Assembly: GCA_977030845.1 (NCBI GenBank)
Contig: OZ365110.1
Location: forward strand, 34,038,001 to 34,102,000
Length of the DNA stretch: 64,000 bases
Source of the DNA: Fimbriosthenelais zetlandica
Taxonomy: Eukaryota
Direction: 5' to 3'
The position numbers were made by a program, and so were the translations under genes. The notes under the pieces were generated by a model. The model did no database searches and had not been told where the DNA came from. It was given only the letters and a program-made list of their open reading frames with translations. Shown here one piece after another: positions 1-64,000 of the stretch. Within the stretch, counting starts at the first letter, position 1; each line of letters opens with the position of its first letter.

Positions 1-139
1 CTGGTCTATAATTGATGGCAATCTGAGACGAGTGCTTTCAATTTCATATAGCGACAAGAACCCATCAATTAAAGTTGGGGGGTTGAGAGTTCACTGGGAG
101 AGATTGGAAGTCCATGGGGTTCCATTCTTCCTCACTTAC

Positions 140-2967
140 TCTGATTTGCTCGCGATCTTTCCCTCAGGTTTTTTTCTCGTTTCTTTTTCCGTGCTAGCAG
201 CATTCTGCGGAGGGTGCCTGGGATGCCGGATCGGTTGTCGGCCATGTCGTAATGTTGTTGCCACGCGTTCTGCACCACGCCTGCGGCTGCGGCAGCCGCG
301 GCAGCTGCCACCGCGGCTTGATGTTGGTGGTTGTGGTAGAGGTTCTGCTGGACAGCCCAGTTACCTGCCACATCATCTTCTAACAGTATCTCGGGTTGGT
401 TATGGTTCAGGAACGCCGCCATGGCGAAGTGGGCGTCATTATTCTCTATATGATCATCACCCATACCTAACGCTTCATCCAGTACCTCCCACTCATTACC
501 ATTATCAGGTAATGCTGGGAAGGCAGCGGGTGGTGCTGGGGGTGCGGCTGGTGCTGGTGCAGGTGCAGCGTTATTCACACCGTTAGGATGAAGAGCTGCA
601 AGGATCTGGTGCTGAAGGCTGAGCACCTGCATGTGAATGTGAAGAGGTGAAGGAGCTCCCAGACTCTCCTCTAACTCCTCTTCATCTTCCTCCTCTTCCT
701 CCTCCTCTGCTTCTAACGCCATGGCATAATCTATCAACAGGGCTTCAGTTTACATCACAATGTCACCCCAGGCATTTATTACACCTCCAAAATTGACATC
801 CAAAACTAATATTTCCTTATTTTTAAAGCCTATCTAGAAATGTATCGGGCTTCAAATATTTAATAAGAAAAATTTATATTTTGATCAATTTTTTAAATGT
901 TCCGCGAGCCCCATGCGAGTTCAAATACACAATAAAGTTGACATTATGCAATATTTAAATGATAAGGTAGTGCGATATTTTCTATTATTACAAGACGTTA
1001 AATGGAATATAAAACTGAAAGCACTTTCTCATAAATCAACCAATATTATTTCTATTTTTTTTTTTTATAAAACACAGATCTAAAGATAAATATCAAAATA
1101 TCTATTTATATTTTTCAATTCTTTAATTTTTTAAGAGCAAAGACCAGCCTCACAAAGATCACTAGAGAAAAACTGCCCAAGTCCCCAAAACCCAGACCTC
1201 AAATATATTACAGGGTTCCCACTAAGTCGATTAAATGAGCTGGGTCAAAAATTCTCCTGCACTTTTCCTGACTATACTCTAAAATTTCCTGACTGTATGC
1301 TTATTAAAACTATGATTCTTTAGTTAACTGTAATTCCAAAAAGAAAAATGATGCCTAAATAATTTAAGTACATAATTATAGTATCGGGCAGAGGAAAGGG
1401 AACTATATTCTGTTTATATTCTGGACCTAGAGGACCTTCTTCGATATAGCACAAGAAAATATTTGGAAACTATTTAACTTATTGATTAATCATGTTGGTT
1501 TCTACAGATTTTTCCAAAATTTGCCCTACCTTCCCTAATCTTTCTAGAATTTCTACTTTTTCTGGACCCGCTTTGAGTGGGGACAGCAATGCAGGCTAGA
1601 CTTTTTCCTGACATGTGGGAACCCTGATATATATATCAATAAAGTTAGTATAATGATTTTAGGAGAATAAAGGGTTACTGAAGTCTGCTGGTACCTGTGT
1701 AGGAGCCATGTTTGGAGTACTTGGTGGCCATGTTACACTCAGCACCGTTATCTAGTAGTATCTGTAGACATGTGAGATGACCATTCTCAGCCGCTAAATG
1801 AACCGCGGTCACATCAAACCGATCACACGAGTCTAACGCAGCTGAAAAATAATAATTTATTATTAAATCGTTTAATAAATGTTGACAAATTAAGCCATTA
1901 TTATACACAATCACCCTACATGAATCGATTTACACAGGAATATATACACCGGTATTTGTAAATTTGGCAGCTGAAAAACAGTCAATTCAATTCAAATTGA
2001 TAAATGATCATAAATCATTTAAAAATCCATTCAAAGATTTTAGTCTAAAGATTCCCTATTGCCATTCGGATTCCAATTTCCAGTACCGGAAGGCTTAATA
2101 AATGGGATAACCATTGATATTGTGATAATCAAAACTCAGTACAAAGTTAGGGTACCAAAAAACCTGTTAATGGTGTAAAAACACCGATCAGATCATCTTT
2201 CAGTCGCAATCATGCATGTACATTAAGTGAGTATATAACCTATTACAGGGTCTACCGTTACGCCTACTTCCTTATTACACTAGCTTACTAATACTATAGT
2301 AGCTACTGGCTTGCATGATTTTAGTTTGGCAGTGTCGGATAATTTTAGAATATCTATTGCACAGGATCCTCAGAAGGATATTTTAATCTACACTATCCGT
2401 TATCAGAATAAGACACATGTTAATATTAGCATATATGAAGATAAATGAAGTGGGACAAAACAGTTTCTAATTATGGACACAGACATTTCATTTGAGACAC
2501 CTTTTGCAAAAATAGTGATAAACAAGGCTAATATTACTAATAAACAGTTCTGATCAATTAAAATCTAACAATTTTCACAGGTCCAGGTTCTTGAAGTATC
2601 CCATACGATTCCCTCTGGATCACTTCCATATGATAGGTATATAGTGATATCTAATTTTCAGTCCTTAACTGTTTAATACACAGAGGATTTAATGTAAAAT
2701 ATGATATTTTTACTCACCTCCTGAATCAATCAACAATTTCAGAACACTGGTTTGTCCTTTGCTGGCAGCACACAGGAGAGGCGTCATGTAATTTTGTGAT
2801 TTATAGAAAAGACTACGATTATAGTCGTCGGCATCCACCGAGGTTCCATCGTTAAGAAGTTGTTCTACCTCCTCCAGGTCTCCTGACAAAGCCGCATCCA
2901 CTAAAGCTTTCCCATTTTCGATCTCTTTTTGAGCTACCGTATGATTACGTTTGGCTTTGAACGCCAT
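140..2967 (-). CDS. Ankyrin-repeat protein with acidic/low-complexity tail; 3' end lies outside the window
   Basis: Exons 2967-2718, 1841-1695 and 730-140 are joined by GT-AG introns with matching phase 1 junctions. Ankyrin-like segments: ALVDAALSGDLEEVEQLLNDG, TPLLCAASKGQTSVLKLLIDSG, TAVHLAAENGHLTCLQILLDNGA. Exon 3 has poly-E, (AP)n and poly-A tracts and ends at a GTAAGT donor at 139. Confidence 0.8.
1211..1626. mobile_element. Non-autonomous DNA transposon (MITE), hAT-like CAGGG termini
   Basis: Perfect 12-bp TIR CAGGGTTCCCAC ... GTGGGAACCCTG. Flanks ATATATTA / ATATATAT resemble a degenerate 8-bp TSD. Confidence 0.7.
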
Positions 2968-3004
2968 GTTGGAAATGAACCACCAAGACGGAGGGCTTCC
3001 CCAG

Positions 3005-3023
3005 TGACGTCACTTTGACGTCA
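3005..3023. promoter_or_regulatory. Two CRE/ATF palindromes in a head-to-head promoter
   Basis: TGACGTCA at 3005-3012 and 3016-3023, within the 245 bp separating the divergent ATGs at 2967 (-) and 3213 (+). Confidence 0.55.
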
Positions 3024-3212
3024 ACACATTAAAACTCTACTATTCGAGCAAAATAAAACACTCTACATTCTTCAATATTCAAATTGTAAATACAAAACAA
3101 TAACGAAGGTGATTAATTCACTTTTACTCGTTTTTGCAGGTTTGGATTCAAAGGGAATCCCCACTTTGGGTGGAGCTCTTCAGCTGTTAGAAGGAGGGAG
3201 AAAAGGACAAAG

Positions 3213-6200
3213 ATGGCGGGTAAACGAGCTCCAAAGACTTACGTGAACTTAGTAAGTTGTCTATTTTTCGTATTGTTACATGATATATACACAAAGAAGT
3301 ATGTCTAACTGCATATTTGAGATCTGTGTTATTTGTTTACCCAAATCATAGTAATGACACCTTGTTTGAAGCTTGAAACTCAGTGAAAATGGTAATGCAA
3401 GGTGCCCTTTTTGCAATTTTGGGGCCTGCTACCATGCTGGCAGTGCTGTGCCTGTGGCTGTGCCAGGCTGTGGGCCTTACTGCCCTTACTTAGTCTTACT
3501 CTTAGGCTAATACTCATAGGGCTTAGGGGGCGACCATAGAATATTGAAAGGGTGGGGTGTTGGGGGCTAGAGTTTTTGTCTGGAAAATATTATTTATTTC
3601 ATAATAGAGATAGAATATGCCATTTATTTCCTAATATATATTTATTTCCACAATCCCTTGACCTTCTGATGTTCTGTCAATTTATTTATTTCATCCATAT
3701 TCTGATTAATTTAATATTTATTTATTTTAAATACAGCCCCCCCCCCCCCCCCAGCCTCAGTAGTTATGCACTTGCCAAAGATAATGTGATTTAGAACTTC
3801 TTTTTGTTGTTTTTGCAGAAATATAAATTTATCCGAGGTTTGATTAATGAGGAGAAATATGAGAGGAAGAAACACTGGATGAAGCATGCAGCCGAGTGGA
3901 CGTCCCGCGCTATCACCACCATGGATCTATCACAGGAGGTGGTGAAAAACGTGAGGCAAGCCACGGCATTAGATGGGGTAGGTGCACATGATCAGGGGAC
4001 GAGATAAGCGACCATTTTCACATGGCCACCGGGCCATTTGATCTCCAAACCAAATGGCCATTGTTAAAATCATATAGGCCGAAAAAGTGCGGTCTATGGT
4101 AATTATCCGAATTTTTAAATGGCAACCGGGCATTTGGTTGGAGAATCAAATGGCCAATCTTAAAATCGTATGGCCTCTGGCCACCGGGCCATCGGCTATT
4201 TCGACCCCTGATGTTAATTAATACTGCTAATTTATATGAGTCAAACTTACTCCTAAATATGTAAAATGTGTATGGTATTAATATTTTCCTGAGTTTACTT
4301 GTGAGACTTCGGCTTCGTATAGACTTACATACCGGCATTCTAAAAAGCTTATGTACAAGATTTATAACGTAGATATTTGATTATTTGTTTTAAATTTATA
4401 ATAAATGTTTATTTTATTTTAGATTGGAGATAAGGCTGGGTTGAAGCTGGGTCGAATATCGGTTGATAAGCGGTTCTCCTCTGACCCGCCCTCGCCGGGA
4501 ATGTTTGTCAGCTCGGCTAGCGCTCTCCTCGTAGCTCTCTACTTCCTTGACAGAGATGCGGAAAATACGGACATGTGAGTCGACCTTAATATTGTTCTTG
4601 AATTTAATATATTTTAAAATCTTTTAGTCTATAACTTGGTGTACGGTACTAAACTGTTTAATGATTCTGAGAAAGTGTTCACTTTATGGAGGTGGGATGT
4701 TCCCTAATCAGAGGGAGTTGTATACTCAAGAACCTGGCACTGATAAAAAGTGTTCACTATATGGAGGTGTTCACTAATGATCTGAAGGAGTCATATACGA
4801 CACCTCAAGAACTTGGGACTGTGAGAAAAAATTGAATTTAATCGTTCTTTTTTAGGCTTGATGGCAGTATGACTCTGATATCAGAGGACGAGCTAAAGCG
4901 ACTGGCGTCCGCCATCTGTGAGGAGAAGTTTGAGGAGACAAGTGAATCTAGTGGAGGTAACAATTAAAATCTTTCCATACCGGACATAGTTTTAAAAGCT
5001 CATACACATTTAAAACTGTTTAAAAATAAAATAATTGTTGCTCGATTTTCACCTATTTGGTTGTTATAAGTTTATTAATTATTAAACATGACATTTTTTG
5101 TTATTTTATTTGTTCAGTTTTCTGTAAGGCATGGTGGCGCCTCACTCTACTCGCCTCACGGGGTTATGTCAAAAAACGAACACGCAACAAAAAACCCGTG
5201 TACCAGTTGTTAGACGAGGGCAAGGAAATGGCTCAGGAACTTTTAGGTGAGAAACGGTTGATTTTCTATAAATTGTTTTTATCATCTATACACCCTTCCT
5301 AATCTTTCACTTTTCTGAAGTGCATGGTGTTCACTAATGAATATTTTACTGTAATAAGTGCAATGAAATTTGTCCAATTTATAATGATGGAATAACAGTG
5401 ATAGAGGTACATTGAATATGGTGATAGGAAAATATAAGAATGAAATTTTATAAATTTTAAAAGGCCTTCAAATATAGGATAAAAATGCCCTGAAAATGTG
5501 TTCAGACTATAATTTGAACCAGTATGTTAGAGAGGGTAAGAATATTGGCTTAAATATATAAGGGGATTTTATTTTTGAAACCCTGAAAATGCAGCTGACC
5601 GAAGCAGAATTTGAACCCATGCCCTTGATGTTACAGAGGGCCGTGGTTTAGACAAGCATAGTGTGCAGGATATACTCGCGGGTCAGCCCGTGGATCAGAA
5701 AGCCGTACAAGCTGCTCCCGAGATGACTGCAGCAGAGCAAGAGCACCTCTATACCAACCATGATGAAACAGATGGGTGAGTACCTAAAGCTACTCTATCA
5801 CTGATCACACTGCTACCAGCAGAGCAAGCGCACCTGTAAATTTACGAACCATGATGAAACGGAGGGGTGAGAGATTACTTAAAGGGACTCTATCACTGAA
5901 ATCTTTCTTGTAATATATCACTATCTGGCGATAGCCTTTCTAATCTATATCTAAAATACTTTGTACAAATAGAATTCCCCAAAACAAAAAGGTATAATTT
6001 CTATGGTTCATAATATCAGGGCTGTTGGTATTTTTAAAGCGAATCTTTCACTGAACATTTCCTTGTCACTACATGTAGGACTTCACTATATATCAATGGC
6101 CTTTTCTAAGATACTTTTTTCATGGAGATTTCCCGAAACCTAAGAGGCCATATATGATTTTTTATGGGACATATGAAGATAGTTGTATTTAAAGCGGCTA

Positions 6201-9022
6201 TGAACTGGTTTTATTGATGTTACAGTGTATTGATGTACGTGGATCTACAGGAAGGTGGGGGTCAGAATAAAGGTCTCAGTGGTATCTGTAGACAGATGCA
6301 GCGTATAGGCGTACGCTACGCTACGCGTCGGCTCGTTACGGGTGACTACAGCTGGGTGTGGGCGTACGGTGGCCAGAAGATAGAGCTACCAATACTGGTG
6401 GAACGAAAACGTGCAGGTAGGTGAAGACTACATTATTATACCCCCAACATGTTATTGATTTGTAATGTCGGGGTGGGGTCCTGGGTCCCCAAGCTGTCTC
6501 CAAATTTGCCTTTGAAGATTTTACTGTCTTTTAATTTTATTATGGATGAGCTTACCCTAATAAAAGATGCAATGTAGTGCAATTTATAGATTACTAACCA
6601 AGAGTTTTTATCTGATTTATCCAGGAGGTATAACCCCCCAACAAGATTATCACAAGGTCCTCGGGATCTAGCCCTGTCTTCCAGGGCCTTCCTGCATTTA
6701 ATACTTGTTGTTCTTTATTAAAAGCCTGGCCACATAAGTAAAAACATGCATAATTTTACAGATGATTTAGCGAAGAGTCTGGTAGATGGACGGTATCAGA
6801 GACAGAAGGAGAAGATGTTAACGTGGGCTAGTAAGTACGCTGAGATCGGCGTAGAGACCGTATTAACGTACCTAGTGGAAGGAGATCCCGCCGCGTACGT
6901 GGTACAATGTGCGGACGGCTGTGGTGGTGTGGGCAGGTGTGGGAACCCCAGCGTCCTACAGTTACAGGTAATTATTGTACAGAAAATAATAATTATTATA
7001 CAATACAGTAGACTCGCACTAATGTGATCACCTATAGGAGACTGCAATATAATAGTAGTATAATGTATGTCCTGTTGCTGCTTATTAAAGTGGCTGTTTT
7101 AAGCGGCTCTATCACTGATCTGTGACGAGTTAAAGCTTATCTATAACTGATATGTGATGAGTATTCAACTTCCCTCTTAAAGCGGCTCTATCACTGATTT
7201 AATCTATCACTTATTTGTGATGAGTATAACTTACCATTTAAAGCTGCTCTATCCCTGATCGGTGATGAGTATTAAACTTCCCACTTAAAGCTACCCTATC
7301 AAAATATAAATGATGTGGTCACTATAGTGAGGTGGTCGTTATGTTTACTATCTATATTCTCTCCTATAGTTGGTGATGAGGGAGCTGTCTGAGAGTTTAG
7401 ATTTCCGGCTGGTTGAGACGTCTAACATCATGGGTACAGTGGACTACCTGGTGTCTGTTACACAGGACCTACAGCGCAGGTATCTCACAACATCATATAC
7501 TTCACAGAAAATGTAGAATCTCAAAAATAGAATAGAATCTCTTCTAGAATCTTTCAGGGTTGAATCTTGGAATGTTGTTTTATTATTTCCAGACAAGAAT
7601 CTGTATTATTTTGTCATTTTCAGGGTAGAATCTGGTGATTTTGATGGTTTACTGAGCCTGGCTGAGAACCTGAAGGATGTACCTGACAATAACGCTACAC
7701 GATCCACTCCCACTAAAAAAACCGCCAAACGTTCTGGGTGAGTCAGCGAAAACAGTCTTTTATCTTTCTAAAAGTTTATCACACTTCGGTTCTTATTTTA
7801 ATCAGTATAACGAAAGAAAATTTGAATCAGAGCCATCAGGTCCTATGTGTGGCAGTTTTTTTTGTGTTTTTTTTGGTGGGGGGGGTGGGGGGGGGGGGGG
7901 GGGGTTTTGTGTGATATGAAAGTATATTATTTGTACCTTTGTCTAATCTTTATGTTCTATTCCAGAAAAAAATCCACCAAGGAGAATGATAAATATATTC
8001 CACCAGAGACCAAGGAGGATGTACGCAGACCGAACACAAAACAGACCCGGAAAAAATACATGTTAACAGAGCTAGCTGTGATGGAGGAAATAACAAGCTC
8101 TGAAGACGACCCAATAGTACTAGATACCACCCCAGATAGGCCCACCTCGAAAAAAAACAAAACATCTAAACATTCTGACACTTCCCGAGTTAAATCTAAA
8201 TCCTCAGGGAAAACGCTGAAAAATGGGGACGCACGGAAACCTTTTTCAGTGGAAAAATCAGAATTTTGGGAAGAAACCGATGAGAAATTCAAGACAAATT
8301 TTCAGGTTGTGTCTCCCGTTAAGAAGGTTAAGAGACGTGTGCACCATATAGACGAGGACTTGTTTGATCTACCGGAATTGGCAAACTTGGCGAATCAAAG
8401 TGAAAATAACAAAAATTGTGTCTCTCCATCTAAACGCCATCGCTGGGGGCCTGTTCCTCACCCCGCCACCTCTACGTCAAACGCTGATGACGTCATACTG
8501 ATAGATTCTCCCCCTAGTGACGTCAAACACGAAATAAAACCAAAGATCGGGATTTTCCCTTCCACTTCCGGTTATGGGAAACTGAAAAATGGAGATTTCA
8601 AAAGTGAAAGTGAAAGTAATGACACGTGGGATGACAGTGATGACGATATAGAGGAACTACCAACATTTGACTCTAATGTACGTCGGGGGAATAGTTTTAG
8701 TGATTCTCCCAAGTACAATCCAAGGAAATATGAAGAAAATGGGGGTTTGGATGATTTTCCAAAATATGATCCGAAAGATTTTGAAAGTCAAGAATATGAC
8801 GATTTGCCGGAGTATGCGGATGGGGGAGGGTTCAGATTGACAGAAGGAAGAAGTGAGGAGAAGGAGGTGGAGGGGACGGGAGAAGAGAAGTGGAAGGATG
8901 AATTAAAGCAGATTAGAGAGATCATTCCTGATGCTGATCTAGAGATCTCAGTCTCCTTACTTGAACATCACCTGGGTAAAGTGGAGAATGTCATATCAAC
9001 ATTCATAGATGAACTCTCATGA
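3213..9022 (+). CDS. MUS81: MUS81-family structure-specific endonuclease: N-terminal HhH-like, winged helix, ERCC4 nuclease, long disordered region, C-terminal CUE-like domain
   Basis: 11 exons in consistent phase: 3213-3251, 3819-3950, 4423-4574, 4856-4956, 5118-5246, 5637-5775, 6226-6416, 6762-6967, 7370-7479, 7624-7737, 7966-9022. ERCC4 motifs VDLQE, GDYSWV and LVERKRADDLAKSLVDGRYQRQK match MUS81 VDxxE, GDFxW and VERKRLDDLxxSIxDGRFxEQK. Orthologue versus paralogue status is not established. Confidence 0.85.
3993..4210. mobile_element. MITE in intron 2 of the MUS81-like gene; same family as 38284-38488
   Basis: TIR CAGGGGACGAGATA ... TATTTCGACCCCTG. The interior is the reverse complement of the copy at 38284-38488. 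Confidence 0.8.
4665..4830. repeat. Dispersed repeat fragment (GTGTTCACTATATGGAGGTG family)
   Basis: The same roughly 85-bp subunit occurs reversed inside the element at 22013-22296 and directly at about 35660-35800. Confidence 0.7.
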
Positions 9023-9552
9023 GAGGCAAACATTCACTGCCGGTATATTGTACAGTTCATATCGGTACAGTATTATGTAAATATTACATATCTTTAGTGG
9101 CAAATGAACTGACAACTCGGTGCTATACTTTTACTACTTTGTATTATTTTCACTTGATGGGAGAGAATTCCCACCTCAGGACCAAAGAAAAGGCATTTTA
9201 TAATTACAGTTTACAAGGATGTACATATTATAATATATGATTACAGCATAAATGATTACACTATTCGATATACCGATAATGTAGAATTTTAATTTGTGAA
9301 ATCCATGTCATTGGTTTCAGGTAAACCTGTGTTGTTATGGTCTTATTATCCAAGTCGGTATACATAATGTAAGATTGTCATGAAATGACTCTCTGGTATT
9401 TTTATTTCAAGACATATTGATTCTGTTTATTCACAGTCATAACATTTTAAATAAGTTTGTTCAAGCTGGGATTATCACAGTAAGTGGTAGTATTGTAATT
9501 TTTCCCTGTACATTTTTAGCTTCACTCTTGCTCTCTTACTGCCAATGCACTG

Positions 9553-9735
9553 GACTCTTAAAGTCTATGTTTGGCCTTCAAGTTTAAAGTCGATTTTGGG
9601 ACTCTAAGTTTAAAGTCTATGTTTATACTCTAAGCTTAAAATGTTTATACTCTAAGCTTGAAGTCTATGTTTGGACTCTAAACTTGAAGTCTATGTTTGG
9701 ACTCTAAGCTTAATATGTTTTAAGTTTATAGTCTA
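9553..9735. repeat. Minisatellite, about 26-bp unit (ACTCTAAGCTTGAAGTCTATGTTTGG), overlapping a stop codon
   Basis: About 6-7 degenerate copies. The rightmost copy includes the last codons and TAA of the minus-strand membrane-protein gene. Confidence 0.8.
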
Positions 9736-10695
9736 TGGTTGGGGTCTGGTTCGTCCATCCCTCCGTCTGTCTCATCTCGTTCTTGTCTTTTCGCCATTTT
9801 CTCCTTCAGTCGCTTTTCTTCCTGCCGTACTCTGTATTTAGAACAAAAATTATTTAAAGATATTTTTACGAAAACATCAACCCCAATATTTATCTTTCCA
9901 TTCCACATCATAGAATAAAGTACTTCCTTTGTTGCGGTGAGGAAAAAATCATTCCAAAAATAAAAACAATCCCAAGTAGTTATCCGTAATTTAGATACAG
10001 CTTTCTTTATGATACGGTAATGATTATCCTACCTACAGATTCCCACGACCACAGTCACCACGAAAACTAACCCAGCAAAAGCTGAAGTCACACCGATAAT
10101 AATATAGTCTGTGGTGTTAAAGCCCGTCTTTGGTCCATTTGTAGGCTCCTGGACGTTGGCATAAAGTTTTCTGAAATCATTAGATTGTCAAGTTTGTATT
10201 CTTTCATCAGATTAACCCACAGTGGTGTTCTTGCTGCCATGTTTAAAATCTGATTTGGCGTGTAGATCTGTCCAGGTAAAATAATTTGGTTTGCTTCGAT
10301 GTTATACAATTTAGCCTGAGAATTGGGTCACTGCATATGCATATGCACATGTCAATATAATTTCGTTTTGAGTGAGACCAATTTATATCTTGGCATGGTG
10401 TAATATACCAGGTATAATATTTTACTACTTCTGTTTGCTCTTCCATGACAGGCTATTTCAAATAAACTAGTATTATGACTGAAATATTCGAACCGTGGAT
10501 CTTTTACCTTTGCCTTAATGATACAATGTCTATAGTATACCTTACTAGAGTACCTAATATAGGAGACTCAATCGTAATTAATTTTACTTACGGTTTCTCT
10601 GGAGAACGTTCAGCCGTTACGAAACATAAACATTGTAATAAAAGGATAAAGATTATCCCAAAATGTTTCAAACTGGATACGAAAATGCCTTCCAT
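9726..10695 (-). CDS. Small single-pass type I membrane protein (115 aa), family unknown
   Basis: Exons 10695-10592, 10170-10033 and 9831-9726 have GT-AG introns with matching phase 2 junctions. Translation: MEGIFVSSLKHFGIIFILLLQCLCFVTA (signal peptide), ERSPEKPKLYANVQEPTNGPKTGFNTTDY, IIIGVTSAFAGLVFVVTVVVGIC (TM), RVRQEEKRLKEKMAKRQERDETDGGMDEPDPNHRL*. A probable 5'UTR exon has its donor at 11476. Confidence 0.75.
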
Positions 10696-12417
10696 GGTTT
10701 GTAATGGTGGTGCTATAGTCCAAGCAAACAGGATCTCTTATTGTGTGTTTGCTCAAAGTTATGTCTCTACCTCAGTAGGGCTGATAATAACTGATAACAT
10801 CTTATCTATGTACATATCTACATATCTAAGGTATATGTATGCGTTCACTACTCATACTTCCAATCTACGCTACATTAATTCAAAACAACGAAAAGATTTT
10901 TTTTCCAACTTCAGGAACGTGGGGGAAATTAGATTGAAGTAAAGGCTTTCCATAATTCTATGCATTAAAATATTTTGCCATAAACACTATTTTTTTTGTG
11001 AATGGGATGGTTTGAACCAATTTATTAAGTAGGTCGTCTTAGGTCCAGAGTTCAAACACAGATAGAATATGTGGGTAATTTTGGTGTGGTAGGTGTGGTT
11101 TAGAGGTGACAACCTATGCATGGGTTCGACCTTTCTCCAGTCTAATGGACGACCTTAGAGGTTATAAAATGGGTTTTCTATTTTATTATTATTTCCAATT
11201 CCCAATGGGCCTTAAATGGCACACTATTTTTCTCTTTACATTTTTCAGTTTATTACTTTAAGAAAATACAGCACAAAGTTATATTTACCCACTTTATTTT
11301 CACCAAATACATAACGAAATATAATAGTCCATCGTGACTATGTTATGTTCAGGAGCAACCCAGCGGTTATAAAAATAGTGTTAGTATAAAATAGATCAAT
11401 CTATACAACATATCTTTTAAGAAGAACAACAGTGAGATGGGGAGACATAGATTCACAAATAGCAGACAGTCCTTACCAGCCCTCAATAAGCAGAAATACA
11501 CTTAATGTCCAGCTCACAAGGTATGAAGGCGACGGGCGGAGGAGTGCAAGTGCCCAGGAACTGGACACTGGCGCAGGTCTCTGCACCTGGCCCGCTGCTG
11601 CCCCCTACTGTTTACTCCTCGTCTTATATACCCATATTTTGGCAATATAGGATCATATATTTTGATTATACATATATATATTGGAACAATCGTGGCAACA
11701 CAGCAATTATGTTTGTGAAGGGGACCACACCAAATCATTAATGAAAAAAATAATTAAAAATCGTAAGCACCGAAAAGAGGTGTCTTTAAATCAATAACAA
11801 TGTGAATGAGCGATCAAAATGAATATATACTGACCCTACACCTACTACCAAGCTGCCACAACCATCACCTTCCTGGTCAGTAAATAGTTAATCATAATAT
11901 TACCGGTACTTCTGGTTAAAGAGTGAGCCGATCCCTAACCCATGATTCACCATAGACTAAAATCTAAAGTGGCATCTCCAACCACAACCACTCTTTTCAC
12001 GAACAAATATATTCGTATCAATCAGTCTGATAATGTCGTTGTTACATTGGGATTGTATACGACAGGAAACACATCTTTATTTTAACTCGGTGGCAAGAAA
12101 CTGGTGGAGACAGGTTTATATGTCACAGTGCTAACTGGTGTTTTTTGTGTTTTTTGAATTGAATCTTTATACAGCTTAAGCGGACCGTAGCCAGTGATCT
12201 GGTCGTTTTAAGTGGCCGGGCGCTGTGCCTTATGCGGCTAACTTATGGAAGAATTTGGTGACACTAGTGTACATATTTGCTTTGGTGAACAAGGTTTGGA
12301 AGATTGTAACCACACTTTAGAAACAAGTTGAAATCTGTTCTTTAAATCTACTGATCATCGGACAAAAACACTGGGCACAAATCCTCATTTTAAACTTCAG
12401 AAAATAAACATAAAATA

Positions 12418-12586
12418 CAGTGTTCCTCCCCTAAAGCGACCAACCTGGGACTGACAAGTAATTATAACGAGGTGGTCGCTTAAGCGAATTATCTTAAACA
12501 TACAAGAATGAAAATGGGACAAGACAAACATGGTCTGTTTAAGGGAGTGGTCGGTTTATGTGTTGGTCCGATGAGGGGAAACACTG
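12418..12586. mobile_element. Tc1/mariner-pogo-type MITE
   Basis: TA|CAGTGTTCCTCCCC ... GGGGAAACACTG|TA: imperfect TIR starting with CAG and a TA target duplication. Confidence 0.65.
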
Positions 12587-13815
12587 TATACTATAAAAAT
12601 ATAAGCTGAGAAGGTTCACCAATCGCACTTGCAGCTAATTTATATCTCCCTAGGGCGATATGAGATATATAAATAATTAATGTCTAAGTTAGTAATCTCT
12701 AACGAAGACGTAAAATGGAATGTAATCAATTCACAGCGGTTATTAGGAACTAAGACAATCAAAGTTAGTCCATAATAAACGTTAGTCCATAGAATATATA
12801 TATAACATGAGGCATTAACTAACTACATGGCAATCAGCAGTTTTAGTTACAGAGAATATCCCATAAACCATTAACACATACAGCACAATCACATTATTGT
12901 TAACCTCATATACTTTTGCTCATCTATTCTCATTATAAAGTTAAAGTTGAAGACATGCTTCAAGAAAGAGTAGTTAATAAATTCAGGAGCAAAGTAAGTA
13001 CTGTAAGTTTTTAAGTAGTTAGACCACTGCATCATGGTGCTTGCGTAAAACTTCCTTGTACCATTTTGTCTCTTTGAAACGGCTTCCTTATATAATTATT
13101 ATGTAATATTTACTTCGCCGACACAGATGGACTGGCCACTTGTACTTTTACATAAATGGACATTTTACGAGCATTCGACGGTATTGATAGCGTCCAATAA
13201 CAATACCTAGTATTTAATCAGCCTTTTGAGAGTATGGCATACATGTACATGTATATACTAGGTATTTGACATACTAGGTATTTGACATACCAAGTACCGG
13301 TATTTCCATTGGACTCACGTTTCTCCACGGTACTGGTTATCACAATGTAGAGATATTTACACCAGCTCTAACAGGTTTACTAACAGTAACATGGTCTAAA
13401 ACAGCGACATGGTACAACAATCAGATTACCTCACTCAAAATATACTATAATCTTCATAATCGTGAGTAAAACCTCAGACTTTTAAATGGGGATTCAATGC
13501 GCTGTTGGGTTCACAGACCTAGGCCTACCGGGACATGGTATCTGACATAATTTGGACCTAATTCCCTAATTCAATGGGCAGTAGGATCCCCAAAAAGATT
13601 AATTTCATTTCAAAATCAAGAAATTGCCCGAGAAATAGCATTTTGGTAGAAGAACATCGAACTAAAATAACTTCCATTGAACATTATCAAGTTGTTAAGA
13701 CTACATAGATTTAATCATGATTTCAAGATACTTAAAATCAGGCACTTCACGGACAACTAGCATCCATTGGATGTCAGTAACATATTAAGTAGATTAACAT
13801 TGTGTAGACTGAGTT

Positions 13816-15168
13816 TCACACACCCCTCATGCCTCGACCCAGGAAGTACAGTTCAATATCTTCCAGTGATCTTCCCTTTGTTTCGGGAACATATTTCCAC
13901 ACAAAGACCAGAGCCAAGGTGGTAGAGAGGCCGAAGAGCGAGAAAGCTCCCGACTGTCCGATAGAACTAACAATGGTGGAGAACCCCTTGGTGACGAGGA
14001 ATGAGGTTCCCCAGTTACCCATACAGGCGATTCCCGAGGCTGTGCCTCGGACTTTAACAGGGAAGACTTCAGACATCAATAGAGCCGGGATGGGTCCCCA
14101 GCCTAAAGAGAAGGCAACAATATAGAGGAGAAGCGCAGCAAGGGCCAACCACCCGGCATCATTCTGAAGCTTCCACTTGTAGAATAAACCCAGAGTGAAG
14201 CACGCGATGGCCATACCAGCACCAGACAGTAGAAGTAGAGGCCTCCTACCTGCCCGGTCCATCAAATACACTGACCCTGCAGTGGCTAACACCTGGACTA
14301 AACCAATGGCACTGGTAGCTAGATACCCACTGTTGGTGTATCCAGCACTGTGGAATATATCTACAGTGTAGAACATAATCACGTTAACCCCCGTACACTG
14401 CTGGAACGCCATGATAGCCAGTGATACCTGAAGAGGGCGGAAAACTTCAGGTTTCAAGAATTCAGACCATTCCACGACATCGTTTTTATCAGGGAGTGAT
14501 TCCTCAATGTCTGAGAGTTCATCCTCTACATCCATGGTATTACGTAACCACTGTAAGGCGCTGATGGCCTCCGCTCTCCTACCCCTCATTAACAACCACC
14601 GGGGGGTCTCCGGGGCCCTCCTCAGGAGGATAATGGCCGCCAGTGGAACGATCAAGGCCAGACCTGAGAGGAGCTGCCAGCCGAAGTAAAGCCCCATAGT
14701 GAAGACAACGAGAATACCCACAGTGATACCGAGCTGGATGGCGCTGCCCAGCATACCTCGCATCTCCTTAGTGGACGTCTCAGCGATGTAAACCGTCATT
14801 ACGACCGTAGCGATGCTTGAACCGATACCTTTACTGAGCCGTCCAAGGTACATGTAGCTGAGATCCACACCGCCACGGATGATTGAGATGTAACCAATCA
14901 TCATAAATACACAGCTGATCATCAGGGTTTTTCTGCGGCCATACCTCTCTACCAACCACCCGGCTATAGGGCAGCCTATCAGACCGCCCAGTGTGAGGAG
15001 TGAACCCAGCCAGGAGGCTTCATCAGCTGTTACTATACCCTGACTCTCCATGTCAGGCAGGGCGGGGGATGTATAACCGATACAATAACCAAACGCCAAG
15101 GCTACCAGGATGGCAGCCCCGGCCGCCTGTAACATGTTATTGTTACCACTCATCTTACGTCGGTACAT
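13816..15168 (-). CDS. MFS sugar porter, Tret1/GLUT8 (SLC2A8/SLC2A6)-like; intronless CDS
   Basis: 450-aa ORF with about 12 hydrophobic segments. Sugar-porter motifs: ERYGRR, YIAE, RGMLGS, PETPRWL, QQCTGVN..FY, DRAGRR, GWGPIP..LMSEVFP, VPETKGRSLEDIE. A splice acceptor lies just upstream of the ATG (about 15182), implying a 5'UTR intron. Confidence 0.93.
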   Translation of the reverse strand: MYRRKMSGNNNMLQAAGAAILVALAFGYCIGYTSPALPDMESQGIVTADEASWLGSLLTLGGLIGCPIAGWLVERYGRRKTLMISCVFMMIGYISIIRGGVDLSYMYLGRLSKGIGSSIATVVMTVYIAETSTKEMRGMLGSAIQLGITVGILVVFTMGLYFGWQLLSGLALIVPLAAIILLRRAPETPRWLLMRGRRAEAISALQWLRNTMDVEDELSDIEESLPDKNDVVEWSEFLKPEVFRPLQVSLAIMAFQQCTGVNVIMFYTVDIFHSAGYTNSGYLATSAIGLVQVLATAGSVYLMDRAGRRPLLLLSGAGMAIACFTLGLFYKWKLQNDAGWLALAALLLYIVAFSLGWGPIPALLMSEVFPVKVRGTASGIACMGNWGTSFLVTKGFSTIVSSIGQSGAFSLFGLSTTLALVFVWKYVPETKGRSLEDIELYFLGRGMRGV

Positions 15169-16207
15169 GCCGTGTCTTCACCTGAAATAAACCAATAACT
15201 CATTAATTCATTGTACCAAAAGAATTTTCAATGAGCTTTACTTGTTCAAATTTATAGTGGCAAATGTACGATGCCTACTGAATTCAAGTTGGATTCTATT
15301 AAAGACACTTCAATTTATTATTGCATGGACTGTTTCTGATTGTGTCAAACTAATTTTCAATTTGGTGGAAGGATATTTTGACACAAAAACTGTGGTGGGT
15401 GTAGCCTGCGTAGCTGGCCCATTTCACATAGCGGGACCCGAGGCGAATATTTCATCGAGGGTGGGGGCATCCCCCTCCCCCAGCCCCGTTTTTAGATACT
15501 CAGCTATCGAAAAATATGTAGGTCACTGGAGCTCTTTTACAGGTCTACACCTTTGCTGGTCATTTTTTTTTTTACTAGAAACTATAAAAAACTATTTATA
15601 AATCTCTAAATCAAATATTATAATGACAACGAATTGTCTAACATGCAGGTCAGCTATAGGCCTAATACTATAGTACTAGATCATACTGCATAGATCTGAT
15701 CTATTGTAATACTATAAGTTTGAACTTTCCCAAAAGATTGTCGGTGTTCTATATGACCAAATTACAAAGAGAAAGATGGACTAAATCAGAGAAGCGTGAC
15801 TGAGTGTAGACGAGTCACGGGCCCTCGTCCCTATCGCAGACCTCTTCTGGGCGCTCGTCCCTCCTCCAGACCTCTTGGCCTGGATCATTAGGGATGTTCC
15901 CTGAAACTATATTTTTCTTTATTCTTTCTTTGTATTTTTCATGTACATTAAAATCGTATGCTGTATAAATATGTTTAATAAAAAAAAAGACTTGGGCAAG
16001 TCTATACAGAGAGGTGACCTGATGTACAGGTCGCCGGTAGTGTGCACACTCAGCAGTTCATGGGGTCAGGTCAGAACTACCTGAGGAGGCGGGGCCGAGG
16101 TGATTGGGTTCCCCTAATATATAAGGCTAATTAGGTTAATTACCTTGCGGGTTCAAGGCTATCCATAAAAGAGTTCGTGCATTGGGGGCGGGGTGGGTGC
16201 AGGTTTT

Positions 16208-16293
16208 TGTCACGCATTTTTTGTTCATTTTGAACACCATGTGCACCCCACCCCTGTGCTGGGTGTTCAAGATGACCAAAAAAATGTGTGACA
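16208..16293. other. Imperfect hairpin, arms of about 32 bp
   Basis: TGTCACGCATTTTTTGTTCATTTTGAACACC pairs with GGTGTTCAAGATGACCAAAAAAATGTGTGACA. Confidence 0.7.
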
Positions 16294-17117
16294 TCCTCTT
16301 TAGTCTTTCTAGGCTAGTCTATGAATAGTATGATAAAGGGATTTTTTAGTCATTTTCCAACAAAATGTTTCATCATATTAAAACACTCCCCCAACAAATT
16401 CGAATTGCAACTATCTCAAGTTATTGATCAATGCAAAGAACTGGGATGGGCTAACCCAAAGGCAAGTCGTGTCATAACTAGCCTTTTAGTTTAGCCCCAG
16501 TCCCAGATATGAAAAAAAAATGAGATCAAGTTGGACAACTTGACTCTTGAGTTTCATAATTGATAAACACCCTCGGTTAACATTCAAAAGTAAAATCATA
16601 CAGCAACGCTTTCCCACAGATATTGACAACCTTTGTTTTCCCAGTGCACTCCCGCTTAAAATGATATTAAAGGGTTTTATGATGAGAGAGGGAAATAAAA
16701 CTCACCAGTGTGCAGATTGGATCGTCAGAATGCTGGAAACCGGAACCACGAACACAAAACAAACTTTCTTATCTCCCACCGGAGAGTTCTGATAGGCCAT
16801 TCTACTACAGATGGAGGGGGAGGTCGTTAATCCTGAAAACAAATCAATCAAACGGAACTAAAATCACAATTGAGTCCATTAAATTAGATTATATCATATA
16901 TAACCCGATCTATCTTTCTGATGTGTAGTTTTTAGTGGAATTACCTTCGTCAGTATTACTGAGAGGAAGTAGAACCACCCCTTGGAACTTTGTTAGGTAG
17001 GCCCGCCCAGGTAGGAAGGTCAAGGTCGGCAAGGAAGGCGGGGACGTCCCACATGGGGGCCGGTTTTTGACTGATTTCTCTGTTTTGAAAGTAAATACAA
17101 CTCCCACAAATTCCAAA

Positions 17118-19716
17118 ATGAATCATCTCCGTTCATTTAGCATGTCTGCAGGACTGGGTGAGTATAGGATTTCTGTAAATTACTTTAAAAGTTTGTGTGA
17201 CTGTGTTTGCCATCGTGCTCCAGTCTCCAGGCCAGGATCGAGCCGGGCCCGGGGCAGGGACCCCATCCCGTGACTGTCACTGGATCAAGGATCAAAGTTG
17301 TGTAACTGTTACTATATTATATGATAAGGTTTACACATACTGTACACAGTAAAACCGCATAGTGAACATCTCTGTCATTATTAAGAAACACTTGGAAGTT
17401 ATATACATTCTCAGAGTCTCAAGGCCAAGTTTAGCCTTTAGGTACGGTACCGGTAATATTAATACTAATAGGTGTTGACAACTGTTGCTCCTGTTAATGT
17501 TATTGAATGACAGTGTTGGCGCTAGTATTTTTGAGTACCGGTATGTGGTCCTTTAGATTTTTGTTGTTGTCCTGTAGTGGGTATGTATGTAGGAGGGTTA
17601 TTTTGGTGATATGGATGGCAGTACCGGTACCATCATAAAAGCCCCTATAAATTATATCTAATTTATTTGACACATTTTATGATGCAAGTGTATACAGGCT
17701 TACAGGGGCCTGTTTCAAAACGAATATTAGCCATGGACTTAGTATTGCTAATATTCCTTTTGAAACAGGGCCCAGCTTTTTTACTGAAATAAACGTAACG
17801 GCAACCCTAGACATTATCTTCACAATGTGACTCGTAGATGCTTTGAAGTATTTGTAATTCACTTAAAAAAATATTTATGAACATTCTTGAATATGATTGA
17901 TATCCACAATTATAAGATATTTTCATTCAATATCGAGTCTTGCTCAGCTGTTATGATTGCTTACCGGTATTTAATTTTTAATTTTATTTCAGCACGTCGC
18001 TGCTGTTCCAGTAAGAGCGTCTTGAGGCATATTTCCACCATACCGAGGAGTCCTGACGTCAAAGAGTATGATTACGTCATCGTGGGTGCGGGGTCCGCCG
18101 GATGCATCCTGGCTAACCGTCTGTCTGCAGACCCTAATAACAAGGTCCTAGTACTAGAAGCGGGACCGCCGGACAAAACCTGGAAGATCCACATGCCGGC
18201 GGCTCTCATGTATACGTTATTTGACCCCACGTATAACTACTGTTACTGGACTGAGCCTCAGCAGAACCTGGATGGACGGAGGCTGTACTGGCCTCGCGCG
18301 CGTGTCTGGGGTGGATGCTCATCACATAATGCTATGGTTTATATCCGCGGGCATGCGTTAGACTATGACGGCTGGGAAGCGGCTGGAGCCAAGGGCTGGT
18401 CTTACGCCGATATCTTACCTTACTTCAAAAAAAGCCAGACACATGAGCTTGGTGAAGATGAATATAGGGGAGGGGATGGACCTACACTGGTCAGTCGAGG
18501 TCAAGGTGAAAATCCACTACATCAGTGCTTCCTGGACGCTGGTCAACAGGCAGGGTATCCCTTCACTGATGACTTGAATGGATACCAGCAGGAAGGGTTT
18601 GGATGGATGGACAGAACGATATGGCAAGGCAGGCGATCCAACGCCTCCAACTCCTACCTGCGACCAGCTCTATACCGCGATAATCTAGATATAGAATCCA
18701 TGGCTTCAGTCCGTAAAGTCATACTAGAAGGGAAGAGAGCCAAGGGTGTGGAGTACAAACAGGGGGGTATCCTGAGGGAGGTGAGAGCAGGGAAGGAGGT
18801 GATACTCAGTGGGGGAGCTATAAATAGCCCTCAGTTACTCATGTTATCCGGTATAGGACCAGCTGACCACCTTAGACACCATGAGATTCCGGTCATTCAG
18901 GATCTACCAGGTATAGGTGAGAATCTACAGGATCATCTAGAGGTGTATGTACAACATCAATGTAAGCAGCCTATTACTCTGTACTCTTACCAGTGGAGGT
19001 TCCCCATCACCATGGTAAAGACGGGTATAGAGTGGTTCCTCAGTAAGACGGGCCCGGCCGCGTCCACCCATGTAGATACGGGCGCTTTTATCCGGTCTAA
19101 ACCTGGTATTAAACACCCTGATATACAGTATCATTTCCTCCCGTCAGTGGTCATCAACCATGGAGCCGGGCTCGGGGACTGCCACGCCTTCCAGGTTCAT
19201 GTGGGAACCATGCGGGCACACTCCCGCGGGACCATCAAACTGAAGAATAAAGACCCCGAAGAGTACCCACTGATCGACGCCAACTACCTTAGTGATCAAC
19301 GCGACGTGGAGGATTTCAGATCCAGTGTACGCTTAACCAAAGAAATATTCGCACAGAAAGGTTTTGATGAGTTTAGAGGGGATGAGATACAACCAGGGGT
19401 AGATTGTACATCAGATGGTCAGTTAGACGCGTTTGTTAGAGCTAGAGGTGAGAGCGCCTACCATCCGTCCTGTACGGCTAAGATGGGGTTAGAGACGGAC
19501 CGCATGGCCGTGTTAGACCCGCAGTGTAAGGTGTACGGTGTGGACGGGTTGAGGGTAGTAGACGCTTCTATAATGCCGCGTGTGGTCAGTGGTAATCTAA
19601 ACGGTCCAGTACTCATGTTAGCTGAAAAAGCAGCAGATATGATACTAGGTAAAACTCCTCTACCTAAATCAACGGCTGCGGTATATCAGCCTAAAACAAT
19701 AGACACACAAAGATAA
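17118..19716 (+). CDS. CHDH: Choline dehydrogenase, mitochondrial (GMC oxidoreductase)
   Basis: Exons 17118-17157 and 17993-19716 join in phase 1 to give a transit-peptide-like MNHLRSFSMSAGLARRCCSS. Motifs: YDYVIVGAGSAGC (FAD), LEAG, WPRARVWGGCSSHNAMVYIRG, GENLQDH, YHPSCTAKMG, LRVVDASIMP..SGNLNGP..MLAEKAADMI. Confidence 0.95.
17706..17773. mobile_element. Roughly 70-bp palindromic miniature element; second copy at 49508-49577
   Basis: GGGCCTGTTTCAAAACGAATATTAGC ... GCTAATATTCCTTTTGAAACAGGGCCC forms a hairpin, and a related sequence recurs 32 kb away. Confidence 0.6.
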
Positions 19717-19911
19717 ACTATAACTCTACCTAAATTAGCTGCTGTATACCAACCTAAAATAGACACACAAAGATAAATTAAAACTCCTCTAACTCCTAAA
19801 ATAGCTACTGTATATTAATGTAAATCATTAGACACACAAAGATAAACTATAATCCATCTACCTAAATCAGCTACTGTATATCAACCTAAATCATTAGACA
19901 CACAAAGATAA
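19655..19911 (+). repeat. Four tandem copies (60-69 bp) of the CHDH terminal codons plus stop
   Basis: TAGACACACAAAGATAA ends at 19716 (true stop), 19776, 19845 and 19911. Each copy is preceded by a variant of CTACCTAAATCAxCxGCTGTATATCAxCCTAAA. Confidence 0.9.
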
Positions 19912-22012
19912 AGTTATTACGCCTTTATGGCAGACCATTCAGGGACCAAAGAACTTCTCAGATAAGAGACTTACAACAGGGTTCAAGATTTCAGGTAGTT
20001 GTCTCAAGTCAGGGTTTTTGTGGACATTTCTACTGGTTTTTTTAAAATAGATATTTCAGAAAAGTATTCCTTATTCTCAACAACTTACCTTCTGTATCCG
20101 ATTCACGTGCGAACAGTCAACTAAGTTCATTTTATGGGTCACCAGAGTTGCATCCCTATTCATATTCCATGTACATGGGTATAGTCATAATTATAGTGCA
20201 ACCACCCATAACGCTCATTGTTACTAGTATTAATTATATCATTAACATATAATTAACCTGACACTAATTATGTTCATTACCTATGCTGGTATAATGTTCT
20301 ATGGGTTTTTGTCATACATGTAACAAACTATATGAAGCGAGTCCAAATCAGTACTAATAATTTGGTATGTTTTTTTTAATGTATTACCTAATTTCATTGT
20401 AATACATATTCCATGATTTGTGAATTGTAATTCAGCTATTTATTGATATTCTGTATGGTTCTAGTATAGTCTAGATAAAAGTGAATTTCATCATCTTATC
20501 TGTGCCTTTGATTGCCAGAATTATATTCCAGATTGCTATAGTGCTTTAGAGCACGTTAAGTAACGTATGCATGAATGATTTGACCGACGAATGTTACGTA
20601 TATTTGAACGGAGTTATGCACGTTTAATTTCAGCACACTTCTGATAAATTTGCACTACTTTTAGATTAGTTTACCACTTTGAATCAGACGCAAAGCATTT
20701 CTTGGAATATCGAATTTAATTTGAGGTACCGCTATAAAAAGAATATTCGCCTAAAAGGCTGGTATATTTAATCGCGTATTAAAGCTAGATTTTGGGAAAG
20801 TAGAAGCGAATATTGCCCAAATGATTGTGCAGTTAGAATATGAACATTACAAGGTATTTTCATTTTGTACATGGGTCTTCTATATCCTTGTAGGAGAGAT
20901 TTATCAAGGAAATATTTTACATGAAGCAAGACTTAAAAAGTTAATAAACAGCATTGAAAACGTAGCCAAATGTGTGTAGGATGTGTTGCTTTCATAGTGA
21001 GCAAGTTAAGTAGTGATACATGTACCAGGAATTCTACCTTAAGCTTGTCCAAGATGGAATCTCTAACACTTGCCTTCATCACGATCATTTCCCCATTATC
21101 TGTTATATCCAAATTGTGTTGCACATAATAATCTTGAAATAAAAATTTAATATCTTTCGTTCTGTGGTGGTAATCTTTTAACAGTACTTTTTTACTTGTA
21201 AATTAAATATTTTGGGGAGGTTTTAATTATACCATATGGAAAATACAAGTAAAATATTTTCGTATTTCATATTCTTTATTCAATATCTCCAACAGTCCAT
21301 GCAGACTGAGTAAGTGTGTCAAGAGCTATATCGACAGCTATATAAGGAGTCCTCAAAGCCCCCTCCTTATTTTATTGGTTGTAGGGCTATGTTCCTAAAA
21401 TATTCTGACCCCCTGAAACTAAGGAATAAGTAAAGGAAATCTTTGCTCTAAAACCCTAAAGTCTTCAGCTGAACTTTGCTCAAATGTGAACCAATACAAT
21501 GTTAGTGAGAATCAATCAAAAGAAAATTTTTTACGTCTTGCAAAGGGAGATGAAATTTGTGACTATTTGTAATTTTGTTCCTGATATTTACAACTATAAT
21601 ATGAAGTATAAAATACGTCACGTTCAGGCAGTAATTTGAGGTTTTCTGAATGTTATATCAGTCCATTATTTAGTGAGGGGGTGGGAGGGGGTGTTAGTGA
21701 GATGTACAGGTTAGATTGTAGCCATCAGTAGGTATACATGTATATAAAGTAGTTAAGAGATTTTCCTCTTTTGAGATCCAACAGACAACAAAGTGCTCCA
21801 ATAGGCACTGTATACAGCTCTGTACATGGGCTGGGGGGGGGGGATCAGGGCTTTTCACCATATTTTCTGCCCATTTGTTTTTGCCATGAACTCACACATG
21901 TTAAGAAGTACCTCCCTATTTTCATGTTTATGCCCCATCCCCTTTCCCGACAAAAAAAGAACAATTCCGACAATTGGTCTATACCCTGCAAAACACAAAG
22001 TCCATATATGTA

Positions 22013-22296
22013 CAGTAAAACCGCCATGAATGAACACTTCTGATTAAGGAATACCTCTGAACAATAAACACCTTTCCATAGTTCTGGAGGTGTCGTATAC
22101 GGCTCCCTCTGATTAGGGGATAGAAGTCTTTTCTACTTCTATGGATTATGGACAGAGAGGGAACACCTCCATATAGTGAACACTTTCTCACAGTCCCAAG
22201 TTCTTGAGGTGTTGTATACGGCTTCCTCTGATTAATGAACACCTCCATATAGTTTTTATCAGTTCTCTAAGCGTTCATTATAGCGATGTTTGACTG
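22013..22296. mobile_element. pogo/Tigger-like MITE carrying internal duplicated subunits
   Basis: TA|CAGTAAAACCGCC...AATGAAC and GTTCATTATAGCGATGTTTGACTG|TA. The interior is shared with 4665-4830 and 35660-35800. Confidence 0.6.
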
Positions 22297-22448
22297 TAGA
22301 TATTTGGACCTGTCCACTCTATTCAGAACCTTGAGACCTTCATTGACTCACGGTTTACATTTCTCTTGACCATAGCAATCCTTTTTAAATCAGTGTTTCT
22401 GACCATCATGACAAGTATTGAGATTATATACAATGAGAATACACAATT

Positions 22449-22744
22449 CAGTAGAGTCTCACTAAATGACCACCTCATTTAAACGACCACTAAACGCTCA
22501 GAACCAACACCACAAACACATACCGGTACTCAGTAAAGGACCATCTCACTCTCTGACCACTAAACGCTCAGAACCAACACCACAAACACATACCGGTACT
22601 CAGTAAAGGACCATCTCACTCTCTGACCACTAAACGGTCAGAACCAACACCACTAAGACATACGGGTACTCTCTAAATCGACCTTTCCACTATATACGGC
22701 CACAATTCAGTCCCAGGTTTAGTCGCTTTATTGAGACTCTACTG
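22449..22744. mobile_element. pogo/Tigger-like MITE with an internal 70-bp tandem repeat (about 2.7 copies)
   Basis: 18-bp TIR CAGTAGAGTCTCA(C/A)TAAA with one mismatch, TA on the right flank. GACCACTAAACG starts at 22485, 22555 and 22625. Confidence 0.8.
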
Positions 22745-24006
22745 TAGATCTTCATGTAATTACAGGTTTTTATCAGGACGCGTTTCCCTCCGTACTTTTC
22801 TACCTACAGGGAAATATTTGACATTTTCACATGGTTTTATTTTTACATTGACAACATTGACAGGCGGAAATGTCTATAGAAGTAATAGCAACAACAACAT
22901 TATCCCACTCAACAGCAGCTCGGTGAAAAATAAAATTTAAATCTACTTTAAATTTAAAAATATAACTTTAAAATGTCTATCTAAGCAAATGGCGCTTTAC
23001 AAGAAAAAGTTGGGATGGAATGACAGAATGAATTAATAAAAAGTCTATCACAATTGTTCTGCAGAAGAATTTACATTATGAGTATAAGGGTTGAAAAGTT
23101 AACAATAAGAAAACTTTGAGAAGATTTTTTAAAAATAATTTTAAATCTTCCAAAGGTTTCTTAATAAGGGCTTAAGAGAATACCCTGGTTTTAAGATAAG
23201 ATTTTGACCAACTTTCATCAAACCTTTGTGATTTAAGCACGATTTCTATGGAAGCAAACAAGCTAAAATTCTACGAAAAAAAAATATTTCTTTCATCTAC
23301 ATTTTGAGCAATGATACACCAATAGGTTACTTAGGGCCTTCATTCCATTTTCCTATTATAATCATTGTGACTGGATTCGCCCTAAAATGGATTCTAAATA
23401 TGCCTGATATAGACTAAAATGTTTTAGGGGAAAAGTGAGCATGTAGGACAACTTGTAGGGCAACTAAACATTCCATGTTCACCAAATGTAATTTAGTTTC
23501 AATAATATATGTAAAACTTGGGTGCTTAATACTCTATATAATCAGCCATTCTTGTAGATTTTATCAAACTATAAAAAGTTTTCTTCACTTCACATCACTT
23601 TAACTCTTGAATAGTTCTTCGAGAGACCAACACATAACATTTTTCCATAATTGTGTTAAAAATCCGGTAAAAATTAATTCGGAAAAATTCAAGATTTTTC
23701 AAAGTAAATCTTTTGTATCTCAAATATCTTTTCAGAGACCAACACTTCCAATAAGCACATCCAAAATAAATAATTTTCTCTCGATTCTCATCCAAATTAA
23801 AATAATAAAATGTCACAGATTCCAAAATGGCGGACATGTAACACCTAGCGGTGGAATATTAACAATGCGGGGGTCTGGAGGTGGCATCATGGATTACCGT
23901 GTAGAGATTATGACAGGGGGGTTAGTAAGCAGCTAAGGAGAGATTATGTGATTATAAGATATTTACAGTATATTTTCCTCACTAGAATAACCAGGCGTAA
24001 TTACTA

Positions 24007-24237
24007 CAGGGGGTAAACCAAGGGCGGATCGAGGCAGTCAATACCAAACCCACCCTCCTTCAGAAATTATTTAAGAAATTTTTTTTTTTAAATGTCAAGG
24101 ATGAAATAATATCATTTTTGCTCATTCAAATAAATCTGTAAGGTCAACAGACAGGACACCCACCCTTTCAAAGGGCTGTCTTCCCGCCCCCCGAAAAAAA
24201 GAGAAAATCCTGGATCCGCCCATGTAACCCCCCTGAG
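24007..24237. mobile_element. MITE or nested MITEs with GC-rich TIRs
   Basis: Inner inverted repeat GGGCGGATC(G/C)AGG ... CCTGGATCCGCCC and outer inverted repeat CAGGGGGT.AAC ... GTAACCCCCTG. Confidence 0.55.
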
Positions 24238-24577
24238 AACCTATCAACACATTAGTGGTAATAATATTAACATTAACGACTTCATGAGGATTTCAGGTCC
24301 AACATCACAGTCCCAACTGCAGAGTTAAAGGAAAAAACATCAATTTATATTCCTCATTTTGTAATTTTTCAGGGCTCGAAAATTCCTGTCAACGTAATAT
24401 AGTCATAAGATATTAAATCTCAAAGAATCAAGAATTGTAATTCACTTTTAGCCCTTCTTTTCACGATAAGATTTAGTTATTCATAGAGATGGGTTTTTTT
24501 CACTAGCAGCATAGAAAGGAAAGAATGTATACATCATAATATGAGAATAATGACTGGCCTGTTGTCATTCAATAATA

Positions 24578-24909
24578 CAGTGGAACCTCACTATAATGAT
24601 CACTCTTGGTTTCATGTTTTTTTCTGACCGCTATGTGAGTAGCCAGTATAACCAGCCCTTACTTGGTAGGGATGGATACTCCCATCTATTTAACGAATAC
24701 ATGTAGAATAGTAGAAATGGTACCAAGCATAACATGGGCGTTATATGAAGTGACCGCTATAGTGAGGGAACCGCTATAATGAGGTGACTGCTATAGCGAG
24801 GTGACCGCTATAGTGAGCTGACCGCTATAGTGAGTACTGCCATAATTAGGTGACCGATATAGTAAAGGTGACTACTATATCGAGGTGACCGTTATGCGAG
24901 GTTCCACTG
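24578..24909. mobile_element. pogo/Tigger-like MITE with an internal roughly 18-19-bp tandem repeat
   Basis: TA|CAGTGGAACCTC ... GAGGTTCCACTG|TA. The interior holds about 8 copies of GTGACCGCTATAGTGAG. Confidence 0.85.
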
Positions 24910-25669
24910 TATTATCACTCTAAATAATGAACTTAATGATAAAGAATAAAGGCACATCCTGACAACTATAACATAGAATGCCTGCCATCTCTGGGACTGC
25001 TTTTGTCGTACGTTATGACTAGTCCAAAGCACACAGAATACATACATAGGCTACCCATACAATCTACCACCCAGAACTCTTTAGAACAAGACTCAAAAAC
25101 AGTCCTAGTTTTTGATACCAGTCTGAATCCATCCTAAGTAACCAAGTGTCCTTTGTGTATTGGCAAAGAGAGGGCTTTTGCTTTCCACAAAAGGTCGCCA
25201 TTTTTTGTGACCATTTTGCAGAATGTACAAATAATGCATGTTCCCTGACTTCATGTTCTTCTAATTTGGGCAAAAATCAATATTTGGAGAATTTTTCAAC
25301 CGCCTGTGCTACAGACCTCTACTTGCCAGTGACTAAAATATGAAATTTGACTACAACGCAGATTCGTATTCCTCCCTCGTGATCCGAACAACTAAATATT
25401 CACGGTACAATAAAATCCTCGCCGAGCAACCGATGAAAACTTTCTGAACCAAAATGTACAAGGCCATGCCTCTGTCACTTCAAACCATTTTTTACAAATG
25501 TACAGTAGTAAATGCAGCATCGTGTCTGAACCTTCAACTCTGCAGTGATGTTACATGTGTGGGTTTATCCTCTAAGTGTTATTATCATTGTCCATGAACC
25601 ATTACCTAGTGTGCCTGAAGAGGCACCCTTCATATTCCCCTCTTCAGTACACACTAAGTAAGGCCGGTA

Positions 25670-28600
25670 CTAGAAGCCCTGGTCATGTACGGTATTCATG
25701 TCTTTCTCCGTGACGGGGCATGACGTATGTCTGTTATATCGCCCGCGCGGGGGCGTACGTAACATAACGCCCCCCGCACCCCCCTCCTCCTTCTCCCCTC
25801 CACCATACACCCCATTCTGATCTACAGGCTCCTGTAGTCTATTCTCAATATCCTCCGAGTCTTCTCTCATGTCGGTAACTGAGGGAGCACGGACTACCGG
25901 GATACACCTTGGTTGTGGTTTGAATATACTAGCCAGGCCCTTCCAGCTATCCGCATCACTGGGAGCTGACGGCCGTAACATTGACTCATCTTCCTCGGGC
26001 GTTGTTCCCCGTGAGAAGAAACCAAAGAAGAATCTGCGGCTGGATGTGGGGCTCTGTACCGGGGTGACGTTCTGACTGTGAGCCGGGGTAACGGGGAGTG
26101 ACTGTACCATCCTTGATGTGTAAGACAGACTTGACATCTCCATCTCCGACTCGGAGCCCCGCATCCCCATGTAATCAGCACGGACTGAGAGGCGTCGGCG
26201 ACGAGGCGACGCGATCACAGACTCGTACAGACGATGCTTCATGATCTCTGACGAGATGCGTCGTGAGCGAGCGTCCTCCTGCATGTTCATACGCTTGATA
26301 GCGTCCAGCTGGCTCAGGTTCTGAGACGACCCTGGAATGACATGGACAATTAATATGAATTATGAAATGTTAAAATTAAAAGGTTCCCCCCCGACCACCC
26401 ATCCACTCATCTGGTTTGAACAGGTCTCAGGAATGTCTCTAGAGATCTCAAATTCTAAAAAGGCGCTTTTCTTACATTCGCCTGAAAATTCGTTGCCTGA
26501 CTCGAGTCTGCGCCTAAAGCGTATCAGCAGTGGCTCGTTTTCAGGCAAATTGCTAACCATTCATGGCCAATTTTTACAAATTCATCTATGCCACTTTCAC
26601 CCAGAATATAATCAGGGAAATTCCACCTTACAGTAAGGTGCTGCTTTGTTGATAGTGCCACTTTAAGTTATCGAAATTAGGTAAATCATATTGTCTCTAA
26701 AGGAGAGAATAGTGATAGATGAAGAATGCTAGATTATTTTATTTAGAACTAAGTTATTTAAATGGGCCTTAAAATGTTTATTACTAAGCAAATTACCAAA
26801 AATCATTATAACACTCTCATTATTAAAAACATAGTATGTTTTATACGGTTATTTTAAAACAATGAAGCGCAACGCAAACGTGAAATTATTTAACTAAAAT
26901 AAGCTATAAAAATATACATTTTTCAGTAAATCTGCTCAGACTGCAATTCACCAAAACACAAGTTTCCATGCTGCGGCTCTAGCAATGTCATCACAGGAAA
27001 TTGGCATAAAAATTCTCAAAATAAATTCAACAAAGTCAAATAAAATTATTTCATGTTCTATCCTAATATTGTTTTCTCGCACAAATAAATTTGAATTATG
27101 TTCTAATATATCCCCTGTGGAGGGCGGTGGCAGTAGTTGGTGGCGGGTGTGGGGGGGGGGGGGGGGGGCAATGGTGGGAGGGCGGTGGCAGTAGTTGGAG
27201 AGGGGATGGGTAGAGGGTATAGACCTACCAACTGGCAAGCACCTAGAACCGGGCAGTTGCCAAGTGGTAATGTCTGAGATGGGGAATGTATCAGTAAGGG
27301 TGGTGTGGGAGCATGTATTAGAACAATGCGTAATAGAATGTGAACAAGTAGAGGTTGGAGGAAGGCCTGGGTCGTGATTACCGCCAATCCCCCATCTATC
27401 AGACCAGGCTCTCCACAATACATACTTGTATGTAGAAGAGAATAGAGGATACAATACTCGTTTGGCAGAAAACGAGTAGCCTAAAGAATTCTATTCTCTC
27501 TCTATTCTCTTACAACACATAGTATGCTATACTTGGTGGTCATCGCTACCTCTATCTTTACATGTTATACTTTGGAAAAATTTAAAATTGGAGAAATTCA
27601 GAAAATAATAATTATTAGTAATTAATAATAAACATTTATTCCCCTTTTCTATCTTTTTAAAAGAACAAGAACAGCCCTTGACGCTCAATGAGTGTTAGAA
27701 TTAATTTTTGCCTCTAGATTTTGTTTTAAATCTGCAGCAGTTATCTTCAATGGCTAAAGAATTAATTTAATTATATTTTACTTAGAAATTGAAACTTGTA
27801 ATCTTGTCCTTCTTACGGGGAAACTGTTAACTTTCCACCTGTTACAAGTGTAGTAGACCAACAAATCTACACCTTCTGTCCAATAATTGATGCTCTTCCG
27901 GAGCTTAACCATGTAAATGTCAAATGTAAATGTTATGTATCCTCTAAAATAAGACAACTGTAAATCAACTAATACTGGAGTACGGCCTATAGCTATTATA
28001 TAGAAAACAAAATTCAAAATTCAGACGTATGAAAGAGAAAAGACTTAAGAGATGAAAAATTAATGTATACAAATGAAAAATGTATTGAAACAACTGAAAA
28101 TTTTTAATTTCAAAATGTCTATAAATGTCACTTTAGTATCTGAGAACTGCATTATTTGTTCAACTTAAAGAAATCATTTATACATTATATATATTTTATT
28201 TAGGCTAATATAATTTAATGTTGAGTTCAGCATGAACATGGAATTAGCCAACCTGAATCAACTGAACTTAACCGCAAAACGAGCAAAAAACTGACGTTTC
28301 AGATTTTTTTCAGGAAGCAAAATTAATGTAAAATTTCGTTTTCTCATCCAAAAAATAAACAAGAATTTTTCAACTTGGCAGGTTAGCTTTTTTGACTCAC
28401 CATTTTTAGGAGTGTCTTAAAACATCATGAGAAGAATGAAGAGTAGATTTTGTAAGATGATAAAGTATGATCTGATGAAAATGATTTTAACAGGGAACGA
28501 AACCTCTACACTACAGTACATAAACACACATGTTATGTCTACCGTACATATTAAGTCACTTACCTGAAACCTTTTTATATTATTTCAAACAAAGCCTACC

Positions 28601-30566
28601 CCTAGCTAAGCTTACTAATTGTTGATCCTGTAAAGGTTCAGACCCACTAAAGCGATTTTCCAACCTATGACCATCAGATTTACTCCTAATGAAACCTAGA
28701 CTTGCCCAGCTAGCGAGGGGAGAAGGGAGTCAATGCGGAAGGGAGTTGTAACTCCAGTCCTGTCATGGGGACGAGGGCTAGTCCAATGTAAGAGTTACCA
28801 ATTGTTAAGGAAATCTGATGGACGTCGGATGGAAAATCGGAGGAGTGGGACTGGACCCTTACTTGCAGTAAATAATAATAACCAAAACAATAACGAACAT
28901 GCCTGAGAGTATTTCTGGGTACATACAGGAAGAAAGTGGATATTCTATCAATGTATCATTTTCAAACCTTCACTTTTTAATTCTTAAAAAAAAAAGATGG
29001 ATTTTAGGGATTTTTAAATCCATAAAAAACAGACTTCCAGGGCTGGACTTCCAATGCTTTACGCTCAATTCATCACATATAAGACTTCAGATCTATGTGC
29101 TCTTGTAAATTGTGGTAATTAATAAAATAAATGACCCAGTTCAGGGAAATTAAATAAACAAAATCAAATATACATAATTTTGGTGTTTTGCAACTAAAAC
29201 TATGTAGACCTATGAGATCTGTGCGCTGTCCAGTCCGTAATGCTAGTGCATCGCAGAACTGCGCTTAAATGTACCCAATCCCAGTGAGAAAATAAAATTT
29301 CCAATTTCTTAAAATAAAAATGAGTTAAAGAATGAAGGTTTGTAATATTTTGGGTTAGTTTTTGAGCTGCGCGCGCAGTTGTTAGACATCCTCACTTACT
29401 TGTCATCAGAGGGTCGCTCATGCCTGTTAGGTTAGAGTTGATTAATGTTAATCATTAATTAATACAGGTAGTACAGGTAGGGTTTATAAACGAGGAGGGT
29501 ACAAAGCTGCCAATAACAGAGCTTCTACTAGACCTTCCTTCAAAGTAGAAAAAAACAAACATTTCATTGCTTTCAAGTTGAAGTTGATTTCCCCCGTACC
29601 CCTCAAAATTAGACCAGAGGACCCTAGCAGAAGCTCTGGTGTGGCAAGACAAAATCACATATATAGAGTAATGGTGCAGCAAGAGATGGAGATAGAGGTA
29701 GAAGCAAAATGTAATTAATACAGAGCTCTAGAATGTGCAGGTTTTATAGGATAATTTATAGTAGTACAGAGAAGGGTTCCTTCTATAACTAAATGATTCA
29801 TGAACCAATGATACTGGCACAGTATGAGATGAACTTTCAAAAATAGTCCAGGTTAAAAATCCAGTCATACATAATGATCGAAAAATGACTAGATATGAAT
29901 GATTCTTGATATCATGATAGGAATGTCAATGATATGAATGAGATCTGATAGGGCATACAGTCACCCCACATATTGTAGTATTAATAGCACACACTGGACA
30001 AAGACAGTCATCCCAGCATTTAATGGAAACAACATTTTCATCCATTTTCTTAATTATTTCTTAAAAATTACAGAATGATTTATCTTTCCATCGACCCATC
30101 TCTAATTTAAGCCTAAATAGTGCATCCACTGTGAAATTGAAACAGTAAATTCCCTGATTCTTTAAATTTAGCCAATATTTCTTTCAAATTGCCAGATTTT
30201 AATTTAAATTTTCCTGATCTTTTCCTGACTGAAAATCTCAATCACCCCAGTTTTTCCAGGATATCTGGGAAGCCTGCCAGGTTTGATTTTGACATTATAA
30301 AATGAAGATGAATAATACCAACCAAAAGTGGCGAGGTTGGTGTTAGAGCCCATGGCGAGGCACTCCTTGGAGCTGCTCAGGGACGCCATGGCCTGGTATT
30401 TAGAACTGCCCCGGGAGAACGACCTGAAGCGGCCCCGGGGGCGGGGCGGGTTGAAGGAAAAGTTAGCGAACTCGTCATCGTGGTCCTGTCGTCGGAACAT
30501 GCCGTAGTTGTGTTTAGCTCGAGCGATGCTCGGAGAGGAGGTTGTAGAGTCAGTGGCTTCCGCCAT
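25670..30566 (-). CDS. KIAA1191: KIAA1191/P33MONOX-like intrinsically disordered protein
   Basis: Exons about 30566-30323 and about 26330-25670 join in phase 1; a possible cassette exon lies near 29540-29475. Short motifs recall human KIAA1191 as remembered: GMFRRQDHDD (vs GIYRRAVSYDD), SLPVTP..SQNVTPVQSP..RRFFFGFF (vs QSTPSTTPHSSPKQRPRGWF), and C-terminal EKDMNTVHDQGF* (vs PRDLNVLTPTGF*). The gene is head-to-head with ARL10, as in human. Confidence 0.6.
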
Positions 30567-32840
30567 ACCAGGTTCCCCCCTGAAAAGACAAATTTATATA
30601 TTGAAAATATTAATATGAATGGCCCTTGCTCTCTCAGTGGGTGGGGTGTCTCGAGGTGGGGCAGAGGCGGATATGGTGGGGAATTTCTACCGGTCAAAAA
30701 ATATTTTGGGTCAAAGGCCAGATCCACCCACTCCCACCTTCATATGGCTTGGGCCCCCGGACACCCCTCACCATCCAACATTTTTTATCCCTCCCTCGAG
30801 CAGGGCGTGGTCATAAAGTTTGCTTTCCCCTCGCCCTCAGTTCACAAACACACACCCCAATATTACGTTTTAAAAAAGTAAGCCCCTGGAGCGCCCTCCC
30901 CACATACCTAAAATGCAATCTAGAGATAGTAATCAGAGCAAAACATAGAAGTACTGATTAATAGAACATTAATTATGACTATTTACTTGGGGTAGAAACC
31001 CATGACATTGAATGGAAACAAAGAACCTCGTAGAAACTTACAAAATGAAATGAATAAATAAATCATTAAGTACAACTATATGGTGAAGTCGGGGGAGGGA
31101 GCATACCTGGGCTGGAAATCCTCATCACTGGCTGACCAGATCACAGTGCTTATCAATAGCCTTAGCCCTATACGTGCTGCCTTTCATCCATAGACAAATA
31201 GACATCATTATTGATTTCTGGCAGGACTATTGAAGACCAATGCTGGCCTCCAAGTATGGCCTATAGCCTATTGATCACGTAACATGATTCTCACTCTATG
31301 CTCCACTTAAAGGGTATCATTCAAAATTCATAGGAATTTCTTTCTTTCTTAATTTTCAATTCTTTCATTTAAAAAAAAAATGGTTATTTCCTATTGCGTT
31401 ACTTAGACAATAAGTACATCCCTCAGGGTTATACTAATTATCAGGAGATAAATGAAAATAATTATACTTTTCGTCAGCATTGGACCAAATAACATCTCAA
31501 TCAGAAATCTGAATCAGTCATTAAGATTTATATTTTGTAACGCCAGAATATTGATTATTGTATAAGACACTTAGTCCTGGCCTGAGGCCGAGTCACTAAT
31601 ATTTGAGTGTTGGGCTAGCTGAGGTTACAGGCCAGGTTGGGACACGGTCAATCATTGTGTATTGACTATTTCATTTTGTGTATTGACTAAGAGGATTTGT
31701 TCTTCCAAAATAGCTGTCCTTTCTCAAGAATCCAGTCAAGGACAGGTCCAATATTTGGTTATTATATGACTGATTATTATTTATTTGCACGTTTAGCAGA
31801 CAAATTAATAGATTCAATCAGCTGATTCTATAATCAGATGGTCCAACATTCTTTTTAATTAATGGCATAGCCATAGGCCTACTATTATGCCGATGAAGGA
31901 TACTTCAGACACAGCCTAGGCCTACAAAGTACACCCCTTTATTTGTCAACAAACCATGCATCAACATTAATGTAATTTTAGTTATTTTTAATGAGAAAAT
32001 TAATGGATAATGCATTATCTACCAAAATATTTATAACCAGACATGGGATTATATAATACATACACATTCATAATGAGATCACATAAAACGTCGACTAACT
32101 GTAGTCTATTCTATACATTTGGAGTATTTAAATACCAGATAAATAAATAAACATCCCTGACTCAGTCTTGTCCCAAGTCATCACATCCAGTTGTCACTGC
32201 ATTCTCAATCAAATTTGCACCCATTTTATCCATGCACCTACTATAAATCGACCAGATATCAATCAGTTCATGTTTTGGGAATCGAATTTAGTCTGTTTCA
32301 CAGCTTGAGATACCAAGGAATTAATTTGAAGGGTAAGAAACGATGCTTTTACAGGTCCTGTACAGTCTCAATGTCAAAGTGAGGAGAGAGAGAAATGTTG
32401 ATGTGTGACAACAATCGGGGGCGTGGACATGAAAACACCCTCAAAAGCACCCTAATAACATTGAATTTCTCACCTTAAAAACCAAACGCTGTCTACAAGC
32501 CAGTGATCTAGTGGTTATCCATAACTGAGGCGAGGAACGAAGGTTTAAAGCGATTATTTAACAAGAAATGTACGAAGGAAATCCTCCAGGCATAAAACGA
32601 TAAGAGAGTACCGACCACATACTCTCAACGACAAAATACTCATTTCAGTAAAAATAAGATTTTGAGATTATCTAAAGTTTATTTTCAGAATCTCAACATA
32701 TATATTAATTATGATTCACGATCAGAAAGAAAAAATGAGAATTTGGTGGAGAAAAAGATGATATTTTGGCATAAAAGTGAAGCATGAATTCTGGTTTGAG
32801 ATTATAAAGATGGGTCACGTGACATGCGGCGTTAGTAAAC

Positions 32841-34719
32841 ATGGCGGCCATGGGATGTAAAAATGTACATCCCTTAACTAAAGCAGCTATTATCGCAGGC
32901 TCTGGCTTGGCACTCACCGGCTTAGCTTACTATTTATACAGAAAACTACACGGAGATGCCGAGGACAGCAGTGATGAGGGATTTGAGGATTCGCCAAGGG
33001 TAAAATATTGCACTGTTACTCGCCATTTTGGGGAATGTTTTGGTTTGACAACATCCCTGACCCTGCCCCTGCCTTGACATCCCCTGGACTTGGCGGGCTT
33101 GGGCCTGGTTGGGTGGTATTTAGATTTGGCCCCGGGAATTTTTAATATTCTTGTCACTGTGCGGTTTTGCTAAACCTAGAAATACTATATAAAATATTAT
33201 TGATTCCACAGCCCAGATATATTTGAATGTTGGTTGTAAAATTGTTATTTATCATTTCATGTCAAATTATTTATGACCAATTAATTTACAGGTACCGTAA
33301 CTTAAATTTTAAAATAAACTCATAATTTACATAAGCTCATAATTTAAAACCTTATCAGTTCATGGCATATTAGTAAATTCGATATTAGGAACTCCTCTGT
33401 TAACAATTGCCTCTGATTATTTAACCTTTCTCATATTATTGACATTAATAATTGTCTAATTTATTTTCATTTTACAGAGTGAAGAACCAGAGAAGAAAGT
33501 GTTAATGTTGGGGTTAGATGGGGCTGGTAAGAGTACGCTGTTAGCCAGCCTGGGCAAACAAGACCCGGCTGTAGAGACGCAACCCACAGAGGGCTTCAAC
33601 GTCATGTGTGTACAGACAGAAAACATCTCACTCAACATCTGGGAAAGTGAGTTTATATTTAATCTTAGATCGTAAAAATGTTAATTTAAATTCTCTATCA
33701 GAGTGCCAGTATTTGGCTAAAGTAGAGACACAGGCCAGGGTTGCCACAGGGAAAGGTCAGTGAAGTTGGGCAACTCCCCTTCGTGGTAAGCCTGGCCCTG
33801 TATTAATTTAAATTAAAATGGGAGGAAATGGTGACTGTTTAATCATTTGATTTAATGATTGTCTTGTCACATTGTTCAGGGTCAAAAATTAATAATTTTT
33901 CTCAAGGAAATTTGGGCAACAGTCCCATGTTCTGAAAACCTTTTCTCAGACCCCAAAATCTTGACTGAATGTACAATTTGGGGAAAGCACAGTACGGGTA
34001 CTTTGTCTCTGTTTTGTGAGGTTGTGATTTTGTGATTGTAGTTGGCGGCGCGCCCACCATGCGGGACTACTGGAGGAAGTTTCTACATGACACGGCCGTG
34101 CTGTGTTACGTCATAGATTCAGCTGATAAAACCAGACTGTCAGAATCCGTGAACGAGCTGAGAAACCTGCTGAAAGAGGACGCTCTCAAGGGGGTGGGCG
34201 TCATCATAGTCGCCAATAAACAGGTAAATGCTCAACATCAGAATGATTTATTTATTAATTATGCAGCATTTACATAGCGCCTTAACCATTCGAAATGCTC
34301 TAAAGTGCTGAACATAAAATCAATTTAAAAGGAAAATATGAATAAACAAATTGTGACTATACAACAGCTGTTGTTGAAAGTAAAGGATATAAATTTTCCT
34401 ATTCCTATTTTGTCCTGTTTTTCAAGCAATTCTATTTTCCAATTTTGCCCCGATTTCGTCCTGTTTTCTTGCTATTTTGTGATTAATACATTTCTCGCAT
34501 TTTCTCTATTATATTCTCCTGAATTTAAATAATTTTACCTGTGATGTATTTTCACTATATTTCCACCTTTTTCAGGACTTGCCAGGAGCACTGACACCTG
34601 AGAAACTGAAGGAAGAGATTGGTATGGACATGTGTCTACTGGCCACCCAGGTGCCCAGGGTGGGGCAGCACCAGGGTGTCACTGATCTAGAGGAAATGTT
34701 GGTGGCTGTGTCCTCCTAG
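32841..34719 (+). CDS. ARL10: ARL10/ARL9-like ARF-family GTPase with N-terminal membrane anchor
   Basis: Exons 32841-32999, 33478-33646, 34042-34223, 34576-34719. Motifs: G1 LGLDGAGKST, switch I PTEGFN, G3 variant WEIGG (E for D, as in ARL9/10), G4 NKQD. The N-terminal helix AAIIAGSGLALTGLAYYLY replaces a myristoylation motif. Confidence 0.85.
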
Positions 34720-37092
34720 TGGACATCATACAAACTACATTCCTTATTAAATCACTTTATCAACTATTTACACTCTATTCCCTTCATTTATCGCCCAATC
34801 TCCTTATTTATTGTTGAAGCAATCACATTTTTGCATCTCAAAGTGTAGTGATACCCCTACACCTTCCCCTACCCCTACCCCCGCCCACACAGAGGTGTTT
34901 CTGTCCTGGTATATTCCAGGATGTGCTCAAAAGCATCCGTCCTTCTTTGACATTTTCCTCAGTTGATTTTTAAACTATTGTCGCTAAAATATTACCTGTT
35001 GGACCTATTGCGCAACTTTCTTAGATCTTAGCCGTAAACCTTACTGTAGAGTATAAAACAAGTTATTATAAAATAATAAGAAATGTTGACATGAAAAATT
35101 ATAATGTCCTATTTCACTTGCATATAAGATCCCGTAGAGACAAGGCCCTCTGTGAATAAGAAACATGTATACTGTAATTTCTATGTAGGCCCGGTGATAT
35201 GGATATGAAGGAATAGATAGTGTACAGATTCATATTAACTCCAAACCACTGGGCCCAGTCTTTCTGCTCAGCTCTCTCTCCTGATATATTTTACTGACAT
35301 GTTTAAATTTGTGTGCATTGACTTGATCCGTTAAAAGGGCTGCAATAATTATCCAACTTGTTATTAAATTGGTTTCTATATTTGCTTGAATGTTTGAAGA
35401 AATTCAGGGAAATCGGTTAAATACATTATACTATTATAAAAGATATCTAGCTTAGATGTGTACATTGGTTACTTGTATATAGTACAGATTATTCCTGTGA
35501 CAATCCAACATTTTGGTCCTTAATGCTGGAAAGAAAATAGTGTGGAAATTATTGAGTGTTCAGGACAAATGTGCTTACTACATTCTGTATCTAAAATACC
35601 AATTGTTGCTTAGTGCTGTTATACTAGTGTTCAGTAAAACTGTATCTGTATAGGGAACACTTCGGGGACTGTGAGAAAGTGTTTACTATATGTGGAGGTG
35701 TTCACTAATCAGAGGGAATTATAGGCTATATGACAACTCAAGAACCTGGGACTGAAAGATTGTTCACTATATGGAGTTGTTCACTAACCAGGGGTGCTCA
35801 CTCATGGAGCGTTTACTATTGAATCCTGAATGTGAAACATTAGATGTGTGAATATATAGGTAGCTATGCTTGCCATAAACAAATCATTACATGTATTTAA
35901 TTATAGGGTAAAACTAGTGTTGAAGGAAAGGAGTGATAACTACAGATTTGATTATCTCTTTATAAGGTAACAAACAATATTCCCGGGTTCTGGTACCGAG
36001 GTTTCATTATAAAATGCGGAATTTTTCACTTTTTTTCAAGTCCAGTTTACAAGAATGCGGATGGTAAAAGATGTAAAAATGTTTAAAATATAATTATTGC
36101 GCGGAGCAGAGCCAGGGGATATTTTTTGGGCCTAATTGTCTGTGATGCTTTCAATAGCTGCAGATTATACTGGTTGGACCAAAAGTTAGTTCTGACGAGA
36201 GAGACATAGTGATAGTGTAAAGATAGTGTATATTAATCATTCCACCGATATAATGAATATAGAGAGTGACATTTCATTATGAACCTTCCATCTTGACACT
36301 ATTATACATTTTGGATAGATCTGTGTGCTTACTTGGATCATTTTTGATGATAATAAACTTCTTGAAAATATTAAAAGTTGCTTTTTTTAATAGTTTTTTT
36401 GTCTTAGCAGTGGGAGAACTTTTACATGCCCCTCACCACATATATTGGGAGACATGGCTGGCCTTTTAAATGCCCTTACCACAGACAGTGGGAGACATGA
36501 CTGGCGTCTTTGAATTTCAATTTCTTGGCCTATACAAGTTATAAATGACAAGAAATAACACTAAAGAATCCTTCCCCTGCAGATTTTAAAATGAGGATCC
36601 CTACACAAGACTAGTAAAGAAAATATATCTTCCTTTTTATTTCGCAAAAACAAATCTTGTACATGTATAACTCATGATAATCTCTTGACTATGACGACAT
36701 GAGTATCCTTCCAGCATAGAAGTATTCTTTACACTTTACAAAAGCCCATTCAGCCTGGGATTCTGTGTTGGCCTTTTAAGATAAATTAGAAAGAAACTGG
36801 CAATCAAGGGGAAAATATACAAGTTGTATGCACTCCATTCTCATATTCTAATTGTATGTATTTTGTGTACAATTCCATATCTAATCTTCTCAGTGACCCA
36901 GCTGCAATATTTACAAAATTATGTACAGTTCACTCCAGTATGAGTATTATCTCCCTATATATGGTGAGATACTGGATGCAGAATCAATGTCTGTGAGCTG
37001 AGACTTACTCAGTACAAATAGAAAGACCTGTTCTTCATTATCAGTTGGATTTTTTCTTGGTTTTCTATGTAAGGCCTGCCCTAGATTCTATA

Positions 37093-37795
37093 TCAGTTGG
37101 CTTGTGCTCGATTTTCTCTTTCTTTTCTGGATTTGTGAGCGCTGTAGAGAACACCGCCTAAGAGGGAGACGACAGTAAAACTCTGAGCTGCCACGCGCAG
37201 GCGCATCATCTTCTGAGACATGGCTTTGTTTCCACTCTTCATCTGCCACAGTCCGTACGTGAGGGCAAAGACTGTCACCGACAAACCTGGAGGAAAGATC
37301 AATCAGCAAAATCAGTGACTGAAAATTAGTATAAACTGAATAAAAATCTAAAGCGAAAGAATAAAGTTATTTCTCATTTAGATTCTAGTCTAGATAAACT
37401 GCTAATCTTCTTTTTTAACTTACGATAAGTTAAATATCATACATATGAGGTATATTATTGAATTAAGTAAAGTCTAGGTAAAACTAAGCCACAAATATTC
37501 AACAATTAATACAAATCTGAAATTCCCCAGACCCCGCCTCCCAGCCCTTCAACCATTGACCGGGGTCGATGGCCCAGGTCCCGCCCAGCCCCCAGATGCA
37601 GACCGTTCTCCCGAGCCCGGGCAGTGGACATCCCAATAAACATCATCAATAACTTCACTCACCGAGAGGCACCATTGGATTCTCCTTCGTTTTCCTCAAC
37701 ATTTTCTCTTTAAAAGTCTCCGGTGCGGGCCAGTTGAGAAGTTCATCTCTGTTTGGTATCTGTAAATAGGAGAAATCTTCACGTTTTCCAGCCAT
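37093..37795 (-). CDS. HIGD2A: HIG1 domain family member 2A-like (respiratory supercomplex factor)
   Basis: Exons 37795-37663 and 37286-37093 join in phase 1. Sequence FKEKMLRKTKENPMVPLG..T..ALTYGL..MKSGN..MSQKMMRLRVAAQSFTVVSL is the HIG1 signature. Confidence 0.92.
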
Positions 37796-37929
37796 TCTTA
37801 TGTTTGCCCTTCCAGTCTTTTATAACTGAAAATGGTGAAAGTTGTTAACATATGAGTTGTAAGCCGTTAACACGGCGTGGTAACGGGTAGAGTTGCAGGC
37901 GGGTGTGTTTTACCATTTTCACCACCACA

Positions 37930-37937
37930 CCGGAAGT
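37930..37937. promoter_or_regulatory. ETS/GABP-type site in the HIGD2A-NOP16 bidirectional promoter
   Basis: CCGGAAGT lies in the roughly 205 bp between the divergent ATGs at 37795 and 38000. Confidence 0.45.
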
Positions 37938-37999
37938 TAGCTCAGTAAGGCCAGAATCCCACGTGTGTTACACATTTAACACAAAATAGCTAAATAATA

Positions 38000-39562
38000 A
38001 TGGGGAAGGCCAGGAAAAAGAAGCATACTTTCCAGTATGAGAAGAACAGAAAGAAAGCTTGGAAGAAATCGAAGAAGCAAGTCACGATAGAATGGTATGT
38101 ACGAGTTTGAAGGTAGTGTTACATTGTTTCATCATCGAATGATCATCAACACACACGACTTCTTGTCTTGAGTGCCAAAAATTAATTCTAATACACACCA
38201 CTTCAAGCATTAGCCATTACATAAGCTACTCCACTAGTCTTTATTCTAATTTATTACAAAATATTATGGGGGAGATGCTATATCAGGGGACGAAATAGCC
38301 GGTGGCCAGAGGCCATACGATTTTAATTAATTGGTTCGAGAATCAAATGGCCCGGTTGCCATTTAAAAATTCTGATATTTATCATTGACCGCACTTTTTC
38401 GGCCTATTTGATTTTGACAATGGCCATTTGGTTTGGAGATCAAATGGCCCGATGGCTTTGTGAAAATTGTCTCTTATTTCGACCCCTGTATATTTTTCCT
38501 CATTCTCGAACATTTTTTTTTTCAGTGAACAGATTAAGGACGCCTGGGACTACAGAAAGTCGGTGGCCAAAAACATGAGTGACATGGGTCTATCAACCAA
38601 CGCCAACAAGACGCTAGCCATCCCTAAAGCTAAAGACATGGGCAAGAAAAAACAGGAGAAAATGTCCATAGATGAGGCGAAGAAGGTGGCCAAGAAACAG
38701 TTCGTCGTCGAGGGTGAGTTCCTGTTTCTTCTTCAACTAAAATTTGTTCCGTTTGAAAAAACAATCTGCTAGAATTGTCATACATGTACTAGGTATTTTC
38801 TTATTGTAACAGATTAACAAATTGGTGTAGAAAATCCAATCATAGAACTATTTATGGTCCAATGATATAATTATTTAAGAATGGTTGGCAAACTTTCGAA
38901 GTAACTTCTTTAACTTTTAAATGCTGTAACACTGTATTTTATATTTTAAATTAAATTGTTTCATATTTTATTTACAGAGCTAGTGGAGGAGGCAGCCCTA
39001 CCTGAGAAGAAGACGCTCACATTGTCAGAACCACTCGTTCAGTTCTGTGTTTATATGATGGAGAAATATGGCGAAGATTATACGGTAAGTTCTTTTCCCT
39101 TTATTTCAGGGTTCCCAGCACTTCGTGAAAACAGGATTTCCTGAGTAAGCCCTTAAATGCAAGGAGATATTTTAGTCATATTAAGCATTCCATGATTTAC
39201 ACTTTTTCTCAAATTCCCTGAGTTTTACCTGTCTGGGAAAAGTGGAACTCAATTTCCCTTATTTCCAGAGTCGCTGGGGACCCTGTTAAATAACAATTTA
39301 TTATTTTCTTTTCTCATTTCTTCCTCCAAAGCTGATACTCTTAGTTATGTTTTGGGGCATGTGCCGGTATTGGTGTTTCCCGTTGTCTGTTTCCAGTTTC
39401 TAATAAAGGAATTTATTTTTTAAACAGAAAATGGCGAGGGACAGGAGAAACCATTACCAAGAAACACCGAATCAAATCAAGAAGAAAATCAAGACATTTA
39501 AAAATATCCCAGAACAGTATGAAAAGTATCTAAAAAGCAAAACGACACCCATGGACCATTGA
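38000..39562 (+). CDS. NOP16: Nucleolar protein 16
   Basis: Exons 38000-38094, 38526-38713, 38978-39084, 39428-39562. Motifs: IKDAWD..KSV..NMSDMGL, MMEKYGEDY..MARD.RNHYQETP.QIKKKI..F. Confidence 0.93.
38284..38488. mobile_element. MITE in NOP16 intron 1; same family as 3993-4210
   Basis: TIR CAGGGGACGAAATA ... TATTTCGACCCCTG. Confidence 0.8.
39107..39285. mobile_element. hAT-like MITE in NOP16 intron 3
   Basis: TIR CAGGGTTCCCAGC ... GCTGGGGACCCTG with one mismatch. Confidence 0.6.
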
Positions 39563-40119
39563 CATTTATTGTTATGAAATAATCATTTATAAAATTATAT
39601 TACATTTATATTGCTGTTTAATTTTTTAAGATTTGATGAAAATGAAACTAAACTAGACTATAGGGAGTTGTAAGAAGATTCATCTGCATTATGAAAATAC
39701 ACAAAAAATACAGTCATTTAGAAAATACCGGTAATAAAACTCACAACATTTTATTTTATTTTTAAGTTTCTTTTAATATGGGAATCCCCGAAGACCTGGA
39801 TATTGGAGAATATATGTCACAGCCTTCGATACTTACAAGAGGTAAAGTTTATATATTCTATCAAACATATTACACCTGTTAGGTAGACTATATATATGGC
39901 AAACATTATGTTGATGAAAAATGTCAGATTTTTGGTTGACATTGTTTCTTTACATTGAATTTATTTAATTTTAGTATTTAATCCAAGCAATCAATGGCTT
40001 CATTGAATGTCACTAAAAATACCCGGCATAGGAAAATGATTTGATGAATTGTCGGTACCACGGTAACATGACATTTAAAATATTTAATTTCCATATAAAT
40101 AATTTGAGTCCTGGTTGAT

Positions 40120-41008
40120 TCAGAGCCGGGAATGTGATCGTAGGATCATAGAATGACTTGATCGTTGTAATGCTGAAGTCAACCTCATGTTATATTTCTC
40201 GTGTGTTCTCTGCAGGCTGGATTGTTGACCTGACTTGAGATTATATTTCTCATGGGTACGTTTTAGCGGGTACAGTCGTGTCTCTCTCCTCTGTCTATCT
40301 CCTCTCTGTCTCTCCCTCGTCTCGTGATCTGCCCGTAGGTTGTATTTCTCATGTGTACGGTGTAGGTGGTATTGGGTGGGCGGTGCGGGGGTTCGTTTCT
40401 TGGTTTGTCTCCCCCTGATTTTTCTTTTTCTCCCCTTGATACGTTGATCTAATTCACGTTTAGAGGAGACATAACTTCTGGTTTTACTTGTTGACCGTTT
40501 ACGACCTACAGAGGCTGAGCGGGGTCGGGTGCTGGCTTTCTTCACCTGGGCCTGGGGGAAAATTAGATCAATTAATATATAATATAAAGAAAAAGCGTAA
40601 ACATGTCATCTAGGAAAATTAAGCCAGGCTCACACTCAGTCACAGACACAGTCGTCAATATTGAAGAAAATTTTCATCTAATCCACAAAAAGTAATATAT
40701 TAATTATTATATTTAGATCTAGGTCAGGAGAAGAAAGTAGTAGTATTAATTATTAAAAGCTCGTCTGATCTAGACCGAGAGGCTCTGACTCGGCCGGCCC
40801 CGAGGAGGGCGCAGGGAGTGGATAGAGTTAGACTTAGAAGTTAGAGCATCTCGATCTAGCCTGATCTAAACCAAAAGTCCGAATTACTTCTTAATGTTAT
40901 TAATCATCAAGGAAATATTTCAAATTAATAACTCGCCTGTTTATTATTTTGTGATCCTGTGGATAGGCGCCGTTTATTAGAGGCTGACGCAGGTCTTCTC
41001 CTCGCCAT
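40120..41008 (-). CDS. Small highly basic (protamine-like/chromatin) protein, 167 aa, with three RTHEKYN[LM][RK] repeats
   Basis: Exon 41008-40937 (MARRRPASASNKRRLSTGSQNNKQ) ends at a CAG|GCGAGT donor (GC-AG intron). It joins in phase 0 to exon 40551-40120, which follows a ttcccccAG acceptor. About 30% Arg+Lys by hand count. Confidence 0.75.
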
Positions 41009-41329
41009 GATTCTATCAATGTATCATTCCCGCTTCTTCATCTGTCCCTAACTCTCATCATGGTAACAAAAACCCTGGCTACAAAAGCTGTGTCCATGGT
41101 TAACACAATGATCATCATGGCTAAATCAACAATCACCCACCATATTTACCATTACAGTACATTTTAATACACTTTAAAACTATTCATAATATTTTTTGAT
41201 AATCATTTTAATGTTATTTTGAACGTTAGCTTGAGTTGTCTGCTACTCGTTTATAAAATAATCCGGCTTGCGCGCCGTGAAGGGATTAGGGATGATTGCC
41301 GTCACGTGGGAAAGCGGTATCTAGGGAGG

Positions 41330-41342
41330 GTTGCTAGGCAAG
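41330..41342. promoter_or_regulatory. RFX X-box-like site in the promoter shared by the basic-protein gene and THEG
   Basis: GTTGCTAGGCAAG differs from the GTTGCyN(0-3)RGYAAC consensus only at the last base. It lies between divergent ATGs at 41008 and 41446. Confidence 0.55.
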
Positions 41343-41445
41343 CTTTACAGTATAGGAGCGCCGTCCCGCGCCTCCACCACACTCCCGCCAAGCTACGACT
41401 TCCTCCACTCAAACTGATTTAATATATACACAGGGACAAACTGCA

Positions 41446-44400
41446 ATGACACAAGGTAAGCACGCTTGTATATGTTACGTTTCAACTGTATTTCTATGAT
41501 TTTATTAATATTAGCATATATGATCGGCCCCTTCTAGTAAATCTAGGGTTACACAGACTCCACCGAGCGGCCTGTTAGGCTGGATACTCTATCTAGGCCT
41601 ACTATCTAGTATCTATGATTTTATAAGTTTCAAGAATGGAAGAGGATCGTTGTCTCAAATTAGAAGACTGTCAATGTCATGTCACATGTGTAGAGAGTTA
41701 TAGCAAAGATAGTGGAAAGAAAATAATGGTTTCCTTCATACAATCGTCCTTTCTTTTCTTGATCTTGAAAACACTTGCCCCATTGAGTCTGAGATTACTG
41801 AAAAGACCACTTGTGACTTGGTCTATGACTATGTTATGAACTTGTAACTTGTTCAATGAGTGAGTTGCATTTCATAGGCCGAGGCTAACTAGGCCTAGAC
41901 TCACTATACTTATGATACAAATTACAAGTTCCAACCTTGCTCCATAAACCAATCTAATCCATTTTATAACATACATAGCCTAGACCTAGTCTGTGCCTTA
42001 GCTCCTATTAGTAACAGTTTAATAATTATTATGATTTTTTCGTTTTATGCACAAGGCTGGTAAGAGTTCACGCAAATAGGAAATCATAATTAGATCTATA
42101 GGTTTTTTCCCCTCTCATTCATGCAGATAAATACAGAATAAAGCCATTTACGATTTAGTTGGAATAGATAAATCTCCGCCAGTGTATTCGTGATAAACCA
42201 AGTGCAGGAAGTATTTTGTGAGAGATTTCTATCATCACTTTCAAGATAAGATGGGAGTATGAAAGATGAATTAGGGAAGTTTGTGTGCCAGAAACTTGTT
42301 CCCAGACCCCTACTCCCTAGTGTAGGCATATGGCCTACATCATACATGCATGGGGCACTAATTCTAATCGGAGTCAAAATCTAATTAATAAGCATATTGG
42401 TTCTACATATCGTATGATAGCGAAATTTAATTTTTCAAAAGTAAGAAATGGCTATACTTTGCACGGATCTGATTCCCCGGTATTTTAATGATGAAAGCTT
42501 ATCCAGTATAATAGCTTTAATGTAGCTTTCAAAGCTCATTACCTTAGCCCCAGGTGTGCCAGCCACCCCACGCACCTAATAAATAAGTATTAGTTTTCAC
42601 AATAGGATTATTTACATTCCCTTTACCTGCTTTAGCCTTAGGTAGATGGTATTAAAAACATTGGTTAAAAAAACAAAACCCCATTATTTTATTGAATGCT
42701 GACCACTACAGTACAGGGTGTCTATTGTATCCCTGGTGATCGGTAATATTATTTTCTTTATGATTGTAATGTCCTCTGAAGCCCTGTGTGTGGCGGGGGG
42801 GGGGCTAGTTCTGAGCTAAATCCTCCATACCAACTCAGCATGGTGAAAATCAAGTGCAAACCTGAATTAAAATTAGACCTATAAAAGACACAAATGAACT
42901 CATTACAATACTCCACGAAATCCAAATCATTAACTTTAACCCGAGTGAAAACTCACCCTGGAGTTCCTAGAAATATAACTTAGGGGTTATTTGTAATATT
43001 GGCTAGTTTGATAATGAAATTAACTCATTAAGACTTTAAGTACCATTGCATAATCTGTTATGCTATCTAGATATGAAATGGGAACCAAGTTATTTAATCA
43101 GGGTAATAGAGATAAGGTTTTCTATTACTTCTAAACTATATTAAGTAATAGACATTGTAATGGAAACATTCGCCTTAAACCATAGGCCCTAGGGGGATGT
43201 GACTCAGACTTGTGAGTTTACTTGAGATAATATTATCATAATCATAGGTCAAAACTCTTGTATATCGTTTGACTTATTTTATTCTCCTAGCCTAACTCAA
43301 TACATTTGGTTGGCTTTTTTTCTGAATGGGTTGTTTAGAAGACCAAATATTATATTTATCTCTATTTTATACAAAATTGACCAAGATTGACAAGAAACTC
43401 ACAAATTTCCCAGGTCTCTCTTTTTGTTGGTGTAGGGTACATATATTGGTTAAATATTTTCGCTAGAACAGACTAGGATATGAGTACTTTCTATTATACA
43501 CCTGAAATATGTAGTTGGTATTTCCAGCCACATTAATAATAGATTAATTTGAACTAAACTGACATCGTCTGTGTATATATTATGGCAGGTTCTAATTTGT
43601 TCATTTGGAACCTGTTCAACTCATAATAGACTCCCACACCGGGGAATAATAAGGCTCTTATACAATCTACACCTTTACACTTGGCACTATAGTTCCAATC
43701 CACACATGTTTCACTATTCGGGAGTAATAAGTGCAACTTAGGTATTAAATTCTAAGGCCTACATGTTTCAACATTGCCTCCCTTTCTTAGGCCAAGAATC
43801 CAGGCCAGAAGTATATATCCCTAAGAAAATATATATCGATATCTGTGTCTTAACAAACGAATATAAAAATGATTTTTTACTTTATTTTTATCTTACAATG
43901 TCCATTGTTACTGTTAGAAAACTAAATATACGGTCCACAAAAATACTTTCTTTTTTATTTTTTTTTGGTGGGGGGGGGGGGGGGGGGGTTAAGATACTTT
44001 TATCAAAAATTCCAATTGTGAATTCCAACTTTTCAATTGATGTTGGCCTCATCATGTCCATAGCAAAGTATCTAGACCCAAATCCCTTATTATATATGTA
44101 TATATCATAAATTTATTGCCAATTCCTTAATAATACTCAATTTCATCGTGCCTTACTGTTCCCATAGGTAACAGGATTTTAGAATGGACGCTTGTGGTCA
44201 TTATTAGCAATGTTTCACTGAGTACTGGATTATATTAGCCTCTGTAGATCTCTGTAGATCTCTGTAGGCCCAGGCTTCAGGCCCAGGCTTCATACTTTTA
44301 TCAAAAATTCCAATTGTGAATTCCAACTTTTCAATTGATGTTGGCCTCATCATGTCCATAGCAAAATATCTATCTAGACCCAAATCCCTTATTATTATAT

Positions 44401-47400
44401 ATATATCATAAATTTATTGCCAATTCCTTAATAATACTCAATTTCATCGTGCCTTACTGTTCCCATAGGTAACAGGATTTTAGAATGGACGCTTGTGGTC
44501 ATTATTAGCAATGTTTCACTGAGTACTGGATTATATTAGCCTCTGTAGATCTCTGTAGGCCCAGGCTTCATGTTGTAGAACTGTTGCAGTCATAACATTC
44601 CTGTTCTAAGTTAATACGGACCAAAGGTGCAACAGCTACAAGTCAAGTCATACAATGGAGTCTGCCAGTGAGTCAGACGTGTGCCCTCCCTCACTTTACT
44701 TTAATATTATGTTTTTTTCTTCTTATTATTAATAAATATATATTGATCTTGTTTTTAATCAATCCCGAAACAACTCTTTTTTTTAATTCATTATCTTTAT
44801 TCAGGCGGTGAGTAAAGCCAAACAACTGTTGGGATTAAAATACTCTGCCTGCCACGCAAACAAATTAAAAACAGTAACAAAAAGTAGAAAGATACAGGCA
44901 TTAGTCAATTTTCACATACATTAACAACAAGAGGAAAAATAGACGAGGAGATGAGATGGGATGAGGGGTGATAGACATGCAGATCATCAGATTATTTAGT
45001 GAGAACAGAAGATGCTTTTCGATGTATCATATAAGCTTTGGTAGTATCGTTTAACCTCCAGTTTGAAGGAGGCAGTCATGTTGACTTCTAACATAACCAG
45101 GCAATGCATTCCAAGTATTTGGACCAACATAAGGGATGGTAGTCTTGAACCGTTCAGATCTAGGAAAAGGAATCTTAAGAACAGTGAGGTCATGATATCC
45201 TCTAGACATTTGCCTACAGTCAACAATTTCCGGATCATCCCTATAGTGAGACATGAGCTTAGCAATTTCAATCTCTCTTCAGTATGACAATGGTAAAACT
45301 CGCATGTCATCATGTAACTTATTGACATTCGATTCGACCTATTATCAAATTTTAGACATAAACGAAGAGCTCGATTATATAGTTTCTGTAGCTTGTCAAG
45401 TGTTCTAGCGGATGATGAACAGGTGAAAACATTACCATTATCAAACAAAGGAAGAAGCATTGATTTAAAGAGAATTTTTGCACAGTTTTTAGTGTTAAAT
45501 ATTTCCTAAATAAACCAACGGTATGCAATCTGCTACCTTTTTGAAGATTTTTTTGGAATGATTTTCAAAATTGGTATTATTTTCAACAATAATTCAAGTC
45601 GAAACAATTTGTAGAAGGAAACCAAGATGAAAGACATGTATCTGGATTGTTTGAATTGATATTATTTTTTTTTCGAGTGATTAGGTACTTTTAAATCCGA
45701 ATTTCCATTTCTACTTTCCTTATCAAGAAAGTTCAAAAGAAAAGTTGTCTATGCATAAAACGTTACTGTGTGACCTCCTACTCCTAATCCCCCGACAGAA
45801 TTTCCTTTAAAAATGGGTGCAAATAACGTTTATTTAAACTTCCTTTCTCCACTTCATTTAATCTTTATCAAAAACATTTTGAGACAAAGGTAGTACATAG
45901 GTAATCTAGGTAGCATATCAATCAACGAGTTTGAGATTCCCATTTACTTATAGATATTTAAAGCTGCACTGTTTATCAGGATGAGTTTTATTAATGTTTC
46001 AGCAAAGCTTATCAGTATTTAATGATTTCCCCTTTTTTTCTTGTTTCAGTGCAAAGTCAAATCCCCACCGGGACTGGAAGGTAAGAATCTTTCTCACCTA
46101 CTTGCCAAATGTATTGAATTGGTATTAGGCAATATGTGCATGTTCATTTGTAGATGAGCAGTACTGCCAGCTCACGACCAAAACATTTACCTGTCAACAT
46201 CATAATCTACATGTAAACTGTTTAATTAAATTTTGTTTTATTGTGATTGGCAGAGAGAGGCTGGTTCAGCTGTCTCAACCAAAAGAAAGGAAAATGATCT
46301 GGATCACAAGTTGTGGGTATGTATCTATCTTTCATTATCAATAAATGTTTAGTTTATGACACTTTTGAATCATTATTACACATATCGGTGAGTATAGACA
46401 CATAATTTTAATTATTTAAAAGTTAGGCATTTTATTTGATGTACACTTTTCTTATAAATTTCATACAAAAGTTTCAATATTAGCCCATTATCGGAATAGC
46501 TAACAGATAGATTGCAGGATTAAGAATCTCGAAACAATAAATTATTATGTAAAATTTATGTAATATTTAGTACCGTAGTAATATGGTTCAGCACACATTA
46601 ATACATGTACATTTTCACTCGTTCCGTTCACTTGCACAGAATTGCATTTAACATTCTCATTTTGAACTACCCTTATTTATTATTAGCGATTACGCCATGA
46701 ATAATTATTAAAAGCGCACAGGGAATTGGATATATAAAATCTGTAAAAACGGAATAAATTTATACATTATGGTGTGGAACGATTGTCATACGTGCTGGGC
46801 ATATGGTACAGGAGATTGAAGTTGGGATATAATATATCAAGACCAATCTTGTGACATTATATGTTCCTCCCGAATAAATATAGATTACATGCATTAAGAA
46901 TTACAAAAAGTGTATAATTAAAATTGAATAAATGTTAACTCGCGTGTAGAGGGTCGGAGGAGATTCTGCGATCATTTGAGGATCAGCGGTGGAATGTCTA
47001 CACGGGTTTTGATCTCAGGTATTCACCTGCTGTATATACATCCAGCATGCCCGAGTGATCCCTACATATTAAAATATAAAATTATTAAAATAAAATTTTT
47101 AAAAATACCATAAAAAAACAACCCATGTAACCCAAATACCCAAATGGCTAGACTAAAAACAATATTTCTGAAGAAACCAACCAATCTTTGTTCTCAGAAT
47201 AATTATTTTGTAATAATGTTACCACTTTTATTGGTCGATAATATTCCATAAAGAATCTAATACTTTCGTGATTGTAACCAAATTGCCCTTTGATCCTAAT
47301 AAATATTCTTCCAAACACTAGACCATATTTTAAAACTATTTACCCCCCAAAATGTAAAATTTTATTTTGTTTTATACTAAGATAATTATATTAACGTTTT

Positions 47401-50400
47401 GCTATAATTACTATCAGTTGAATTATAAGCCAAATAGATGAAATTTGGGACAGAAAATTCAAATAATTTATTTCTATTTTCCATTTCATTTATCTTTATT
47501 TCCCTGGCTGCCATTCTCACATTTTTTGTTCAAGTTTTTTTTCCCTGGCTACGCTTATGCTTTATACGGAGTGCACTTTTGGAATAATCGTTTAAGTTTA
47601 AGTAACATTATATTTTGTATCAGAATTATATTGATTAAATTAAATTATTTAAAACTACATTTTTTTTGTATATGAAGTGATGGAAAGAACAGAAAGATGG
47701 GGGAGGCAAATCCTCCCGAGTAAGTACACTCAATCTTGGGACAACTTCACGATTTCTTTTAAATAAAATGTGGAGCACTTTATTATTCACTGTGGCACTA
47801 TTGGACCCTTTTTCAGTGAACGTTTGTTTACATGCACATTTCAATGCAAATTATTTACAACATAATTATGTGTGCCCCTTGAGATCGATCGGGATAATTT
47901 ACAACAAAAGTGAATTCTCAAAACTAAATACCTCAAAGTTGCAGCTCCATTTCCATTCGATTATTAGCGATCTTATACGATTATCTGCTAGCCAACTGGC
48001 CTTTGTGCAATTCCAACTTTATAATGAGATTTACAAATTAAAAATAGTAGCTTGCAATATAGTTATGGCTTATAGAAAAATTAGCTCAGCTGTTGGTGTA
48101 ACAAAGTGTGTACATCCCCACATTAAACATTTAAAAAACAACATTTATTTAATAGAAATTGCCTGAAATAGTAATGACTTTGTTATTACTTTGAAACTTG
48201 GAAATTTAATGTGTCAGAATGTGTATCAGATTTTGTATAATTTTTGTCAGGTATAAATACATAACTTTTATGTTCAATGATAAGTGGAATCTTTGGTCGG
48301 TTGGTGGACATGTTATTGATTCATTTTATTACAGACGCCTCGAAAGCAATAGTTACATTCTGATTCTTATTTTCATCATGATATAAACATACTAATTAAT
48401 ATCCTACATCGTGTTACATGTTTATTTCGATTGTATATTGGTGTTAATTTAATTTATTATTTTTATTAGCCCACGTGTCACATGGGGGACCCAGGAAACT
48501 TTATGGCCAATCAACGGTGGCGCTCTCAATGCTAAAGCCACTGAGCGAGTTATCGGCCTGGCCACGCCCAAAAAGAACTTCCAGACGGGCCACAATATTA
48601 ACAGGTGAGTCACAAGAAAGGGGGCATGGCTTCAAACTGTCACTCATAATTAGACACACCCCAAAGCAACCTAGAGTGTGTTCATTATTCGTGCATGTAG
48701 AAAGTCCTGAAATGTAAAATTTTAAATTTGGGTTCTAGACTCAGGGTATAGTAGTGTCATTGCCAAAGGGGTCAGGGTTGAAAGGGTTAAAGAATACATG
48801 TACATGAGAATACCCAGAAAAAGGGAAATGTTTTTTCTCAGTCCTTGATACATCTTTTACTGGTACGTAGTCCTAGTGTACATATAAATGATTGTAATTG
48901 TAACTTTTTCATCTAAATTTAACCCATAATAGAAGGCCTTCTATACAGTTATGTAACAATGGTCAGCAAGTGACAAACAACTGTGTCCAATTTATTGTCT
49001 GGGCCTGTGCAATTACGTCTGGATAATGCCCATGATTTTTGAAGGTGACGCCTTTGAAAATATAATATATAAAAATTATTGATTCATTTGGCTAATGAAT
49101 CAAAATAAGAAGAGCCCAGATTAAAATAATTAGATCCACAAATAGTGCGGCGATGTGGAGGGCATTGTATAATTTTAAAATGTTTGTATGATTCGACTAC
49201 CTGTTCACTCTGGCGGGTCTTCGTGGGGTTATATATACCAACACATCGAGTGATATTCATATGCAAGCCTCTTTTAGTCACTAGCGTTATTTTAAAAATA
49301 ATTTTACTTTCTAGACTAGTATACAGTAGGAATCTCTCTATTAGGTAAGACTGTCCTGGTAATGATGTAATTGGGGTTTAAATGTTTGCAATCCCTCCTC
49401 TCCTGTCATATTAACAAGTGGACAATGTTTATAATTGTTTTTAATCGAGTTTAATACCAGTTAGGCGATCAATCAGGGCGTGCCTCTAGGCTCAGATTCA
49501 CTCATTAGGAGCCTGTTTCAAAAGGAATATTAGCAATGTTAAATCTATGGTTAATATTCATTTTAAAAACAGGCTCCAGGTGTTTGCGTTAACGTGCCTA
49601 TACTTGCATGTCTAGGCATACGTAAAATGTGTTCCCTCATGCATTTAGTGTCACATATGTATGAAGCTTAGATCGATGTCAGATCGGGACCCGATTGCCT
49701 TATTCTTCAGATTTGTACGATTCGTCAGATAGAATAGTTCAGATCTTCAAAATATGATTGCCCTGCACTCAGTATTGCGATAGACAACTTAAGATTATAG
49801 CAGTTATGATAGGCTATGCCCAACATTTAGCCACAATCAAATTGATAAAATCTATTCAAAGTATTCAGATTTGAGTAAAATGAATTTTCCCTATCGCATT
49901 TGAATATTAACTGCAATCTATAGAGTATAGTACTAGTTTTATGCCTGGCTTTATGGCGGGTACACACGAGTTTACTTTAACTCCAAGTAGGTTCATAATC
50001 TTTAATCTTAGATAAATCTCTGAGGTGGAATTAGAGGATTTAGCCACTAATGCATGCCCCTGTATGCTCATAGGATTACCTATACATGTACGTATAATCC
50101 TCTATATTAATTCTTTTTTTCTCAGAATCAGAATTAATATCATTGTTTAAGCCCACCGTCCTTTGTGTTGGTCATTTAGAACTAAAAACAAGTAGAAAGC
50201 AATGAGTAAAGAAACCAAGTTTGGACCTAACAGAAATGGAAAACAATCAGTAAAGAAACCGGTTTTCATCTAAAAACAAGTGGAAAGCTATCAGTAAAGA
50301 AACCAGATTAGGATCTAAGTACAAATGGAAAGAAACTTGGTTTGAATATAAAACACGTGGTAAAGTAATCAGTAAGGAAACCAGTTTTGGATTGTAAATG

Positions 50401-62900: not shown

Positions 62901-63863
62901 TTATAAAAATTTGAAATGAAATTTTCAGAGGGTTAATTAGCTCATTGTAATTGGGATGCCTAATTATTAACCAATCTGTCCTGTTTTATTCCATGATTGT
63001 TGGTGACCAGGCGGTTTCGTTTTGAATCTGAGCTATCAAGTACAGCCTGGCAGATTAAGTGGGAAGAGGTAAGCTTTAACCGAGCCATGAGTATTGGTGG
63101 TTCTACCTCCCGTCTCTCACTCCAACCTTCCACACAACGTTCAAAGGTAAGTAGACTGCCTATACCGACTACCACCCAGGTTAATGTTAGTACCTTTCCA
63201 CAGGCTTCTCAAATTTGCACTTAGAGACCTCGGTCCCAGGTCTCAAATGCACTTTGGCCCTACCTCTGACGTCACTGGATGAATCTCAAATGCATTTTGG
63301 CCCTACCTCTGACGTCACTGGATGAATCTCAAATGCATTTTGGCCCTACCTGTGACGTCACTGGATGAATCTCAAATGCATTTTGGCCCTACCTCTGACG
63401 TCACTGGATGAATCTCAAATACATTTTGGCCCTACCTCTGACGTCACTGGATGAATCTCAAATACATTTTGGCCCTACCTCTGACGTCACTGGACGAATC
63501 TCAAATACGTTTTGGCCCTACCTCTGACGTCACTGGCTGAATCTAATGAACTTGTTCAGACAGAGAAATGAGAAGGATAGAGAGGGGTTCGAACCCAGGA
63601 ATTTGAGCTCTAAAAGGTTTTTCTACTAGTCTACAGTAGTCAGATTGTTGACATAAGCCTGTTTTGAGATAGGTATTGTTTAATATATAATATATTTTAA
63701 TATTTAATTTTGTTAAAATTTAATTTGACAGGAAGACGAGGAAGAGGTGAAGGGGCAGATCTACACGACCGTGGGCATGTACAAGGGCACGTTGATCGCT
63801 ATCAGAAAGATTCAAACCACCAAGTTTGAAATCAGCAGACCGGTCCTCCTTGAACTCAAAATG
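56979..63863 (+). CDS. Receptor-type guanylyl cyclase (NPR-A/B-like); 3' part lies outside the window
   Basis: Exons 56979-57095, 58628-58760, 59433-59618, 60104-60316, 60724-60870, 61097-61245, 61453-61588, 61992-62086, 62508-62646, 62799-62877, 63011-63146, 63732-63863. Signal peptide, then ANF-receptor ectodomain (LIGPGCS, FHDSVIYLAMALNRT, GDVYIDEIGDRIADYSLLDM, IHWPG..PPPDIPKCGF), TM helix, ESELSSTAWQIKWEEV, and the start of a kinase-homology domain (GMYKGTLIAIRKI). The cyclase domain is not in the window. Confidence 0.88.
57697..57827. mobile_element. Kolobok-type MITE (131 bp)
   Basis: TTAA|AGGGGCACTATCACGGAGGC ... GCCTCCATGATAGTGCCCCT|TTAA: 20-bp TIR with one mismatch, TTAA TSD and purine-purine start, which fits Kolobok rather than piggyBac. 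Confidence 0.85.
58970..59043 (+). tRNA. trnN-GTT: tRNA-Asn (GTT), intact copy
   Basis: 74 nt with a full cloverleaf: acceptor GTCTCTG/CAGGGAC, anticodon arm TTAGA-CTGTTAA-TCTAA, T arm GGTGG-TTCGAGC-CCACC. A TTTT terminator follows. Confidence 0.92.
59112..59185 (+). tRNA. trnN-GTT: tRNA-Asn (GTT), slightly degenerate copy (possible pseudogene)
   Basis: Same sequence but with an A7-C mismatch in the acceptor stem and G18 changed to T in the D loop. Confidence 0.65.
59290..59363 (+). pseudogene. tRNA-Asn pseudogene
   Basis: T8 changed to G, broken D stem (GCTT), and anticodon-stem and variable-loop substitutions. The T arm is intact. Confidence 0.75.
59770..59980 (+). mobile_element. Decayed reverse-transcriptase fragment (non-LTR retrotransposon)
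   Basis: Broken frames read VDFKRAFDTL and GIPQGLILGPLL, matching RT motifs (lDfsKAFDtv, GvPQGsvLgPlL). Confidence 0.7.
61839..61896. repeat. Perfect 18-bp inverted repeat with a 22-nt loop (probably a MITE core)
   Basis: GCGACACTACTGCGACAA ... TTGTCGCAGTAGTGTCGC. Confidence 0.8.
63241..63543. repeat. 43-bp minisatellite x7, each unit containing a CRE palindrome
   Basis: Unit TCTCAAATGCATTTTGGCCCTACCTCTGACGTCACTGGATGAA starts at 63241, 63284, 63327, 63370, 63413, 63456 and 63499. There are no unique spacers. Confidence 0.95.
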
Positions 63864-64000
63864 GTAGGCCCTACAGAGATTTGCCTTCAAACACATTATA
63901 AGAACTAAAGTTTACAATCTCGGTTTTGCTTGTGTTTCATGTGGAGGGATAAAATGTATATATATATATTGTGGTCGAAGTGACCAAGTCCTTAAGGCCG

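Follow-up and report, generated by a model that had tools for sequence, protein, structure and literature searches.

The window analysed in this work comprises 64,000 nt of DNA from Fimbriosthenelais zetlandica. On its plus strand, between positions 3213 and 9022, it contains a gene which was modelled with 11 exons and is predicted to encode a protein of 798 aa in an intact frame. The introns are of the GT..AG type throughout, and the exon phases are consistent. Exon 1 (3213-3251) comprises the start codon (MAGKRAPKTYVNL) and borders on a GTAAGT donor. Approximately 250 bp away from this exon, at about 2966, a divergent gene starts on the minus strand.

The N-terminal region is encoded by exons 2 (3819-3977) and 3 (4423-4574). 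Across their junction (3966-4452) an HhH-like motif, ALDGIGDKAGLKLG, was recognised by eye only; it gave no match by Pfam, by a genome scan with PF14716 or by phmmer against the PDB. Exons 4 (4856-4956) and 5 (5118-5246) encode a winged-helix-like region (AWWRLTLLASRGYVKK...YQLLDEGKEMA), for which chains of AspA, a winged-helix protein, were the top PDB matches when exon 5 was searched (E 0.02). As judged by eye, this region resembles the winged-helix exon of the canonical MUS81 found on another contig of the same genome (C11), and it shares 55% identity with its counterpart in the most distant orthologue (L022, described below). The winged-helix model PF21136 gave no match to the window in the genome scan and none on the single exons. 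Exon 6 (5637-5775) is a linker, and its 3' end together with the donor is duplicated at 5817-5899 as a dead pseudo-exon.

The nuclease domain starts with exon 7 (6226-6416) and ends in exons 9 (7370-7479) and 10 (7624-7737), which also comprise a linker (DFRLVETSNI, GDFDGLLSLAENL). As judged by eye, DFRLVETSNI corresponds to GFELVQTNNL in L022. Exon 11 (7966-9022) adds 351 aa, consisting of a low-complexity tail (7966-8896) and a C-terminal helical domain with the stop codon (8897-9022).

A MUS81-type nuclease in a genome with a canonical MUS81

Exon 7 encodes the first half of an ERCC4 nuclease domain, and exon 8 (6762-6967) encodes the second part (DDLAKSLVDGRYQRQK, YLVEGD), followed by a cysteine motif, CADGCGGVGRCGNP (6908-6949). 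Read from the sequence, the catalytic residues are complete, with VDLQE at 6239-6253, GDYSW at 6341-6355 and ERKRADD at 6401-6766, the last of these being interrupted by an intron (ERKRA|DD). An ERCC4 domain with intact catalytic residues had been claimed by an earlier sequence-only reading of this DNA and is indeed present; it lies, however, in exons 7 and 8, upstream of the interval 7370-9022 to which that reading referred. With the domain searched exon by exon, the Pfam model PF02732 matched exon 7 with 23.8 bits (profile positions 8-56) and exon 8 with 15.8 bits (58-91), so that the two matches are contiguous in the profile; neither exon by itself exceeds the cut-off of 24 bits.

Among the PDB matches listed for exon 7, the best 4 of 5 were MUS81 nuclease domains (E 0.05-0.3). 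Searched by tblastn against the two stretches tested, exon 8 matched the canonical MUS81 on C11 (E 1.5e-4) and gave no match to the stretch on C10 that carries the strongest ERCC4 match. Although obtained with weak scores and single-exon queries, these matches place the nuclease domain closest to MUS81 and not to XPF, EME1 or FANCM. The enzyme is predicted to belong to the MUS81 lineage and to be catalytically competent as a structure-selective endonuclease.

A search of the genome for a second, canonical MUS81 and for EME1, which had been proposed as a check on the paralogue assignment, found both. The canonical MUS81 on C11 comprises the winged helix, the ERCC4 domain and the C-terminal HhH exons in the correct order, and EME1 lies on C19. 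In the genome-wide scan with the (HhH)2 model PF21292, these two loci gave the only matches (89 bits for EME1 and 20 bits for the canonical MUS81), and the window gave none. The C-termini of both proteins, searched against the window by tblastn, produced noise only. The absence of a tandem HhH, as noted in the sequence-only reading, is thus found by both approaches. The open frame closes at 9022. A convergent gene follows, whose stop lies at 9726, with a 26-nt tandem repeat (9557-9713) in between.

The separate presence of canonical MUS81 and EME1 genes in the same genome excludes the reading of this gene as the clade's ordinary MUS81. Altogether, the data support a MUS81-type paralogue without (HhH)2.

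Conservation in other species

Nuclease exons of the same paralogue were found on three foreign contigs, with identities of 75, 66 and 53% for exon 8. The catalytic residues and the cysteine motif specific for the paralogue, CADGCGGVxxCGxP, which is placed after YLVEGD, are kept on all three contigs, the cysteine motif being invariant. The intron position in ERKRA|DD is kept wherever a contig covers it. Exon 7 shares 67% identity with the contig L020, including all of its motifs (VDIQE, GDYSW, ERKRA), and the active-site motifs of L022 read FDTQE, GDYIW and ERKRADD. The L022 exons scored 24.7 and 15 bits against Pfam ERCC4. In the comparison of the orthologues dN amounted to 0.19-0.39, while dS was saturated. 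The saturation of the synonymous sites indicates that the gene is old and constrained. The exon 8 alignment, used to scan genomes of bacteria and archaea, gave no match, and exact-product look-ups of two L022 frames returned no record.

The tail and its C-terminal domain

Exon 11 lies within an open frame of 391 codons, which is far above the length expected by chance at a GC content of 38%. Without its last 45 aa, it consists of 21% D/E, 17% K/R and 37% S/T/P/G/N/Q. From this composition and from low pLDDT values the tail is probably disordered, in line with the disordered stretch of about 350 aa described earlier. It comprises a first SIM-like motif, SSEDDPIVLDTT (8096-8131), a basic cluster KKVKRRVHH (8321-8347), a second SIM-like motif ADDVILIDSPP (8483-8515), the string KIGIFPSTS (8543-8569) and repeats of the PKY[ND]P type (8708-8833). 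The tail occurs only once in the genome. A search for homologues among 1.84 billion representatives yielded a single match, a repeat-rich, tail-fibre-like protein of 1843 aa, which was spurious, and a word-index search with the whole tail or its last 100 aa yielded none.

The tail of L022 is represented by a Ser/acid-rich open frame, which follows the nuclease exons on the same strand, contains VTIMDSPP, CIDLT with Ser and acidic residues, VVITGVDD and LVDITDE, and ends with KLIRGIFP...DADV. To model the 3' part of L022, two introns of very short length (40 and 45 nt) are required. As resemblance to the window guided part of the choice of this model, the conservation appears higher than it is. 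Compared as a whole, the two tails showed no significant likeness, while their C-termini resemble each other (p 0.026).

Both strings that had been described as SIM-like motifs are present. Compared to the SIM pattern, a core of three to four V/I/L with acidic or phosphorylatable flanks, VILID with SPP fits and PIVLD nearly fits. An enrichment of such motifs was rejected, as their number in the tail did not exceed that in composition-matched shuffles (p 0.3-0.5). Among the 10-mers compared between the tails of the window and L022, the pair VILIDSPP/VTIMDSPP matches best (p ~0.01, uncorrected for the choice of frame), and this motif recurs in the most distant orthologue.

The C-terminal domain (DELKQIREIIPDADLEISVSLLEHHLGKVENVISTFIDELS) had been read as CUE-like. 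Pfam CUE (PF02845) was the only family listed for the C-terminal piece of 45 aa (E 0.1, profile positions 3-36 of 42), and its 12.7 bits fall short of the gathering score of 21.1 bits. The match was obtained only with this tight piece; with the whole tail and with a piece of 64 aa Pfam reported no CUE. In the PDB, the CUE domain of Tollip (1wgl) was the sole sequence match in a single stretch, in register and with an E of 0.64. The atlas feature neighbours of the domain all belonged to the UBA/CUE clan (score 0.83). An HMM built from six CUE domains of the own genome gave 13.2 bits for the C-terminus, a value reached by none of 2000 shuffles (maximum 6.7), and hhalign against CUE yielded a probability of 72.7% (P 3.2e-5) over 36 columns. 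Like CUE domains, the piece is helical with a length of about 40 aa, and 34-36 of its positions align in register, among them the xxP and the hydrophobic pair at the C-terminus; it differs in scoring below the family cut-off and in carrying IIP and FI instead of MFP and LL. From the IIP it had been concluded that the ligand may be other than free ubiquitin. This conclusion is unwarranted, because LLP, ILP and VVP occupy this position in CUE domains which are encoded in the same genome and pass Pfam.

The structure predictions add a different picture. AlphaFold without an alignment modelled the last 50 aa as a hairpin of two helices and not as three helices (pLDDT 79); for the last 92 aa the model was poor (pLDDT 63). 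Foldseek with the C-terminal models gave no match in the PDB, and a wide structural search returned generic helical hairpins only (Z of at most 5), with no match to CUE or UBA by either search. A complex predicted for the C-terminal 50 aa and the ubiquitin of the own genome scored 0.29 (mark 0.34), which counts neither way. The claim of a CUE-like end is carried by several concordant sequence tests, which are individually weak, and weakened by the score below the Pfam gathering threshold and by the two-helix models. We regard the last 45 aa as CUE-like and divergent, on evidence that is weak but concordant.

A possible though rather unlikely alternative would be that the tail of the same paralogue reads neither SUMO nor ubiquitin. 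The helical hairpin would then be a dimerisation or docking module replacing (HhH)2, and the SIM-like strings would have arisen by chance in a disordered, phosphorylated linker. Since nucleases of the XPF family are generally known to be obligate dimers, the loss of (HhH)2 needs a substitute, and the two long helices in place of a three-helix bundle would suit such a role; the top fold matches are headed by PKA dimerisation/docking domains (Z ~5). The number of SIM-like motifs at chance level points in the same direction, as does the C-terminus of L022, which was not CUE-like by Pfam, by phmmer against the PDB or by the HMM of own-genome CUE domains. These fold matches are, however, not above the background for helical models, the sequence tests on the window domain single out CUE, with the register fully kept, and one SIM-like motif is conserved.

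Whether exon 11 belongs to the protein at all depends on the join of exons 10 and 11, which is predicted from the splice signals, from the phase and from the parallel arrangement in L022. At the junction 7737/7966, a perfect GTGAGT donor meets an AG acceptor rich in pyrimidines, and the phase is correct. Retention of intron 10 would lead to an immediate stop, as a TGA lies within the GTGAGT donor. This stop directly at the donor and the lack of tail homologues in large protein libraries would agree with a protein ending after exon 10, in which case the frame of 351 codons would be a separate or alternative transcript. Given the strong donor and acceptor, we consider this improbable: the two exons are just 228 nt apart, the head of the tail frame has no start codon, and in L022 nuclease exons, a Ser/acid-rich frame and a similar C-terminus follow in the same order on the same strand. 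For a decaying duplicate, or for the clade's ordinary MUS81, nothing specific speaks apart from modest Pfam scores per exon, and both are highly improbable in view of a frame intact over 11 exons, catalytic residues kept in four species despite the saturation of synonymous sites, and a canonical MUS81 and EME1 elsewhere in the genome.

Proposed role and place in the XPF/MUS81 family

The reading we prefer, with moderate confidence, is that of an old MUS81 duplicate which has kept its active site, lost (HhH)2 and gained a cysteine insert as well as a tail with a SIM-type motif and a divergent CUE-type end. The gene would go back to an old MUS81 duplication and have been retained by purifying selection in several species. 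The MUS81-like DNA-binding parts at the N-terminus, namely the HhH-like motif and the winged-helix-like region, would have been kept together with the complete ERCC4 active site, while the C-terminal (HhH)2, used by canonical MUS81 for pairing with EME1 and for holding DNA, would have been lost. The apparent gains would be the conserved insert of three cysteines within the nuclease domain and a disordered tail which evolves fast, with at least one conserved short motif of the SIM type (aliphatic core, D and SPP) and the divergent CUE-type helical end. At sites where DNA is damaged or stalled, this tail may dock the nuclease on chromatin proteins modified by ubiquitin and/or SUMO, and one polypeptide would thereby have targeting of the kind that SLX4 gives to canonical MUS81-EME1. 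Cutting could take place as a homodimer, with EME1 held only by the nuclease-nuclease interface, or with a different partner.

Compared to MUS81, as known from the human and zebrafish MUS81-EME1 structures (4p0p, 2ziu), the paralogue shares the ERCC4 nuclease with the active site GDxW...ERKRxDD, for which MUS81 is the closest by sequence; the HhH-like N-terminal motif and the winged-helix-like region, in MUS81 order, are putative further likenesses. It differs in the missing C-terminal (HhH)2, in its own intron position ERKRA|DD, in the private CADGCGGVxxCGxP insert after YLVEGD and in the tail of 351 aa with the CUE-like end.

The scaffold SLX4, which carries SIMs and ubiquitin-binding UBZ4 fingers, targets XPF, MUS81 and SLX1. 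By analogy, motifs of the SUMO-interaction type and a putative ubiquitin module would occur here too in a long disordered region tied to a structure-selective nuclease. The candidate modules of the paralogue lie on the nuclease chain itself and include a CUE-like domain instead of UBZ. Nucleases with ubiquitin readers of their own are FAN1 (UBZ) and Cue2/N4BP2 (CUE and SMR nuclease). They would follow the same logic, i.e. recruitment of a nuclease by a ubiquitin-binding domain of the same chain, although their nuclease folds (VRR-NUC, SMR) are unrelated and their substrates are different; the comparison is no more than an analogy.

The characterised eukaryotic members of the XPF/MUS81 family act as dimers held via both domains, with recruitment left to scaffolds such as SLX4. 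To our knowledge, all characterised eukaryotic members (XPF, ERCC1, MUS81, EME1/2, FANCM and FAAP24) keep a nuclease-like domain and a C-terminal (HhH)2. A literature search found no paper on such a MUS81 paralogue. The layout of a MUS81-type nuclease with a tail and a CUE-like end looks unusual and undescribed, although the family may already be annotated in some proteome. The invariant CADGCGGVxxCGxP insert marks a gene family which is under-detected by standard domain searches.

A further-reaching version of this reading, which we consider doubtful, would be a self-targeting endonuclease in several animal lineages. Its MUS81 core would be freed of (HhH)2 and of the pairing with EME1, it would read ubiquitin via the CUE-type domain and SUMO via a SIM regulated by phosphorylation, and its private insert of three cysteines would possibly bind metal. 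If true, such a nuclease would be a seventh functional type of the XPF/MUS81 family, which is absent from the vertebrate and yeast models. Already as a conserved and apparently active MUS81 paralogue without (HhH)2, the gene raises the question of whether an ERCC4 nuclease can work without the HhH pairing module, and of whether SUMO/ubiquitin targeting, normally provided in trans, can be built into the nuclease itself.

Gene model and nuclease core

Assembly of exons from splice signals, after window positions 1-10200 had been read, resulted in one plus-strand gene with 11 exons and a product of 798 aa. The exons lie at 3213-3251, 3819-3977, 4423-4574, 4856-4956, 5118-5246, 5637-5775, 6226-6416, 6762-6967, 7370-7479, 7624-7737 and 7966-9022. 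All introns are GT..AG with consistent phases, and the gene is single-copy in the genome. The sequence-only reading had placed the nuclease at 7370-9022; exons 9-11 are indeed found there, but exons 7 and 8, immediately upstream, hold the catalytic part. The last intron shows a perfect GTGAGT donor, a pyrimidine-rich acceptor and the correct phase, and its retention would cause an immediate stop by a TGA within the donor. Since the DNA is 38% GC, the open frame of 391 codons that contains exon 11 cannot be attributed to chance. The next gene is convergent on the opposite strand with its stop at 9726, as described before. A 26-nt tandem repeat of 6.2 copies (9557-9713) takes up much of the 700 nt that separate the stops at 9022 and 9726, and neither AATAAA nor ATTAAA occurs in 9023-9800.

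Three further features were observed in the introns. Exon 6 has its 3' end and splice donor (5730-5804) repeated about 90 nt downstream in intron 6 (5817-5899) at 81-91% identity; an in-frame stop makes this copy a dead pseudo-exon, or it may serve as a decoy donor. Seven copies of a short element, TTAAAGCNGCTCTATCACTGA, are scattered over introns 6 and 8 (5773-6054, 7076-7301), some forming units of about 60-110 nt; the genome probably harbours a small family of such repeats. A run of about 29 nt consisting almost purely of G (7875-7903, GGTGGGGGG x 3.2) closely precedes the tail exon within intron 10 and represents a potential G-quadruplex or assembly weak point.

The ERCC4 profile of Pfam matched exon 7 with 23.8 bits (profile 8-56) and exon 8 with 15.8 bits (profile 58-91), and the catalytic residues are intact as reported, with VDLQE, GDYSW and ERKRADD all present. 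Of the five matches listed for exon 7 in the PDB sequence search, the best four were MUS81 nuclease domains. When the whole gene model was compared by tblastn with two stretches of the same genome, the stretch of contig C11 that holds canonical MUS81 was the only one matched (IVERKRMDDLAGSIQDGRFKEQK, E 1.5e-4), while the C10 stretch with the strongest ERCC4 hit remained unmatched. Exon 5 resembles winged-helix AspA chains (E 0.02) and, by eye, the winged-helix (WH) exon of canonical MUS81. An N-terminal HhH-like motif, ALDGIGDKAGLKLG, was recognized by eye only and was undetected in the Pfam and PDB searches. Neither a PF21292 scan nor tblastn with the C-termini of MUS81 and EME1 from the same genome found an (HhH)2 in the window, in agreement with the absence noted from sequence. 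Altogether, the protein comprises an intact MUS81-type active site and a new tail, and lacks the (HhH)2 module for pairing and DNA binding.

Canonical MUS81 and conservation of the paralogue

Genome-wide profile scans located the ordinary MUS81 and EME1 exons on contigs C11 and C19, respectively. A span of about 34 kb on the minus strand of C11 contains four exons in the correct order: an HHH_8-like exon (49841130), the WH exon (49839255, 26.2 bits), the ERCC4 exon (49834872, 28.5 bits, with GDFAWI and ERKRMDD) and the MUS81/EME1 C-terminal exon (49807116, SLFEAYQQCTTEQEAENLVSEIKFGTLGR). This locus is the canonical MUS81. The EME1 homologue at C19:15927100-15928142 (minus strand; 1123-2163 of L002, the C19 stretch) is a single, uninterrupted open frame of 346 aa matching PF21292 at 89 bits, which may be intronless here or may be a large last exon.

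A word-index search with exon 8 yielded two fragments: P0002, on contig L020 of a Logan assembly (75% identical), and P0003, on contig L021 of an ENA metagenome (66% identical). Exon 7 is present on L020 as well (67% identity) and reads VDIQE, GDYSW and ERKRA. When the three sequences were aligned and used to scan metagenomes, the most distant contig, L022 (5437 bp, GC 50%), was added. On it lie exon 8 at 53% identity, exon 7 in two parts (FDTQE...GDYIW...ERKRA), a WH exon and further exons downstream; its nuclease part is 42% identical to that of the window (70/168). Just after YLVEGD, all four paralogue sequences keep an invariant three-cysteine insert, CADGCGGVxxCGxP (C-x3-C-x5-C; window 6908-6949, L022:3550-3600), which was not seen in canonical MUS81. 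The insert could form a knuckle that binds metal or is held by a disulphide, and it offers a convenient signature for searches for this family. The ERKRA|DD intron is likewise kept wherever a contig spans that position, whereas the canonical exon on C11 runs straight across the junction. A dN of 0.19-0.39 with saturated dS indicates long-standing purifying selection, and judged by these sequences the paralogue is old and constrained.

Short motifs in the tail

The tail encoded by exon 11 is 351 aa long, with K, E, S and D abundant. No homologues of it were detected among 1.84 billion representatives or in word-index searches; the sole match in the representative library, a repeat protein, was spurious. 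Both SIM-like strings quoted in the sequence-only reading are present, but the number of aliphatic cores flanked by acidic residues or Ser did not exceed that in shuffles. In L022, a same-strand frame rich in Ser and acidic residues follows the nuclease exons, holds VTIMDSPP, CIDLT followed by Ser and acidic residues, VVITGVDD and LVDITDE, and ends in KLIRGIFPGLSDADV... The likeness of the two whole tails was not significant. The best ungapped 10-mer, DDVILIDSPP / DHVTIMDSPP, scored 35 against 26±3 in shuffles (p 0.01), a value to be discounted about threefold because the L022 frame was partly picked for this motif and requires introns of 40 and 45 nt. At least one short motif of the SIM type, next to an SPP, has probably been conserved, and the other SIM-like strings may be due to chance.

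The two L022 introns (4401-4440, 4675-4719) are very short GT..AG introns compared to the others of 94-495 nt, and reflect either a host with unusually small introns or indel errors in the contig. In the window tail, three loose P-K/E-Y-[ND/A]-P/D repeats (8708-8833; SPKYNPRKYEE, FPKYDPKDFES, LPEYADGGGF) may constitute a repeated docking motif. KIGIFPSTS (8543-8569), 11 aa past VILIDSPP, echoes LIRGIFPGLS (L022:4990-5020), the start of the C-terminal domain of L022, which is preceded by the LVDITDE motif; the string may be left over from a duplication of the first helix within the protein, or the likeness may be fortuitous.

C-terminal domain and predicted role

The CUE-like C-terminus was borne out in part. 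Pfam found no CUE in the whole tail or a 64-aa piece; for a tight 45-aa piece, CUE was the only family listed, but below the cut-off (E 0.1, 12.7 bits against 21.1, profile 3-36 of 42). With this piece, the Tollip CUE was the only single-stretch phmmer match in the PDB (E 0.64), IIP being aligned to MFP, and the language-model neighbours, taken as a lead only, were all UBA/CUE-clan clusters (score 0.83). A local profile of six CUE domains from the same genome that pass Pfam scored the C-terminus of the window at 13.2 bits, while none of 2000 composition-matched shuffles exceeded 6.7, and hhalign against it gave a probability of 72.7% (P 3.2e-5, 36 columns). The IIP motif had been regarded as unusual, a view that does not hold: since genuine CUE domains of this genome read MFP, VFP, LLP, ILP and VVP, IIP lies within the normal range. 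The domains with LLP, ILP or VVP where a textbook CUE has MFP are located at C1:41985364, C27:25543685 and C29:7613956 (L030-L032); L030 and L031 are near-identical on different contigs. Three results speak against a CUE: AlphaFold without an alignment predicted two helices (pLDDT 79), fold searches returned nothing specific, and the C-terminus of L022, although it resembles that of the window (Smith-Waterman p 0.026), is not recognized as a CUE. On balance, a divergent CUE-type domain is the somewhat favoured assignment; the main alternative is that the C-terminal hairpin serves as a dimerisation module in place of (HhH)2.

XPF-family nucleases are dimers, SLX4 carries SIMs and UBZs, and FAN1 and Cue2 are nucleases with built-in ubiquitin readers. 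By analogy with these proteins, we infer that the tail would recruit the predicted nuclease to targets marked by ubiquitin or SUMO where DNA is damaged. The enzyme could pair with a second copy of itself, with EME1 via the nuclease interface, or with something else. No description of an animal MUS81 paralogue with this layout was found in the literature, although automatic annotations of the family may exist. As far as its sequence tells, the gene is real and conserved and departs in an unusual way from the known nuclease family to which it belongs, with a predicted function.

What the first reader, a model, noticed from the sequence alone, without database searches (positions are those of the whole stretch)
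25670..39562. KIAA1191-ARL10-HIGD2A/NOP16 block matching human 5q35 gene order
Seen: KIAA1191-like (-) head-to-head with ARL10-like (+), followed by the head-to-head pair HIGD2A (-) / NOP16 (+) with ATGs about 205 bp apart. Established (from memory): human 5q35.2 has KIAA1191(-), ARL10(+), NOP16(-), HIGD2A(+) consecutively. Inference: a four-gene microsynteny retained from a distant common ancestor, with both divergent pairs preserved and the NOP16/HIGD2A pair inverted as a unit. This points to bidirectional promoters as the constraint. It also supports the otherwise weak KIAA1191 call and highlights the few motifs conserved in that poorly understood protein.
Basis: partly seen in the sequence, partly recalled or inferred. 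Interest (0 to 1): 0.7.

Follow-up and report, generated by a model that had tools for sequence, protein, structure and literature searches.

The report
Old four-gene neighbourhood shared with humans
Four small neighbouring genes in this invertebrate (probably an annelid worm) sit in almost the same order and orientation as on human chromosome 5q35; this is a real but ordinary case of anciently kept gene order, and the fourth gene's identity (KIAA1191) remains probable, not proven.

Summary
At 25670-39562 I built four intact spliced genes: a 301-aa KIAA1191-like gene (-), a 217-aa ARL10-like gene (+), a 108-aa HIGD2A-like gene (-) and a 174-aa NOP16 gene (+). The HIGD2A and NOP16 start codons are 204 bp apart.

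- **ARL10, HIGD2A, NOP16:** all three identities passed the tests I could run.
- **Gene order:** ARL10-NOP16-HIGD2A is the mammalian order. NOP16/HIGD2A is a listed human divergent pair (TSS distance -15 bp). Chance adjacency is negligible.
- **KIAA1191:** this call stays weak. The gene belongs to a conserved, disordered, single-copy family of about 85 unnamed proteins. Only one member touches Pfam P33MONOX, below threshold (best 18.2 bits; cut-off 27). A profile search of 1.8 billion proteins gave no link to that family.
- **Other species:** two also have the KIAA1191-like/ARL10-like head-to-head pair. Other lineages show rearrangements.
- **Cause:** a shared bidirectional promoter is plausible for HIGD2A/NOP16. 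It is unshown for KIAA1191-like/ARL10-like (2.3 kb apart). No RNA runs were listed.

Verdict: a new member of a known kind, conserved ancestral microsynteny enriched in head-to-head pairs (Irimia et al. 2012). Interest is low to moderate. The scan noted this same stretch once more (s1-188415), not on other DNA.

The parts
25670..26331 (-). KIAA1191-like gene, last coding exon (220 codons plus stop). Holds the conserved MQEDARSRRIS-EIMKHRLYESV helix, SPRRRR-S, QSLPVTPAHS, RRFFFGFFSRGTTP and SWKGLASIFKPQPR motifs and the C-terminal KDMN...GF.
   Evidence: ORF and acceptor. 31-62 homologues, E down to 1e-117. Alignments A1/A2. Single copy in the genome. AlphaFold mean pLDDT 55, only two short helices.
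30323..30566 (-). KIAA1191-like gene, first coding exon (ATG at 30566; 81 codons plus 1 base; donor G|GTTGGT). Conserved DDEFANFSFNPPRPRGRF motif.
   Evidence: tblastn of full-length relative P0012 aa 14-88. Splice phase fits exon 2. The same two-exon layout is seen in L001, L004, L006, L029 and L033.
30567..32840 (.). Spacer between the divergent KIAA1191-like and ARL10-like start codons (2274 bp). A good 3' splice acceptor (TTTGTCTTTTCAG|G, 30592-30580, minus strand) lies 13 nt before the KIAA1191-like ATG. The palindrome GTCACGTGAC lies at 32814-32823.
   Evidence: Sequence. GC 0.37, CpG o/e 0.49, not a CpG island. No RNA data.
32841..32999 (+). ARL10-like exon 1: no Gly2, hydrophobic segment AAIIAGSGLALTGLAYYLY (residues 15-33), then an acidic DEGFED linker.
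   Evidence: Kyte-Doolittle mean 1.4 over 19 aa. The same layout is seen in L004 and L006.
33478..33646 (+). ARL10-like exon 2: P-loop LGLDGAGKST, switch I, ends ...NIWE.
   Evidence: Pfam Arf E 1.1e-12. Splice sites.
34042..34223 (+). ARL10-like exon 3: switch II reads WE-IGGA (no catalytic Gln). Ends ANKQ of the NKxD motif.
   Evidence: Pfam Arf E 3.7e-18. Best PDB hits are ARL3, ARL1 and ARL2, at most 53 bits.
34576..34719 (+). ARL10-like exon 4 (short C-terminal part and stop).
   Evidence: Homologous exon in L006.
37093..37286 (-). HIGD2A-like exon 2: two membrane helices and the motif Q-KMM-R-L-R-VAA-Q.
   Evidence: Pfam HIG_1_N 68 bits. PDB best hit is human HIGD2A 45.7 bits, against HIGD1A 27.9.
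37663..37795 (-). HIGD2A-like exon 1 (ATG at 37795): ...APETFKEKMLRKTKENPMVPL.
   Evidence: PDB best hit is human HIGD2A, E 3.3e-4.
37796..37999 (.). 204-bp spacer between the HIGD2A-like and NOP16 start codons: candidate bidirectional promoter. Holds CCGGAAGT (37930) and CACGTG (37960).
   Evidence: Function is inferred only.
38000..38094 (+). NOP16 exon 1 (MGKARKKKHTFQYEKNRKKAWKKSKKQVTIE).
38526..38713 (+). NOP16 exon 2 (CEQIKDAWDYRKSVAKNMSDMGL...).
   Evidence: Pfam Nop16 25.5 bits. The only PDB hit is human NOP16 8fkp, E 4.6e-5.
38978..39084 (+). NOP16 exon 3.
   Evidence: Pfam Nop16 15.4 bits at profile 148-184. Splice sites.
39428..39562 (+). NOP16 exon 4 and stop.

Best explanation
This is a compact 14-kb block of four intact single-copy genes inherited as neighbours from the common ancestor of this invertebrate and vertebrates. 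It is built of two divergently transcribed pairs: KIAA1191-like <-> ARL10, and HIGD2A <-> NOP16.

Shown:
- The gene models.
- The ARL10-type, HIGD2A-type and NOP16 identities.
- The same neighbourhood in mammals, with the HIGD2A/NOP16 pair flipped as a unit.
- The KIAA1191-like/ARL10-like pair in two further species.

Inferred:
- HIGD2A and NOP16 are kept together because their promoters overlap in a spacer of about 200 bp, so any break between them would damage one or both genes.
- The KIAA1191-like gene is the positional orthologue of KIAA1191/P33MONOX (my odds about 65%). It is a mostly disordered protein of short linear motifs, not an enzyme-like fold.
- Its pairing with ARL10 is kept by shared upstream regulatory DNA or simply by the short distance.
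For: - Gene models and Pfam hits.
- ARL10-type: it has the N-terminal transmembrane-like segment and lacks the switch-II Gln, the features that the literature gives for Arl10 (PMC8358228; PMC12722892). Its best solved relatives are ARL3 and ARL2, as expected for an offshoot of the Arl2/3 clade. The genome's canonical ARL2-like and ARL3-like genes lie elsewhere, at C11:14.7 Mb and C10:51.8 Mb.
- HIGD2A-type: the window gene hits human HIGD2A at 45.7 bits against HIGD1A at 27.9. The genome's only other HIG gene (L003) gives the reverse, 46.9 against 22.1.
- NOP16: the only Nop16 locus in the genome, and human NOP16 is its only PDB hit.
- Mammalian order ARL10, NOP16, HIGD2A, CLTB. Human NOP16-HIGD2A divergent pair, TSS distance -15 bp.
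- KIAA1191-like: the only Pfam family with any signal below E 0.01 is the predicted one, P33MONOX (E 0.0024-0.0058). The hit lies at the collinear profile region 157-212 of 291 and needs both the middle and the C-terminal part of P0004 to score. The protein is of similar length (301 aa).
- L004 and L006 have ARL10-like(-)/KIAA1191-like(+) head to head. L006 also has a HIG exon beyond ARL10, in the window's orientation.
- The known kind: about 600 conserved ancestral microsyntenic pairs, enriched for 5'-5' orientation and <1 kb spacers (PMC3514665).
Against: - No member of the KIAA1191-like family reaches the P33MONOX cut-off, and the window's own protein gives no hit at all.
- The profile search of 1.84 billion representatives and the word-indexed search returned only unnamed relatives without PF15302.
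- Atlas and Foldseek gave nothing.
- No ARF-family tree with named references could be built, so ARL10 orthology rests on diagnostic features.
- No RNA or TSS data: none was listed.
- The KIAA1191-like/ARL10-like spacer is 2.3 kb, and the human pair is not in the <1 kb divergent-pair table.
- In L007/L008 a HIGD2A-type gene lies tail to tail with KIAA1191-like, with no NOP16 or ARL10 seen. In L031 the head-to-head neighbour is SURF4. In L029, L030 and L034 no block gene lies within the flanks.
- The taxon (annelid) is taken from other agents' notes, not tested by me.
Confidence: 0.75

Rival explanations
1. The block is truly ancestral but is retained neutrally. The genes are tiny and tightly packed, so few breakpoints fall between them in slowly rearranging genomes, and no shared promoter or co-regulation is needed.
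For: The whole block spans 14 kb. The arrangement is altered in several lineages (L007/L008, L031), as expected for a weak or absent constraint. The KIAA1191-like/ARL10-like spacer is 1.6-2.5 kb and shows no CpG island. No expression data are available.
Against: Both head-to-head junctions survived, while the one rearrangement between this genome and mammals flipped HIGD2A/NOP16 as a unit. The human pair has overlapping start sites. Genome-wide, 5'-5' pairs with short spacers are over-represented among conserved pairs (PMC3514665).
Confidence: 0.25
2. The 25670-30566 gene is not a KIAA1191 homologue. It is a lineage-restricted gene for a disordered protein that happens to sit beside ARL10, so the shared block has three genes, not four.
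For: 0 of about 70 scanned family members pass the P33MONOX cut-off, and only P0004 gives a weak hit. There are no PF15302 proteins among the hits of two profile searches. Atlas and Foldseek are blank. The own-genome scan with PF15302 is blank. Ser/Pro-rich disordered sequences produce spurious weak matches.
Against: The single weak hit is to exactly the family predicted beforehand out of 24,736, in a collinear position. Position, strand and length match KIAA1191 next to ARL10. The head-to-head pairing with ARL10-like is itself conserved in two more species at only 38-46% protein identity to the window gene. From memory only, human KIAA1191 ends ...RDLNVLTPTGF, close to P0006's ...KDLNVITPSNF.
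Confidence: 0.33
3. The Arf-family gene is not ARL10 but another, independently membrane-anchored ARL (for instance a lineage-specific offshoot of ARL2/3), so the resemblance to 5q35 is weaker.
For: No named ARL10 sequence could be compared. Best PDB hits are ARL3/ARL1/ARL2, because ARL10 is not in the PDB. N-terminal transmembrane regions arose several times in the family (PMC8358228).
Against: The combination of features fits Arl10: N-terminal TM, loss of the switch-II Gln, Arl2/3-like sequence, and metazoan single copy. Canonical ARL2-like and ARL3-like genes exist elsewhere in the genome. It also lies beside HIGD2A/NOP16 as in mammals.
Confidence: 0.07

Closest known systems
Human 5q35.2 segment KIAA1191-ARL10-NOP16-HIGD2A (and the same order in cattle BTA7)
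   Same: Same gene families, all adjacent. ARL10 lies next to the NOP16/HIGD2A pair, and NOP16/HIGD2A are head to head. KIAA1191(-)/ARL10(+) divergent is from established map knowledge, not checked with a tool here.
   Different: The HIGD2A/NOP16 pair is inverted as a unit (here ARL10 -> HIGD2A -> NOP16). The further human neighbours (CLTB, FAF2, RNF44) are absent. Here the block is bounded by a GMC oxidoreductase gene and an orphan basic-protein gene. The KIAA1191 counterpart is too diverged to pass the Pfam model.
Conserved ancestral microsyntenic pairs (CAMPs), Irimia et al. 2012, Genome Res 22:2356 (PMC3514665)
   Same: Unrelated genes kept adjacent across bilaterians, with enrichment of conserved 5'-5' orientation and short spacers explained by shared cis-regulation.
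   Different: I could not check whether these particular pairs are in that paper's supplementary lists, since no supplement is held. Here two such pairs lie side by side.
Human divergently paired genes (DPGs, TSS distance under 1 kb), e.g. HSPD1-HSPE1 and NOP16-HIGD2A (PMC3815023 Table S1)
   Same: HIGD2A/NOP16 here have start codons 204 bp apart on opposite strands, like the human pair with TSS distance -15 bp.
   Different: Start sites are not mapped here. KIAA1191/ARL10 is not a DPG by that definition in human, and is 2.3 kb ATG to ATG here.
Pfam PF15302 P33MONOX (KIAA1191)
   Same: Similar length and mostly disordered. One relative (P0004) matches profile positions 157-212 plus a second stretch.
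   Different: Scores are 17-18 bits against a cut-off of 27. The window protein itself gives no hit, and there is no sign of a flavin- or NADPH-binding fold.

Membership tests
ARL10 (Arf family; Arl10/Arl9 clade) | Arf-type G domain | tested here: met
   Pfam PF00025, E 1.1e-12 and 3.7e-18 on exons 2 and 3. P-loop GLDGAGKST and the NKQD motif are present.
ARL10 (Arf family; Arl10/Arl9 clade) | N-terminal transmembrane region instead of a myristoylated Gly2 (PMC8358228; PMC12722892) | tested here: met
   The protein starts MAAMG... (no Gly2). Hydrophobic 19-mer at residues 15-33, KD mean 1.4. The same is seen in L004 and L006. This is a hydropathy estimate only, not a dedicated TM predictor.
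ARL10 (Arf family; Arl10/Arl9 clade) | Switch-II glutamine missing (PMC12722892) | tested here: met
   WE-IGGA in the window. GGAK in L004 and GGAE in L006, where canonical paralogues in the same genome read DVGGQ.
ARL10 (Arf family; Arl10/Arl9 clade) | Groups with named Arl10/Arl9 in a family tree | not tested
   No named ARL10 sequence could be obtained. ARL10 is not in the PDB, and the exon query found no candidates. Indirect evidence: the nearest solved relatives are ARL3/ARL2, as the literature expects for Arl10, and canonical ARL2-like and ARL3-like genes lie elsewhere.
HIGD2A (type-2 HIG1 proteins, Rcf1 orthologues) | HIG_1_N domain | tested here: met
   PF04588, 68 bits.
HIGD2A (type-2 HIG1 proteins, Rcf1 orthologues) | Closer to HIGD2A than to HIGD1, with the other paralogue showing the reverse | tested here: met
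   Window exon 2: HIGD2A 45.7 bits, HIGD1A 27.9. Exon 1: HIGD2A E 3.3e-4. L003 (the only other HIG locus): HIGD1A 46.9, HIGD2A 22.1.
HIGD2A (type-2 HIG1 proteins, Rcf1 orthologues) | Q-x3-R-x-R-x3-Q form of the HIG1 motif (the type-1 form is I-x3-H-x-R-x3-Q; the motif is recalled from the Rcf1 literature) | tested here: met
   The window reads QKMMRLRVAAQ, human HIGD2A reads QLMMRTRIAAQ and HIGD1A reads IHLIHMRVAAQ in the printed alignments. L003 reads VFLMHLRVKAQ.
NOP16 | Pfam Nop16 match at the curated cut-off, with NOP16 as best solved relative | tested here: met
   Exon 2 alone scores 25.5 bits (cut-off 25), and exon 3 adds 15.4 bits at the collinear profile region. Human NOP16 is the only PDB hit, E 4.6e-5. 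It is the only such locus in the genome.
KIAA1191 / P33MONOX (PF15302) | Pfam P33MONOX match at the curated cut-off (27 bits) | tested here: not met
   The window protein gives no hit. Of about 70 family members scanned, only P0004 hits, at 16.9-18.2 bits, E 0.0024-0.0058.
KIAA1191 / P33MONOX (PF15302) | Profile of the family finds recognised P33MONOX proteins | tested here: not met
   hmmsearch of A1 against 1.84 billion representatives gave 55 hits, and the 10 most distant or longest carry no PF15302. The A2 search gave 62 hits, none with PF15302. The thresholds of these huge libraries need about 30-42 bits, so a remote link could be missed.
KIAA1191 / P33MONOX (PF15302) | Collinear shared motifs, including the extreme C-terminal RDLN...TP..F | not testable with these tools
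   No vertebrate KIAA1191 sequence could be fetched, and the resemblance is recalled from memory only. The family's own C-terminal motif [KR]D[ML]N..x..F is visible in A1.
Conserved divergent (bidirectional-promoter) gene pair | 5'-5' orientation with a spacer under 1 kb | tested here: met
   For HIGD2A/NOP16: 204 bp ATG to ATG. For KIAA1191-like/ARL10-like it is not met on ATG distance (2274 bp), and the start sites are unknown.
Conserved divergent (bidirectional-promoter) gene pair | Same pairing and orientation in distant lineages | tested here: met
   Human NOP16-HIGD2A is a divergent pair. KIAA1191-like/ARL10-like is head to head in L004 and L006. Exceptions are L007/L008 and L031.
Conserved divergent (bidirectional-promoter) gene pair | Shared promoter activity or co-expression | not testable with these tools
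   No sequencing run was listed for this DNA.

The most novel reading that the evidence does not exclude
The head-to-head pairing of KIAA1191/P33MONOX with ARL10 has been kept since the bilaterian ancestor because the two act together. On this reading KIAA1191 is not a mono-oxygenase but a disordered, phospho-regulated partner or effector of the mitochondrion/peroxisome-anchored GTPase ARL10. With HIGD2A next door, the block would be a small co-regulated mitochondrial unit. This fits the reported mitochondrial targeting of ARL10 and the cold-induced rise of P33MONOX in brown fat.
Probability: 0.1. Interest if true: 0.6.

Novelty: new member of a known kind. Interest (0 to 1): 0.3.

Why it matters
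It adds a clean example of two adjacent divergent gene pairs kept together between a spiralian and mammals. The one rearrangement respects the pair boundaries, which is the pattern expected if shared promoters constrain gene order.

Its more useful by-product is a set of about 85 invertebrate sequences. If their link to KIAA1191 is confirmed, they show which short motifs of that poorly understood protein are old. They also argue that the protein is an intrinsically disordered regulator rather than the mono-oxygenase its name implies. A conserved pairing with ARL10 would then give a concrete functional hypothesis for two understudied human genes.

On its own the synteny is not surprising, since hundreds of such pairs are known.

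Tried and rejected
1. Pfam scans of the KIAA1191-like exons, of 54 aligned relatives and of sub-fragments gave only P0004's sub-threshold P33MONOX hit.
2. A profile search of 1.84 billion representatives and two word-indexed searches found only unnamed relatives.
3. ESM Atlas searches with the window exon and with full-length P0012 scored below 0.8 to unrelated clusters.
4. The AlphaFold model is disordered (pLDDT 55), and Foldseek against Swiss-Prot models gave meaningless hits, with no P33MONOX.
5. An own-genome scan with PF15302 was blank.
6. The ARL10-like exon 3 as a query in the big protein collection found no candidates because of the length window. The Atlas gave only generic Arf clusters. 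The PDB lacks ARL10. No named-reference tree could therefore be built.
7. Two look-ups for sequencing runs listed none.
8. Paper searches for the four names with synteny, microsynteny or bidirectional found no prior description. The supplement of Irimia 2012 is not held. A peptide search for the recalled human C-terminus found nothing.
9. Five flank look-ups gave no ARL10, HIG or NOP16 within reach (L029, L030, L031/32, L033, L034). Four large ENA assemblies (holding P0002, P0004, P0015 and others) gave no DNA.
10. I sent no complex-prediction job. The spliced ARL10-like protein has no reference, and adjacency alone is not a reason to test binding.
11. I considered whether the MUS81-like/SIM-motif gene at 7370-9022 could be the counterpart of human SIMC1, which lies next to KIAA1191. 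I found no evidence and did not pursue it.

Full report
**What is there.** The window is eukaryotic DNA without gaps, from contig C10 of a 447-Mb, 79-contig assembly. Between 25670 and 39562 I built four complete spliced genes from open frames, canonical GT/AG sites and homologues.

- KIAA1191-like (-): 30566-30323 + 26331-25670, 301 aa.
- ARL10-like (+): 32841-32999, 33478-33646, 34042-34223, 34576-34719, 217 aa.
- HIGD2A-like (-): 37795-37663 + 37286-37093, 108 aa.
- NOP16 (+): 38000-38094, 38526-38713, 38978-39084, 39428-39562, 174 aa.

The HIGD2A-like and NOP16 start codons are 204 bp apart on opposite strands. The KIAA1191-like and ARL10-like start codons are 2274 bp apart.

**The three secure identities.**

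- *ARL10-like.* The exons hit Pfam Arf. The protein has no Gly2. It has a 19-residue hydrophobic segment at residues 15-33 followed by an acidic linker, and it reads WE-IGGA where canonical Arfs read WDVGGQ. An N-terminal transmembrane region and loss of the switch-II glutamine are the features the literature gives for the metazoan-specific Arl10, which is thought to derive from the Arl2/3 clade (PMC8358228; PMC12722892). In line with that, the best solved relatives of exon 3 are ARL3, ARL1 and ARL2; ARL10 itself is not in the PDB. The genome has canonical ARL2-like and ARL3-like genes elsewhere, and no second gene of this type among the loci I read. I could not build a tree with named references, so orthology rests on these diagnostic features.
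- *HIGD2A-like.* Exon 2 scores 45.7 bits to human HIGD2A against 27.9 to HIGD1A, and exon 1 also hits HIGD2A best. The genome's only other HIG1 gene (L003) gives the reverse, 46.9 to HIGD1A against 22.1. The motif is QKMMRLRVAAQ, as in HIGD2A.
- *NOP16.* The Pfam cut-off is reached on one exon. Human NOP16 is the only PDB hit, and this is the only such locus in the genome.

**The fourth gene.** It is real and conserved.

- Its last exon finds 31 relatives (E down to 1e-117). Profiles find 55-62 relatives, about 85 distinct proteins in all, and all are unnamed.
- Contiguous proteins of relatives cross the exon junction.
- It is single copy.
- It is predicted to be almost wholly disordered, with two short helices.
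- Strongly conserved short motifs are visible in A1 and A2.

Its link to KIAA1191 is weak. Of about 70 members scanned, only P0004 touches Pfam P33MONOX, at 17-18 bits (cut-off 27). The match is to profile 157-212 and needs both the middle and the C-terminal part of the protein. The window's own protein gives nothing. No recognised P33MONOX protein came up in the profile searches, the Atlas or Foldseek.

Three points favour homology. The sole weak hit is to the one family out of 24,736 that was predicted in advance. Position, strand and length fit. The pairing with ARL10-like is itself conserved (see below). The motif resemblance to the human protein is from memory only. I put orthology at about 65% and do not file the gene as a member.

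**Comparison with mammals.**

- A cattle gene list gives the order ARL10, NOP16, HIGD2A, CLTB, FAF2 (PMC7655849).
- A human 5q35.2 copy-number region holds the same genes.
- Table S1 of PMC3815023 lists NOP16-HIGD2A as a human divergent pair with TSS distance -15 bp; KIAA1191-ARL10 is not in that under-1-kb list.
- That KIAA1191(-) lies head to head with ARL10(+) in human is map knowledge that I could not check with a tool.

Here the order is ARL10 -> HIGD2A -> NOP16, so the divergent pair is flipped as a unit. No other 5q35 neighbour is in the window. The block is bounded by an intronless GMC oxidoreductase gene on one side and an orphan basic-protein gene on the other. Chance adjacency is negligible: about 3e-8 for the three secure genes and about 7e-12 for four (inference).

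**Other species.** I used relatives of the KIAA1191-like protein as handles.

- Two contigs of unknown taxa (L004, L006; 38-46% identity to the window gene) carry ARL10-like(-)/KIAA1191-like(+) head to head, 1.6-2.5 kb apart. Both have the same ARL10-type N-terminus and GGA switch II. L006 also has a HIG exon beyond ARL10 in the window's orientation.
- In L007/L008 a HIGD2A-type gene lies tail to tail 2 kb downstream of the KIAA1191-like gene. No ARL10 or NOP16 is seen, and FAM184 follows.
- In L031 the head-to-head neighbour is SURF4.
- Other contigs showed no block gene within the flanks.

The genes thus tend to stay linked, but the arrangement is not inviolable.

**Mechanism.** This is the known class of conserved ancestral microsyntenic pairs. 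They are enriched for conserved 5'-5' orientation and short spacers, and are explained by shared cis-regulation (PMC3514665).

- For HIGD2A/NOP16 a shared bidirectional promoter is the likeliest reason. The evidence is the 204-bp spacer, overlapping start sites in human, and inversion as a unit. The spacer holds CCGGAAGT and CACGTG. Function is not shown.
- For KIAA1191-like/ARL10-like the case is open. A good splice acceptor 13 nt before the KIAA1191-like ATG hints at an untranslated first exon nearer to ARL10-like. No RNA runs were listed.
- Neutral retention of a very compact block remains a serious rival.

**Taxon.** Other agents' notes call this genome probably annelid. I did not test that. 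My own data only show that it is not a vertebrate-like locus: identity to human HIGD2A is about 50%, and the P33MONOX model fails.

**Verdict.** It is a new member of a known kind, of low to moderate interest. The scan holds a second note on this same stretch (s1-188415), not on other DNA.

Noticed in passing
window 58969-59044 and 59111-59186 (+): Two tandem tRNA-Asn(GTT) genes, 66 bp apart.
   Followed up: no
window 13816-15168 (-) and 17887-19716 (+): Two apparently intronless genes just beyond the 3' end of the KIAA1191-like gene. One is a 450-aa sugar transporter (Pfam Sugar_tr, 319 bits). The other is a 609-aa GMC oxidoreductase of choline-dehydrogenase type. Intronless genes stand out among the spliced neighbours.
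   Followed up: partly
window 30580-30592 (-): A strong 3' splice acceptor (TTTGTCTTTTCAG|G) lies 13 nt upstream of the KIAA1191-like ATG. It suggests an untranslated first exon further towards the ARL10-like gene.
   Followed up: no
window 32814-32823; 37930-37937; 37960-37965: A perfect palindrome GTCACGTGAC (E-box/CLEAR-like) lies 18 nt before the ARL10-like ATG. An ETS-type CCGGAAGT and a CACGTG lie inside the 204-bp HIGD2A/NOP16 spacer. These are single motif matches, with no statistics or conservation test.
   Followed up: no
window 52896-53198 (+); 61315-61605 (+): A THEG-repeat exon (Pfam THEG, E 2e-30) and an ANF_receptor ligand-binding exon (23 bits, just under the cut-off). They belong to further genes downstream of the block.
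   Followed up: no
L003 (G000:C13:8651618-8654755), exons about 1423-1626 and 1748-1876 (-): The genome's only other HIG1 gene is of the HIGD1 type (best PDB hit HIGD1A, motif VFLMHLRVKAQ).
   Followed up: yes
L007 1701-6197 (-) (JGI metagenome 3300056788 contig): A 1280-aa ORF with a faint Endonuclease_7 hit and a 184-aa HNH_3 ORF sit upstream of that animal's KIAA1191-like gene. This is possibly an inserted mobile or viral element where ARL10 would be expected.
   Followed up: no
L029 and L030 (both ENA ERZ26859052): Two clearly different KIAA1191-like genes (P0042, P0026) come from one ENA sample. It is either a mixed-species assembly or two paralogues in one genome.
   Followed up: no
KIAA1191-like family (alignments A1, A2): The family is predicted to be disordered and conserves only short linear motifs (RRRR-S, several S/T-P sites, FGFFSRGTTP, WKGLASLFKPQPR). 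If it is KIAA1191, the name 'mono-oxygenase' for that protein looks doubtful.
   Followed up: partly
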